A DNA stretch of 64,000 nucleotides from the NCBI GenBank assembly GCA_964016885.1, contig OZ024749.1, positions 27,094,001-27,158,000 on the forward strand, given 5' to 3'. Position numbers and translations under genes: made by a program. The DNA is from Eledone cirrhosa. Lineage: Eukaryota. This document shows positions 1-64,000 of the stretch, piece by piece (positions within the stretch are counted from its first letter, which is position 1; every line of letters starts with the position of its first letter). A model generated the notes under the pieces. It saw only the letters and a list, made by a program, of their open reading frames with translations, did not search any database and was not told the origin of the DNA.

Positions 1-163
<163 letters not shown>

Positions 164-172
164 GTGTGTGTG

Positions 173-505
173 TGGAGGCATATGGGTTAGTGGTTAGAGC
201 ATTGGCCTTGCAATCGAAAGGTTGTGAGTTCAACTCTCGGACCGGGTGATGTGTTGTTTCCTTGAGCAAGAGACTTTATTTCACATTGCTCCAGTTTACT
301 CAGCTGTAGAAATGAGATGGTAGGGACTGAGGTCCATATCATTCCACTGGAAAGTGGTCGTGGAGGTGCCATAGCAAAAAAGCACCCAACACTCACTGTA
401 AATGAGGTTGGTGTTAGGAAGGGCATCCAGCTGTAGAAATCAAGCCAGAATCAGTTTCCGTCCCACCCTTGCAAGCAGGGATAAGCGGACGTAAAATGAT
501 GATGA

Positions 506-507
<2 letters not shown>
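173..507 (+). mobile_element. tRNA-derived SINE with RTE-derived 3' tail (family 1)
   Basis: A box TGGGTTAGTGG, B box GAGTTCAACTC; tail gttggtgttaggaagggcatccagctgtagaaa...(GAT)n shared with the RTE 3'UTR. Confidence 0.85.
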
Positions 508-540
<33 letters not shown>

Positions 541-837
541 AGTATGCATAAGTACATACATATAAACACACACACACGTGTGTACGTATGCATACTTACA
601 TTTATGTAACAGCTGTGCTAGGGCGAGAAATAACATTCTAATTTCATACATACACATATATATATATACATACAGGATGAGCATAAAGTGTTTCCCTGAT
701 TATAAAATGTTTTACATTTTCTCTTCTTCAGAAAGTAGTTATAATTTTCAGTAACAAAACAGCATCATTGAAACAAAAGGCTCAGTGTGTTTTGTGGTTT
801 CAAAGACTTCAGGCTCACCCTATGTATATATATATAT

Positions 838-1125
838 CATCATCATCACCGTTTTACGTTCGTTCTTCCACGCTACCATGGGTTAGATGGGTTGTCCTGT
901 AGTGGGCAGTGTCCGGTCGGCTGACCTTGTCTTGCTCATATGGGAACTGATTCTGGCTTGATTTCTACAGCTGGATGCCCTTCCTAACACCAACCTCACT
1001 TACAGTGAGTGCTGGGTGCTTTTTTTCCGTGGCGCCTACACGTCCACTTTACAGTGTGGGCTGGGTGCTTTTTTGCCATAGCACCTCCACAACCACTTTG
1101 CAGTGGGAGGGTGTGGGGACATATT
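838..1125 (-). mobile_element. SINE family 1 / RTE tail, partial
   Basis: Homologous to the 3' part of 173-507; further tail fragments at ~1610-1760(-), 2028-2150(-), 2215-2410(+) and 11126-11330(-). Confidence 0.75.
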
Positions 1126-1758
1126 GTCTATATATATATATATATATATATATACAAGGTGAGCATAACTAACTGTTGAAACGGTAAGAGTTCAGCCGTA
1201 AGGTCCCAACTCTTTATAATATAGCCATACTCTACTATGCTAAGTATCGAGTACTCTGTCGAGTAATGGTTTAACCCTTTAGCATTTACATTACTATATA
1301 TATATATATATACCAGACCCATGCTAGCGTGGAAGATGGACGTTAAACGATGATGATGATGATGATATTATTGTAGTTTCATTGTAAAGGCTTTACCTCA
1401 CATGATATTCTCACATGATATCGAATCTATGAAATTTTGATATTATTTATTTTGAGAACAATACCTTAACATCAGTATAAGCAGCCAGTTACAGCCAGTT
1501 TGAATAGAGAGAGGTGAGAGAATTGTGGCCGGATACAGCCGGTTTAAATGCTAAAGTGTTAACCACTTTCAAACTGATTCTATTCTGATTTACATCTATA
1601 TATATATATATCATCATCATCGTTTAACGTCTGTCTTCCACGCTAGCATGGGTTTAGACGGAATTGTCCCACTTGAGGCAAGATTGGTCGTCTTGCTCGT
1701 ATGGGACTATCTGGCAGGCTTTCTACGGCTGGACACCCTTCCTAACACCAACCACATT

Positions 1759-1790
<32 letters not shown>

Positions 1791-1792
<2 letters not shown>

Positions 1793-1997
1793 AACGAGTA
1801 GGACCCCGACGGCTGAGCTCAAGCCGTTTCGACGGCTAATTCTTTTTTTTTTTTTTTTTTAGTCCAGAATTAGCCGTCGAAACGGCTTGAGCTCAGCCGT
1901 CGGGGTCCTACTCGTTCCTATTACCCACTCTACTACCCTAAGTATTGAGTACTTTGGTGCGTTATGGTCCACCTGGTTCCTTACCACATTTCCTTCG

Positions 1998-1998
<1 letters not shown>
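1791..1998. repeat. Palindromic ~200-bp element inserted in (TA)n (probable Penelope pLTR fold-back fragment)
   Basis: ggaacgagtaggaccccgacggctgagctcaagccgtttcgacggctaattct and its reverse complement; further copies at 5428-5626, 5731-5841 and 5951-6148. Confidence 0.75.
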
Positions 1999-2031
<33 letters not shown>

Positions 2032-2599
2032 TCATCATCATCATCATCGTTTAACGTCCATCTTCTATGCTAGCATGGGTTAGATGGGAGTTGTCCCACT
2101 TGAGGCAAGGTTAGTCGGGTGACCATGTCTCGCTCATATAGGACTATCTGGCAAGTTGTCGTCTACATCATTATCATCCTCATCTCCACTGTAAAGTTGT
2201 AGGGTAGGCGTCACGACAAAAAGCACCCAGTACTCACTGTAAATGAGGTTGGCGTTAGGAAGGGCATTCAGCTGTAGAAACGAAGCCAAAATCAGTTCTG
2301 TAGGAGCAAGACATGGTCACCTGACCTAGCATTGGCCACAACAGGACAACTTGTCTAACCCATGCTAATGTGAAAAATGGACGTAAAACGGTGATGATGA
2401 TGATGATGATCTTCCATTTCCCATGCCAGCAACGGTTGGATATGTCGTCACTGAATGGTCAGTACTCAAACAGAGCCACTGACCTCCAGGTGGGCTGGGT
2501 ACCCCTGACATACGATCCCAGATCCCACACTCTGCCAAGTACACTAGGAAGGTTGTCATGTTTTTGACACAGCTAAAGAGTCCTCCTTAACTTTTGTTT

Positions 2600-3520
2600 G
2601 GCAGTGGTGATGATGATGATAATTATGATGATGAGGATAATTATGATGATGATGATGATGATGATGATGATGTTAATGATTATGATGATGATGATGATAG
2701 TGGCATAGTTGGTGATGGAGATGATAATGATGATGATGATGATGATGATGATGATGGTGCTGGCAGTGGTGATGGAGATGATGACGATAATGGTGGTGGT
2801 AGTGATGATAATATTAATGATGATGATGATGCTGGGGGAGGGTGATGGAGATGATGATGAATCTGAGTGTCAGCTCTTAACAGCTATTAAGCCCTGACTG
2901 GAGGTGATAAATGATTTTACTGTTTGATAGAAAACAGTTGCATGGTGGTGGTGGTGGTGGTGGTGGTGGTGGTGGTGCTTGTGGTGGTGGTGGTGGTGCT
3001 GGTGGTGCTTGTGGTGGTGGTGGTGGTGGTGGTGGTGGTGGTGGTGGTGGTGCTTGTGGTAGCAATGGTAGTGATGGTGGTGGTGGTGGTGGTGATGGTG
3101 GTGTTTGTGGTGGTGGAGTTGGTGCTGGTGTGAAGGGGATCACTCATCAAGCTAAGCCTCATGCCTGCTCTATGTAACATCATCATCATCTTCACCATCA
3201 TCATCATTGTCACCAAAACCATAATTACCATCATCATCATCATCATCATCACCACCTCTACCATCACCAACATCACCATCATCATCACCATCACCATCAC
3301 CACTGTCACCATCACCATCATCATTATCATCACCATCATCATCATTAATATCACCTCTATCATCATCATCACCACCACCACCACCACCACCATCATCATC
3401 ATCATTACCATTATCATTTCATCACTGTTACCAAAAGCATAATTCCCATATACACCACCTCCACCATCACCAACATAACCGTCATCAGTATCACCATCAT
3501 CATCATCATTATCATCATTT
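2600..3520. repeat. Compound trinucleotide microsatellites (GAT)n/(GGT)n/(CAT,CAC)n
   Basis: Direct reading; a similar block lies at 34718-34940. Confidence 0.9.
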
Positions 3521-3784
3521 TACTCAGGTTACCTAGCAACATGGTATCATCAGCAGGCAATTATTTTAGAGTTTAATCTGGCTGACTTGGAGTTATAGAA
3601 GACAGGGCCATGCTGGAGTTTCATCTAGCTGACTTGATATTATATAGGAGAGACTATGCTGGAGTTTCATCTACCTGACATGGTATTATAGAGGACAGGC
3701 CATGCTGGAGCTTAATCTAGCTGACTCAATAGTATACAGGACAGGCCTTGGTTTGTGATACAAAGCTGTTTGCTTAAAAGTGTT

Positions 3785-3819
<35 letters not shown>

Positions 3820-4076
3820 TCATCATCATCATCATCATCTTCATTTAACGTCCATCTTCCAAGTTAAATGAAGATGATGATGATGTATAATCATTATCAT
3901 CATCAACCTATGCAAACATGGAAAAGCAGGCGTAAAAACGATGATGATGATAATACATACACATATATATATTTGAGTGGGCCATGGTATCCAAATCCTG
4001 ATTTGAAAGACTTCGCTAGGTAGTGCTGTTAAGTTAGACATGGCCTGGGCCAATACTGGCCGAAAGTTATCAAAGT

Positions 4077-4143
<67 letters not shown>

Positions 4144-4364
4144 AGGGCAGGTTGAAATGTTCATAGACTGACTATAAAGGAGTGATGTTAGAGTTGTGAA
4201 ATTTTGCATCTATTAATTTCAACTCTTCTTATTAACAACTGTATTGTTTCTTTCCAAATACATCAAAATATTGCACCATAAGTTTATCTAAGAATCTTTG
4301 TTAAGTTATGTTCTAAACACCAACTCAACAATAAGAAAGTTAGTTATATTACTGAAGCTGCCGA

Positions 4365-4740
4365 AATGGGATACCTCTGAAAGGTCTTTGGAGTAACGTT
4401 ATTCGATAAAGTGTGTAAGCTCGGAGATCAGAGAGTCACTCCAGGTAGAGCTGCTACTTCTCCGAATTGAGAGCTCACAGCTCCGATACTATGGGCATGT
4501 GGTTAGAATGTCTCAAGAAAGAATCGCTGGACAGATTTTATGGGCAAAACCCATGGGTAGACCCTGAGCAAGATAGTTGGATAGTTGGATAACATCCTTG
4601 GATAACATCCTTGAGCTCGGCTGGTCTCATTTGGGGATCCAGCCAGATCAGTTGGAGTTGGTTGCTTCTGACAGGACCCACTGGAAGGAATGTTTGAGGA
4701 TTCTGCTCCCATGACCCCCTGAAGAATAAGTGGGCAAAGA
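4365..4740 (+). mobile_element. Decayed RTE-type LINE 3' fragment
   Basis: LLLRIESSQLRYYGHVVRMSQER motif. Confidence 0.6.
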
Positions 4741-5201
4741 AGTTATATTAGTAAATCCCTCCAAATGAGGCAACGGTATATATAGTGAAGAGCAGGGGCC
4801 AGAAACCATCTATAAGGATTGGCTGAAAAGTTCATAGTCTGACCAAGATACTCTCATGGAATGACCACATGAGGTTTATTTTTCAACATAGTCACTGGAA
4901 AGAAACAATGCAGTTATTAATAAGAAGAGTTGAAAGTAATGCATGCAAGATTTCCTAGCTCTAGCATCACTCTTTTATAGTCAACCTGTGAACATTTCAA
5001 CCTGCCCCAGTTTTTTTCCCTTTCAGGTAGACCCCCTCCATCATCCACTTTTCTAAAAAAGTATATCATACACAAAACGCCAGCATCAACAGTTTTCCGA
5101 AAGATGGCAACATGAATGGACCTGTTATTTTACTCTAAAAACATTTCTTCTGATTCCGCCCTGCCATCCCTTCAATCTTTCTAATTTCTCATTCTTTCTT
5201 T

Positions 5202-5237
5202 TCTTTTGATGAAGGACTAGCGTCCGAAACGTTAAGA
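5202..5237 (+). ncRNA. Minimal hammerhead-like motif with C3-to-U change
   Basis: TCTT-TTGATGA-A-GGAC(TAGC)GTCC-GAAAC-GTT-AAGA; palindromic AACGTT, Penelope-type layout. Confidence 0.6.
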
Positions 5238-5389
5238 CCCTCTTCCTGCTATTTCCAGCATTAAACTACTATATTCCTTCCATATACTGTACCATCTGTG
5301 TTGTTATTTCTGTTTACCTTTTACATACATAATATATATAATATATCTATACATGTTTAAAATTAAAAACCCTGTAGGATGTGTGGCCA

Positions 5390-5427
<38 letters not shown>

Positions 5428-5434
<7 letters not shown>

Positions 5435-5622
5435 GGAGGAAATGTGGTAAGGAACCAGGTGGACCATAACGCACCAAAGTACTCAATACTTAGGGTAGTA
5501 GAGTGGGTAATAGGAACGAGTAGGACCCCGACGGCTGAGCTCAAGCCGTTTCGACGGCTAATTCTGAGTCCAGAATTAGCCGTTGAAACGGCTTGAGCTC
5601 AGCCGTCGGGGTCCTACTCGTT

Positions 5623-5678
<56 letters not shown>

Positions 5679-5837
5679 GATAAATCTACCAAGAGTTTAC
5701 GGTAGTGTCCAATCCTATATATATATATATATAGGAACCAGTAAGACCCCGACAGCTGAGCTCAAGCCGTTTCGACGGCTAATTCTGGACTTAGTCCAGA
5801 ATTAGCCGTCGAAACGGCTTGAGCTCAGCTACTCGTT

Positions 5838-5895
<58 letters not shown>

Positions 5896-6148
5896 GATAA
5901 ATCTACCAAGAGTTTACGGTAGTGTCCAATCCTATATATATATATATATAGGAACCAGTAAGACCCCGACAACTGAGCTCAAGCCGTTTCGACGGCTAAT
6001 TCTGGACTTAGTCCAGAATTAGCCGTCGAAACGGCTTGAGCTCAGCTGTCGGGGTCTTACTGGTTCCTATTACCCACTCTACTACCTCAAGTATTGAGTA
6101 CTTTGGTGCGTTATGGTCCACCTGGTTCCTTACCACATTTCCTTCGTT
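5428..6148. repeat. Cluster of three palindromic elements plus two 40-bp stubs of the 37788 element end
   Basis: ~55-60-bp-arm hairpins; gtagataaatctaccaagagtttacggtagtgtccaatcc at ~5676 and ~5893. Confidence 0.8.
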
Positions 6149-6153
6149 ATATA

Positions 6154-6189
<36 letters not shown>

Positions 6190-6200
6190 GGAGAGGGGGT

Positions 6201-6402
6201 TCAAATAAGTTCTGGTACATCTGGGTTGTCCACAAAATCTTCAGAGTTCTCCCTGTCTCCATACATCAGAGACCATTTCTTAATCACACCGTTCCCACCT
6301 CTCACACTGGCAACATCCGGCTCTCGTTTATTCTCATCAACTATGTTACAGTAATCAACTTTTGTTAGGTTTTCACCAACTTCCAGCCGCTCGGTCCGTG
6401 AC
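6201..6402 (-). CDS. DNAAF11: DNAAF11 terminal coding exon (SRTERLEV...[13 protein letters not shown])
   Basis: tttgtttcatacag|GTCACG...ATTTGA; matches the LRRC6 C-terminus pattern E.LEV...NIV...F.DNP.VP.LI*. Confidence 0.92.
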
Positions 6403-7862
6403 CTGTATGAAACAAAACACAACATATTGGAAAAGAAACAAAAAACAAATGTAATAATTGTTTCTACTTTTGGCACAAGGCCAGCAATTACTGGTACTTT
6501 ATTTTATCGACCCCGTAAGGATGAAAGGCAAAGTTGACCTCGGCGGGATTTGAACTCAGAATGGAAAGGGCCGTAATTCTATACGTCAAAGCATGACGTC
6601 CGACCCTCTACCGATACTGCCAATCCACCGCCATCATGTAATAAAGTACCAGTAATGCACTGGGTAATTTCTGGCCTTGTGCCTAAAGTAGAAACAATTA
6701 AGTAATAATGGTTTCTGATTTAGACACAAGGCCAGGAATATGGGCAGGGGGGAGGGGGCGGCGGTTGATTAAATCAACCCCGGTGCATTACTGGTACTTT
6801 GGTTTATCAAACTCGTTAGGATGAAAGGCAAAGCTAACCCCAGCAGGATTTGAACTCAGAACGTAAAGGGCCATAACTCTGTGTCGCAAAGCATACTGTC
6901 TGACGCTCTACTGATACTGTCAATCCACTGCCCTTATAATAATAATAATAATAATAATTGTTTCTACTTATGGCACAAGGCCACCAATTACCCAGTGCAT
7001 TACTGGTACTTTATTTTATCAACCCCATAATAATAATAATAATTGTTTCCACTTTTGGCACAAGGCCAGCAATTACCCAGTACATTACTGGTACTTTATT
7101 TTATCGACCCCGTAAGGATGAAAGGCAAAGTTAACCTCAGCGGGATTTGAACTCAGAATGGCAAGGGCCGTAACTCTATGCTGCAAAGCATGGCATCCAA
7201 CCCTCTACTGATTCTACCATTTCAAATAATAATAATAATAATAATACACAAGGTTAGAATGTAAGTTTAAGTCAATCGACATAATACAAGGTTTATTTTT
7301 GCCATATAATATTAAGAAAAACCGCCTTAACTTTGAAAATGACGAAACTTGAAACGATGTAAGCCAACATATACCTATATTACTGTCCAAGACCACAAAG
7401 AAAGAAATGTTTTCTAATTGATATATCTATTTCCACAGATGATAATATATCTATCAAGGAAATGGAAAAATTAACCAAATATAAAGATCTAGAGTTAGAA
7501 ATAACCCAAATGTAGATGATGAAAACAGAAACAACCCCTAAAATAATATGTGCTATGGTAATGATAAAAAACAACATTGCTCGAAATCATTATTACCGTT
7601 CATTGTTTGGTTTCAAATCCTGGGTTTTCTTCTGTCCTGGGACTTTTCTGCTTGTTCGCTGGATAATTGGCTTCATCTGAAGTGGAGATATTTAGATTTT
7701 AGATTACCATAGCTACAAGATGTTGGTGTTAAACACCCACCCAGGGTGTCTTGGGATGTTTGTTGTTGGTGTTGTGTTTGTTGTTGTTGGTGGTGGTGGT
7801 GGTGTTGATCTTGTTGATATTGTGTGATTAAGGAGCTACATGGATTCTGTTTGTAAACCAGG

Positions 7863-7932
<70 letters not shown>

Positions 7933-8929
7933 CTGAGTTTTTCAAATATTAATAACTAGCAGATTTACCCGACATTGCCCGGGGTTTGAAATGCAACAAA
8001 GAATAAACAAGAAACAAATGATAATATTAGTGATTTATCTTCAAATGAATCTGATGTTTATATTTTTGTCAATAAAGTTGGTTATCTCCCTTACATCAAT
8101 TTTGCTACCGATAATTTTATCGATTTTTTATTGCTCAACGTGGGTCGATTGGACCATCTTAGCGACCTGTGCAACGTGCACAGAAAATTTGGTCAAATTC
8201 GGTTGGTAATTGTAAAAGCCTTAGGTATCCAAAGTTGTACACAGACACACACACATCCTCGCTTTTATATATATAAAGATTGTTTCTACTTTTGGCACAA
8301 GGCCAGCAATTACCCAGTGTATTACTGGTACTTTATTTTATCGACCCATAAGGATAAAAAGCAAAGTTAACCTCGGCGGGATTTGAACTCAAAATGGCAA
8401 GGGCCGTAACTCTATGCGTCAAAGCATGGCGTCTGACCCTCTACCGATACCGCCAATCCATAATATTTGATTTGTTTGCAATTATGCAAACAGCCTCTTT
8501 TTTTTTAAAGCCATGTCAGTAGAATGAGCTCCTCATTCTTGCTCTTGAGTTGGCATGTAAACAGAACTGCAGACACTAATGTTTCTTGGCGATTGCCCTT
8601 CATCAGTGCAGTTCACTGTTCACCTGCCAACTGTCAGAGCTAGTGAAAATATATGATATTTTCTAAAATATAGTGACTGATCGGCCTGATTTGCATATTA
8701 GCAGACTGGCCAATCAGTCAGATCTGCATATTAGTAGATCCACTGATCAGCCAGATTTGCATATCAGCAGATAGGCCAGTAAGTTTCAGGTATATGAGCA
8801 ATTAATGGCCGGCTTTGCATTTTCAAATAAATAACAAAAAGTTATCGCTCTACATGGCTGAACACAATAAATGTAATCTGAGTTTTTCGAATATTAATAA
8901 TAATATTCGATTTGTTTGCAATTATGCAA

Positions 8930-9003
<74 letters not shown>

Positions 9004-9606
9004 GGTGCCCCCAAAAACGTATACACACTTCAACAGCATTCTAATAAATATTGTCTGTACAGGTAATCAAAGTGTGTATACATTTTGGGATCACGCTGTG
9101 TGTGTATGTATATATATATATATATTGCAAGCAGGGAAAAGCAGACGTAAAATGATGATGATGATATATATAGCTCTGATTTGTGTTTCAACCAGATCCA
9201 TTTCATCTTTGACAGCAAGGGATGGTTGGGTTGACTACATGTCAAACAGCCTGTGGTACGTACTTACAGCTAAGTGGACTGGACTATTGTAACAGTACAG
9301 TGAACTGTACCACACTGTGGTACCTAATTACAGCTAGGTAGACAGGGTCATGGACACAATACAGTGAATTGTAATACACAACAGAAATATACCAAACTTA
9401 CCTTTGGCATTGTAATGAGAAGATGACCTGTGGTCTGTGACCTTTTGGCTGTACTTTGGTCTGGACTGACCTCTTCATTCAAACTCAGTTGAAAGATCTG
9501 ATTGAAGAAAAGAGTTGCTGTTATAAGGAAGACCCCGTTTGTTCTGGGATAGGAGGAGGAGAAATAAGTATAATGTATGACAAAGGCTGTGACATTTGAC
9601 AGGAAG

Positions 9607-9669
<63 letters not shown>

Positions 9670-10414
9670 AAGGTGCAGGGCTGAGTGGTTAGAGAATTGG
9701 ATTCGCAAACAAGAGGTTGTGAGTTCGATTCCCGGACCAAGCGATTCATTATGTCCTTTAACAAGTCACCTTATTTCATGTTGCTCCTTCTACCTGGATT
9801 TGGAAAGACCAATGGAAACATTGTTTCCTCGGTCCAATTTGATGAAAGTCAATCAAACTTTAAAAAAGAAATATATATTTATATAATGGACTCCCCCATC
9901 GATTTTGACGTATGAGGATCCAAACAAACTATTCAGTTCATTCAGTTTGGGTGTCTATGTTGGGCATGACATTTTAGGATTTGCAAGCAAGTCAACAGAT
10001 TGTGCAAGCAAACAGCCTTATTATGCTATGTGTTATAGATTACTATCATCACATGGCTTAGTGGTTAGAACATTGGCCTTGCAATCGAAAGGTTGTGAGT
10101 TCAATTCTCAGACCGGGTGATGTGTTGTGTCCTTGAGCAAGACACTTTATTTCACATTGCTCCATTTTACTCAGCTGTAGAAATGAGATGATAGGACTGG
10201 GGTCCCTATCATTCAACTGCAAAGTGGTCGTGGAGGTGCCACGGCAAAAAAGCACCCAGCTCACACTGTAAAGTGGACGTGTAGGCACCATGGAAAAAAA
10301 GCACCCAGCACTCACTCTAAATGAGGTTGATGTTAGGAAGGGCATCCAGCTGTAGAAATCAAACTAGAATCAGTTCCCGTCCCACCCTTGCAAGCAGGGA
10401 AAAGCGGACGTAAA

Positions 10415-10447
<33 letters not shown>

Positions 10448-13400
10448 CTTTTGTTCTAGTGGTGAGAGAGAGAAACAATTGTTTCTCTCTGTCACCGCCG
10501 GTATTCGCAGTCCTGGTTATTCATGAAATTTTCCTTAGAACCTAACTAATAATTGTTCATGGAAACCACTACATATTTGGGGAATCATAAATATTTGCGT
10601 GATTTTTTAATGCCTTTTTTCATGGCAATATATATTTTTTCATGCTTTTTAACACTAAATTATTAATAACAATATGCCGTATTTTCCAGCCTATATTTTA
10701 CATTATGTTTTGATATTTATAGGCATTTTTATGGACCACATCCAATATTGGCAGTTTTTCATTCTTCGACGGACCTCTAGGAACGTAACCCCTGTGAGGG
10801 ACAACTGTATTATTATTATTGAATATAAAACTCACAAATGCATTTACATATCTGCTATGTTAGAGTGAAAACTAATAAAAATATAATCCAGCTGCTTACC
10901 TTTCCCTTGATTGTAGCTCGGACATAAAGTGGTTGGACATCAACATCAATTAACTGAGGGTCTAGAAACCTACACAGAAAATATACAGAACTCTGTTTAA
11001 TGTACAGTATCCACTCTGGCTGGCAAAATCTCATTTATAAGATAAGATTTTTGTAAATTCATTCAGTGAGTGGATGGCAGCTAGGCTAAATGTAATCTAA
11101 GTGTATAGCTTATTATACATAATTATATCATCATCATCATCATCATTTAACGTCCATCTTCCACGCTTGCATGGGTTTGGATGGGAGTTTTCCCACTTGA
11201 GGCAAGAGTGGTTGTCTTGCTCGCATAGGACTGTCAGGCGGGTTTTCTACGGCTGGATGCCCTTCCTAACACCAACCACGTTTACAGTGTGGACTGGGAG
11301 GTTTTTACCGTGTTACCTACACGGTTACATTACATATATATATATAATTTATATGAGAGTTGACCTCAGAGGAGAGGTCAAAGGACGGTGATGAATGGAG
11401 AGATGGTGTGCTGAAAAGGACCTGTCCCACCCTTGCAAGCAAGGAAAATCGGACGTAAAATGATGATGATAATGATACACACACACACATATATATGTAA
11501 ATATATATATAAACACAAGAAGTGTAAGTCAACAGGTTAAAATTAACTTTGTTTATTCATATTTGCTGTTATATATTTTGTTTTTAAATTATTCCGGAGT
11601 AAACAGACCCACCTGCGCACTACATCACGTGCTCTACCCCGCATACTGAAGTGTTCGTTATTAACCAACACACACACATATACATAGACACAGCCATGGT
11701 GGAGGGGGGAAGAGGGGAAAGAAGATGAAGAAGAAGAAGATGTCTACTTACTTGTAACAGGCCAGGTCAAGGATGTATGTATTGTCTTCTCTTTGGTCCT
11801 TTAATGTGAAGTTGATCCTGTGTAGGAAAGGAGAGAGAGAGATAAAGTAGTGGGGAGAGAGATATGACCACTGACGCTGCACAACAAACACCACCACCAC
11901 CAACAACAGCAACATCACTACCACTGCACAATAAACACCACCACCAACAACAGCAACATCACTACCACTGCACAATAAACACCACCACCAACAACAACAG
12001 CAACATCACTACCACTGCACAACAAATACCACCACCAACAACAACAACAACATCACTACCACTGCACAATAAACACCACCACCAACAACAACAGCAACAT
12101 CACTACCACTGCACAATAAACACCACCACCACCAACAACAACAACATCACTACCACTGCACAATAAACACCACCACCAACAACAGCAACATCACTACCAC
12201 TGCACAACAAATACCACCACCAACAACCACAGCAACATCACTACCACTGCACAACAAACACCACCACCAACAACCACAGCAACATCACTACCACTGCACA
12301 ACAAACACCACCACCAACAACCACAGCAACATCACTACCACTGCACAACAAACACCACCACCAACAACCACAGCAACATCACTACCACTGCACAACAAAT
12401 ACCACCACCAACAACCACAGCAACATCACTACCACTGCACAACAAACACCACCACCAACAACCACAGCAACATCACTACCACTGCACAACAAACACCACC
12501 ACCAACAACAACAGCAACATCACTACCACTGCACAACAAACACCACCACCAACAACAACAACAACATCACTACCACTGCACAACAAACACCACCACCAAC
12601 AACCACAGCAACATCACTACCACTGCACAACAAACACCACCACCAACAACAACAACAACATCACTACCACTGCACAACAAACACCACCACCAACAACCAC
12701 AGCAACATCACTACCACTGCACAATAAACACCACCACCAACAACCACAGCAACATCACTACCACTGCACAACAAACACCACCACCAACAACCACAGCAAC
12801 ATCACTACCACTGCACAACAAACACCACCACCAACAACCACAGCAACATCACTACCACTGCACAACAAACACCACCACCAACAACCACAGCAACATCACT
12901 ACCACTGCACAACAAACACCACCACCAACAACCACAGCAACATCACTACCACTGCACAACAAACACCACCACCAACAACAACAACAACATCACTACCACT
13001 GCACAACAAACACCACCACCACCAACAACAGCAACATCACTACCACTGCACAACAAACACCACCACCAACAACCACAGCAACATCACTACCACTGCACAA
13101 TAAACACCACCACCAACAACCACAGCAACATCACTACCACTGCACAACAAACACCACCACCAACAACCACAGCAACATCACTACCACTGCACAACAAACA
13201 CCACCACCAACAACAACAGCAACATCACTACCACTGCACAACAAACACCACCACCAACAACCACAGCAACATCACTACCACTGCACAACAAACACCACCA
13301 CAAACAACCACAGCAACATCACTACCACTGCACAACAAACACCACCACCAACAACCACAGCAACATCACTACCACTGCACAACAAACACCACCACCAACA

Positions 13401-16400
13401 ACCACAGCAACATCACTACCACTGCACAACAAACACCACCACCAACAACCACAGCAACATCACTACCACGGCACAATAAACACCACCACCAACAACAACA
13501 GCAACATCACTACCACTGCACAACAAACACCACCACCAACAACAACAGCAACATCACTACCACTGCACAACAAACACCACCACCAACAACCACAGCAACA
13601 TCACTACCACTGCACAACAAACACCACCACCAACAACCACAGCAACATCACTACCACGGCACAATAAACACCACCACCAACAACCACAGCAACATCACTA
13701 CCACTGCACAACAAACACCACCACCAACGACAACAACAACATCACTACCACTGCACAATAAACACCACCACCAACAACCACAGCAACATCACTACCACTG
13801 CACAACAAACACCACCACCAACAACAACAACAACATCACTACCACTGCACAACAAACACCACCACCAACAACCACAGCAACATCACTACCACTGCACAAC
13901 AAACACCACCACCAACAACCACAGCAACATCACTACCACTGCACAATAAACACCACCACCAACAACCACAGCAACATCACTACCACTGCACAACAAACAC
14001 CACCACCAACAACAACAACAACATCACTACCACTGCACAACAAACACCACCACCAACAACAACAGCAACATCACTACCACTGCACAACAAATACCACCAC
14101 CAACAACAACAGCAACATCACTACCACTGCACAACAAACACCACCACCAACAACAACAACAACATCACTACCACTGCACAACAAACACCACCACCAACAA
14201 CAACAGCAACATCACTACCACTACACAACAAACACCACCACCAACAACCACAGCAACATCACTACCACTACACAACAAACACCACCACCAACAACCACAG
14301 CAACATCATTACCACTGCACAATAAACACCACCACCAACAGCAACAACAGCAACATCACTACCACTGCACAACAAACACCACCACCACCAACAACAACAG
14401 CAACATCACTACCACTGCACAATAAACACCACCACCAACGACAACAACAACATCACTACCACTGCACAATAAACACCACCACCAACAACAACAGCAACAT
14501 CACTACCACTGCACAATAAACACCACCACCAACAACAACAGCAACATCACTACCACTGCACAATAAACACCACCACCAACGACAACAACAACATCACTAC
14601 CACTGCACAACAAACACCACCACCAACAACCACAGCAACATCACTACCACTGCACAATAAACACCACCACCAACAACCACAGCAACATCACTACCACTGC
14701 ACAACAAACACCACCACCAACAACAACAACAACATCACTACCACTGCACAACAAACACCACCACCAACAACAACCACAGCAACATCACTACCACTGCACA
14801 ACAAACACCACCACCAACAACAACCACAGCAACATCACTACCACTGCACAACAAACACCACCACCAACAACAACAGCAACATCACTACCACTGCACAACA
14901 AACACCACCACCAACAACAACCACAGCAACATCACTACCACTGCACAATAAACACCACCACCACCAACAACAACAGCAACATCACTACCACTGCACAACA
15001 AACACCACCACCAACAACAACAACATCACTACCACTGCACAACAAACACCACCACCAACAACAACAACATCACTACCACTGCACAACAAACACCACCACC
15101 AACAACAACAACATCACTACCACTGCACAACAAACACCACCACCAACAACAACAACAACATCACTACCACTGCACAACAAACACCACCACCAACAACAAC
15201 ATCACTACCACTGCACAACAAACACCACCACCAACAACAACAACATCACTACCACTGCACAACAAACACCACCACCAACAACAACAGCAACATCACTACC
15301 ACTGCACAACAAACACCACCACCAACAACAACAGCAACATCACTACCACTGCACAACAAACACCACCACCAACAACAACAGCAACATCACTACCACTGCA
15401 CAACAAACACCACCACCAACAACAGCAACATCACTACCACTGCACAACAAACACCACCACCAACAACAACAGCAACATCACTACCACTGCACAACAAACA
15501 CCACCACCAACAACAACAGCAACATCACTACCACTGCACAATAAACACCACCACCACCAACAACAGCAACATCACTACCACGGCACAATAAACACCACCA
15601 CCAACAACATCACTACCACTGCACAACAAACACCACCACCAACGACAACAACAACATCACTACCACTGCACAACAAACACCACCACCACCAACAACAACA
15701 ACATCACTACCACTGCACAACAAACACCACCACCAACAACAACAGCAACATCACTACCACTGCACAACAAACACCACCACCACCAACAACAACAACATCA
15801 CTACCACTGCACAACAAACACCACCACCACCAACAACAACATCACTACCACTGCACAATAAACACCACCATCAACGACAACAACATCACTACCACTGCAC
15901 AATAAACACCACCACCACCAACAACAGCAACATCACTACCACGGCACAATAAACACCACCACCAACAACAACAGCAACATCACTACCACTGCACAATAAA
16001 CACCACCACCACCAACAACAGCAACATCACTACCACGGCACAATAAACACCACCACCAACAACATCACTACCACTGCACAACAAACACCACCACCAACAA
16101 CCACAGCAACATCACTACCACTGCACAACAAACACCACCACCAACAACAGCAACATCACTACCACTGCACAACAAACACCACCACCAACAACAACAGCAA
16201 CATCACTACCACTGCACAACAAACACCACCACCAACAACAACAGCAACATCACTACCACTGCACAATAAACACCACCACCACCAACAACAGCAACATCAC
16301 TACCACGGCACAATAAACACCACCACCAACAACATCACTACCACTGCACAACAAACACCACCACCAACGACAACAACAACATCACTACCACTGCACAACA

Positions 16401-19400
16401 AACACCACCACCACCAACAACAACAACATCACTACCACTGCACAACAAACACCACCACCAACAACAACAGCAACATCACTACCACTGCACAACAAACACC
16501 ACCACCACCAACAACAACAACATCACTACCACTGCACAACAAACACCACCACCACCAACAACAACAACATCACTACCACTGCACAATAAACACCACCATC
16601 AACGACAACAACATCACTACCACTGCACAATAAACACCACCACCACCAACAACAGCAACATCACTACCACGGCACAATAAACACCACCACCAACAACAAC
16701 AGCAACATCACTACCACTGCACAATAAACACCACCACCACCAACAACAGCAACATCACTACCACGGCACAATAAACACCACCACCAACAACATCACTACC
16801 ACTGCACAACAAACACCACCACCAACAACCACAGCAACATCACTACCACTGCACAACAAACACCACCACCAACAACAACAGCAACATCACTACCACTGCA
16901 CAACAAACACCACCACCAACAACCACAGCAACATCACTACCACTGCACAACAAACACCACCACCAACAACCACAGCAACATCACTACCACTGCACAACAA
17001 ACACCACCACCAACAACCAAAGCAACATCACTACCACTGCACAACAAACACCAGCACCAACGACCACAGCAACATCACTACCACTGCACAACAAACACCA
17101 CCACCAACAACCACAGCAACATCACTACCACTGCACAACAAACACCACCACCACCAACAACAACAACATCACTACCACTGCACAACAAACACCACCACCA
17201 CCAACAACAACAACATCACTACCACTGCACAATAAACACCACCACCAACAACCACAGCAACATCACTACCACTGCACAACAAACACCACCACCAACAACA
17301 ACAACAACATCACTACCACTGCACAACAAACACCACCACCAACAACAACAGCAACATCACTACCACTGCACAACAAACACCACCACCAACAACAACAGCA
17401 ACATCACTACCACTGCACAACAAACACCACCACCAACAACAACAGCAACATCACTACCACTGCACAACAAACACCACCACCAACAACAACAGCAACATCA
17501 CTACCACTGCACAACAAACACCACCACCAACAACAACAGCAACATCACTACCACTGCACAATAAACACCACCACCAACGACAACAACAACATCACTACCA
17601 CTGCACAACAAACACCACCACCAACAACAACAGCAACATCACTACCACTACACAACAAACACCACCACCAACAACAACAGCAACATCACTACCACTACAC
17701 AACAAACACCACCACCAACAACCACAGCAACATCACTACCACTGCACAATAAACACCACCACCAACAACAACAGCAACATCACTACCACTACACAACAAA
17801 CACCACCACCAACAACCACAGCAACATCACTACCACTGCACAATAAACACCACCACCAACAACAACAGCAACATCACTACCACTACACAACAAACACCAC
17901 CACCAACAACCACAGCAACATCACTACCACTGCACAATAAACACCACCACCAACAACAACAGCAACATCACTACCACTGCACAATAAACACCACCACCAA
18001 CAACAACAGCAACATCACTACCACTGCACAACAGACACCACCACCAACAACAACAGCAACATCACTACCACTACACAACAAACACCACCACCAACAACCA
18101 CAGCAACATCATTACCACTGCACAATAAACACCACCACCAACAACAACAGCAACATCACTACCACTACACAACAAACACCACCACCAACAACCACAGCAA
18201 CATCATTACCACTGCACAATAAACACCACCACCAACGACAACAACAACATCACTACCACTGCACAACAAACACCACCACCACCAACAGCAACAACAGCAA
18301 CATCACTACCACTGCACAATAAACACCACCACCAACAACCACAGCAACATCACTACCACTGCACAACAAACACCACCACCACCAACAGCAACAACAGCAA
18401 CATCACTACCACTGCACAACAAACACCACCACCAACAACAACAACAACATCACTACCACTGCACAATAAACACCACCACCAACAACAACAGCAACATCAC
18501 TACCACTGCACAACAAACACCACCACCAACAACAACAACAACATCACTACCACTGCACAACAAACACCACCACCAACAACAACAGCAACATCACTACCAC
18601 TGCACAACAAACACCACCACCACCAACAACAACAGCAACATCACTACCACTGCACAACAAACACCACCACCAACAACAACAGCAACATCACTACCACTGC
18701 ACAACAAACACCACCACCAACAACAACCACAGCAACATCACTACCACTGCACAATAAACACCACCACCACCAACAACAACAGCAACATCACTACCACTGC
18801 ACAACAAACACCACCACCAACAACAACAACATCACTACCACTGCACAACAAACACCACCACCAACAACAACATCACTACCACTGCACAACAAACACCACC
18901 ACCAACAACAACAACATCACTACCACTGCACAACAAACACCACCACCAACAACAACAACAACATCACTACCACTGCACAACAAACACCACCACCAACAAC
19001 AACATCACTACCACTGCACAACAAACACCACCACCAACAACAACAACATCACTACCACTGCACAACAAACACCACCACCAACAACAACAGCAACATCACT
19101 ACCACTGCACAACAAACACCACCACCAACAACAACAGCAACATCACTACCACTGCACAATAAACACCACCAACAACAACAACAGCAACATCACTACCACT
19201 GCACAATAAACACCACCAACAACAACAACAGCAACATCACTACCACTGCACAATAAACACCACCAACAACAACAACAGCAACATCACTACCACTGCACAA
19301 TAAACACCACCACCAACGACAACAACAACATCACTACCACTGCACAATAATCACCACCACCAACAACAACAGCAACATCACTACCACTGCACAACAAACA

Positions 19401-22400
19401 TCACCACCAACAACAACAGCAACATCACTACCACTGCACAATAAACACCACCACCAACAACAACAACAGCAACATCACTACCACTGCACAACAAACACCA
19501 CCACCACCAACAACAGCACCATCACTACCACTGCACAATAAACACCACCATCAACGACAACAACAACATCACTACCACTGCACAACAAACACCACCACCA
19601 CCAACAACAGCAACATCACTACCACTGCACAATAAACACCACCACCAACAACAACAACAGCAACATCACTACCACTGCACAACAAACACCACCACCACCA
19701 ACAACAGCACCATCACTACCACTGCACAATAAACACCACCATCAACGACAACAACAACATCACTACCACTGCACAACAAACACCACCACCAACAACAACA
19801 GCAACATCACTACCACTGCACAATAAACACCACCATCAACGACAACAACAACATCACTACCACTGCACAACAAACACCACCACCAACAACCACAACAGCA
19901 ACATCACTACCACTGTACAATAAACACCACCATCAACGACAACAACAACATCACTACCACTGCTCAATAAACACCACCACCACCAACAACAACATCACTA
20001 CCACTGCACAACAAACACCACCACCAACAACAACAACAGCAACATCACTACCACTGCACAACAAACACCACCACCACCAACAACAACAACATCACTACCA
20101 CTGCACAACAAACACCACCACCAACAACAACAACAACATCACTACCACTGCACAACAAACACCACCACCACCAACAACAACAACATCACTACCACTGCTC
20201 AATAAACACCACCACCACCAACAACATCACTACCACTGCACAACAAACACCACCACCAACAACAACAACAGCAACATCACTACCACTGCACAACAAACAC
20301 CACCACCAACAACAACAGCAACATCACTACCACTGCACAACAAACACCACCACCACCAACAACAACAACATCACTACCACTGCACAACAAACACCACCAC
20401 CACCAACAACAGCAACATCACTACCACTGCACAACAAACACCACCACCACCAACAACAGCAACATCACTACCACTGCACAACCAACACCACCACCAACAA
20501 CATCACTACCACTGCACAATAAACACCACCACCACCAACAACAGCAACATCACTACCACGGCACAATAAACACCACCACCAACGACAACAACAACATCAC
20601 TACCACTGCACAACAAACACCACCACCAACAACCACAGCAACATCACTACCACGGCACAATAAACACCACCACCAACAACATCACTACCACTGCACAACA
20701 AACACCACCACCAACGACAACAACAACATCACTACCACGGCACAATAAACACCACCACCAACAACCACAGCAACATCACTACCACTGCACAACAAACACC
20801 ACCACCAACAACAGCAACATCACTACCACTGCACAACAAACACCACCACCACCAACAACCACAGCAACATTACTACCACTGCACAACAAACACCACCACC
20901 ACCAACAACAACAACATCACTACCACTGCACAACAAACACCACCACCACCACCAACAACAGCAACATCACTACCACTGCACAATAAACACCACCACCACC
21001 AACAACAGCAACATCACTACCACTGCACAACAAACACCACCACCACCAACAACAACAATATCACTACCACTGCACAATAAACACCACCACCACCAACAAC
21101 CACAGCAACATCACTACCACTGCACAATAAACACAACCACCAACAACCACAGCAACATCACTACTACTGCACAATAAACACCACCACCACCAACAACAGC
21201 AACATCACTACCACTGCACAACAAACACCACCAACAACAACAACATCACTACCACTGCACAATAAACACCACCACCACCAACAACCACAGCAACATCACT
21301 ACCACTGCACAATAAACACCACCACCACCAACAGCAACATCACTACTACTGCACAATAAACACCACCACCACCAACAGCAACATCACTACTACTGCACAA
21401 TAAACACCACCACCACCAACAGCAACATCACTACTACTGCACAATAAACACCACCACCAACATCACTACCACTGCACAACAAACACCACCACCACCAACA
21501 ACAACAACATCACTACCACTGCACAATAAACACCACCACCACCAACAACCACAGCAACATCACTACCACTGCACAATAAACACCACCACCACCAACAGCA
21601 ACATCACTACTACTGCACAATAAACACCACCACCAACAACCACAGCAACATCACTACCACTGCACAATAAACACAACCACCAACAACCACAGCAACATCA
21701 CTACCACTGCACAATAAACACCACCACCAACAACAACAGCAACATCATTACCACTGCACAACAAACACCACCACCACCAACAACCACAGCAACATCACTA
21801 CCACTGCACAACAAACACCACCACCACCAACAACAGCAACATCACTACCACTGCACAATAAACACCACCACCAACAACCACAGCAACATCACTACCACTG
21901 CACAACAAACACCACCACCACCAACAACAACATCACTACCACTCCACAATAAACACCACCACCAACAACAACAGCAACATCACTACCACTGCACAATAAA
22001 CACCACCACCAACAACAACAGCAACATCACTACCACTGCACAACAAACACCACCACCAACAACAACAGCAACATCACTACCACTGCACAACAAACACCAC
22101 CACCAACAACAACAGCAACATCAGTACCACTGCACAACAAACACCACCACGACCAACAACAACAACATCACTACCACTGCACAATAAACACCACCACCAA
22201 CAACAACAGCAACATCACTACCACTGCACAATAAACACCACCACCAACAACAACATCACTACCACTGCACAACAAACACCACGACCAACAACAACATCAC
22301 TACCACTGCACAACAAACACCACCACCAACAACAACATCACTACCACTGCACAACAAACACCACCACCAACAACAGCAACATCACTACCACTGCACAACA

Positions 22401-25400
22401 AACACCACCACCAACAACAATATCACTACCACTGCACAATAAACACCACCACCAACAACAACATCACTACCACTGCACAATAAACACCACCACCAACAAC
22501 AACAACAACATCACTACCACTGCACAACAAACACCACCACCAACAACAACAGCAACATCACTACCACTGCACAACAAACACCACCACCAACAACAACATC
22601 ACTACCACTGCACAACAAACACCACCACCAACAACAACAACAACATCACTACCACTGCACAACAGACACCACCACCAACAACCACAGCAACATCACTACC
22701 ACTGCACAACAAACACCACCACCAACAACAACAACATCACTACCACTGCACAACAAACACCACCACCAACAACAACATCACTACCACTGCACAATAAACA
22801 CCACCAACAACAACAACAACAGCAACATCACTACCACTGCACAATAAACACCACCACCAACAACAACAGCAACATCACTACCACTGCACAACAAAAACCA
22901 CCACCAACAACAACAACATCACTACCACTGCACAACAAACACCACCACCAACAACAACATCACTACCACTGCACAATAAACACCACCAACAACAACAACA
23001 GCAACATCACTACCACTGCACAACAAACACCACCACCAACAACAACATCACTACCACTGCACAACAAACACCACCACCAACAACAACAACATCACTACCA
23101 CTGCACAACAAACACCACCAACAACAACAACATCACTACCACTGCACAATAAACACCACCAACAACAACAACAGCAACATCACTACCACTGCACAATAAA
23201 CACCACCACCAACAACAACAGCAACATCACTACCACTGCACAATAAACACCACCACCACCAACAACAACAACATCACTACCACTGCACAATAAACACCAC
23301 CACCAACAACAACAGCAACATCACTACCACTGCACAATAAACACCACCACCACCAACAAGAACAACATCACTACCACTGCACAATAAACACCACCACCAA
23401 CAACAACAGCAACATCACTACCACTGCACAATAAACACCACCACCACCAACAACAACAACATCACTACCACTGCACAACAAACACCACCACCAACAACAA
23501 CAACATCACTACCACTGCACAACAAACACCACCACCAACAACAACAACATCACTACCACTGCACAACAAACACCACCACCAACAACAACAACATCACTAC
23601 CACTGCACAATAAACACCAACAACAACAACAACAGCAACTTCACTACCACTGCACAATAAACACCACCACCAACAACAACAGCAACATCACTACCACTGC
23701 ACAATAAACACCACCACCACCAACAACAACAACATCACTACCACTGCACAATAAACACCACCAACAACAACATCACTACCACTGCACAACAAACACCACC
23801 ACCAACAACAACAACATCACTACCACTGCACAACAAACACCACCACCAACAACAACAACATCACTACCACTGCACAATAAACACCACCAACAACAACAAC
23901 AGCAACATCACTACCACTGCACAACAAACACCACCACCAACAACAACAAAATCACTACCACTGCACAACAAACACCACCACCAACAACAACAACATCACT
24001 ACCACTGCACAACAAACACCACCTCCAACAACAACAGCAACATCACTACCACTGCACAATAAACACCACCACCAACAACAACAGCAACATCACTACCACT
24101 GCACAATAAACACCACCACCACCAACAACAACAACATCACTACCACTGCACAATAAACACCACCAACAACAGCAGCAACATCACTACCACTGCACAATAA
24201 ACACCACCAACAACAACAACAGCAACATCACTACCACTGCACAACAAACACCACCACCAACAACAACAAAATCACTACCACTGCACAACAAACACCACCA
24301 CCAACAACAACAACATCACTACCACTGCACAATAAACACCACCACCAACAACAACAGCAACATCACTACCACTGCACAACAAACACCACCACCAACGACA
24401 ACAGCAACATCACTACCACTGCACAATAAACACCACCACCACCAACAACAACAACATCACTACCACTGCACAACAAACACCACCACCAACGACAACAGCA
24501 ACATCACTACCACTGCACAACAAACACCACCACCAACAACAACAACAACAACATCACTACCACTGCACAACAAACACCACCACCACCAACAACAGCACCA
24601 TCACTACCACTGCACAATAAACACCACCACCAACAACCACAGCAACATCACTACCACTGCACAATAAACACCACCACCAACAACAACAGCAACATCACTA
24701 CCACTGCACAATAAACACCACCATCAACGACAACATCACTACCACTGCACAACAAACACCACCAACAACAACAACAACATCACTACCACTGCACAATAAA
24801 CACCACCACCAACAACAACAGCAACATCACTACCACTGCACAACAGACACCACCACCAACAACAACAACAACATCACTACCACTGCACAACAAACACCAC
24901 CACCAACAACAACAACAGCAACATCACTACCACTGCACAATAAACACCACCACCAACAACAACAGCAACATCACTACCACTGCACAATAAACACCACCAC
25001 CAACAACAACAACAACAACATCACTACCACTGCACAATAAACACCACCACCAACAACCACAGCAACATCACTACCACTGCACAACAAACACCACCACCAA
25101 CAACAACAACAACATCACTACCACTGCACAACAAACACCACCACCAACAACAACAGCAACATCATTACCACTGCACAATAAACACCACCACCAACAACAA
25201 CAACATCACTACCACTGCACAATAAACACCACCACCAACAACCACAGCAACATCACTACCACTGCACAACAAACACCACCACCACCAACAACAGCAACAT
25301 CACTACCACTGCACAACAAACACCACCACCAACAACCACAGCAACATCACTACCACTGCACAACAAACACCACCACCACCAACAACAACAGCAACATCAC

Positions 25401-28400
25401 TACCACTGCACAACAAACACCACCACCAACAACAACAGCAACATCACTACCACTGCACAATAAACACCACCACCAACAACAACAGCAACATCACTACCAC
25501 TGCACAACAAACACCACCACCACCAACAACAACAGCAACATCACTACCACTGCACAACAAACACCACCACCAACAACAACAACAGCAACATCACTACCAC
25601 TGCACAACAAACACCACCACCACCAACAACAACAGCAACATCACTACCACTGCACAATAAACACCACCACCAACAACAACAGCAACATCACTACCACTGC
25701 ACAATAAACACCACCACCAACAACAACAGCAACATCACTACCACTGCACAACAAACACCACCACCACCAACAACAACAGCAACATCACTACCACTGCACA
25801 ATAAACACCACCACCAACAACAACAGCAACATCACTACCACTGCACAATAAACACCACCACCAACAACAACAGCAACATCACTACCACTGCACAATAAAC
25901 ACCACCACCAACAACAACAGCAACATCACTACCACTGCACAATAAACACCACCACCAACAACAACAGCAACATCACTACCACTGCACAACAAACACCACC
26001 ACCACCAACAACAACAGCAACATCACTACCACTGCACAATAAACACCACCACCAACAACAACAGCAACATCACTACCACTGCACAATAAACACCACCACC
26101 AACAACAACAGCAACATCACTACCACTGCACAATAAACACCACCACCAACAACAACAGCAACATCACTACCACTGCACAATAAACACCACCACCAACAAC
26201 AACAGCAACATCACTACCACTGCACAACAAACACCACCACCACCAACAACAACAGCAACATCACTACCACTGCACAACAAACACCACCACCACCAACAAC
26301 AACAGCAACATCACTACCACTGCACAATAAACACCACCACCAACAACAACAGCAACATCACTACCACTGCACAATAAACACCACCACCAACAACAACAGC
26401 AACATCACTACCACTGCACAACAAACACCACCACCACCAACAACAACAGCAACATCACTACCACTGCACAACAAACACCACCACCAACAACAACAACAGC
26501 AACATCACTACCACTGCACAACAAACACCACCACCACCAACAACAACAGCAACATCACTACCACTGCACAATAAACACCACCACCAACAACAACAGCAAC
26601 ATCACTACCACTGCACAATAAACACCACCACCAACAACAACAGCAACATCACTACCACTGCACAACAAACACCACCACCACCAACAACAACAGCAACATC
26701 ACTACCACTGCACAATAAACACCACCACCAACAACAACAGCAACATCACTACCACTGCACAACAAACACCACCACCACCAACAACAACAGCAACATCACT
26801 ACCACTGCACAACAAACACCACCACCACCAACAACAACAGCAACATCACTACCACTGCACAATAAACACCACCACCAACAACAACAGCAACATCACTACC
26901 ACTGCACAATAAACACCACCACCAACAACAACAGCAACATCACTACCACTGCACAATAAACACCACCACCAACAACAACAGCAACATCACTACCACTGCA
27001 CAACAAACACCACCACCAACAACAACAGCAACATCACTACCACTGCACAATAAACACCACCACCACCAACAACAACAGCAACATCACTACCACTGCACAA
27101 TAAACACCACCACCAACAACAGCAACAACAACGACATCATCACTACCACTACTACTAACAACAACAACACCAATGCTGCCACCTCCACTAACAACAATAG
27201 CAATAGTAACAACAACTATAGCAACAACTACAACACCATCACCACCACAAACAGTAACAACAACAACAATACTTACTTTGGTTCATTGATATTAAAAGCT
27301 CTTCCTTCATTATTGAAAAGTCTTCTTGGTTTCTTGAGATTTTCATTTTCAGAGCTATAACAACATCAACATATGTATCATATATATTACACACACACAT
27401 ATATATATCACATCACATATACAGACACACACATATCACACACACACATAAGAGCTATAACAACATATGTATCATATATATTACACACACACACACATAT
27501 ATATATCACATCACATATACAGACACACACACATCACACACACACATAAGAGCTACAACAACATCAACATATGTATCATATATATTACACACACACACAC
27601 ATATATATATCACATCACATATACAGACACACACATATCACACACACACATAAGAGCTATAACAACAACATCAACATATGTATCATATATATTACACACA
27701 CACACACATATATATATCACATCACATATACAGACACACACATATCACACACACACATAAGAGCTATAACAACATATGTATCATATATATTACACACACA
27801 CACACATATATATATCACATCACATATACAGACACACACATATCACACACACACATAAGAGCTATAACAACAACATCAACATATGTATCATATATATTAC
27901 ACACACACACATATATATATATCACATCACATATACAGACACACACATATCACACACACACATAAGAGCTATAACAACATCAACATTTGTATCATATATA
28001 TTACACACACACACACATATATATATATATCACATCACATATACAGACACACACATAAGAGCTATAACATCATCATCAACATATGTATCATATATATTAC
28101 ACACACACACACATATATATATATATCACATCACATAAACAGACACACACATATCACACACACACATAAGAGCTATAACAACATCATCAACATATGTATC
28201 ATATATATTACACACACACACACACATATATATCACATCACATATACAGACACACACATATCACACACACACATAAGAGCTATAACAACATATGTATCAT
28301 ATATATTACACACACACACACACATATATATATCACATCACATATACAGACACACACATATCACACACACACATAAGAGCTATAACAACAACATCAACAT

Positions 28401-30118
28401 ATGTATCATATATATTACACACACACACACACACATATATATATCACATCACATATACAGACACACACATATCACACACACACATAAGAGCTATAACAAC
28501 ATATGTATCATATATATTACACACACACACACATATATATATCACATCACATATACAGACACACACATATCACACACACACATAAGAGCTATAACAACAA
28601 CATCAACATATGTATCATATATATTACACACACACACACATATATATATCACATCACATATACAGACACACACATATCACACACACACATAAGAGCTATA
28701 ACAACAACATCAACATATGTATCATATATATTACACACACACATATATATATCACATCACATATACAGACACACACATATCACACACACACATAAGAGCT
28801 ATAACAACATATGTATCATATATATTACACACACACACACATATATATATCACATCACATATACAGACACACACATATCACACACACACATAAGAGCTAT
28901 AACAACAACATCAACATATGTATCATATATATTACACACACACACACATATATATATCACATCACATATACAGACACACACATATCACACACACACATAA
29001 GAGCTATAACAACAACATCAACATATGTATCATATATATTACACACACACACACATATATATATATCACATCACATATACAGACACACACACATCACACA
29101 CACACATAAGAGCTATAACATCATCATCATATGTATCATATATATTACACACACACACACACATATATATATCACATCACATATACAGACACACACATAT
29201 CACACACACACATAAGAGCTATAACAACAACATCAACATATGTATCATATATATTACACACACACACACATATATATATATCACATCACATATACAGACA
29301 CACACATATCACAAACACATAAGAGCTATAACATCATCAACATATGTATCATATATATTACACACACATATATATCACATCACATATACAGACACACACA
29401 TATCACACACACACATAAGAGCTATAACAACATCAACATTTGTATCATATATATTACACACACACACACATATATATATATATCACATCACATATACAGA
29501 CACACACATAAGATCTATAACATCATCATCAACATATGTATCATATATATTACACACACACACACACATATATATATATCACATCACATAAACAGACACA
29601 CACATATCACACACACACATAAGAGCTATAACAACATCATCAACATATGTATCATATATATTACACACACACACATATATATCACATCACATATACAGAC
29701 ACACACATATCACACACACACATAAGAGCTATAACAACATCATCAACAACAACACACACTCATCTGTGTCTCACATACACACATACAACATATACACATC
29801 TCTATCACACACACACATACACATTTATGTCACACACACACAGACCAGTATCACAAACACAAACCCACACACACACAGACCAGTATCACACATACACACT
29901 CACTTGTATGAAACACTATGTAGGTATATACAGTATATATCTATCTAAGGCGGGTAAAATTCCCGAGATCCATGGACGAGTTCTCTCCAGCAGTCTCTGT
30001 CCCTCATTATCGCTGCCATGTCCTGCGTCTCCAACAGACCAGTGTCTGTCCTTAGGGCATCAACATACGTTAACCTTGGTCTTCCTCTTCTAGTGTGTCC
30101 ATGTAGGGCCTCCCAACG

Positions 30119-30149
<31 letters not shown>

Positions 30150-33100
30150 TGTTTGTAAATCGGACGTATGATGATGATGATATATATATATATAATACAG
30201 GTGTATAATGCGACAGGTAAATAAGAATATAGTCACCTCTTTTCATTTGTTTCCTTCGTTTTCTTCATATGTTCATGGACCTCAATTCTAGATTCAGGTG
30301 TAAATGCAACTTTCTCATTCCAAAACCTACAATTGCAGTCAACCATAATGTCATGTTGTGTGTTTCTAAATATCAGCGTGTGACTTACTTACTGGACCTA
30401 TACAACCTCAGTTTAAAATATATGGTACACTGTACTTTAAAGGACTTGTCTTAACCATCTAGCATGGAATAATGGCCTTAAAAATGATGATGATGATAGT
30501 GTTAAAGGACTGATGTGGTATAGAAGAGGACTTATCTAACCTATGCTAGCATGGAATTTTTTGAAAATGATTGAGAAGATGCCAAACCTCACTGACTCAC
30601 TGAGTTAGGTGGAACTAGTCAAATTGGACCAGGGAAATAATGTTTCCATTGGTCTTTCCACTGCTGATACCATCTGCCAGTTGCAACTCCTGGCAGAAAG
30701 CATGGAATGTAAAAATGGCTGTAAAAATGAGTGAAAGGAGACATGTGGTATTGGAGAGGACTGGTCTAACCCATGCTAGCATGGAATAATGACTGTAAAA
30801 ATGTTGAATGATGATGATGATTGTAAATGTTGTGTGTAAAATGGAGGTGTGAATTACCTATTGGATCTACAAAACCACAATTTAATCCTTTAGCATTTAA
30901 ACCAGGCATATCCGGCCACAATTCTCTCACCTCTTTCTGTTCAAACCAGCTATAACTGGCTGCTATTACTTATGTTAAGGTATTGTTCTCCAAATAAATA
31001 ATATCAAAATCTCATAGATTCAATATTATGTGAGATAAAGTGTTTACCATGAAAATAGAATAGTATACATAGAGTTTCTACTTTTGGCACAAGGATTACC
31101 CCAGTGCACCACTGGTACTTTATTTTATCGACCTCGTAAGGATGAAAGACAAAGTTAACCTCGGCGGATTTGAACTCAGAACGCAAAGGGCCATAATAGT
31201 ATACATAGAGTAATATACATAGAGTAATGTGAATGCTAAAGGGTTAAAATATATGGTACATTGTAAATGTATATAAAATGATGCAACTCATCTACTGGAC
31301 CTACAAAACCTCAATTTAACCCTTTCATGACCACATTTCTAATAAAATACACTCTGTTTCAATTAATTAATGAGGGATTTACTAAAATTATTAATTATTT
31401 CATTACTAAGGTAGTAAGTTAATGAAAGGTTCTTATATAAAATTATGTTGGAAGATTTAAGTTGATTTGGAAATCTTTAAAATGTGTGATTTTATTTTGT
31501 AGAATCAGAGCTGGTTTTTGCCAGGTTGGTGACTAAAGGGTTAAGTATATGGTACATTATAAATGTTGTTTGTAAAATAGAGGTGTGACTTATCTACAGG
31601 ACCTACAAAACCTCAGTTTAAAATATATGGTACATTGTAAATGTTGTATGTAAAATGGAGGTGTGACTTATTTACAAGATGATAATAATTGTTTCTACTT
31701 TAGGCACAGCACCAGCAAATTACCCAGTGCATTACTGGTACTTTATTTTATCGACCCCGTACGGATGAAAGGCAAAGTCAACCTCGGCGGGATTTGAAAT
31801 CAGATCGTAAAGGGACGTAACTATGCTGGAAAGCATGGCGTCCGAACCTCTACCGATACTGCCATAATGGTAGAGTTGGTGGTAATGTAGCATACATGCC
31901 CCCCCCCCCCACTACACACCCTACAGTTCTGCAGTCAACTGGAGACCTTGGACATCACACCCCAGTAGTCAACTGGTGGGGTGACAGTGGTACTGTAACT
32001 CACGCCCCACCCCCTCAGTACAGTAGTCAACTGGTGGAGACCATGTACACCACCCCACCTGCACCACACTCCCAGCTCCATCCCACCCCCTCAGTACAAT
32101 AGTCAACTGGTGGGGTAACAGTGGTGTTGTAACACACTCCCCACCCCACACTACCCCCTCAGTACAATAGTCAACTGGTGGGGTAACAGTGGTGTTGTAA
32201 CACACTCCCCACCCCACACTACCCCTCAGTACAATAGTCAACTGGTGGGGTAACAGTGGTGTTGTAACACACTCCCCACCCCACACTACCCCCTCAGTAC
32301 AATAGTCAACTGGTGGGGTAACAGTGGTGTTGTAACACACTCCCCACCCCACACTACCCCCTCAGTACAATAGTCAACTGGTGGGGTAACAGTGGTGTTG
32401 TAACACACTCCCCACCCCACACTACCCCCTCAGTACAATAGTCAACTGGTGGGGTAACAGTGGTGTTGTAACACACTCCCCACCCCACACTACCCCTCAG
32501 TACAATAGTCAACTGGTGGGGTAACAGTGGTGTTGTAACACACTCCCCACCCCACACTACCCCCTCAGTACAATAGTCAACTGGTGGGGTAACAGTGGTG
32601 TTGTAACACACTCCCCACCCCACACTACCCCCTCAGTACAATAGTCAACTGGTGGGGTAACAGTGGTGTTGTAACACACTCCCCACCCCACACTACCCCT
32701 CAGTACAATAGTCAACTGGTGGGGTAACAGTGGTGTTGTAACACACTCCCCACCCCACACTACCCCCTCAGTACAATAGTCAACTGGTGGGGTAACAGTG
32801 GTGTTGTAACACACTCCCCACCCCACACTACCCCCTCAGTACAATAGTCAACTGGTGGGGTAACAGTGGTGTTGTAACACACTCCCCACCCCACACTACC
32901 CCTCAGTACAATAGTCAACTGGTGGGGTAACAGTGGTGTTGTAACACACTCCCCACCCCACACTACCCCCTCAGTACAATAGTCAACTGGTGGGGTAACA
33001 GTGGTGTTGTAACACACTCCCCACCCCACACTACCCCCTCAGTACAATAGTCAACTGGTGGGGTAACAGTGGTGTTGTAACACACTCCCCACCCCACACT

Positions 33101-34091
33101 ACCCCCTCAGTACAATAGTCAACTGGTGGGGTAACAGTGCTGTTGTAACACACTCCCCACCCCACCCACCCTCAGTTCAGTAGTCAACTGATGGAGACCA
33201 TAGACACCACACCACATGCACCCCTCCACCCAAGTACTCAACTGGTGGGGTGACAGTGGTACTGTAACAACTCCACACCTCCTCTATACAGTAGTCAACT
33301 ACAATGTAACTACAAGTTTCACACCAAACCTGTCAGTCTTCCACTTACTCTTTCTCCAGATCTTCCTCAGGTTTGCCATCCTTGTCTACCTGTACATCAT
33401 CAGGCGATGGTTCACACCTGAAAAGATATACATCATCATCATTAGCATCGTTTAATCCTTTAGCATTTACATTACTCTATATTTACTATTATATTTTCAC
33501 AGTAAACTCTTTATCTCACATAATATCAAATCTATGAGATTTTGATATTATTTATTTTGAGAACAATACCTTAACATCAGTATCAGTGTCCAATTACGGC
33601 CGGTTTGAACAGAAAGAGGTGAGAAAATTCTGGTCAGATACGGCTGGTTTAAATGCTAAAGGGTTAACATCAGTATGAGCAGCCGGTTACAGCCAGTTTG
33701 AACAGAAAGAGGTGAGAGAATTCTGGCCAGATATGGTTGGTTTGAATGCTAAAGAGTTAACGTCTGCTTTCCCTGCTAGCAAGGGTTGGACAGGTCTACA
33801 TAGACAAAGGCATGTGCAAGTGAAATGATTTTTACACATTTTATCTATTATCTTGATAATGGTGACCTTCAGTGAATCTTTGGTATTAGTTTCCCTTTCA
33901 ACAATACTTCACATGTAGTAATCCATGAGATTTAAATCTTGTGAACTTCAAGGCCACATGTTGGATGTCATATGATCATGAAGATTGTCCAGGTTGTACC
34001 ATTCATGGGTCACATGAGTTTGACAAGAGATATGAGAACTCTCAAGTCATCAGCTGTCAAAAATGGATGTACCCAGTCTTGACATCTGCCG

Positions 34092-34138
<47 letters not shown>

Positions 34139-34379
34139 ATATACATATACATATATATATATACATATACATATATATATATATATATATATATTTAGAA
34201 CTAAAAGGAAAGCACAAACAAGGGACAGGTTCCCTCTTCAGTTGTCTGCTGGGGGTCTCGGACATTTTAACGCATTCCCCAGCAGACAACTGAAGAGGGT
34301 ACCTGTCCCTTGTTTGTGCTTTCCTTTCATTTCTAAATACACTTTATCAAGTAACCACACAGCCCCTTGTTCCTTCTAA

Positions 34380-34425
<46 letters not shown>

Positions 34426-37264
34426 GGTGACCTCAAAAACACTCCTTGATTTCAAATACTTATAATATGAAAACTTAAGTGAATATTCTTACAATATTGG
34501 TGGCTACAGTTGCATAAATTAACAAAGTTTCAACAGCAACAACAACTACAACTACAACAACAATTTTAACTACAACTACACAAGCCAGACATAATTACCT
34601 TGTTTTAGTGGAATCACCATCGTTATTATCTCCGTTTGTTGATGTTGTGGTGTTCATCCTGTTTTTCTTGGCACATATTTCTTCCTTTTGTGCTTTCTGT
34701 TGAAAGACAAATCAGTGTATCATCACCATCATCACCAACACCACCACCACTATCATCATCATCATCATCATCATCACCATCATCACCACTATCATCATCA
34801 CCATCATCCCCACCACCACCACCACCATCATCACTATCATCATCACCATTATCACTATCATCACTATCATCATCATCATCACCACCACCATCATCACTAT
34901 CCTTATCATCATCACCACCACCATCATCCCTATCATCATCGTTAACATTCTTCGTCCAACTCAAGTCACTCTCTTCAAAGCCACTTCCATGACCCAACGT
35001 TTCATCTCCCATGGTGGGATGACCCCTCTCCCTCTTCTTTCTCGAAAAGCAACATGTAGCCTGCCCTCCCTCCAATGAAAAGCACTCAGTCCACCTATTA
35101 AGGTGGTAGTGCTGATGTCATAACAAAAAACGCCCAGTCCACCTTGTAAGTGGTAGTGCTTGTGCCATGACAAAAAGCACCCAGTCCACCTTGTAAGGCG
35201 GTAGTGCTGTAAGGTGCTGATGCCACAACAAAAAACACCTAGTCAACCTTGCAAAATGGTAGTGCTGGTGCCATGACAAAAAAACACCCAGTCCACCTTG
35301 TAAGGTGGTAGTGCTAATGCCACGACAAAAAACACCCAGTCCTCCTTGTAAAATGGTAGTGTTGGTGTCATAACAAAAAAAACATCCAGTCTTCCCTATA
35401 AGGCTGTTGTGCTGGTGTCATAATAAAATTCTTCCAGTACACACAATGTAAAGTTGTTGGCATTAGGAAGGACATCCAGCCACAAAAACCACCTAGTGTC
35501 AGGATGTGACAAGCTATCTAACCCATGCAAGCATGGTAAAAACACATGAAACAGAGATGATATAAATATGTCTAAATAATCAACTCCATTTTGAGAAAAA
35601 GTAAAGCAAGATGGAGTTTGGAGCCAAGCTGCTAAAGGCCAGATTGTGTGTGTTGTACGAGGGTGGGCGGAAAAGTTCATAGGCTGACTATGAAGGAATG
35701 ATGCTAGAGCTATGAAATCTTGCATGCATTAATTTCAACTCTACTTATTAATAACAGCATTCTTTCTTTCATGAGACTATGTTGAAAAATAAATCTCATT
35801 TTGTCATTCCATGAGAATATCTTGGGCAGCCTATAAACTTTTTAGCCTATGACTTTTTAGGCTCTTGGACAGCCTATGAAGGAGCGATGCTAGAGCTGTG
35901 AAATCTTGCACTGAATTAATTTCAACTCTTCTTATTAATAACTGCATTGTTTCTTTCCAGGGACTATGTTGAATAATTAACCACATTTGGTCATTCCATG
36001 AGAATATCTTGGACAGCCTATAAACCTTTTAGCCTGTGACTTTTTCAGCCAACCCTCGTATATCTAGGACTACATTATCCAGTGTGTCCTCCCTCTCTTA
36101 AAGCAGGCAATCATGTTGAAAACAACTTTTTACCATCCAAGTACAAAAATATAAATAAACTCACTCTTTTCTGTAAATATTCTTCTTGCTGTCTCAAGAT
36201 TTTCTCTTCTGTAGCTTTGAAGTTCTGCAATAATTTCATATAAAGGATGAGGTTAAAGATCCCATGACTCCCTGTGGAGTCGTAGAGGCACCATCAAACG
36301 ATGTGTCTAAGGCACTTTTAAACCTGGCGGAGCCCAACCCTCTCCATGTCTGAACACAGATGATTTTTTTTCTATAGAGGATGAATTGACCCTAGTACTG
36401 CACTGGTACTTTTTTTATCGACCTCGAAAAGGATGAAAGGCAAAGTTGACCACGGCGGGATTTGAACTCATAGCACGCAATGATAGGGGACGAATACAGT
36501 AAAGCATTCTATCCAACGTCTTAACAACTCCTAAATTTGCCGCCTAATTTCATATATTATATATATATATCTTTAGAGAGAGAGAGAGGCTGCAGGGCTG
36601 AGAGTTGGGAGACCACTAATCATGGGAGTACTCAATGCATGGGGAGATACAGAGTGGGTATAGAGATAGGTAAGATCCCAAACACAGCTCCAAGGGAGAT
36701 TAATTTTTGTTTTTCAGACCATAAGCCCACATTTAATTTACTTTGGTGTCGTGTTCCTTTATATCCTGTTCCCCCACCCCAGCACACCTGCACCTTCTGT
36801 AATTAATTTAAGAGTTTTCTTGCTTCACCTTTCAGCTTATTCGTCTGAGGTAACCTTCTATGTTCTCGTCCTCTTTCCTGCTAATTTAACGATTACACTT
36901 CACCTTATTATTATTCTCTGGGCTGTGACGTGTCTATTTTGCTTGGTTACCCACCCTTCGCCCTGTCTAATTCCAAACAGCTGCCGTGATAATTTTCCCA
37001 GTGGCTGGGATATATTCTGAGTATTGAAGTAACCATCCTTAAAATATGGAAGACTTAAATTTCCTTTGATATCTGTGATATCCTTGGATTTTCATGCTTA
37101 GAACTGATGGCTGAAGATTGGAAATTATATACATACATGCATAATGATACAGTTAAAGTTAATTTGATTTATCTCAACAAAACAGAAAAGGCATTGGCTG
37201 GGTGCCAATATGTTGTGAGGAGGGAGGGAGGGACAAAGAGAGAGAAATTGTAGGACACAGAGTG

Positions 37265-37313
<49 letters not shown>

Positions 37314-39983
37314 TTTATGGAGGCACATGGCTTAGTGGTTAGAGCATTGGCCTTGCAATCAAAAGGTTGTGAGTTCAATTCTCAGACCGGATGATGTGTT
37401 GTTTCCTTGAGCAAGACACTTTATTTCACATTGCTCCAGTATACTCAGTATACCTGCTTGCAAGGGTGGGACGGGAACTGATTCTGGCTTGATTTCTACA
37501 GCTGGATGCCCTTCCTAACACCAACCTCATTTACAGTGAGTGCTGGGTGCTTTTTTGCCGTGGCACCTCCACGACCACTTTGCAGTGGAATGATATGGGG
37601 CCCCAGTCCCTATCATCTCATTTCTACAGCTGAGCAAACTGGAGCAATGTGAAATAAAGTGTCTTGCTCAAGGAAACTACACATCACCCGGTCTGAGAAT
37701 TGAACTCACAACCTTTTGATTGCAAGGCCAATGCTCTAACCACTAAGCCATGTGCCTCCATATACACATATATATATATATATATATGTAGATAAATCTA
37801 CCAAGAGTTTACGGTAGTGTCCAATCCGTATGAAGAACTCAATGTAATCCGGATATCATGGAAAGAAGAGATGCAATGAAAAATCACTTTCGGTGAAAGA
37901 TAAACGGAATACAGAGTCAAGATAAAATATTAAAAAAATAATGAATAAAACAATGAAACAGTTCCTTATATTAAACAAAAAAAGTTCATTATTTAACGAT
38001 CGTTTCTAGGATATATATGTGTTAGAATTGGCATGCATATTCAACAGATCTATGTACAAAATTATACAAAATTATACAAACTATCAAAATTAAATATACA
38101 TACCAACACATATATATGCCGTCTTCAGAAATAATGAAATATATTTATTGATAATAACAACAATTCAAAATTACAGGTCTGTTTGGGAACAGAGTTCAAA
38201 TTGACCAATGAAAACACAAAAAGTTTATACAGTTAGGTGTATGTATATATGTAAGTAACTTCGTTCACAGATATGCATAAAAATATATATATGTTCACAT
38301 GCATGCGCATGCCGAAAAGATGTATGTAAATACAAAAATTCAGGGCTAATGTCTCTGTATGTTTATAATCTACAGATAAAATACGTATACGCATATAAAC
38401 ACATAAATATAAAAATAAATATATACACATTCATATACTCACACATATACATACATTCACACACACACGCGCGTATACGCATAAACATACACACAATCAC
38501 GAACATACATACACACACACACCCCCACACACATATATGTGTATATACTATTATCATAAGTATATGGACATTAATGCGCGCACATAAACACTGCCACACA
38601 TATTTAGATCCAGATACAGAAAGTAGGTAGGGGGGGAAGAGGTCAGTATTTACTGGTGTCAGCAAACTGTCCGCGCATTGCCTGGAGACTTAACTGAGAA
38701 TAGACTTCCTGATGACGCAATGAATTCTCGACAGTTGGATTACGTAACTGTCTTTATCCCATTGCAGAAACTAATTAGTTGGAGTGAAAATTTAAGTAAG
38801 AAAAAAATTTTTTTTAAATTTTTTTAAAAAAATATTTTCTTATTTTACGTCCTTTATATTATTGTTCTGCATTCTCCTGCATTGAACCACCTAGGTACTA
38901 TGACATAACCTGTGTATTTGCTGGCATGGGCGTGCATCTGTGCGCTTATGTTAGTTGATATATTAAATTATCTATATTTATCTCCAAATCACTGATTTGT
39001 CGAGCAAACTTGTCAAAACCACTTCTAAAAAAATTTTTTTTTTTTTGGGGTGTTAGTAGGCGTCAGTCATCTTACCATCCCATTCCTTCTAACTAGCCTC
39101 TGTGTCACGTGATTGATTCTTTAGAATCGGCCATTTGACTTGAAGCAGTGAGAATTTCGGTACATAGAATCCAGTCCTCGCAAGCTGTTCGATCTACCGA
39201 ATTATTATTATTTTTATATGAGCCGCCAGTGTCCGCGCATTGCCTGGAGACTTAACTGAGAATAGACTTCCTGATGACGCAATGAATTCTCGACAGTTGG
39301 ATTACGTAACTGTCTTTATCCCATTGCAGAAACTAATTAGTTGGAGTGAAAATTTAAGTAAGAAAAAAATTTTTTTTAAATTTTTTTTAAAAAAATATTT
39401 TCTTATTTTACGTCCTTTATATTATTGTTCTGCATTCTCCTGCATTGAACCACCTAGGTACTATGACATAACCTGTGTATTTGCTGGCATGGGCGTGCAT
39501 CTGTGCGCTTATGTTAGTTGATATATTAAATTATCTATATTTATCTCCAAATCACTGATTTGTCGAGCAAACTTGTCAAAACCACTTCTAAAAAAATTTT
39601 TTTTTTTTTTTTTTTTGGGGTGTTAGTAGGCGTCAGTCATCTTACCATCCCATTCCTTCTAACTAGCCTCTGTGTCACGTGATTGATTCTTTAGAATCGG
39701 CCATTTGACTTGAAGCAGTGAGAATTTCGGTACATAGAATCCAGTCCTCGCAAGCTGTTCGATCTACCGAATTATTATTATTTTTATATGAGCCGCCAGT
39801 GTCCGCGCATTGCCTGGAGACTTAACTGAGAATAGACTTCCTGATGACGCAATGAATTCTCGACAGTTGGATTACGTAACTGTCTTTATCCCATTGCAGA
39901 AACTAATTAGTTGGAGTGAAAATTTAAGTAAGAAAAAAATTTTTTTAAAATTTTTTTAAAAAAATATTTTCTTATTTTACGTC

Positions 39984-40027
<44 letters not shown>

Positions 40028-40095
40028 ACACATACACATACACACATACAAAGATATATATATATATATATATATACACACGCACATATAATATA

Positions 40096-40158
<63 letters not shown>

Positions 40159-40454
40159 TATATATACACACATACATACATATACATACTCATACATAGA
40201 CATACATATGTATACACACACACATACACACATGCATATACGCATATATACACATACATACACATCCATGTATGCGTATACACATACAAACACAACCACA
40301 CGCTCACACAACTCAGACATACATAAATAAAGGGATATACATACACATATATACATATATAAATAGAGATACATATACACATATAAATATATACACACAT
40401 ACACACACACACACATATACATACATACACACATACATATATATAAACACACAT

Positions 40455-40519
<65 letters not shown>

Positions 40520-40619
40520 TATATAAAAATAAAGAAATAAAAGAAATAAATAAATAAATTAATTAATACACACAGTCAGACAAATATGTACACACATACA
40601 TGTACACATACATATACAT

Positions 40620-40676
<57 letters not shown>

Positions 40677-43313
40677 CATATACATACATATATATATACA
40701 CATACACACATCAACTACAAATATATATATATATATATATATATATGGAAAGTTATATTTAAATTGTTGGGTTACAACTAGTAAATATTTATAACTGATA
40801 TAAAAGCACTCAACAAGTATTTGGAGTATATTTACGATACTAAATAAATGGAAACTACATCTACAAAACCATATCTATCTCATCATACATACCTCAGGGA
40901 CATCACACCAACAATATGCTGTGTGATGTCCCTGAGGTATGTATGATGAGATAGATATGGTTTTGTAGATGTAGTTTCCATTTATTTAGTATCGTAAATA
41001 TACTCCAAATACTTGTTGAGTGCTTTTATATCAGTTATAAATATTTACTAGTTGTAACCCAACAATTTAAATATAATTAAGTTAAAAATGTACATCCACA
41101 TATGTATACTGAAATACTAGTATGCATATGAATACACACACGTATACATATGTAGATGTACCGAGTTTTTCACTGGTCACTTTACTGTGAGTGTCCAGCT
41201 ATTCTGTATGTAAACACACAGACAAACCGGTTTTTAGAGTCATACTGGTTTTTGAGGAAACACCTTTCCTCTATTCTCCAGAAAGCCAGACAAGGAATAT
41301 TGAACTAGTTTCGATGTTGTTACATCTCATCAGCAATATTTACCTATCTTCCGGCCTCTCTAGAGAATCGTAAAAGCACATATCGTTATATGCTTTTTCT
41401 ATGAAAATTAGTAGTGGGCAGACTAATTTGCATAGAGCGTGAGTACGTACCGGTTCAACGGAGACGATAAAAACAAATAACGAAACAAAATTAAATTTCG
41501 TTTCGTTTGTAACTCACTTTTGTATGACTGACGCTTAAACAATTAAGTTAAAAATGTACATCCACATATGTATACTGAAATACTAGTATGCATATGAATA
41601 CACACACGTATACATATGTAGATGTACCGAGTTTTTCACTGGTCACTTTACTGTGAGTGTCCAGCTATTCTGTATGTAAACACACAGACAAACCGGTTTT
41701 TAGAGTCATACTGGTTTTTGAGGAAACACCTTTCCTCTATTCTCCAGAAAGCCAGACAAGGAATATTGAACTAGTTTCGATGTTGTTACATCTCATCAGC
41801 AATATTTACCTATCTTCCGGCCTCTCTAGAGAATCGTAAAAGCACATATCGTTATATGCTTTTTCTATGAAAATTAGTAGTGGGCAGACTAATTTGCATA
41901 GAGCGTGAGTACGTACCGGTTCAACGGAGACGATAAAAACAAATAACGAAACAAAATTAAATTTCGTTTCGTTTGTAACTCACTTTTGTATGACTGACGC
42001 TTAAACAATTAAGTTAAAAATGTACATCCACATATGTATACTGAAATACTAGTATGCATATGAATACACACACGTATACATATCTAGATTTACCGAGTTT
42101 TTCACAGAATAGCTGGACACTCACAGTAAAGTGACCAGTGAAAAACTCGGTACATCTACATATGTATACGTGTGTGTATTCATATGCATACTAGTATTTC
42201 AGTATACATATGTGGATGTACATTTTTAACTTAATTGTTTAAGCGTCAGTCATACAAAAGTGAGTTACAAACGAAACGAAATTTAATTTCGTTTCGTTAT
42301 TTGTTTTTATCGTCTCCGTTGAACCGGTACGTACTCACGCTCTATGCAAATTAGTCTGCCCACTACTAATTTTCATAGAAAAAGCATATAACGATATGTG
42401 CTTTTACAATTCTCTAGAGAGGCCGGAAGATAGGTAAATATTGCTGATGAGATGTAACAACATCGAAACTAGTTCAATATTCCTTGTCTGGCTTTCTGGA
42501 GAATAGAGGAAAGGTGTTTCCTCAAAAACCAGTATGACTCTAAAAACCGGTTTGTCTGTGTGTTTACATACAGAATAGCTGGACACTCACAGTAAAGTGA
42601 CCAGTGAAAAACTCGGTACATCTACATATGTATACGTGTGTGTATTCATATGCATACTAGTATTTCAGTATACATATGTGGATGTACATTTTTAACTTAA
42701 TTGTTTAAGCGTCAGTCATACAAAAGTGAGTTACAAACGAAACGAAATTTAATTTCATTTCGTTATTTGTTTTTATCGTCTCCGTTGAACCGGTACGTAC
42801 TCACGCTCTATGCAAATTAGTCTGCCCACTACTAATTTTCATAGAAAAAGCATATAACGATATGTGCTTTTACGATTCTCTAGAGAGGCCGGAAGATAGG
42901 TAAATATTGCTGATGAGATGTAACAACATCGAAACTAGTTCAATATTCCTTGTCTGGCTTTCTGGAGAATAGAGGAAAGGTGTTTCCTCAAAAACCAGTA
43001 TGACTCTAAAAACCGGTTTGTCTGTGTGTTTACATACAGAATAGCTGGACACTCACAGTAAAGTGACCAGTGAAAAACTCGGTACATCTACATATGTATA
43101 TGTGTGTGTATTCATATGCATACTAGTATTTCAGTATACATATGTGGATGTACATTTTTAACTTAATTGTTTAAGCGTCAGTCATACAAAAGTGAGTTAC
43201 AAACGAAACGAAATTTAATTTCGTTTCGTTATTTGTTTTTAATTTAAATATAACTTTCCATATATATATTTGTAGTTGATGTGTGTATGTGTATATATAT
43301 ATGTATGTATATG

Positions 43314-43378
<65 letters not shown>

Positions 43379-43491
43379 ATGTATATGTATGTGTACATGT
43401 ATGTGTGTACATATTTGTCTGACTGTGTGTATTAATTAATTTATTTATTTATTTCTTTTATTTCTTTATTTTTATATATATATGTATATAT

Positions 43492-43542
<51 letters not shown>

Positions 43543-43830
43543 ATGTGTGTGTATATATATGTATGTGTGTATGTATGTGTATGTATATGTGTGTGTGTGT
43601 GTGTGTGTATATATTTATATGTGTATATGTATCTCTATTTATATATGTATATCCCTTTATTTATGTATGTCTGAGTTGTGTGAGCGTGTGGTTGTGTTTG
43701 TATGTGTATACGCATACATGGATGTGTATGTATGTGTATATATGAGTATATGTATGTGTGTATGTGTGTGTGTATATATATGTATGTCTATGTATGAGTA
43801 TGTATATGTATGTATGTGTGTATATATATA

Positions 43831-43893
<63 letters not shown>

Positions 43894-43962
43894 TATATTA
43901 TATGTGCGTGTGTATATATATATATATCTTTGTATGTGTGTATGTGTATGTGTGTGTATGTA

Positions 43963-44018
<56 letters not shown>

Positions 44019-44078
44019 GGTATGTATGTGTATGTGTGTATATACATGAGTGTGTTTATATATGTGTATAGATATATG

Positions 44079-44139
<61 letters not shown>

Positions 44140-44346
44140 ATGTGTGTTGTGAATGTATATATGTATGTGTCTCTATATGTATGCGTGTGTGTATGTGTAT
44201 GTGTATTTATATGGTGTGTGTATGTATATGTATGTGTATGTATGTGTTTATGTATATGTGTATGTATATGTATGTATATATATGTATATATATATATATG
44301 TATATGTATGTATATCGATGTATATTTTATATTTTACTTGTTTATA

Positions 44347-44419
<73 letters not shown>

Positions 44420-45226
44420 TTTCTTAATATTTTTCTTTTTTCTTTTTCTTTTTATTTCTAAATTTATAGATACATTTATAAATAGGCAGTTTGCTGACAC
44501 CAGTAAATACTGACCTCTTCCCCCCCCCCTACCTACTTTCTGTATCTGGATCTAAATATGTGTGGCAGTGTTTATGTGCGCGCATTAATGTCCATATGCT
44601 TATGATAATAGTATATACACATATGTGTGTGGGGGTGTGTGTGTGTATGTATGTTCGTGATTGTGTGTATGTTTATGCGTATACGCGCGTGTGTGTGTGA
44701 ATGTATGTATATGTGTGAGTATATGAATGTGTATATATTTATTTTTATATTTATGTGTTTATATGCGTATACGTATTTTATCTGTAGATTATAAACATAC
44801 AGAGACATTAGCCCTGAATTTTTGTATTTACATACATCTTTTCGGCATGCGCATGCATGTGAACATATATATATTTTTATGCATATCTGTGAACGAAGTT
44901 ACTTACATATATACATACACCTAACTGTATAAACTTTTTGTGTTTTCATTGGTCAATTTGAACTCTGTTCCCAAACAGACCTGTAATTTTGAATTGTTGT
45001 TATTATCAATAAATATATTTCATTATTTCTGAAGACGGCATATATATGTGTTGGTATGTATATTTAATTTTGATAGTTTGTATAATTTTGTATAATTTTG
45101 TACATAGATCTGTTGAATATGCATGCCAATTCTAACACATATATATCCTAGAAACGATCGTTAAATAATGAACTTTTTTTGTTTAATATAAGGAACTGTT
45201 TCATTGTTTTATTCATTATTTTTTTA

Positions 45227-45282
<56 letters not shown>

Positions 45283-45335
45283 TATATACATATATATATA
45301 TACATATATATATACATATATATATACATATATAC

Positions 45336-45381
<46 letters not shown>

Positions 45382-45384
45382 ATG

Positions 45385-45422
<38 letters not shown>

Positions 45423-45430
45423 TGTATATG

Positions 45431-45466
<36 letters not shown>

Positions 45467-46061
45467 TACATGTATATGTATATATATATATATATGTATA
45501 TATATACAAAGTAAAATATATATATATATATACAAAGTAAAAACCTACTACAGTCAGTAGGCATCTCTATCAACCCCCCCCCCCCCCCCCCCCGTCCCAC
45601 CACCTCCACCACATCCACACCGCCCCTTTCAATGTAAAGTTATGTTGGTCCCACAACATCCAGGCCGAAACAAATGAGATCGTGTAGGTGTCACGAAAAA
45701 AAAAACACACAGTCCACGCTGTAAATGTGGCCGTGTAGGCAACACTGTAAAAACCTCCCAGCCCCACACTGTAAATGTGGTTGGTGTTAGGAAGGGCATC
45801 CAGCTGTAGAAAACCCGCCAGACAGTCCACGCTGTAATGTGGCCGTGTAGGCAACACGGTAAAAACCTCCCAGCCCCACACTGTAAATGTGGTTGGTGTT
45901 AGGAAGGGCATCCAACTGTAGAAAACCCGCCAGACAGTCCTATGCAAGCAAGACAATCACTCTTGCCTCAAGTGGGAAAACCCCCGTCCAAACCCATGCA
46001 AGCGTGGAACACGGACGCTAAACCTGATGATGATGATGATGATGATGATGATACATGTATA

Positions 46062-46094
<33 letters not shown>

Positions 46095-46152
46095 GTATAT
46101 ACACACATATATATATATATATACATATATATACGTATATATATATGTATAT

Positions 46153-46203
<51 letters not shown>

Positions 46204-46208
46204 TATAC

Positions 46209-46293
<85 letters not shown>

Positions 46294-46422
46294 CATATAT
46301 ATATACATATATATATACGTATATATACATATATATACATGTATACATATATATATATGTATTTACATATATATACATATATATATACGCATATATATTC
46401 ATATATATATATATATATACAT

Positions 46423-46453
<31 letters not shown>

Positions 46454-46471
46454 CGCATATGTATTCATATA

Positions 46472-46505
<34 letters not shown>

Positions 46506-47597
46506 CACATATATATATACATATATAAACTTATATATATGTATATACACATATATATATATATACATATATACAGGACCAGGAGCGACCGATATCCCCG
46601 TGTCAAAATCGATACGTGACCTGGGCATAGACATGAGCGATGATGCATCTTTTTCTTCACACATCATGAAGGTGGCGACAACATGTAGACGACTCGCTGG
46701 CTGGATCTTGAGGACTTTCCGGACAAGAGATCGAGACACCATGTTGACACTGTGGAGGACTTTTGTCCTAAGCCGCCTGGACTACTGCTCCCAGTTGTGG
46801 TCACCCCATAGTGTCAAACTAACCACGGAGCTTGAGGCAATCCAGCGAAGCTACACCAAGAGGATTGCCAAGATGAGGGAGACAAGCTACTGGGAGAGGC
46901 TAAAGGAACTGAACCTCTACTCCTTGGAGCGAAGACGGGAGAGATACGCAGTGATCTACATGTGGAAAATCCTGGAGAGACTAGCACCAAACTTTGGCAT
47001 TGGGAGCTGGACCAACCGTCGAACAGGACATCACTGTGTGGTGTCAAAGGTCCCGTCTTCCACATCTAGAATAAGGAGCAGGTATTGCAATAGCCTGGGA
47101 TTTAAGGGCCCTCAACTCTTCAACAGGCTGCCGAGGCATCTGAGAGACTTGCATGACGTGGAGGTGGATGTCTTTAAGAAACATCTCGACACCTTGTTAT
47201 CCAGGATCCCGGATGAGCCCACAGCAAGACACAAGGGAAACCTAAGGGCAGCAGCAACAAACTCCCTCCTACACCAGTGGCCAACCTATACAGGCTGGAG
47301 ATAAAATGTGTAGCAACAAGGGCGGTGCCCCAGCATGGCCTCAGTCGGATGGCTGAAACAGGTAAAAGAGTAAAAGCGATATGTATATATATGTATATAT
47401 ATATATATATATATCCAGGGAGTGTAACTTGGAGTTACTGTAGGTTCACCCGGGTGAGCACTCGAGTAACCAATCGTCCTTGTTATACATATACATATAT
47501 ATATATGGATATACATATCTATATATGTATATACACATATATATATACATATATATATATATACACATATATATATATATATATATACATATATATA

Positions 47598-47651
<54 letters not shown>

Positions 47652-49494
47652 TAAAATAACAGATTAAAGTTTAAGCAAAGAATCGCTGCTTTCACCCTTA
47701 ACGGGATCTTCTGAAACTAACAAAGTCAATCTGTAAACGCAGAACTGGATATTTGCTCTACGGTTCTTATATATTTGATATATATTTATCCTTATCGAGC
47801 CCTCTTTGGATTTTAGTCTTCAAATTTATTATTATTACTATATATATATATATATATAAATATGTATATACATATATACATATGTATATACACAGATATA
47901 TATATGTATCATCATCATTTTACGTCCGCTGGGACAGGAACTGATTCTGGCTTGATTTATACAGCTGGATGCCCTTCCTAACACCAACCACATTTACAGT
48001 GAATGCTGGGTGCTTTTTTTCCGTGGCACCTCCACGACCACTTTTCAGTGGAATTATAGGGACCCCAATCCTATCATCTCATTTCTACAGCTGAGCAAAC
48101 TGGAGCAATGTGAAATAAAGTGTCTTGCTCAAGGAAGCAACACATCACCTGGTCTGAGAACCTTTCGATTGCAAGGCCAATGCTCTAACCACTAAGCCAT
48201 GTGCCTCTACTATATATATATATATATATATATAGCACGGCCTAGAATCAAAAGGCCTTAAAATTAACCTGGCTAAGACTAAAGTTCTAGTTTGTAAGAA
48301 AGAAAATAAGGCTGCGGTCCCCTCCGGGAAGTGGCCATGCTCAGTGTGTAGGAAAGGCGTAGGTAGAAACTCCATTTTGTGTCCCAAATGCAAAGTATGG
48401 GTGCATAAAAGATGTAGTGGGATCACAGGTAAGCTAACTAAGAACATAGATTTTACATGTGGCCGGTGTTCTGGGGCAATAAGTAGCAGCAAGTGCCCAC
48501 AAAATACTAGCTCTTTCAACTGCGCAGAGGGTTCTATAGAAATAGTGGACAGCTTCCGTTACCTGGGTGACAAAATCAGCAGTGGGGGAGGGTGCTCTGA
48601 AAGTCCAGTAGCTAGAGTCAGAACTGGGTGGAAAAAGTTCAGAGAGCTTATACCTCTACTAGCCGCTAAAGGGTTCTCCCTAAAAATGAAAGGCAGGCTG
48701 TATGATGCCTGCATACGAACAGCAATGTTGCATGGCAGTGAGACCTGGGCATTGTGTGCAGAGGATATACGCAGACTAGAGAGAAACGAAGCTTGCATGC
48801 TCCGCTGGATGTGTAATAGTAATATACGTGAACGGCAAAGCATAAACGAACTAAGAAAAAATTAGAAATAAGAGGGATCAGATGTTGTTTACTCGAGAGA
48901 AGGCTACGTTGGTATGGTCACGTGATGCGCATGAAGAACAATAGCTGTATAACAAAGTGCAGGGCAATAAAGATAGACGGTAGCCACGGAATAGGCAGAC
49001 CCAGAAAAACCTGGGACGAGCTGATAAATTCCGACCTCACACATTTACACCTCTCCAAGACAATGTCACTGGACCGAGACCTTTGGCGGTACTCAGTAAT
49101 AGAGAAGACCCACCTTACCTAAATACAAAGTAAAACCTACTACAGTCAGTAGGCATCTCTAACAAAATACACCCCCGTCCCACCACCCCACCCCATCCAC
49201 ACCGCCCCTTTCAATGTAAAGTTATGTTGGTGCCACAACATCCGGGCCGAAACAAATGAGATCGTGTAGGTGTCACGCTGTAATGTGGCCGTGTAGGCAA
49301 CACGGTAAAAACCTCCCAGCCCCACACTGTAAATGTGGTTGGTGTTAGGAAGGGCATCCAGCTGTAGAAAACCCGCCAGACAGTCCTATGCGAGCAAGAT
49401 AATCACTCTTGCCTCAAGTGGGAAACCCCCGTCCAAACCCATGCAAGCGTGGAACACGGACGTTAAACGTTGATGATGATGATGATGATGATAT

Positions 49495-49551
<57 letters not shown>

Positions 49552-49553
49552 CG

Positions 49554-49590
<37 letters not shown>

Positions 49591-49591
49591 G

Positions 49592-49625
<34 letters not shown>

Positions 49626-49682
49626 CGTATATATATACATATATACATATATATACATATATATACATACATATACATATAT

Positions 49683-49731
<49 letters not shown>

Positions 49732-50651
49732 TATATATATATGCAAAAGTTTTATTTAAAATTGTTGGGTTACAACAAGTAAATATTTTATAACTGATAT
49801 AAAGCACTCGACAAGTTTTGGAGTAGATATACGATATTAAACAAATGGAAACTATATTTATAAAACCATATTTATTTCATTATACATATTTCGGGGATAC
49901 CATATTAAAAATATTCATGAATATTGATATTTACATTATATTACCCAATTCATATGAGTTGATAATTCAAATTGACAGGACATAACGTAAAGATGTAAAT
50001 CTATCATAACTCTCTCTAGATATAGCTCTTTCTTCTCCTCCCTCTTTATATATGATGAAGTCTATGTATCCGTTGTTTTAACTTTGCCTCTCCTATTTCT
50101 CTCTTGATTTTCACCTCCCCCTATATAATTATTATTATTTGGTCTACCTCTTTTTCCCCCCACCTCTATCTTTCTCTCTCTCTGTTTTCTCTTCATCTTT
50201 TATTTCTCTCCGTCTCCTCCCCAACTGTCCTTAACACTATAACTAAATAATTACAGTACTCCCTCCCTCCTAAATCTCTCAATTTGTATGATGAATTATT
50301 ATTATTCATCTGTTGCCTCAGCTGCCTCTCTTTTTTCACCTCCTCACTATTTCTCTCTCCCCTATCTCTCTCTATTTCTCTCTGTTTTTCTTTACATACA
50401 TTTCTTCTTTTTCTCCGTCTTTCTTTTTTTTAACTGTGTTTAACACTAAATATTTATAAACATCTCACTACCAAACCAGCTTCTTACATAACGGTTGCTC
50501 AATTATTTATGGTACGTCAAAATTATTTATAAAACTGTTTATATATTGTATTTTATCTGAAGAAGGCATGCCATATTTTTAATATGGTATCCCCGAAATA
50601 TGTATAATGAAATAAATATGGTTTTATAAATATAGTTTCCATTTGTTTAAT

Positions 50652-50719
<68 letters not shown>

Positions 50720-50798
50720 CATATATATAAATATATATATATATATATACACATATATATATATACATATATATCAGCATTTTCTTTTCCGTTTACCA

Positions 50799-50829
<31 letters not shown>

Positions 50830-51064
50830 TATAAACACATATGTTGTGTTTCAAGGGCCATGAAAAGGGTCAGAGACACTTCCCTTTCCTCTTAAAGGTA
50901 TCAGAATCCCTGAAAATGGTCTCAGACACAGCCCTTCCATCACTGACTAAACATTTAAAATACACAGTTATTTTCTGAAGAGATTGTGGTTAATCATAAT
51001 ATTATTAGTTTACCTGCATTGCAACAATTCTCTCAGATTTCTTAATATGTTTCCCATCCAATCT
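6201..51064 (-). CDS. DNAAF11: Dynein axonemal assembly factor 11 (LRRC6/seahorse/TilB), 5'-partial spliced CDS, 11 exons, 960 nt, 319 aa
   Basis: Manual splice: 51014-51064, 36165-36224, 34599-34696, 33349-33417, 30237-30326, 27277-27354, 11752-11817, 10900-10969, 9402-9497, 7597-7676, 6201-6402. All introns are GT-AG, phases are compatible and the frame is open. LRRC6-type motifs: LDGK.I..SERI.A.Q, FW...[53 protein letters not shown], and C-terminal F.DNP.VP.LI*. N-terminal LRR exons were not found. Confidence 0.93.
6455..7225 (-). mobile_element. Cluster of tRNA-derived SINE family 2 copies
   Basis: Recurrent tttggcacaaggccagc..actggtactttattttatcgaccc..ggatgaaaggcaaagt..gatttgaactc (B box on minus); other copies at ~8280-8462, 31075-31195, 31685-31865 and 36365-36535. 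Confidence 0.8.
7370..7578 (+). mobile_element. Decayed R4/Dong-like LINE restriction-like endonuclease fragment
   Basis: Reads ..[34 protein letters not shown]..; lies near (TAA)n runs. Confidence 0.6.
7597..7676 (-). CDS. DNAAF11: DNAAF11 exon ([26 protein letters not shown])
   Basis: ctccacttcag|ATGAAG...TGAACG|gtaata; 80 nt, phase 0-2; bridges the phases of the flanking exons. Confidence 0.8.
8999..9098. mobile_element. Tc1/mariner-type MITE (~100 bp)
   Basis: TIRs cagggtgcccccaaaaacgtatacacact / agtgtgtatacattttgggatcacgctg. Confidence 0.6.
9402..9497 (-). CDS. DNAAF11: DNAAF11 exon ([32 protein letters not shown])
   Basis: ttttcttcaatcag|ATCTTT...CCAAAG|gtaagt; 96 nt, phase 0-0; [10 protein letters not shown] signature. 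Confidence 0.93.
10050..10445 (+). mobile_element. SINE family 1
   Basis: Near-identical to 173-507. Confidence 0.85.
10900..10969 (-). CDS. DNAAF11: DNAAF11 exon ([23 protein letters not shown])
   Basis: tttctgtgtag|GTTTCT...GGAAAG|gtaagc; 70 nt, phase 2-0. Confidence 0.93.
11752..11817 (-). CDS. DNAAF11: DNAAF11 exon ([21 protein letters not shown]), CS-like domain start
   Basis: ctttcctacacag|GATCAA...TTACAA|gtaagt; 66 nt, phase 2-2. Confidence 0.9.
11878..27120. repeat. ~15.2 kb minisatellite, consensus 47 bp CACAAYAAACACCACCACCAACAACMACAGCAACATCACTACCACTG
   Basis: Uninterrupted array of roughly 330 units (length/period estimate); units vary by whole CAC/AAC triplets. Confidence 0.97.
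27277..27354 (-). CDS. DNAAF11: DNAAF11 exon ([25 protein letters not shown])
   Basis: gttgttatag|CTCTGA...ACCAAA|gtaagt; 78 nt, phase 2-2. Confidence 0.9.
27351..29745. repeat. ~100-110-bp minisatellite (about 23 units) abutting a DNAAF11 exon
   Basis: Unit agagctataacaac(aacatcaac)atatgtatcatatatattac(ac)n(at)ncacatcacatatacagacacacacatatcacacacacacata. Confidence 0.95.
29946..30117 (-). mobile_element. RTE-type LINE C-terminal fragment (second family)
   Basis: [26 protein letters not shown]...[11 protein letters not shown]...*. Confidence 0.7.
30237..30326 (-). CDS. DNAAF11: DNAAF11 exon ([29 protein letters not shown])
   Basis: aattgtag|GTTTTG...AAAGAG|gtgact; 90 nt, phase 2-2; conserved FW..FTPESR motif. 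Confidence 0.9.
30882..31247. mobile_element. piggyBac-like MITE (TTAA ends) with a nested SINE
   Basis: TTAA-TCCTTTAGCATT...AATGCTAAAGGG-TTAA; related copies at 1271-1563 (interrupted) and 33452-33760; second family at 31316-31544. Confidence 0.7.
32088..33180. repeat. 67/68-bp minisatellite (~16 units) with a 203-bp higher-order period
   Basis: Unit cctcagtacaatagtcaactggtggggtaacagtggtgttgtaacacactccccaccccacactacc(c); identical ORFs recur every 203 bp. Confidence 0.95.
33349..33417 (-). CDS. DNAAF11: DNAAF11 exon ([22 protein letters not shown])
   Basis: tcttttcag|GTGTGA...GAAAGA|gtaagt; 69 nt, phase 2-2. Confidence 0.78.
33452..33760. mobile_element. piggyBac-like MITE with a duplicated right end
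   Basis: ttaatcctttagcatt...aatgctaaagggttaa (33667), then a repeat of the last ~95 bp. Confidence 0.7.
34193..34338. repeat. Hairpin element with ~60-bp arms
   Basis: aaaggaaagcacaaacaagggacagg..ctcttcagttgtctgctgggg and its reverse complement; one arm also occurs at ~53410-53450. Confidence 0.8.
34599..34696 (-). CDS. DNAAF11: DNAAF11 exon ([32 protein letters not shown])
   Basis: tctttcaacag|AAAGCA...AACAAG|gtaatt; 98 nt, phase 0-2; poorly conserved linker but phase-compatible. Confidence 0.75.
35080..35440. repeat. ~50-55-bp diverged tandem repeat in a SINE/RTE tail region
   Basis: aaaaacacccagtccaccttgtaaggtggtagtgctggtgccatgac repeated ~7 times, followed by an RTE-like tail. Confidence 0.75.
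35656..36061. mobile_element. Mariner-type MITE (internally duplicated)
   Basis: TA-CGAGGGTGGGCGGAAAAGTTCATAGGCT...TTTTCAGCCAACCCTCG-TA; related copies at ~4140-4260 and ~4810-5010. Confidence 0.75.
36165..36224 (-). CDS. DNAAF11: DNAAF11 exon ([20 protein letters not shown])
   Basis: ttattgcag|AACTTC...AAAAGA|gtgagt; 60 nt, phase 0-0. Confidence 0.85.
37318..37760. mobile_element. SINE family 1 (minus, 37454-37760) with an inverted copy of its 5' ~130 bp (37318-37447)
   Basis: ggaggcacatggcttagtggttagagc... and its reverse complement at the two ends. Confidence 0.88.
37985..38138 (-). ncRNA. Type I hammerhead ribozyme motif, family A (long helix II)
   Basis: Reverse complement of 45019-45172. 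Confidence 0.75.
38704..38785 (+). ncRNA. Type I hammerhead ribozyme motif, family B, copy 1
   Basis: ACTTC-CTGATGA-C[GCAATG..GACAGTT(loop)AACTGTC..CATTGC]A-GAAAC-TAATTA-GTT-GGAGT; helix III palindrome AACTAATTAGTT. Confidence 0.72.
39266..39347 (+). ncRNA. Type I hammerhead ribozyme motif, family B, copy 2
   Basis: Identical to 38704-38785. Confidence 0.72.
39836..39917 (+). ncRNA. Type I hammerhead ribozyme motif, family B, copy 3
   Basis: Identical to 38704-38785. Confidence 0.72.
40752..41077. repeat. Near-perfect hairpin, ~155-bp arms with a short loop
   Basis: ttatatttaaattgttgggttac...cagggacatcacac / gtgtgatgtccctg...gtaacccaacaatttaaatataa; same family as 49746-49913. Confidence 0.9.
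41296..41340 (-). ncRNA. Minimal type I hammerhead ribozyme, family C
   Basis: Reverse complement of AATATTG-CTGATGA-GATGT(AACA)ACATC-GAAAC-TA-GTT-CAATATT. Confidence 0.85.
41762..41806 (-). ncRNA. Minimal type I hammerhead ribozyme, family C
   Basis: Same motif, 466 bp from the previous copy. Confidence 0.85.
42437..42481 (+). ncRNA. Minimal type I hammerhead ribozyme, family C
   Basis: AATATTG-CTGATGA-GATGT(AACA)ACATC-GAAAC-TA-GTT-CAATATT: 7-bp helix I, 5-bp helix II closed by G-C, intact core, palindromic AACTAGTT helix III. Confidence 0.85.
42903..42947 (+). ncRNA. Minimal type I hammerhead ribozyme, family C
   Basis: Same motif, 466 bp downstream of 42437. Confidence 0.85.
45019..45172 (+). 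ncRNA. Type I hammerhead ribozyme motif, family A (long helix II)
   Basis: TTCATTATTT-CTGAAGA-C[GGCATATATATGTGTT...AACACATATATATCCT]A-GAAAC-GATC-GTT-AAATAATGAA; perfect 10-bp helix I and palindromic helix III AACGATCGTT. Confidence 0.75.
45531..46051 (+). mobile_element. RTE LINE 3'UTR-only fragment
   Basis: Matches 49122-49491; ends in (GAT)n. Confidence 0.85.
46576..47378 (+). mobile_element. CR1/L2-group LINE 3' fragment
   Basis: IRDLGI...FSSHI...LAGWILRTF...[14 protein letters not shown]...[28 protein letters not shown]; embedded in (TA)n. Confidence 0.85.
47908..48207 (-). mobile_element. SINE family 1
   Basis: Homology to 173-507. Confidence 0.82.
48235..49491 (+). mobile_element. 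RTE LINE, 5'-truncated
   Basis: Same family as 58606-61866: Cys/His finger, [28 protein letters not shown]; frameshift near 48862; (GAT)n tail; flanked by (TA)n. Confidence 0.92.
49746..50656. mobile_element. pLTR-like element with an inverted terminal copy and a decayed hammerhead
   Basis: 49832-49913 is the reverse complement of 50574-50655; + strand ~50553-50610 reads CTGAAGA-AGG..ATGCCATAT/ATATGGTAT..CC-GAAATATGTA. Confidence 0.6.
51014..51064 (-). CDS. DNAAF11: DNAAF11 exon ([17 protein letters not shown]), LRRcap end
   Basis: tatcttcag|AGATTG...ATGCAG|gtaaac; 51 nt, phase 0-0. Confidence 0.9.
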
Positions 51065-51219
51065 CTGAAGATAGAAAATTAAATTAAATCAGTCATTACA
51101 ATCATATGTTACATTCAGGCATGAATTTTACAGCTGGATGCCCTTCCTCATGCCAACCACTTCACACATATATACACACATATATATATATATACACACA
51201 CACATATATATATATATAA

Positions 51220-52053
51220 GAGAGTATTGAAGTTTGCTTGAAGCATTGTGGAATAATAAGTAAATATCTTTAAGTCGTTTGGAAGCCTCGACAATGCAAA
51301 TGGGTAAATCTCCGGGTAACAAGATCCGATGATGGAGAGAGATGTAAGTGGGTGTACGTTGAGATGCGTGGTGTGTATAAGATGTGTAAGATGTGTAGAA
51401 GAATGAAGGGAAGAGTATAAAGGATAAAATTAAAATAAAAATAACAACACAAGAGAGAGTTACCTTGGGAGAGATTTAATAGTCCCTATATATTTCGGAT
51501 TCACATCCATCAACTGGGGTTTTTTTTCCGGGGTGGGGGAAAAGGTTGTCTGTCGGACAGGTGCAAAACGCGTCCTCCGCTATTTGTTGTTTTGAATATC
51601 TGAGGTATTCGGCAGAGCGCTCGTGCGCGTGAAATGGGGTCGGTCGGGCAGAGGTCAGCAGCCGCATGAGGGAGTAGGGTGGCGCTAGCTGTCAGTCCAT
51701 TCTCTGCCTGTTTGTTAAATGTTACTGTGTGTGTGTGTGCGTGTGTTGTTGCCTCGCTTGAGTGTGTGCGTGTGTTGTTGCCTCGCTTGAGTGTGTGTGT
51801 GTGTGCGTGTGTTGTTGCCTTGTTCCTCTGTATTGGCAGTGTAGTGTAGTATGTTCGTATGGTGGAATGCTACTGTATGTGTGTGCGTGTGTGTAGTTGT
51901 CTTGTTTGTGTGTGTGTGTGTGTGCGTGTGTTGTGTGTTGCTGCATCGTTTGTTAACTTAAACCAGCCATCTCATTTCGCTTCTCTCTGATCGGTTGTTT
52001 ATTTGCGGTTGCAGGCGTTTGATAAAAAGCGCTTCCTTGATACGTAACGTGCC
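51220..52053 (-). mobile_element. Penelope-like element 3' fragment: GIY-YIG C-terminus plus 3' region with a decayed hammerhead
   Basis: LRIKEALFIKRLQPQINNRSE...* (stop at 51958) fits the GIY-YIG end motif; minus strand 51484-51519 reads CCC-CAGTTGA-T-GGAT(GTGA)ATCC-GAAATATATA-GGG; left boundary approximate. Confidence 0.65.
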
Positions 52054-52065
52054 GATACGTAACGT

Positions 52066-53356
52066 GCCGGTCCCCTCCGGGAAATGGCCGTGCTCAGTGT
52101 GTAGGAAAGGCGTAGGTAGAAACTTCATTTTATGTCCCAAATGCAAAGTATGGGTGCATAAAAGATGTAGTGGGATCACAGGTAAGCTAACTAAGAACAC
52201 AGATTTTACATGTGGCCGGTACTCTGGTGAAATAAGTAGCAGCAGGTGCCCACAAAATACTAACTCTTTCAATTGCGCAGAGGGTTCTATAGAAATAGTG
52301 GACAGCTTCCGTTACCTGGGTGACAAAATCAGCAGTGGGGGAGGGTGCTCTGAAAGTACAGTAGCTAGAGTCAGAACTGGGTGGAAAAAGTTCAGAGAGC
52401 TTATACCACTATTAGCCGCTAAAGGGTTCTCCCTAAAAATGAAAGGCAGGTTGTATGATGCCTGCATACGAACAGCAATGTTGCATGGCAGTGAGACCTG
52501 GGCATTGTGTGCAGAGGATATACGCAGACTAGAGAGGAACGAAGCTTGCATGCTCCGCTGGATGTGTAATAGTAATATACATGAACGGCAAAGCATAAAC
52601 GAACTAAGGAAAAAATTAGAAATAAGAGGGATCAAATGTTGTTTACTCGAGAGAAGGCTACGTTGGTATGGTCACGTGATGCGCATGAAAGACGACAGCT
52701 GTATAACAAAGTGCAGGGCAATAAAGATAGATGGTAGCCACGGAGTAGGCAGACCCAGGAAAACCTGGGACAAGCTGATAAATTCCGACCTCACACACTT
52801 ACACCTCTCCAAGACAATGTCACTGGACCGAGACCTTTGGCGGTACTCAGTAACAGAGAAGACCCGCCTTACCTAAATACAAAGTAAAACCTACTAGTCA
52901 GTAGGCATCTCTAACAAAATACACCCCGTCCCACCCCATCCACACCGCCCCCTTCAATGCAAAGTTATGTTGGTGCCACAACATCCAGGCCAAAACAAAC
53001 GAGATCGTGTAGGTGTCACGACAAAAAAACACACAGTCCACGCTGTAACGTGACCGTGTAGGCAACACGGTAAAAACCTCCCAGTCCCACACTGTAAATG
53101 TGGTTGGTGTTAGGAAGGGCATCCAGCTGTAGAAAACACGCCAGACAGTCCACGCTGTAATGTGGCCGTGTAGGCAACACGGTAAAAACCTCCCAGACCC
53201 ACACTGTAAATGTGGTTGGTGTTAGGAAGGGCATCCAGCTGTAGAAAACCCGCCAGACAGTCCTATGCGAGCAAGACAACCACTCTTGCCTCAAGTGGGA
53301 AAACCCCCGTCCAAACCCATGCAAGCGTGGAACAGGGACGTTAAACGATGATGATG

Positions 53357-53358
<2 letters not shown>
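52066..53358 (+). mobile_element. RTE LINE, 5'-truncated
   Basis: Open 3' ORF to 52876, 3'UTR with an internal duplication, (GAT)n tail. Confidence 0.92.
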
Positions 53359-53411
<53 letters not shown>

Positions 53412-53933
53412 AGGAAAGCACAAACAAGGGACAGGTTCGCTCTTCAGTGGTCTGACATTTCAACGCATTAAAGACAATATGTCTATCCCCAGTGCTATCC
53501 CCAATAACTTTTGTAAGCTATTGGGGAAGGAGAAAAGGAACGAAAAAAAACCGCAGAAAACATACCAATAAAGGAGGGGAACATGAGGAGAAAAAGCACA
53601 TGTATGTAAGTAACCGGTAGAGAGAGAGAGAAGGCAAACCGGCAGCTGAACATAAGCCCGAGGTTTTATTGACAACAATATAAGGAGAGCGAAGAAAAAC
53701 AAGTCTAACATCGGCAGGAGTAGGCACAAAGAGGCAGAGACGAGATAAAACAGAAGTAGTAAGGGAGCAAAGAGAAAGAGAGTATGAGTGGAAGAGAGAC
53801 AGAGAGGGGGGAGGGGAAAGAAAGGGTAAGAGTTAATAATAACAACAAGGGAGATGGATATATATATATGTATATATAAAAAAAAAAAGAAAAAACAAGA
53901 TGATGTAGGACAGAGCAAAGAAAAGAATCCCCA

Positions 53934-53976
53934 GTCACTGAAGAGGTCACAGAATGTGTGACGAAAGAACTTTGAC
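53934..53976 (+). ncRNA. Minimal type I hammerhead-like motif
   Basis: GTCA-CTGAAGA-G-GTCACA(GAATG)TGTGAC-GAAAG-AA-CTT-TGAC. Confidence 0.62.
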
Positions 53977-54103
53977 AATATATGAACAACCATCCAGTTG
54001 TGGAACCAACCAACCAGAAATTTATAAATTTATAATAAATTGAAGTGAAAGCAACTGGTGCGTGTGTTTCTTATTGGCAACATGACCCTCCCAAAGTATA
54101 ACA

Positions 54104-54146
<43 letters not shown>

Positions 54147-54429
54147 TTAAAAGTTTATGTAACACCAAGGATTTAAAGCATTTTAAAACTGACAGCTTTT
54201 TCTACCCGTACAAAGCCATTTACAGTCTGTTATAATATAACTTCCTATTTGTAATTGTGACCCCCACTGCATTGAGCTATAAATCAACCTGTAAATCAGT
54301 ATAACTACTACCCTTAATATTATAACTATAATGTTAATATGGCTATTATACATATATATACACACACACATATATATATATATATATTAGAAAAGAGAAG
54401 TAAGGTTCTATACAAAACAGTGGATATAG

Positions 54430-54928
54430 AGAAAAGGTGAAGTTGGAAATAGCACGGAAAATATATTTTAGAGTCTGTTTTTCTTTTTTTTTCCTTTCTT
54501 TGATTTGTCAAAGTGACATTATTGAAAAAAACAAGAGTGACAATTCTTTTAAAAAAGAGTTTTATAAAGTATTACCGGTTTCGATGTATTATTAAGATTC
54601 ATCTTATCAAATGTTGAGTATTACAATTAATGACTACACACCCCTCTCTCTAAACACAAGAACTCATACTCCAGTCCCCTTCTGAGCAAGGAAGATGGGG
54701 AAAAATCTTCCTCCATCACTTAATTTTTAATTTTTAATTTGATAAGATGAATTTTAATAATACATCAAAACCGGTAATACTTTATATACATTATAAAACT
54801 CTTTTTAAAAGGAATTGTCCCTTTCATTTTTCCAATAATGTCACTTTGACGAATCAAAGAAAGGAAAAAAAACAGACCCCTAAAATATATTTTCCGTGCC
54901 ATTTCCAACTTTACCTTCTCTCTCTCTA
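54430..54928. repeat. Diverged ~180-bp inverted repeat containing a decayed hammerhead core
   Basis: 54430-54612 vs 54738-54928; TTGATAA-GATG..CATC-GAAAC-CG-GTA on minus. Confidence 0.7.
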
Positions 54929-55947
54929 TTTCTCTCCCTATATATATATATTATAATTATAATGTTCAACTCATAAGGGTTGTAACGCTGGTTTCAAATA
55001 GATTGTGCATCTGCACATACACACGCGTAGTTTTCTTTCATGAACAAAAGATGGCCGACGCTATTAACGTAATATCTCATTAAGTGTAAGGGGAATAAGC
55101 CTATGTCTTAATTAATTTTTTTCCTAATGCAAGGGGTATAATTATAGTTAATCAGCTTTTAATTAAATGATTTTCCTAAATCAGGGGGAATGACTCTTGC
55201 TAATATTATAGCTATTCAGATGTATTAAAGTGTGTATTGGAGTCAAATGTTCATTAATTCTGTGTATGATTGCATGTATATGCCGTTATGCATATCTGGG
55301 TGTGAAGTTCTTTAAGGTGCTTGTGGGTTTGTGAAATAAGTTGGTAAATGGTCAAGGAGTGTTTGGGATACGTATTATGTGTGCGTGTCTGTATGTAACT
55401 ATATGTATCTGGGTGGTGTTTAAGATGGTACTGGGTTTGTAATAGTACTGGCCCATATATATTTGAAAATTTGCTGGTAACGTCGTGAGATATATTCCTC
55501 TGTATTTGAATTCGATTTTTCACGATTGATAATTGAGAACAGCGATTTGAAGACAGTGAGAAAAAGAAGTAGGCAATGAAACATATGTAAATGCTAGAAA
55601 TAAATCCTACTGTATCGCTTATCTGTGTTAGTCTCTTTTTATCTATCTCTATATGTATATCATTTAGCTATGATGTTATGAAATTAATTTTAAAAAGGTA
55701 GGCGAAGAAAATGGAAAATCGGAGGATAGACAGGGTAGTCCCTTCTCATCAGTCAGCCTCTGGAGGTACTTGTGATTTCAGTGCATTAAGGTCGATATAA
55801 CTATTTCCAGTGTACATAGGACAGTAACATGGATACAAGACAAGACAATTAGTCTCTTGACTATGCTGCAACTGAAAAGAAGAGATGGAGATAAAGCCCA
55901 ACATATTAAACAAGGAGAGAAAGTATGTACATATATATATATATATA

Positions 55948-56250
55948 TTCTGCCAATTGTGGTCTGTTACTTCAACAATTCTGACAATTGTGGTCTGGTG
56001 CTCTTGCAATTGTGTCAATTGTGGTCTGGTGCTCTCATAATTCTGTCAATTGTGGTCTGGTGTTCTTACAAGTCTGTCAATTGTGGTCTGGTGATCTCAT
56101 AATTCTGCCAATTGTGGTCTGGTGCTCTCATAATTCTGCCAATTGTGGTCTGGTGCTCTAATAATTCTGCCAATTGTGGTCTGGTGATCTCACAATTCTG
56201 CCAATTGTGGTCTAGTTCTTTGGCAATTCTGCCAATTTTGCCAACTCTGC
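55948..56250. repeat. 31-bp tandem repeat
   Basis: ttctgccaattgtggtctggtgctctcataa, ~9 copies. Confidence 0.88.
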
Positions 56251-56304
56251 TAGTCAACTTCTCTGTTTATAATAAATACAATAGCCACCAAAATTCCAAA
56301 AGTT

Positions 56305-56800
56305 AACTGATCTCTCTCTCTCTCTCTCTCTTTCTACCTCTATCTATCTATCTAGAGTTCACTGATCTCTCTCTCTCTCTAAAGTTCACTGATCTTTCTC
56401 TCTCTCTCTATCTACAGTTCACTGATTTCTCTCTCTCTCTCTATCTACAGTTCACTGATCTCTCTCGCTCTCTCTATCTATCTACAGTTCACTTATCTCT
56501 CTCTCTCTCTATCTATCTACAGTTCACTGATCTCTCTCTCTCCCTCTCTATCTACAGTTCACTGATCTCTCTCCCTCTCTATCTATCTACAGTTCACTGA
56601 TCTCTCCCTCTCTATCTATCTACAGTTCACTGATCTCTCCCTCTCTATCTATCTACAGTTCACTGAGCTCTCACTCTGTCTCTCCCCCTCTCTATCTACA
56701 GTTCACTGATCTCTCTCCCTCTCTATCTACAGTTCACTGATCTCTCTCTCTCTCCCTCTCTATCTATCTACAGTTCACTGATCTCTCTCTCTCCCTGTCT
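56305..56800. repeat. ~30-40-bp tandem repeat with (CT)n
   Basis: tctacagttcactga(tc)n..tcta repeated. Confidence 0.88.
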
Positions 56801-57115
56801 CTCTCATTCTCTCACTCTTATTCTCTTTCTTTCCATCTCTCTCTTTCTCCCGATTTCTCTCTTTCTGTTATTATCTATCACTTTATCGCATTCACTCTCT
56901 CTCACATACACACATACAACACACTGACTGTCTTACTCTCTCTTTTTTCTAGTTCTCACTCCCCCCCCCTCTCTCTCTGGTATTCTAGTCCTCTTCAGTC
57001 CTGTTCCTCTTCTCAGCATCTTCCAGTTCTGTAACCAGATCCTGCTTCTAAAAATTCTGGTTAGTTTGGCAGGGATCTGACTCAACTGATGGCTGCATAT
57101 ATATATATATATATA

Positions 57116-57792
57116 TATTATAAAATTAGTCCCTCATCAGTGATTTGCCAACCATCATTGCATTAAAAATCATATACCTCAGGTTGGTGCGAGCAATAAC
57201 TAAAATAAGCTATTGGGACAAGTGAATCGCGTAAAGCGAGTGAGACAAGTAAACAACATAAAAAGAAAAGCAAACCGAAGGTAGGAAAAAAAGCAAGCAA
57301 CATGATAGTTATCCGGTCAGCATAAGCTGGGTGAATTTCATGAGCGGTCAGAAAACAGACCGTCCGACATGAATGAGATGTGAGAAAGAAAGAATCCCAC
57401 TACTAACGAACGGGAGGAAGTGAGAAGGGGAGAAACAGAGAGTGAGTGAGTGGAAGTGCGAGGAAGAGGTCAGTCGAGAGAAAGTGTAACTGACAGAGGG
57501 GGCAAAAGAAGGTGAGAGAAACAGAGAGAACGGGGGAGCAAAAAGAGAGAAACAGACAATCGCAGTCGAGGTAAATATGTATAAAAAACAGGGGAAGAAA
57601 GAGGAAAACTGCGTGGTTGCACATGGGTTACATATTATAAAATTAGTCCCTCATCAGTGATTTGCCAACCATCATTGCATTAAAAATCATATACCTCAGG
57701 TTGGTGCGAGCAATAACTAAAATAAGCTATTGGGACAAGTGAATCGCGTAAAGCGAGTGAGACAAGTAAACAACATAGAAGGAAAAGCAAAT
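57116..57792. repeat. ~155-bp direct repeats about 520 bp apart (pLTR-like)
   Basis: tattataaaattagtccctcatcagtg...gacaagtaaacaacata at ~57116 and ~57633. Confidence 0.8.
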
Positions 57793-57794
57793 AT

Positions 57795-58075
57795 ATCATC
57801 ATCATCACCGTTTTACGTCCGTTCTTCCACGCTAGCATCGGTTAGACGGGTTGTCCTGTTGTGTGCAGTGTCTGGTCGGCTGACCATGCCTTGCTCATAC
57901 AGGAACTGATCTGGCTTGATTTCTACAGCTGGATGCCCTTCCTAACACCAACCTCATTTACAGTGAGTGCTGGGTGCTTTTTCGTGGCGCCTACACGTCC
58001 ACTTTACAGTGTGGGCTGGGTGCTTTTTTGCCGTGGCACCTCCACGACCACCTTGCGGTGGGGGGTGTGGGGGCA
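57795..58075 (-). mobile_element. SINE family 1 / RTE tail, partial
   Basis: Homology to 838-1125. Confidence 0.75.
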
Positions 58076-58111
58076 TATTGTTTATATGCTTCAGCATGTA
58101 CCCATGGGAGG

Positions 58112-58194
<83 letters not shown>

Positions 58195-58287
58195 GTATGT
58201 ATATATATATATATGTGTGTATATATATATATGTATATATGTATATATATGTGTGTGTGTGTATATATATATATATATGTATGTATG

Positions 58288-58318
<31 letters not shown>

Positions 58319-58413
58319 ATATATATATATATGTGTGTGTGTGTATATATATGTATGTATGTATATGTATATATATATATGTATGTGTGTATATATATAT
58401 ATGTATGTATATG

Positions 58414-58444
<31 letters not shown>

Positions 58445-58485
58445 ATATATATATATGTATGTATGTGTATATATATATATATATG

Positions 58486-58540
<55 letters not shown>

Positions 58541-58551
58541 ATATATATATA

Positions 58552-58605
<54 letters not shown>

Positions 58606-58608
<3 letters not shown>

Positions 58609-61600
58609 TCATCATCATCATCATCATCATCAACGTTTAACGTCCGTGTTCCACGCTTGCATGGGTTTGGACGGGGGTAGTCCCACTTGAGGCAAGAGTG
58701 ATTGTCTTGCTCGCATAGGACTGTCTGGCAGGTTTTCTACAGTTGGATGCCCTTCCTAACACCAACCACATTTACAGTGTGGATCTGGGAGGTTTTTACC
58801 GTGTTGCCTACACGGCCACATTACAGCATGGACTGTGTTTTTTTGTTGTGACACCTACACGATCTCATTTGTTTCAGCCTACACGATCTCATTTGTTTCG
58901 GCCTGGATGGCGCGGCACCAACATAACTTTACATAGAACGGGGTGGTGTGGATGGGGTGGTGGTGGTGGTGGTGGGACGGGGTGTATTTTGTTAGAGATG
59001 CCTACTGGCTGGAGTAGGTTTTACTATATATATTTAGGTAAGGCGGGTCTTCTCTGTTACTGAGTACCGCCAAAGGTCTCGGTCCAGTGACATTGTCTTG
59101 GAGAGGTGTAAGTGTGTGATGTCGGAGTTTATCAGCTCGTCCCAGGTTTTTCTAGGTCTGCCTATTCCGTGACTACCGTCTATCTTTATTGCCCTGCACT
59201 TTGTTATACAGCTATCGACTTTCATGCGCATCACGTGTCCATACCAACGTAGCCTTCTCTCGAGTAAACAACATCTGATCCCTCTTATCTCTAATTTTTT
59301 CCTTAGTTCGTTTCTGCTTTGCGTATATTACTATTACACATCCAGCGGAGCATGCAAGCTTCGTTTCTCTCTAGTCTGCGTATATCCTCTGCACACAATG
59401 CCCAGGTCTCACTGCCATGCAACATTGCTGTTCGAGCTTTTGTCGACTTGGAGAAAGCCTTCGACAGAGTTCCCCGCTCCATTATCTGGTGGGCTCTTAG
59501 AAAACTAGGCGTTGACGAATGGCTTGTGAGGGCTATACAAGCCATGTATAAAGAAACAGTCAGCAAGGTTAGAATTAACAACGAATATAGTGAAGAGTTT
59601 AGCGTAAAAGTTGGCGTCCATCAGGGCTCTGTTCTCAGCCCCCTACTATTTATTATTGCCCTTCAGGCTATAACAGAGGAGTTCAAGACAGGCTGCCCAT
59701 GGGAACTCCTATACGCAGACGACCTGACACTCATAGCGGAATCAATGGCCGAGCTAGAGAAGAAATTCCAAACATGGAAGCACGGCCTAGAGTCAAAAGG
59801 ACTTAAAATTAACCTGGCTAAGACCAAAGTTCTAGTTTGTAGGAAAGAAAACAAGGCGGCGGTCCCTTCTGGGAAATGGTCGTGCTCGGTGTGTAGGAAA
59901 GGCGTAGGTAGAAACTCCATTTTATGTCCTAAATGCAAAGTATGGGTGCATAAAAGATGTAGTGGGATCACAGGTAAGCTAACTAAGAACATAGATTTTA
60001 CATGTGGCCGGTGTTCTGGTGCAATAAGTAGCAGCAAGTGCCCACAAAATACTAGCTCTTTCAATTGCGCAGAGGGTTCTATAGAAATAGTGGACAGCTT
60101 CTGTTACCTGGGCGATAAAATCAGCAGTGGGGGAGGGTGCTCTGAAAGTACTGTAGCTAGAGTCAGAACTGGTTGGAAAAAGTTCAGAGAGCTTATACCA
60201 CTATTAGCTGCTAAAGGGTTCTCCCTAAAAATGAAAGGCAGGTTGTACGATGCCTAGCCCACCAGATAATGGAGCGGGGGACTCTGTCGAAGGCTTTCTC
60301 CAAGTCGACAAAAGCTAAGTAGAGGGGTTTACCTTTAGCTAGGTACTTCTCCTGTAGTTGTCGTACTATGAAAAGAGCGTCTGTGGTACTTTTGCCTGAC
60401 ACAAACCCGAACTGCATTTCATCTAGGTCAATTCTCTCTGATTAGTTGCGCTATTACTTTTTCCGTGACCTTCATGACCTGGTCGATTAATTTAATGCCT
60501 CTATAGTTACTCCTATCTAGGGCGTCTCCTTTACCCTTATAACAGTTAACAATGATGCTGCTATGCCAGTCCTTCGGAACAACCCCATTCTGTACGACTT
60601 GGTTAACTATGCGGGTGACCATGGTGTGTCCCACCGTGCCAGATGCCTTCAGCATCTCAGCAACTATTTCCGAAGGCCCAACCGCCTTACCCGTCTTCAT
60701 ATCCTTGATTGCCTTACTTATTATACTCCCCTCGACTAACACTGCTGGTCCCTCTATTGGGTTGATATGGGGGAGACTGTCTTTCTCCCATTTATTCTCC
60801 TCATTTCGTAGCCTTTTATAGTGACACTTCCAAGCTACCTTCTTATCAGTGTCGGTGATGGCAAGTATGCCATCATCGTTAAGTACACACTTCTCCCCGA
60901 CAATATCACGGTTTTCCTTGACGCATTGCCTAGCAATCCTGAACACCTCACGTTTTTGGTCATCGCGTTGTAGAACATGCTTGAACTTTCTTTCCTCAGC
61001 TTCCCTTCTTGCTAAGTACACTTCTCTCCTGGCCACTTGATAGTCTACTCTACTTCCCCCATCCCGCCATACTTTCCAAGCCTGCCTTTTGGCCTTAATT
61101 GACCCCTCCACCTTACTGTTCCACCACCATGTTACTCTCCTCCTGCCTACAGGCCTGCTCCAGCCACAGACTTCGTCTGTCGCCAACAGCAGGTTTGCTT
61201 TCAGAAATTCCCACTCTCCCTCTATATTGTCCGACTCTAAATGTTCTTCCTTACTGTCGAAAGCATCAAGTAATATGCTTTGAAATTTATTTCTGGCTGT
61301 GGGGTCCTTTAGCTTCCATATTTTTCTCCTGAGGATAGTCCTCTTCTGCTGTCGAGTACGTCTCGTCCTGACTATGAGGTCGCTAAGTATCAGTCTATGT
61401 TGGGAGGTGCATTCTTCATGGGGGAGGGATTTAGTGTTTACAACAGACATTCTGTCACGTCTTCTGGTAAGGATATAATCTACCTGGCTTGTGTGTTCCC
61501 CGGATCTATAGGTGATCAGGTGATTGTCACGTTTTTTGAAGTTAGTGTTACAGATAGTTAGGTTATTTGCATCACAGAATTCCAGGATTCTGGAGCCTTC

Positions 61601-61866
61601 CTCATTTCTAGTACCAAACCCATAGCCTCCATGGATTTCGTCGTAGCCGTCACAATGTTGTCCAACGTGACCATTTAGGTCGCCTGCAATAATTATATAG
61701 TCACTGTCAGATATTTGGGAGGTAGTTAGCAACAGTGTCTCATAGAATCTGTCTTTTATAGTGCCCGGCAGTTCGGATTGGGGTGCGTACACAGATATTA
61801 CTGTCACCGTAGTTCTATTGAGGACAAGTCGTATTTTAACTATTCTGTCGTTCACTCTATTTACGT
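58606..61866 (-). mobile_element. RTE-clade LINE (APE + RT) with an internal inverted segment 59435-60255
   Basis: APE motifs (VYAPQ, GDLNGHVG, SQVDYIL, SQHRL) and RT motifs (NYRGIKL, QFGF, FVDLEKAFDRV, GVHQGSVLSP, LYADD); 3'UTR and (GAT)n tail; disabling mutations. Confidence 0.93.
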
Positions 61867-62092
61867 CTATATATATATATATATAGGTAAATATGCATGC
61901 ATGCACACATATATGTTCACATACAAAAATGCATACACACACCTGCACACACATATACAAATACATACACACACACAAACAAAACCTTGTGTATATGTGT
62001 GTAATGGTTACGCAGTTGTGTATGTGGTGAAAGGAATACCTGAGGCTTGTATACATTCTTGTAGCTGTATTTGTGTGTGAGTGTATATATTT

Positions 62093-62124
<32 letters not shown>

Positions 62125-62125
<1 letters not shown>

Positions 62126-62808
62126 GTAATATAAGTGAACGGCAAAGCATAAATGAACTAAGTTAGAAATTAGGAATAAGAGGGATCAGATGCTGTTTAC
62201 TCGAGAGAAGACTATGTTGGTATGGTCACGTGATGCGCATGAAAGACGACAGCTGTATAAAAAAGTGCAGGGCGATCAAAATAGACAGTTACGGAGTAGG
62301 CAGACCCAGAAAATCCTGGGACGACTTGATAAATTCCGACCTCACACACTTACATCTCTCCAAGACAATGTCACTGGACCGAGATCTTTGGCGCTACACA
62401 GTAATACAGAAAACCCGCCTTGCCTAAGTGCAAAGCGAAACCTATAGTCAGTAGGCACCTCTTACCAAAATACACCCATGTCCCACTACCCACACCCCAT
62501 CCACACCACCCCCTTTCGATGTTAAGTTATGTTGGTACCACAACATCCAGTCCAAAATAAATGAGGTTGTGTAGGTGTCACAACAAAAAAACACACAGTC
62601 CACGCTGTAATGTGGCCTTGTAGGTAACACGGTGAAAACCTCCCAGTCCACACTGTAAACGTGGTCGGTGTTAGGAAGGGCATCCAGCCGTAGAAAACCC
62701 GCCAGACAGTCCTATATGAGCAAGACAACCAATATTGCCTCAAATGGGAAAATTACCGTCCAAACCCATGGTAGCGTGGAAGATGGACGTTAAACAATGA
62801 TGATGATG
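62125..62808 (+). mobile_element. RTE LINE 3' fragment (more diverged)
   Basis: WYGHVMRM...GRPRKSWDDL...DRDLWR plus 3'UTR and tail. Confidence 0.88.
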
Positions 62809-62906
62809 CTATATAATCATCATCATCCCTTAACATCAGGTTTCCCCTGCAAGCAAGGATATACACACACACACACACACACACACCTATATTTATGAAT
62901 ATATAT

Positions 62907-62955
<49 letters not shown>

Positions 62956-62968
62956 TATGTATATATAA

Positions 62969-63009
<41 letters not shown>

Positions 63010-63479
63010 TATGTATATATAAATATATGTATATATAAATACATATATATATATTGGTAAACGGAATAGAAAATGCTGACAAATTGTTCACAGTTGAAAA
63101 ATAGTTTAATTAGGAATAAAAGAGTATTAGTAATTGTATGGGTTAGTATTCAGTTGTGGTTTTAAGTTTTTAAGTTTTTACCGGTTGCGCATTTCTAAAT
63201 GCTTTTCAAAAATAATTTTGAGATAGAGTGTCCGTGTTGTTTGCTCTGATCTAATTAGTTTTGGGAATTCTACCTGTTTTTATGTTAAAAAAGTGGCTCC
63301 AGCGCTACTTTGGTGTTGCAAAAATTCTTGTGGTCAAAACAATTTTGATTGGTCGGTAGAGGTCATGTGAATGTAAAAAATTGATTTTGCGCCAAGACTG
63401 AGGAATGACTCTTTCACAACAAATATGTGTGTGTGTGTATGTGTGTGTAGTAGTAGTAAAGTGTTCGATGTTGTGATAA

Positions 63480-64000
63480 TGGTTCTAGTGACGTTCGATG
63501 TAGTCAACCTATACTCCAACATCCCCCACAACCTAGGAATAGAAGCTATCCAATTCTTGCTGGATAATTACCACAATGAACTCCCACAACGCATCAAAAA
63601 AGAATTTGTGATAGAGGAACTCAAATTTATCTTGGAGAACAATTACTTCGTTTTCAATAACAAACCTTACAGGCAGAAATCTGGGACCGCTATGGGAACG
63701 AAAACAGCCCCCACTTATGCCAACCTAGTCATGGGATACCTGGAAATCACCCTCTTCACTAAAGTCCTAAACAAATTTGGAAACACTTACACATTGAAAG
63801 GAACTGGAAGCGATATCTAGATGACTGCTTCATCCTTTGGCACGAAAACATCGAAAAACTTAAAGAATTTCACACCCTTATAAATGGGCTCAACACGAAT
63901 ATTAACTTCACGATGGAATACAGCCAGCAACAACTCCCCTTCCTCGACATCCTCATTAAGATCCATAACAAAAAAATAGAAACAGACATATACTACAAGC
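63480..64000 (+). mobile_element. Penelope-like element reverse transcriptase, 5'-truncated and frameshifted, runs off the window
   Basis: LVTFDVVNLYSNIP...NYFVFNNKPYRQKSGTAMGTKTAPTYANLVMG, then after a frameshift near 63790 WKRYLDDCFILW...INFTME...LPFLDI...TDIYYK. Confidence 0.9.

Follow-up and report, generated by a model that had tools for sequence, protein, structure and literature searches.

Papers on animal retrozymes have proposed Penelope-like elements (PLEs) as their helpers, on the basis of co-occurrence and of similarity between pLTRs. Dual hammerhead motifs on opposite strands were already described for PLEs (PMC4209133), and hammerhead cleavage was dispensable for insertion in vitro by PAc, a Poseidon element of the green anole (PMC11167929). 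For Xenopus retrozymes, eight of nine dimers showed no cleavage (bioRxiv 10.64898/2026.07.22.740005). PMC8557442 and PMC3846280 describe for PLEs the same anatomy as that of the insertion reported here.

The window, that is, the whole 64,000-nt stretch of DNA analysed, contains a 7.4-kb stretch which is three mobile elements nested in one another and not a single mobile unit (Table 1). Very probably, what was inserted in this intron of DNAAF11 is the 3' UTR/pLTR of a Hydra-type PLE (family A), 5'-truncated and arranged head-to-head, and the hammerhead arrays B and C were likely inserted into it later, likely pasted in trans by a Penelope-type RT/endonuclease. Its placement in an intron, as proposed in the first-pass annotation, was confirmed by minus-strand exons of the host gene on both sides, the downstream one with splice sites, an open frame and a match to Pfam CS_DNAAF11_C (E 6e-13) that identifies the gene. 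The "nested inverted palindrome" of that annotation held only in part. Inverted arms exist, but about 70% of the span is mirrored (summed from alignment coordinates), array B has no mirror partner, 44000-44486 has no counterpart on the left side, and there are two symmetry centres, one for the outer structure and one for family C (~42105). As had been stated, no credible protein-coding ORF was found in the element; all seven ORFs of at least 100 aa read through microsatellites.

Table 1 Features of the nested insertion and its host gene (positions in the window; cores and cuts refer to hammerhead motifs).
Feature	Positions	Strand	Core start	Predicted cut after	Remarks
Host DNAAF11 (LRRC6) exon, downstream of element	36165..36224	-			Splice sites, open frame
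Family A left arm: PLE pLTR	37788..38669	-			134-nt tail (37788-37921) ending in TA run
Hammerhead A left	37986..38137	-	38128	37995	Mirror of right copy
Family B array	38668..39995	+			2.35 units of 562-570 nt, one-armed; short (no-tail) 3' end in TA run
Hammerhead B copy 1	38704..38785	+	38709	38780	
Hammerhead B copy 2	39266..39347	+	39271	39342	
Hammerhead B copy 3	39836..39917	+	39841	39912	
Family A left arm, continuation	39996..40920	-			Microsatellite-rich 3' UTR (M) and module D, 5'-truncated at 40920
Centre of family-A inversion	40909..40920				12-nt unpaired loop
Family A right arm, 5' part	40921..41076	+			Module D, split by C
Target-site duplication of C, left copy	41064..41076				13 nt
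Family C left arm	41075..42105	-			2.2 units of 466 nt, short 3' end
Hammerhead C	41296..41340	-	41333	41303	
Hammerhead C	41762..41806	-	41799	41769	
Family C right arm	42104..43241	+			2.4 units, long 3' end (74-nt tail)
Hammerhead C	42437..42481	+	42444	42474	
Hammerhead C	42903..42947	+	42910	42940	
Target-site duplication of C, right copy	43241..43253				13 nt
Family A right arm: 3' UTR	43254..44486	+			Microsatellite-rich (M and M2)
Family A right arm: pLTR	44487..45235	+			No tail, ending in TA run
Hammerhead A right	45020..45171	+	45029	45162	115-nt helix II region
Host DNAAF11 (LRRC6) exon, upstream of element	51014..51064	-			

Nine hammerhead motifs on both strands, in families A, B and C, had been noted at first reading, and they are real as sequence motifs. 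A relaxed descriptor matched nine type I cores and none in 300 two-base-block shuffles, a crude control. The motifs have the CUGANGA and GAAA core, an NUH site and helices I-III of type I, and all nine carry a GUU site and the palindromic helix III that had been claimed, in keeping with the Penelope-type or retrozyme-type character assigned to them. Cores and helices are present in all families, but the earlier description of a paired helix II needs correction for A and B, where it opens with a C.A mismatch in place of G10.1-C11.1 (helix II lengths 115 nt in A and 51 nt in B). This closing pair is present in C and replaced by U.U in a C sister family; the C.A mismatch persists throughout the B lineage and also occurs in an older relative of A. 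In an Rfam profile search, as the first-pass annotation had advised, C matched HH9 at 36.5 bits, below the cut-off of 52 (E 1.4e-5), and A and B were absent among the matches listed (150 of 163). Covariation across genomic copies was seen for B and C as compensatory changes among sister families. Both sides had changed in 6 of 14 helix pairs of the C lineage (90.5% of cells paired; 12 hand-picked, related sequences) and in 3 of 15 of the B lineage (99.3%; 9 hand-picked, related sequences), and a pair-count measure of covariation did no better than shuffles (92/500 for C, 285/500 for B). A showed one-sided changes only, in one old copy. For monomers, the hammerhead fold was predicted to lie 3.3 (A), 2.5 (B) and 7.6 kcal/mol (C) above the minimum-energy fold.

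A, previously regarded as an unrelated non-coding module, forms together with the microsatellite arms and the central hairpin the 3' UTR/pLTR of an ORF-bearing PLE with Hydra-clade motifs. D, M, M2 and A form one element adjoining an RT/GIY-YIG ORF, pieces of which were found in 11 of 20 stretches; the ORF was placed between A copies at L062 and L079, and at L079 it contains YRDD and VY...YIG motifs. Pfam and PDB searches with this ORF gave no useful match, and 165 homologues were found, one of them listed with PF00078. Its motifs RWR, DKT, CNCTNKANC, CRLC..E and LN..E..CNH fit the description of the Hydra clade (RWK-type, DKT, a CxCx5C linker, CxxC, and CxH around conserved E and N). No unbroken ORF was found in the family-A copies translated, and the three longest copies are broken (20 long stretches examined); the copy in the window is truncated and ORF-less. 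Tandem periods are 6.2 and 6.7 kb. Of 24 flanks at tail ends, 22 showed (TA)n targets, as did 11 of the 12 at short ends; the other three run on into the element. Module D is a captured relic of another family inside the family-A UTR.

The head-to-head insertion of family A, in which one arm has the tail, follows a pattern known for PLEs. The inverted 5'-truncated copy with a tail at one end only (one long and one short end) occurs in the window and in 11 of 20 other A stretches. The outer A arms share one haplotype; they are one substitution apart over 748 nt, against 3-17 substitutions that separate them from 38 other copies (family-A copies are 3-17 substitutions apart over this length), and differ by eight substitutions in D/M and in microsatellite lengths. 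A joint insertion of A-left and B as one hetero product was ruled out, since A-left is the sister of A-right. Fold-back copying as a general source of the second arm was not favoured, since independent variation was seen in the lengths of the arms and in the points of central truncation. No significant A>G excess indicative of A-to-I editing of templates was detected (8 vs 5, p 0.41; 3 vs 0, p 0.08).

B and C are candidate non-LTR retrozyme arrays nested in family A. Both consist of tandem non-coding units with one type I hammerhead in each, have a GC content of 0.35-0.36 and an 11-mer in common, and lack LTR structure; monomers are 466 nt (C) and about 560-570 nt (B). Core matches numbered 7,812 for C and 2,760 for B in the 3.0-Gb genome, with young loci estimated at 1,200-2,000 per family. 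In the window, the C array lies inside family A, flanked by its 13-nt duplication, and the B array takes the place of ~490 nt of the A 3' UTR without a duplication. The duplications of C are 12-15 nt long at six loci and absent at L104, and the flanks of B are pure TA, in which a duplication is unreadable. Whether the three families flank Penelope ORFs, a check named in the first-pass annotation, was answered positively for A; 64 stretches of sister families of B and C yielded only further non-coding arrays, none of them an autonomous element whose pLTR resembles B or C.

The array ends of B and C suggest that whole arrays were likely inserted by Penelope-type enzymes. Two fixed 3' ends occur in each family, at a distance of 74-134 nt, and a two-armed insertion has one end of each type, with the 5' ends joined centrally and both arms of the same subfamily. 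One long and one short 3' end were observed at 23 of 27 two-armed C loci and 17 of 18 B loci (40/45 together), loci chosen partly for visibility of both orientations; two of the remainder have two short ends and three are ambiguous. Unselected lists contained 26 clusters of C, 10 of them in minus-then-plus order, and 57 of B, 13 of them in this order; none was plus-then-minus. Both arms share a subfamily haplotype at 26 of 27 two-armed C loci (read by eye; the left arm of L090 is mixed) and in A pairs, which rules out two RNA templates per insertion. Targets are TA or AT-rich, with 12-15-nt duplications where readable. Counting against the favoured explanation, the two arms of the C array in the window do not agree in a T/C variant at one position of the hairpin. 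No fold common to A and C was found at the two start sites.

Following the biochemistry of PAc (PMC11167929), the enzyme would cut both strands of AT-rich DNA, cDNA would be primed from both broken ends at two internal RNA start sites, and the two truncated cDNAs would then be joined to give head-to-head arms. The TA-rich 3' UTR of family A would act as a landing pad for B and C, so that A+B+C stacks could form without a composite intermediate. TA runs in this UTR are 5-7 times denser than in the local background, and C is nested in A at 2 of 20 other A loci against 0.11-0.13 expected (P ~0.006-0.008). The insertion hotspot first suggested comes close to the truth, but the RT at 63480-64000 is not supported as the helper: it is frameshifted, has its own inverted end, shares 28-29% identity over ~115 aa with the family-A ORF, and belongs to a different PLE. 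Multimer transcripts of B and C would be cleaved after GUU by their hammerheads, acting as dimers via the palindromic helix III. In host pre-mRNA, those of A and C would be masked by their antisense arms. The antisense arm is transcribed first in any read-through transcript, and the arm duplex (-828 kcal/mol for 465 nt of C) is predicted to outcompete the ribozyme fold. This weakens, for A and C, the earlier idea that transcripts of either strand could self-cleave.

The order of events was read from junctions only, and B may have been added during the insertion of A. The whole stack might also have formed at once, if the polymerase switched onto B (or C) RNA while A was being inserted. The missing duplication of B, its coincidence with the ~490-nt deletion, and the youth of all three parts (no substitution among the B units outside homopolymers in shared-variant columns, one between the A pLTRs) are consistent with such a switch. 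We nevertheless regard it as improbable, since M-region deletions are frequent in A copies (424-1605 nt between anchors), another one-armed B locus, L125, is likewise joined to non-TA sequence at the 5' end with no A nearby, and C is flanked by a clean duplication of A sequence, so that A must first have been double-stranded DNA. Even less probable is the composite non-autonomous unit of the first-pass annotation, in which A, B and C move as one piece. PLE pLTRs can carry unrelated sequence in trans (PMC3846280), family A already holds the captured relic D, and three hammerhead families are packed into 7.4 kb, but the A|B and D|C junction 28- and 33-mers match once each in the genome, in the window itself, and A, B and C are dispersed separately. 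Moreover, C sits in only one of two arms derived from one template, with its own duplication, and C insertions in other A copies belong to other subfamilies at other positions. Long near-perfect palindromes are a recognised assembly hazard, but an artefact of fold-back or chimeric long reads is the least likely reading of all, given the arm differences in A, D/M and microsatellites, the ends at family-wide fixed positions with a target duplication, and the same geometry on many other contigs.

The locus itself is an ordinary outcome of highly active Penelope-type elements in this genome. Instead of co-occurrence, the genome supplies a mechanistic footprint (tail, head-to-head arms, TA targets and 12-15-nt duplications), which supports, at the genomic level, the so far hypothetical idea that PLEs mobilise animal retrozymes. 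A wider proposal, to which we give somewhat less than an even chance, is that animal non-LTR retrozymes would be full non-autonomous PLEs. Their multimer arrays would be inserted whole by a Hydra-clade RT/endonuclease that primes at both ends, using two conserved start sites within the RNA. In some cases at least, the template would be a linear multimer and not a circle, as suggested by the two variants at L097 that are mirrored from the outer ends. The autonomous family would offer its TA-rich 3' UTR as a landing pad to its own parasites, and A and B, with C10.1.A11.1, would have hammerheads of an active kind that standard descriptors miss. The start sites mapped for B and C, 83/202 nt (B) and 227/301 nt (C) downstream of the predicted cut site, open the helper and circle-versus-linear questions to the existing in vitro PLE assay. 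On the host side, the insertion would put kilobase-long double-stranded RNA into the DNAAF11 intron.

Family A resembles the EN+ PLEs of the Hydra clade, as described by Craig et al. 2021 (PMC8557442), in its C-terminal GIY-YIG, RW(R), DKT, CxCx5C linker, CxxC and CxH near the C-terminus, (TA)n targets, hammerhead in the pLTR and inverted 5'-truncated copy tailed at one end. It differs from what is given there for Hydra in unit length (~6.2-6.7 kb against generally <3 kb, a tendency and no strict criterion), in its 3-kb 3' UTR, which is rich in microsatellites and holds a relic captured from another family, in its tail (134 nt against 30-40 nt) and in its 115-nt helix II region opening with C.A. 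PAc (Frangieh et al. 2024, PMC11167929) shares with the window families AT-rich DNA targets, and it cuts both strands and has two internal RT start sites that define the tail; it belongs to another PLE clade, and its start sites lie inside the ORF, whereas both ends in family A lie upstream of the start codon. Chlamys elements such as MRC1, which B and C resemble, are non-autonomous PLEs with pLTRs and multicopy head-to-tail insertions, but they share 3' ends with an autonomous family and belong to a clade without canonical hammerheads (PMC8557442); for B and C, no autonomous partner was found in the 64 sister-family stretches. The window motifs have the type I topology and intact core of PLE hammerheads with short palindromic helix III (Cervera and de la Pena 2014, PMC4209133), including a helix III of 6-10 bp in the dimer, but those hammerheads have a bulge and then G10.1-C11.1, and A and B a symmetric C.A mismatch at 10.1-11.1. 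In axolotl HHR_Amex2, a U.U mismatch at this position leaves weak cleavage, according to PMC7229834. With animal non-LTR retrozymes (PMC7229834; Li, Clavereau and Pollet 2026, bioRxiv 10.64898/2026.07.22.740005), B and C share non-coding tandem arrays, a type I hammerhead per unit, low GC (35-36% here), self-paired monomers, duplications of more than 4 nt (C) and co-existing PLEs. Their monomers (466 and 560-570 nt) exceed the 150-450 nt of Cervera and de la Pena 2020 (PMC7229834) and fall inside the 51-972 nt of the 2026 preprint. Local amplification is suggested in that preprint, whereas the frequent head-to-head arrangement of B and C arrays, together with their two fixed ends, speaks for the insertion of whole arrays.

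Families A, B and C at 37788-45235 are elements of known types nested one in another: the 3′ UTR/pLTR of a Penelope-like element (PLE; family A), with non-LTR retrozyme arrays (B and C) inside it. Minus-strand exons lie on both sides and a downstream exon matches CS_DNAAF11_C, so the element sits within a 14.8-kb DNAAF11 intron, in agreement with the intronic position first assigned to it. Another DNAAF11 intron holds a 15-kb satellite with a 47-nt period (11877-27130), followed by a 107-nt satellite up to 29748. Summed from the self-comparison coordinates, about 70% of the element is mirrored; the inverted arms claimed by the first-pass annotation were recovered as outer, microsatellite and C pairs, but B is left-sided only. 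Seven ORFs of at least 100 aa were found in the element, all microsatellite read-throughs, which bears out the statement that no protein is encoded.

Features of the locus and its host gene (window numbering)
Feature	Coordinates	Strand or arrangement	Basis
Outer arms (A)	37922-38669 / 44487-45235	inverted, 99% identity	self-comparison
B array	38668-39995	left side only	self-comparison
Microsatellite arms	39987-40730 / 43260-44000	inverted	self-comparison
Hairpin	40753-41076		self-comparison
C palindrome	41075-43241		self-comparison
Exon	36165-36224	minus	proper splice sites
Exon	51014-51064	minus	proper splice sites
Further exons (numbering extended into adjoining stretches)	67640, 70423, 72888, 74036	minus	proper splice sites

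The A inversion is centred on 40909-40920. Its two pLTRs are one substitution apart, as against 3-17 from each to 38 other copies, which indicates that a single insertion produced both arms. Family A gave 1,318 candidates at first look, and module D, the microsatellite region and A were found together at other loci. Pieces of one ORF were present in 11 of 20 ten-kb A stretches; A does flank a Penelope ORF. This ORF carries RW(R), DKT, YRDD, CxCx5C, a C-terminal GIY-YIG, CxxC and CxH, which match features described for Hydra-clade PLEs in PMC8557442. Tandem periods were 6.2 and 6.7 kb, with a 3′ UTR of 3 kb, and the longest copies observed were all broken. The 3′ end of family A takes two forms, separated by 134 nt, and inverted pairs combining both forms occurred in 11 of 20 A stretches (chosen for the tail end) and in the window copy, the same inverted form as PLE anatomy drawn in PMC8557442 and PMC3846280. 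Elsewhere in the window, a hairpin repeat of 217-nt period holds two 39-nt pieces of the A tail end (5676-5714 and 5893-5931), both in TA runs, and an older inverted family-D insertion (49745-50663) contains, at 50557, a hammerhead-like core. Family A itself has, within its 3′ UTR, the relic of an inverted D insertion (L079:6062-6486), with the core intact in one arm and GAAA altered in the other.

A composite mobile unit A+B+C, as proposed earlier, is rejected: the A|B junction and the D|C junction each have one match genome-wide with one mismatch allowed. C interrupts the right arm of A, where 13 nt of A sequence are duplicated; in the left arm, B begins in a TA run and takes the place of about 490 nt. 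C insertions inside the A 3′ UTR were also found at L066/L108 and L071 (two of 20 stretches versus 0.11-0.13 expected), at different positions and from different subfamilies. TA runs in this 3′ UTR are 5-7 times the local background, and PLEs tend to insert in or beside earlier copies, according to a review (PMC6765202). The RT fragment at 63480, previously suggested as a helper, showed no tie to A, B or C. It is a frameshifted PLE, 28-29% identical to the A ORF; we take its motifs to be Neptune-like. This PLE, at 63060-64000 and running on into the adjoining stretch L081, is 5′-truncated, with its own inverted end and a CTGAGGA core at 63398.

B and C are non-coding tandem arrays. Exact core patterns matched 2,760 (B) and 7,812 (C) times in 3.0 Gb, with no match to reversed controls, corresponding to about 1,200-1,600 and 1,650-2,000 loci as extrapolated from the first 100 listed matches. 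Each family has two fixed 3′ ends, with tails of 119 nt (B) and 74 nt (C). Among 58 stretches, many picked because both orientations showed, 27 C and 18 B insertions were two-armed; one long and one short end occurred in 23 and 17 of these, respectively, two short ends in one of each, and three C loci were ambiguous. In unselected lists, minus-then-plus order was found in 10 of 26 clusters for C and in 13 of 57 for B, and plus-then-minus in none. Insertion ends lay in TA runs or AT-rich DNA, with duplications of 12-15 nt at six C loci with readable flanks and none at C locus L104; most remaining loci were pure TA. Sister families retain the array form, and in one of them, with 67% identity to B, two ends are also preserved, at a distance of about 118 nt. 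In 64 sister-family stretches, no partner of B or C with an ORF was found. On another contig (G000:C2:382994000-383024000, L144-L157), a C sister family forms a long satellite-like array with a period of about 442 nt and a recurring hammerhead motif. An 11-mer, presumably CRE/AP-1-like, is common to B and C, and what we take to be an octamer motif is retained in C and its sister family; both are possible internal promoter elements. The sites concerned are position 401 of the B unit and positions 140 and 241 of the C unit.

End geometry, targets, duplications, single-subfamily arms and independent arm lengths were all observed. An anole PLE cuts both strands and primes from each of the two ends, using two sites internal to the RNA (PMC11167929), and by analogy a PLE-type enzyme would do so here. 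B and C would use a Hydra-type protein in trans, and their multimer transcripts would cleave as dimers (compare PMC4209133). The arrays are mostly uniform, which fits circular templates or uniform parent arrays. At locus L097 two variants recur in mirror order counted from the outer ends, and at L090 the left arm combines sequence from two C subfamilies; both hint at linear multimer templates. A further 22 multi-copy variants showed no such mirroring, most of them in L090 and at a labile hairpin site. Because the antisense arm of a head-to-head pair is transcribed first in read-through RNA, the three host-gene-strand motifs are predicted to be masked. B alone lacks a partner arm; it lies in antisense orientation to the host gene.

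A relaxed type I descriptor recovered the same nine hammerhead motifs as the first-pass annotation, and none in 300 block shuffles. A stricter descriptor recovered the four C copies only, and among the 150 listed of 163 Rfam matches only C was present, below the Rfam cut-off. The GUU cleavage site was present in all nine, and palindromic helix III was confirmed, with 8 (A), 10 (B) and 6 (C) bp in predicted dimers. Monomer ribozyme folds were predicted 2.5-7.6 kcal/mol above the minimum-energy fold. Helix II of A and B opens with C.A where G10.1-C11.1 is expected, and the motifs of both are near-invariant within their own young families. With sister families included, both-sided changes occurred in 6 of 14 pairs in the C lineage (90.5% of cells paired) and 3 of 15 in the B lineage (99.3%), on 12 and 9 hand-picked, related rows, respectively. 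One helix II pair in the B lineage alternates C-G, U-A and G-C, with C.A and the core unchanged. Percentage paired and covariation score exceeded all 500 shuffles and slid controls in both lineages; counting covarying pairs gave no excess over the shuffles. Helix covariation was upheld for B and C and not for A, which showed one-sided changes only, in one old copy. Type I hammerheads with palindromic helix III are common in this genome: about ten more such families were seen across overlapping loci totalling 0.8 Mb (L001-L128). A small inverted repeat at 34199-34332 has CTGAAGA on both strands, with a third copy at 53447 (within 53410-53460); the descriptor found no full hammerhead at either place.

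Hammerheads, tails and inverted arms have been described before in PLEs, and so have retrozyme arrays. PLE mobilisation of retrozymes is proposed in PMC7229834 and in a 2026 preprint, the latter ascribing arrays to local amplification, and a squid study (PMC6962438) counts hammerhead matches only. No report of the tail and head-to-head signature on animal retrozyme arrays was found in the open literature. The interest of the finding lies partly in this genome-wide PLE footprint and partly in the C.A hammerhead variant. The nearest known case to these tailed, head-to-head retrozyme arrays is that of the non-autonomous Chlamys elements.

Follow-up and report, generated by a model that had tools for sequence, protein, structure and literature searches.

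Array B of Eledone cirrhosa: a probable young, non-coding PLE-type retrozyme with a variant hammerhead ribozyme and informative junctions at a (TA)n tract

Metazoan non-LTR retrozymes are head-to-tail arrays of non-coding repeats that carry one type I hammerhead ribozyme per unit, have a GC content below 50% and are predicted to form stably folded circles (PMC7229834; bioRxiv 10.64898/2026.07.22.740005). The units measure 150-450 bp (PMC7229834) or 51-972 bp (the preprint), few units per locus are typical (no more than 7 in 75% of families; the preprint), target duplication is optional (PMC7229834), and PLE enzymes are proposed as the mobilizer by both; the preprint also describes metazoan retrozymes as akin to PLE pLTRs. 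The pLTRs of PLEs contain hammerheads of their own and flank an RT-endonuclease ORF (PMC4209133). A circular-template model has been published both for PLEs (PMC4209133) and for animal retrozymes (PMC7229834), and the step that returns circular ribozyme RNA to the genome is proposed rather than demonstrated in these two papers and in the preprint. Complex PLE insertions at microsatellites and non-autonomous Chlamys elements, e.g. MRC1, display partial tandems, inverted 5'-truncated neighbors, extension at one end only and (TA)n targets without visible target duplication; non-autonomous Chlamys also occur as multicopy head-to-tail copies, and the same source reports canonical hammerheads as undetected in most Chlamys (PMC8557442). 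Finally, in Terminon/Athena chains, which are telomeric, endonuclease-deficient and ORF-rich, the units carry hammerheads and are attached at their 3' ends through pairing with a simple repeat (PMC6431247).

A stretch of 64,000 nucleotides of Eledone cirrhosa contig OZ024749.1 (the window; all positions are counted from its first nucleotide) contains a locus that shares features with each of these systems. Array B (38668..39991, plus strand, 1324 bp) comprises 2.34 tandem non-coding hammerhead units of 562, 570 and 192 bp, with unit anchors at 38670, 39232 and 39802 and hence periods of 562 and 570 bp. The approximately 2.3 near-identical units of 562/570 bp reported in the initial annotation were thus recovered, as was the start of the array; its end moves from 39988 to 39991, the former position falling inside a 5-nt overlap with the (TA)n run at 39987-40018. 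Units 1 and 2 align with 562 matches, no substitutions and 8 gap columns, all inside T runs, and become identical once homopolymers are compressed; the unit junctions are identical and without added nucleotides. In the partial third unit, a single apparent mismatch lies at the boundary of a T run and an A run, and otherwise only run lengths vary.

The unit has a GC content of 35.6%, and coding capacity was rejected, the longest stop-free stretch in six frames of the doubled unit being 55 codons. An ORF check found no RT and GIY-YIG ORF of the kind that lies between pLTRs, so that array B, with no ORF, is no autonomous PLE and differs in this respect from the pLTR-bearing elements of PMC4209133. 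No bacterial-type promoter was found in the region, a result of little relevance in an animal. Searches with the unit gave no further copies in the 64-kb window (best nhmmer E-value 9.9; blastn matches of only 14-21 nt) and no match among the plasmid and phage sequences searched. With three hammerheads and two full monomers, the array has the two or more successive units bearing full type I hammerheads that define a non-LTR retrozyme, together with the non-coding sequence, the GC content below 50%, the unit of a few hundred bp and, by prediction, the stable circle; the number of units is as low as is typical of the class, and the unit is longer than the range of PMC7229834, yet lies within that of the preprint. 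Array B is real and was described correctly; it is a new representative of a known class, with a variant ribozyme and informative junctions, and is very probably a young copy of a non-autonomous, non-coding PLE-type non-LTR retrozyme.

The ribozyme is a type I hammerhead of the PLE type. In its first copy (38704..38785, plus strand, core from 38709), a 5-bp stem I (38704-38708/38781-38785) is followed by the CUGAUGA box, an unpaired C (38716), helix II (38717-38765) with the G10.1-C11.1 pair kept, an extra A (38766), the GAAA box (38767) and a perfect 12-nt palindrome forming helix III (38769-38780), with predicted cleavage after 38780, at GUU. The second (39266..39347, core 39271) and third (39836..39917, core 39841) copies, also on the plus strand, are identical to the first, and their predicted cleavage sites follow 39342 and 39912. 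Two plus-strand monomers from cleavage site to cleavage site, candidate circular RNAs by prediction only, would therefore span 38781..39342 (562 nt) and 39343..39912 (570 nt). The array ends elsewhere, the first site lying 113 nt from the 5' end and the last 79 nt before the 3' end. Helix II forms a 51-nt domain of 6 bp, a 7x7 internal loop and an 8-bp hairpin with the GACAGUU and AACUGUC arms, as had been proposed. The hammerhead previously assigned to each unit is likewise present, as three cores; the palindromic helix III and the extra nucleotides flanking helix II had been overlooked.

All elements of the PLE hammerhead consensus printed in the supplement of PMC4209133 (CUGANGAH, G10.1-C11.1, GAAAN, a palindrome and NUH) are present. 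Relative to the PLE pLTR hammerheads described in that paper, the B ribozyme departs by the extra A before GAAA, i.e. between C11.1 and G12, and by the much longer helix II with its internal loop; its palindrome is of 12 nt. The extra A, outside the published consensus, may lower activity. The C and A at the helix II base are not read as a 10.1-11.1 pair that has decayed, since an unpaired base before G10.1 is a conserved feature of PLE hammerheads (PMC4209133). Classical retrozymes carry canonical hammerheads in which loop 1 and loop 2 make tertiary contacts (PMC7229834). A distal stem I modeled to give such contacts in B had a predicted probability of 0 and is unsupported; mussel retrozymes likewise lack most of the loop-contact nucleotides (PMC7229834), and the contacts are therefore not strictly defining. 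The descriptor used here allows one extra nucleotide on either side of helix II; a strict descriptor misses the B hammerhead, and so does an Rfam search of the whole window and of a 641-bp stretch. Matches to H/ACA snoRNAs in that search (E-values 0.75 and 9.4) were far below thresholds and were rejected, and a second relaxed core at 38694 and 39256, with a stem II of only 2 bp, was treated as chance. Among 20000 dinucleotide shuffles of the unit, 17 contained any relaxed hammerhead and none an equally good one.

Folding predictions give a mixed picture of activity. The 121-nt hammerhead region is no more stable than its shuffles (z -0.90; 38 of 200), and in the local fold helices I and II have probabilities of 0.74-1.0 and helix III only 0.16-0.18. 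Co-folding of two hammerhead domains gives a double-hammerhead topology with an energy of -49.4 kcal/mol, where a single domain reaches -19.9 kcal/mol, and the 12-nt palindromic helix III is thus predicted to favor dimer folding. When all 1324 nt of the transcript are folded, palindromes of different units pair with one another, with probabilities of 0.84-0.88 for units 2 and 3 under a span limit and of 0.47 and 0.15 without one; the probability of stem I is at most 0.06, and the predicted equilibrium therefore does not contain the full active fold. Activity of the B hammerhead is accordingly plausible, not established. The circular monomer is predicted at -136.1 kcal/mol (z -4.84; none of 40 shuffles as stable), with 63% of its bases paired compared to 59% in the shuffles. 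Stem I is unformed in this fold, and the circle would therefore be protected.

Array B is situated in a 7.4-kb inverted repeat centered at 42104, in which four hammerhead-type modules are chained and no ORF is present. From the center outward, each arm contains array C, module D, a microsatellite-rich block M, then segment X on the right or array B on the left, module A and (TA)n. Array C (41075..43241, centered at 42104) consists of two head-to-head arrays of 466-bp hammerhead units; module D (40747..41076) is a fold-back hairpin with a PLE-like 3' end bearing 13 A-to-G changes; block M occupies 39992..40746 (minus strand) and, in its right copy, 43262-44013. Module A, with a long-helix-II hammerhead, lies at 37788..38669 on the minus strand (core 38128) and at 44487..45232 on the plus strand (core 45029); both copies have their 3' end in (TA)n, and the left one is 133 bp longer. 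Elsewhere in the window, too, copies of A and D terminate in (TA)n: the recurring 3' end meets (TA)n at 37788, 5676 and 5893 for A and at 40747 and 49746 for D, and an earlier end at an internal TA overlap is used by A at 45232 and by D near 50660. The ribozyme sense runs from the center outward in C, in A and in the D ends that meet (TA)n, and B points in the opposite direction. This arrangement resembles the complex PLE insertions of PMC8557442 in its partial tandem copies, in an inverted neighbor truncated at the 5' end, in extension at one end only, in a (TA)n target that shows no target duplication and in non-autonomous copies joined head to tail; array B has its sense 3' end at a microsatellite target and combines a tandem with an inverted neighbor. 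It differs from the insertions described in that paper in that the inverted neighbor belongs to another family (A) and in the chaining of four hammerhead-type modules in an ORF-less palindrome. The Terminon/Athena chains of PMC6431247 share the hammerhead-bearing units and the attachment to simple repeats, whereas the present locus uses (TA)n and is non-coding.

Array C is weakly scored as HH9 by Rfam (36.5 bits against a gathering score of 52), and the circular fold of its unit has a z of -9.0. The two sister arrays belong to the same family and have different ends, and D-to-C jumps can be recognized in each arm. At one site both left units have T and the three right units all have C, and all three differences private to the right array fall at CpG sites. 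The uniformity of each array for its own allele weakly suggests separate (monomeric) templates; it is weak because the informative site is a CpG, at which recurrent mutation or within-arm homogenization could explain the pattern.

Several further motifs were recorded in and around the palindrome. Long-helix-II motifs of the hammerhead type occur at 45029-45162 (plus), 38128-37995 (minus) and 50557-50610 (plus), and in A, B and D the base of helix II carries a mismatch (C.A or A.C), possibly a shared variant. An 11-nt motif is common to the units of B (39060-39070) and C (42243, 42709, 43175, 41524 and 41990). It resembles adjacent CRE/AP-1 half sites and could represent either an internal promoter element or a chance match. 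Between (TA)n runs at 5100-6150, a smaller composite of tandem and inverted parts holds two 40-bp copies of the extreme 3' end of module A (5676 and 5893) and, at 5206, a minimal hammerhead in which C3 is U. Elsewhere, the window contains a 15-kb minisatellite of 47-bp units and, after it, another made of about 23 copies of a 107-bp unit (11877-29900); a tRNA-related SINE-like repeat in inverted arrangement at 37316-37767, with copies at 166-483, 10050-10398 and 47930-48207; LINE RT fragments at 48234-49386, 51962-53151, 59307-60257, 60428-62185 and 46580-47304, three of them 88-95% alike; a 163-bp direct repeat of 98% identity (57112-57274 and 57629-57791); a 185-bp inverted repeat of 84% identity (54428-54923); and a near-perfect hairpin (34209-34322). 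A scan of the last three for hammerheads found none. Among matches to a LINE protein, Octopus vulgaris was the best named animal (66%), and a short record labeled as bacterial ranked first (74%).

The confinement of the array to the left arm, as originally reported, is confirmed by the right arm, which at that place carries 473 bp found on that side only (segment X, 44014..44486, plus strand). This segment consists mostly of microsatellite with a T-rich tract of about 65 bp, in keeping with the roughly 480 bp of unrelated microsatellite described before; it was probably lost from the left arm, as opposed to being filler in the right. It contains 59 TG and 2 CA dinucleotides, and because this TG-rich strand polarity is common to X, M and A, segment X was probably original in the arm. 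Replacement of X by B in the left arm would be the simplest history. At its 5' end, array B meets module A head to head with a 2-nt overlap (38668..38669; B on the plus and A on the minus strand), in non-repetitive sequence. At its 3' end, the last 5 nt overlap the first 5 nt of the (TA)n run (39987..40018), which we infer to be the priming site; only 25 of 1124 random breakpoints (2.2%) show a (TA)n overlap of at least 5 nt. No target-site duplication was found at B, which has instead the 2-nt and 5-nt overlaps and the 473-bp loss, a deletion in place of the duplication that PMC7229834 treats as optional. The placement at a left-arm site had thus been seen correctly, and the (TA)n junction and the orientation opposite to the host arm had been missed.

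The recent origin deduced earlier from near identity holds in absolute terms. A test did not show array B to be younger than the surrounding palindrome: with a rate based on 6 substitutions counted in the arms of C and A, block M being excluded, no substitutions are observed where 2.2 are expected (P = 0.11, not significant). The arms themselves differ little, with 1 substitution in about 745 bp of module A.

A candidate for the enzyme class is represented in the window by a broken PLE RT fragment at 63476-63802 (within 63476-64000), for which 114 relatives were retrieved. The closest named relatives by identity are Octopus and Argonauta proteins (60-72%), and the best scores belong to bivalve proteins. 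In all three long relatives scanned, the RT is followed by a C-terminal GIY-YIG, and a Cx2-5CxxC linker is present in 45 of the 54 relatives of at least 600 aa. This linker marks the Neptune and Nematis clades and is hypothesized to drive microsatellite targeting (PMC8557442). The fragment shows that such PLEs exist in the genome, not that this family moved B; no sequence link between the two was found, and B has no similarity to an autonomous PLE 3' end or pLTR within the window.

Module D bears a signature of a different kind. Relative to the copy at 49746-49916, its segment 40747-40919 carries 22 substitutions, of which 13 are A to G on the ribozyme strand and none T to C (P = 5e-5). The G is taken as derived because each of the 13 sites is A in a third copy (50570-50663) and because the GAAA box is destroyed by two of the changes. 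All 13 lie within the stretch over which copies two and three are arranged as an inverted pair; 13 of the 32 A in it are changed, compared with 0 of 28 beyond it (P = 7e-5, with the boundary set by the extent of the third copy, the pattern noticed before the test and three copies in all). ADARs edit RNA duplexes and are very active in cephalopods. Module D looks like an ADAR-edited duplex RNA reverse-transcribed back into DNA, which would support RNA intermediates at the locus and says nothing direct on B. No published report of such write-back by ADAR was found among the papers listed in a literature search, judged by title or abstract start.

The origin of array B was considered under a circular-template account and four alternatives, treated as mutually exclusive. 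Insertion by PLE-driven reverse transcription at (TA)n, on a circular RNA template and with a deletion, is favored tentatively, at somewhat less than an even chance. A source array would first be transcribed; hammerheads of neighboring units, predicted to pair via the palindromic helix III, would cut at GUU, and a host ligase would close the monomers of about 565 nt into circles, by analogy with other retrozymes. The RT/endonuclease of an autonomous PLE, presumably of the Neptune or Nematis type, would then nick the (TA)n tract, and the DNA end would anneal to an internal UAUAU of B RNA, at the junction observed, and start the cDNA. The enzyme would travel around the template 2.34 times, which matches the observed periodicity if the template was circular, after which the cDNA end would join target DNA about 470 bp away via the 2-nt overlap, with loss of X from the left arm; the junction and the asymmetry of the arms are observed, and the order of events is conjectural. 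Priming at (TA)n is favored because the 5-nt overlap is rare by chance and because A and D copies also end in (TA)n, and a circular template because the units are identical except for homopolymers, their junctions are identical and the array ends are unrelated to the cleavage sites. Also counted in favor of this account are the fit of the hammerhead to the PLE consensus apart from one A, the predicted co-folding of two domains, the stability of the circular monomer, the strand polarity of X, the allele uniformity of the sister C arrays, the editing-like signature of D and the PLE RT fragment; the whole-transcript fold, the extra A, the single cleaved Xenopus dimer among nine (bioRxiv 10.64898/2026.07.22.740005) and the lack of target duplication count against it.

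The sequence of one insertion cannot separate a circular from a linear template. The greater-than-unit length, earlier read as a product of reverse transcription around a circle, fits this reading in that its ends are unrelated to the cleavage site, and a linear multimer or template jumps would fit it too. The same PLE insertion at (TA)n, from an uncleaved multimer of a young parent array or by repeated template jumping, is therefore a serious if rather unlikely alternative, in which the B hammerhead may be weak or mainly a recognition fold. The absence of the complete active fold from the whole-transcript prediction and the extra A in the core speak for it, as do the poor cleavage of PLE hammerheads in vitro (PMC4209133), the in vitro cleavage of only one of nine predicted retrozyme dimers of Xenopus, eight being uncleaved (bioRxiv 10.64898/2026.07.22.740005), and the multicopy head-to-tail insertions of non-autonomous Chlamys (PMC8557442). 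It accounts less readily for the lack of unit-to-unit substitutions and of added nucleotides at unit junctions, for the uniformity of each sister C array for its own allele and for a circular fold far more stable than shuffles, although the linear monomer shares most of that structure. The other source named in the initial annotation, pLTR duplication, is not borne out: successive 5'-truncated copies should presumably give unequal unit lengths, and these are not seen.

The ribozyme-sense 3' end of B lies in (TA)n, as in A and D, a polarity for which DNA repair gives no reason, and only a very recent local duplication could have left no substitutions; an origin at the DNA level, either by copying from another array during break repair (strand invasion or microhomology joining) or by insertion of a single unit and its local duplication through unequal exchange, is improbable on this account. 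It would explain the short overlaps at both junctions, the loss of 473 bp and the lack of target duplication, and large palindromes are generally break-prone. The preprint (bioRxiv 10.64898/2026.07.22.740005) also proposes that a PLE terminus is amplified locally into a tandem. Decidedly improbable, too, is capture during synthesis of the left arm, whereby an RT copying M-X-A RNA jumped to antisense B RNA and back, skipping X: B lies precisely where two collinear portions of the arm meet, its age is inseparable from that of the arm, and D-to-C jumps are seen in both arms, yet minus-strand B RNA and two jumps are required, and a priming site is the simpler explanation of the (TA)n overlap at the sense 3' end of B. 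Lastly, every difference between B units is one of homopolymer length, which is typical of long-read error, and (TA)n abounds in the 7.4-kb inverted repeat that forms the locus. Assemblies are often troubled by PLE insertions (PMC8557442). An assembly artifact in the array, its copy number or its position (a collapsed repeat, a fold-back read or a chimeric join in microsatellite) is nevertheless very improbable: a fold-back read would not yield arms that differ, as these do, in substitutions, alleles and module content, the left junction of B lies in non-repetitive sequence, and the hammerhead is real wherever the array sits.

A joint reading of the locus, doubtful in its entirety, would make it a near-intact record of a PLE RT repairing (TA)n breaks by rolling around circular retrozyme RNAs and switching among at least four hammerhead RNAs. 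Module D would have been hyper-edited by ADAR within a duplex, the A-to-I edits being fixed in germline DNA and the D ribozyme silenced, and the ribozymes of A, B and D would form a lineage-specific class whose long helix II is closed by a C.A or A.C mismatch.

The class to which array B belongs is already known, and the array alone is of moderate interest; the neighboring editing signature may perhaps be of more. No cephalopod example of such an element was found among the openly accessible papers listed in literature searches, judged by title or abstract start. The variant ribozyme of B escapes Rfam, so comparable repeats are probably undercounted. Being very young, with readable junctions and an uninterrupted matching arm, B appears to show that priming took place at (TA)n by way of a short overlap and that a deletion accompanied the insertion. 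If the joint reading were true, junctions collected genome-wide would make the circular-template step testable from sequence alone.

What the first reader, a model, noticed from the sequence alone, without database searches (positions are those of the whole stretch)
45019..45172. Atypical hammerhead architecture: C.A at the base of helix II, long helix II and GUU site, shared by two unrelated families
Seen: families A and B both read CUGANGA-C...A-GAAAC, where the canonical closing pair is purine-pyrimidine (usually G-C). Both have enlarged helix II, about 115 nt in A (with AUAUAUAUGUGUU/AACACAUAUAUAU and GGUAUGUAUAUU/AAUAUGCAUGCC stems) and about 50 nt in B. All three families use GUU rather than the commoner GUC/GUA. 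Inference: recurrence in unrelated sequence contexts suggests a real structural variant that length-limited ribozyme searches would miss, not random decay.
Basis: partly seen in the sequence, partly recalled or inferred. Interest (0 to 1): 0.7.

Follow-up and report, generated by a model that had tools for sequence, protein, structure and literature searches.

The report
Loose-jointed hammerhead of Penelope retrotransposons
This is the predicted self-cutting RNA motif at the end of a Penelope-type jumping gene with thousands of copies; its odd C·A joint and very long second stem are fixed family traits that partly have precedent in related elements, and the joint's adenosine is possibly rewritten by RNA editing, though cutting itself is untested.

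Summary
Family A (45019-45172) is the type I hammerhead in the terminal repeat of an intact Hydra-clade-like Penelope element (813-aa ORF). A11.1 is present in 7,419 of 7,442 genomic copies and C10.1 in 9,814 of 10,042. Family B, a non-coding tandem unit with the same insertion signature, keeps C·A in 17 of 17 variants while neighbouring pairs covary. The combination is less exceptional than proposed. A published supplement lists C·A in a Chara element, and U·U mismatches and GUU sites in Hydra-clade hammerheads. This genome holds over 100,000 such motifs, in which pair 10.1·11.1 takes eight states and helix II spans 11-116 nt. The constant feature is a C·C/C·U mismatch at pair 4 (102,286 of 119,908), which the scan noted before (e1-8671138). 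New here: the 115-nt helix; a 5'-end hotspot 7 nt upstream of the core; and, in one public run not on record as RNA, A-to-G changes at the C·A adenosine (about 18% versus 0.02%), beside a hyper-edited sister stub at 40753-41076. Cleavage was not tested. Verdict: new variant of a known kind.

The parts
45019..45172 (+). Family A type I hammerhead; predicted cleavage between 45162 and 45163 (GUU)
45029..45035 (+). Core CUGAAGA (positions 3-9)
45036..45150 (+). Helix II, 115 nt: C45036·A45150, G·U, G-C, C45039·C45147 mismatch, then 13-bp and about 15-bp stems and a distal hairpin with a 10-nt tandem repeat
45151..45162 (+). GAAA plus palindromic helix III (AACGAUCGUU from A14 to U17), predicted dimer interface
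45022..45022 (+). A at -7 from the core: commonest 5' end of short genomic copies of family A elsewhere (possible transcript start, inferred)
43241..45235 (+). 5'-truncated copy of the family A element: microsatellite-like 3' UTR, terminal repeat, short 3' end (+70 after the site) abutting (TA)n
37760..38669 (-). Inverted family A copy (hammerhead 37985-38138) with the long tail (37760-37921) abutting (TA)n; left end of the 7.5-kb composite insertion
38668..39991 (+). Family B: 2.3 tandem non-coding units (562 and 570 bp), hammerhead cores at 38709, 39271, 39841, C·A, 51-nt helix II, GUU
39987..40765 (-). Inverted copy of the 3' UTR-like stretch 43241-44000
40753..41076 (.). Fold-back stub of a sister Penelope hammerhead family with A>G hypermutation on the hammerhead strand (GAAA reads GAGG at 40934-40937), same changes in both arms
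41075..43241 (.). Family C: two inverted arrays of 466-bp units, canonical G-C hammerheads (cores 41333, 41799 -; 42444, 42910 +), GUU

Best explanation
Family A is the type I hammerhead motif in the terminal repeat of a high-copy Penelope-like retrotransposon with Hydra-clade protein motifs, and it likely cuts slowly and only as a dimer or with protein help. Shown: it lies in the direct repeats that flank an intact 813-aa ORF, about 350 nt upstream of the ATG, and again at the 3' end; copies insert in (TA)n with two alternative 3' ends and inverted 5'-truncated partners; helix III is a short palindrome. Shown by comparison: the first pair of helix II is a tolerant position in these elements (C·A, U-A, A-U, A·C, U·U, G·U, G-C), pairs 2-3 covary, a C·C/C·U mismatch at pair 4 is nearly constant in A's class, and the distal helix is freely extensible. 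Inferred: two motifs pair through helix III to form a double hammerhead; C·A, GUU (U17 can pair with A14) and the absence of a recognisable loop-loop contact keep the rate low, so that uncut RNA survives as the template for reverse transcription; the pair-4 mismatch would be the contact to helix I or to the element's protein. B is a non-autonomous tandem (retrozyme-like) passenger that is likely moved by the same kind of machinery and carries the same closure.
For: ORF between direct hammerhead repeats in L061 (cores 7754, 1304 -) and L074 (1258, 8339 +; unit 7,081 bp); DKT, RWR, CxCx5C, CxxC, CxH motifs read in the ORF match the Hydra description in PMC8557442; Atlas neighbours at 0.96-0.99 carry HTH_animal, GIY-YIG or RVT_1 on 18-99% of members. 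3' ends: 15 long, 15 short, 1 other of 31 copies. A11.1 in 7,419 of 7,442; C10.1 in 9,814 of 10,042. B: 94.4% of cells paired, covariation score 0.315 vs 0.128 shuffled (0 of 500) and at most 0.088 slid; pair 10.3 takes all four Watson-Crick types; C and A invariant in 17 of 17. Census: 33 clusters from 172 distinct motifs, 0 in reversed controls. C10.4·Y11.4 in 102,286 of 119,908 short-helix matches (controls 1,434 and 5,939). Sister elements at about 48% protein identity (L075, L068) carry 31-36-nt helices II with the same pair-4 mismatch. Cofold gives the double-hammerhead form with gains of -14.8 (A), -10.4 (B), -3.4 (C) kcal/mol. Low, dimer-dependent or protein-assisted cleavage and use of uncut RNA as template are reported for other Penelope hammerheads (PMC4209133; PMC11167929).
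Against: No cleavage was measured and no RNA end was seen. Pfam found nothing significant in the ORF (one E 0.093 hit) and PDB sequence search nothing relevant; no tree was built. The 7.1-kb unit is far longer than the under-3-kb Hydra elements described. PMC4209133 calls G10.1-C11.1 highly conserved in Penelope hammerheads, which is not so here. Family A is young, so its own long helix shows few two-sided changes (1 pair in the 23-sequence alignment; more in diverged members). B lacks the pair-4 mismatch and its autonomous partner was not found. The census loci were fetched by targeted patterns, so cluster proportions are not genome frequencies.
Confidence: 0.75

Rival explanations
1. The C·A is an RNA-editing switch: ADAR converts A11.1 (UAG context, opposite C, at the end of a long AU-rich duplex) to inosine, giving a C-I pair that would change cleavage; the long helix II would be the editing platform.
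For: Run X4 shows T>C (A>G on the hammerhead strand) at A11.1 (449 of 2,504 summed contig depth, 30 contigs), A15.1 (560 of 2,665), a helix II A (193 of 988) and a bulge A (370 of 1,074); X1 has 0.002-0.016% at the same four places and X5 has 0. G at 11.1 occurs in 7 of 7,442 genomic copies; the other three sites are A in 73 of 73 stored copies (for A15.1 most copies were fetched with an anchor that fixes it). A sister stub inside the same insertion carries 9 of 9 private changes as A>G, including A14 and A15.1. Cephalopod edited adenosines favour A-C mismatches (PMC8891338 passages). All three C·A families seen have helices II of 50 nt or more.
Against: X4 is not on record as RNA and is another sample than X1; summed contig depth is not a quantitative measure; 8 rows were not shown. 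Editing is spread over several adenosines, including A15.1, which would likely damage the core. Inverted copies make long perfect duplexes that could be edited regardless of the hammerhead fold. Many long-helix families lack C·A, a U-A subfamily of A exists, and C-G revertants are not enriched in the genome.
Confidence: 0.12
2. The fold is kept as a binding or template signal for the retrotransposon protein and no longer cleaves to any useful extent.
For: In the anole element, catalytic mutants still insert, and no RNA-seq reads were found to begin or end at the site (PMC11167929). Short copies here keep the whole uncut motif. The monomer MFE of B and C traps CUGAU in an alternative pairing.
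Against: CUGANGA, GAAA, U16.1 and a non-G at 17 are kept across 33 clusters with unrelated helices (partly imposed by my search pattern); the palindrome of helix III changes sequence between families but stays palindromic.
Confidence: 0.2
3. The C is the known unpaired nucleotide between 9 and 10.1 of Penelope hammerheads, the next G-C is the true G10.1-C11.1, and the novelty is only an extra A before G12.
For: PMC4209133 reports a conserved extra nucleotide at that place. In B the next pair is G-C in 15 of 17.
Against: For A, relatives with G-C, U-A or A-U at pair 1 keep the C·C mismatch at pair 4, which fixes the register with C·A as pair 1; pair 2 of A is G·U, A-U or G-C. For B the two readings cannot be told apart from sequence.
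Confidence: 0.2
4. C·A is local decay of a canonical pair.
For: None found; scattered C>T changes at this CpG exist among the 228 non-C copies.
Against: 7,419 of 7,442, 9,814 of 10,042 and 17 of 17.
Confidence: 0.01

Closest known systems
Hammerheads of Hydra-clade and PLE-X Penelope-like elements (PMC8557442: passages, and part 2 of 59 of the supplement with File S2)
   Same: Type I motif in the terminal repeat, (TA)n target, tail and inverted truncated copy. By my count in File S2, 15 of 26 Hydra rows have a mismatch at the base of helix II (14 U·U, 1 U·C) and 10 of 26 have GUU; PLE-X1_cBra has exactly C..A; PLE-X1_sMoe and sTam have long helices II flagged as deviating; an octopus member, Hydra-1_Obim, is listed.
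   Different: Listed Hydra helices II are 3-7 bp hairpins and, by eye, none shows the pair-4 C·C; elements are under about 3 kb. A has 115 nt, an even 6-nt palindrome and a 7.1-kb unit.
Metazoan PLE minimal hammerheads (PMC4209133, parts 1-2 of 4; figures and supplement not seen)
   Same: Larger helix II, palindromic short helix III, dimer model, low activity in vitro.
   Different: They describe 7-8 bp helices, a single extra 5' nucleotide and a conserved G10.1-C11.1.
Non-LTR retrozymes, incl. axolotl HHR_Amex2 (PMC7229834, parts 2-3 of 6; bioRxiv 10.64898/2026.07.22.740005, parts 1-2 of 5)
   Same: Tandem non-coding units with type I hammerheads (B, C); Amex2 has U·U at the base of helix II and cleaves better as a dimer; 126,247 motifs in the axolotl genome.
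   Different: B units are 562-570 bp with a 51-nt helix II and C·A; circular RNA not shown here; a similar motif count lies in a 3.0-Gb genome.
Poseidon element of the green anole, PAc (PMC11167929, parts 1-2 of 4)
   Same: Two reverse-transcription start sites downstream of the hammerhead explain the optional tail; protein-assisted cleavage; uncut RNA is the template.
   Different: In PAc the ORF starts inside the hammerhead; here it starts about 350 nt after the site and the tail is about 135-160 nt.
Natural core and stem variants (PMC3088659 passages; sCYDV-RPV(+) in Table 1 of PMC1636495; viral 5'-UTR hammerheads PMC13725137 passages and abstract)
   Same: U10.1·U11.1 closure, a segmented long helix II (5+4+4 bp), and 5'-UTR hammerheads without loop-loop contacts are known.
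   Different: None of the passages read shows a helix II near 100 nt or C·A tested for activity.

Membership tests
Type I hammerhead ribozyme | Core CUGANGA, GAAA, U16.1-H17 | tested here: met
Type I hammerhead ribozyme | Three helices around the core, ends joined in helix I | tested here: met
   folds, covariation in B, diverged A members
Type I hammerhead ribozyme | G10.1-C11.1 (quasi-conserved) | tested here: not met
   C·A in A and B; B can alternatively be read as G-C flanked by two extra bases
Type I hammerhead ribozyme | Loop 1-loop 2 tertiary contact | tested here: inconclusive
   no short loop 2 at the usual distance; pair-4 C·Y mismatch is a candidate substitute
Type I hammerhead ribozyme | Site-specific self-cleavage | not testable with these tools
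   only contigs were available
Penelope-like element hammerhead (dimer type) | Located in terminal repeats flanking an RT-endonuclease ORF | tested here: met
   L061, L074 for family A; no such ORF found for B
Penelope-like element hammerhead (dimer type) | Short palindromic helix III, more stable as dimer | tested here: met
   (computed only)
Hydra clade of Penelope-like elements | DKT, RWK, CxCx5C, CxxC and CxH motifs, C-terminal GIY-YIG, no CCHH | tested here: met
   read by eye in the 813-aa ORF (RWR instead of RWK) against PMC8557442
Hydra clade of Penelope-like elements | (TA)n target, tail, inverted 5'-truncated copy | tested here: met
Hydra clade of Penelope-like elements | Generally shorter than 3 kb (descriptive) | tested here: not met
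   unit 7,081 bp with a long microsatellite-like 3' UTR
Hydra clade of Penelope-like elements | Placement in the RT phylogeny | not tested
   no reference proteins were fetched and no tree was built; hence 'Hydra-clade-like'
Non-LTR retrozyme (families B, C) | Non-coding tandem units each with a type I hammerhead | tested here: met
   no ORF of 140 aa or more listed for the window between 36000 and 45900
Non-LTR retrozyme (families B, C) | Expressed as small circular RNA | not testable with these tools
   no raw RNA reads served

The most novel reading that the evidence does not exclude
An editing-gated ribozyme: the 115-nt helix II recruits ADAR, which turns the C·A joint into C-I and so sets whether the retrotransposon RNA cuts off its own 5' end (which starts inside helix I), coupling RNA editing to retrotransposition in an animal rich in editing.
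Probability: 0.12. Interest if true: 0.85.

Novelty: new variant of a known kind. Interest (0 to 1): 0.5.

Why it matters
The genome is a natural mutagenesis of the hammerhead with more than 100,000 copies: the pair regarded as the most conserved of helix II varies freely, helix II grows to 115 nt or more, and a different position (pair 4) is held. That shows which descriptors miss real motifs and gives a ready panel for testing what Penelope hammerheads are for, an open question in the papers read. If the A-to-G signal at the C·A adenosine is editing with an effect on rate, it would be a natural ribozyme controlled by ADAR; one search listed only an engineered case (PMC3923133, abstract seen).

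Tried and rejected
DNA search of the own genome with 44940-45230 returned nothing, not even the window's copy: uninformative, replaced by patterns. No RNA holder listed. Pfam and PDB sequence searches did not identify the ORF. Cap-G at the 5' hotspot: G precedes the junction in 8 of 30 fetched loci and 22 of the first 100 listed (counted by eye), A in 15 of 30; not established. A splice acceptor there was rejected because the genomic base is C. The hotspot was not seen in the other families inspected by eye. No similarity between B or C units and A's terminal repeat beyond chance; B's autonomous partner not found. Enrichment of pair-restoring revertants: of 23 non-A copies, 7 G, 13 T, 3 C, many at truncation junctions. 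No measured rate for C10.1·A11.1 was found (searches; PMC9901934 and PMC11300833 passages). No paper on octopod hammerhead abundance or the pair-4 mismatch came up in searches (listings only). Lunse et al. 2017 (PMC5785218) was not held and may already describe such variants; figures and supplements of PMC4209133 and PMC7229834 were not seen.

Full report
1. Observation. The motif is present as described: helix I 45019-45028/45163-45172, CUGAAGA, a 115-nt helix II from C45036 to A45150, GAAA, CGAUCG and GUU. Helix II folds at -41.1 kcal/mol; none of 300 shuffles reached that. B has C..A with 51 nt and GUU; C has G-C with 14 nt and GUU. Of the 150 Rfam matches shown out of 262, only C hit a hammerhead model, below its gathering score.

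2. Context. The window is G000:C9:27094001-27158000 of a 3.0-Gb animal genome; calling it octopod-like rests on my recall of its SINEs and on the scan's earlier notes, not on a call of mine. 37760-45235 is one composite insertion in (TA)n: tail and inverted A copy, 2.3 units of B, an inverted 3' UTR-like stretch, a fold-back stub, two inverted arrays of C, then 3' UTR and the A copy of the finding. This is the arrangement described for Penelope-like elements (PMC8557442 passages).

3. A is a Penelope terminal-repeat hammerhead. An exact 19-mer of A has 7,442 matches, control 0. Of 20 stretches fetched around copies, three hold a full-length 813-aa ORF match (L061, L074, L063), and in L061 and L074 it lies between direct hammerhead repeats. 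In L074 the site is about 350 nt before the ATG and the unit is 7,081 bp. The protein has DKT, RWR, CxCx5C, CxxC and CxH, matching the Hydra description; Atlas neighbours carry GIY-YIG, RVT_1 and HTH_animal families, while Pfam and PDB gave nothing useful and no tree was built. Of 31 copies, 15 end about 60-71 nt and 15 about 194-204 nt after the site, like the two start sites of reverse transcription in the anole element (PMC11167929). B has 9,628 anchor matches, tandem and inverted copies, two 3' ends at (TA)n and no ORF: a retrozyme-like passenger.

4. C·A is fixed, but the position is tolerant. A11.1 stands in 7,419 of 7,442 copies, C10.1 in 9,814 of 10,042. In B, 22 of 30 sampled copies had an intact core and all 22 were C..A; over 17 distinct variants the helices covary (score 0.315 vs 0.128, 0 of 500 shuffles, a control that ignores relatedness; slid controls at most 0.088) while C and A never change. 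A generic pattern with a 6-nt helix III gives 119,908 matches for helix II of 12-40 nt (control 5,939), 20,456 for 41-70 (1,137), 20,478 for 71-100 (1,653) and 15,767 for 101-130 (1,897). The bins can count one core twice and the longer bins include repeats I did not verify, so I claim only 'over 100,000'. A structure-aware finder on 214 stored sequences (800 kb, pattern-enriched, so not a random sample) gave 172 distinct motifs in 33 clusters and 0 in reversed controls. Pair 1 was U·U 7, A-U 6, C·A 4, G·U 4, A·A 4, G-C 4, U-A 3, G·G 1; GUU was the commonest site (9 of 33). The four C·A clusters are A, B (two) and a third family with 90 nt and GUU. Within A's lineage a subfamily has U-A and GUA, and diverged members keep C·A with the stem turned to G-C.

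5. The constant feature. Pair 4 is C·C or C·U in 102,286 of 119,908 short-helix matches (control 1,434) and in A (C45039·C45147). Sister elements at about 48% protein identity have 31-36-nt helices with this mismatch, so A's long helix is likely a distal expansion; that direction is inferred, not rooted. This fixes the register in A, so C·A is pair 10.1·11.1; in B, which lacks the mismatch, it may instead be read as G-C flanked by two extra bases, the 5' one known from PMC4209133. I saw this before consulting the scan's notes; e1-8671138 reports it on other DNA of this genome.

6. Precedent. File S2 of PMC8557442 lists C..A in PLE-X1_cBra, and by my count a base mismatch in 15 of 26 and GUU in 10 of 26 Hydra rows, plus two long helices II flagged as deviant. 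U·U closure is also in axolotl Amex2 and PMC3088659. I saw no helix II near 115 nt and no activity data for C·A in the passages read; Lunse et al. 2017 was not available, and unseen figures and supplements may hold more.

7. Mechanism. Cofolding gives the double-hammerhead form for A, B and C. In all three, GUU extends the palindrome by an A14-U17 pair that would have to open, and the monomers of B and C fold CUGAU into an alternative helix (computed). With the mismatch closure this suggests a slow, dimer- or protein-dependent ribozyme, as reported for other Penelope motifs. Fifteen of 31 copies begin 4-8 nt upstream of the core, 9 of them at -7 (six inverted pairs are not independent); 3,105 genomic copies have a foreign base at -8, and 30 of 30 fetched were junctions. 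The simplest reading is a transcript start inside helix I, copied from uncut RNA; a cap-derived G was not established and other families did not show the hotspot.

8. Editing. In run X4 four adenosines of the hammerhead strand, including A11.1 and A15.1, read as G at 18-34% of summed contig depth, against at most 0.016% in X1 and 0 in X5. X4 is not on record as RNA, is another sample, and depth here is not quantitative, so this is a hint. Independently, the stub at 40753-41076 differs from its closest stored relative by 11 A>G of 13 changes and from the majority of 15 relatives by 9 of 9 A>G, all on the hammerhead strand, destroying GAAA. The scan noted similar fossils elsewhere (e1-8806526, e1-8674264; not checked by me). 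Editing of these RNAs is therefore likely; that it gates cleavage through C·A is speculative, since it is spread over several sites and inverted copies form editable duplexes anyway.

9. Verdict. Real, family-fixed, missed by Rfam in the rows shown, but one point in a wide radiation of Penelope hammerheads with published precedent for C·A, mismatched closure and GUU. New variant of a known kind; interest 0.5; editing-gated reading 0.12.

Noticed in passing
window 40753-41076: Fold-back stub of a sister Penelope hammerhead with A>G hypermutation on one strand, identical in both arms; GAAA became GAGG.
   Followed up: yes
window 50549-50612 (+): Another hammerhead copy of the short-helix class: A·C at pair 1, C·C at pair 4, AUA site, followed by a tail ending at (TA)n.
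   Followed up: partly
window about 8546-8614 (-): Single hammerhead-like motif with 8-bp helix I, A·A base, 14-nt helix II, near-palindromic helix III and GUC.
   Followed up: no
L181, L191 (G000:C1:6671917, 11679234): Third family with C·A, a 90-nt helix II and GUU.
   Followed up: partly
L163 -468, L169 +1501, L170, L174, L193: Further families with 78-95-nt helices II, one predicted to branch, closed by U·U, A·A, U-A or G·G.
   Followed up: partly
window 11877-27130 and 27351-29890: 15-kb array of a 47-bp CA-rich unit (328 copies, extreme strand skew) followed by a 107-bp array.
   Followed up: no
window 5395-6185 and 1756-2029: Palindromic repeat built from a non-hammerhead inverted element; 5614-6047 holds two 217-bp units that include the end of family A's tail.
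   Followed up: no
L218, L222-L226: Five of 30 fetched 5'-junction copies of A are fused directly to the 3' end of one other repeat.
   Followed up: no
window 63377-63817 (+); L013, L024, L025, L034, L078: Fragments of other Penelope-like ORFs; several are nested in or next to family A insertions.
   Followed up: no
runs X5 and X6 on window 37780-38785: Contigs labelled as two other organisms hold parts of A and B (one 214-nt piece with 2 differences at depth 4); not interpreted.
   Followed up: no
L017 +329-type neighbours, 'TTGAAAA' core at a 13-nt helix II family: A family with the U3-A8 core swap and a CCGG palindrome occurs in flanks of fetched loci.
   Followed up: no
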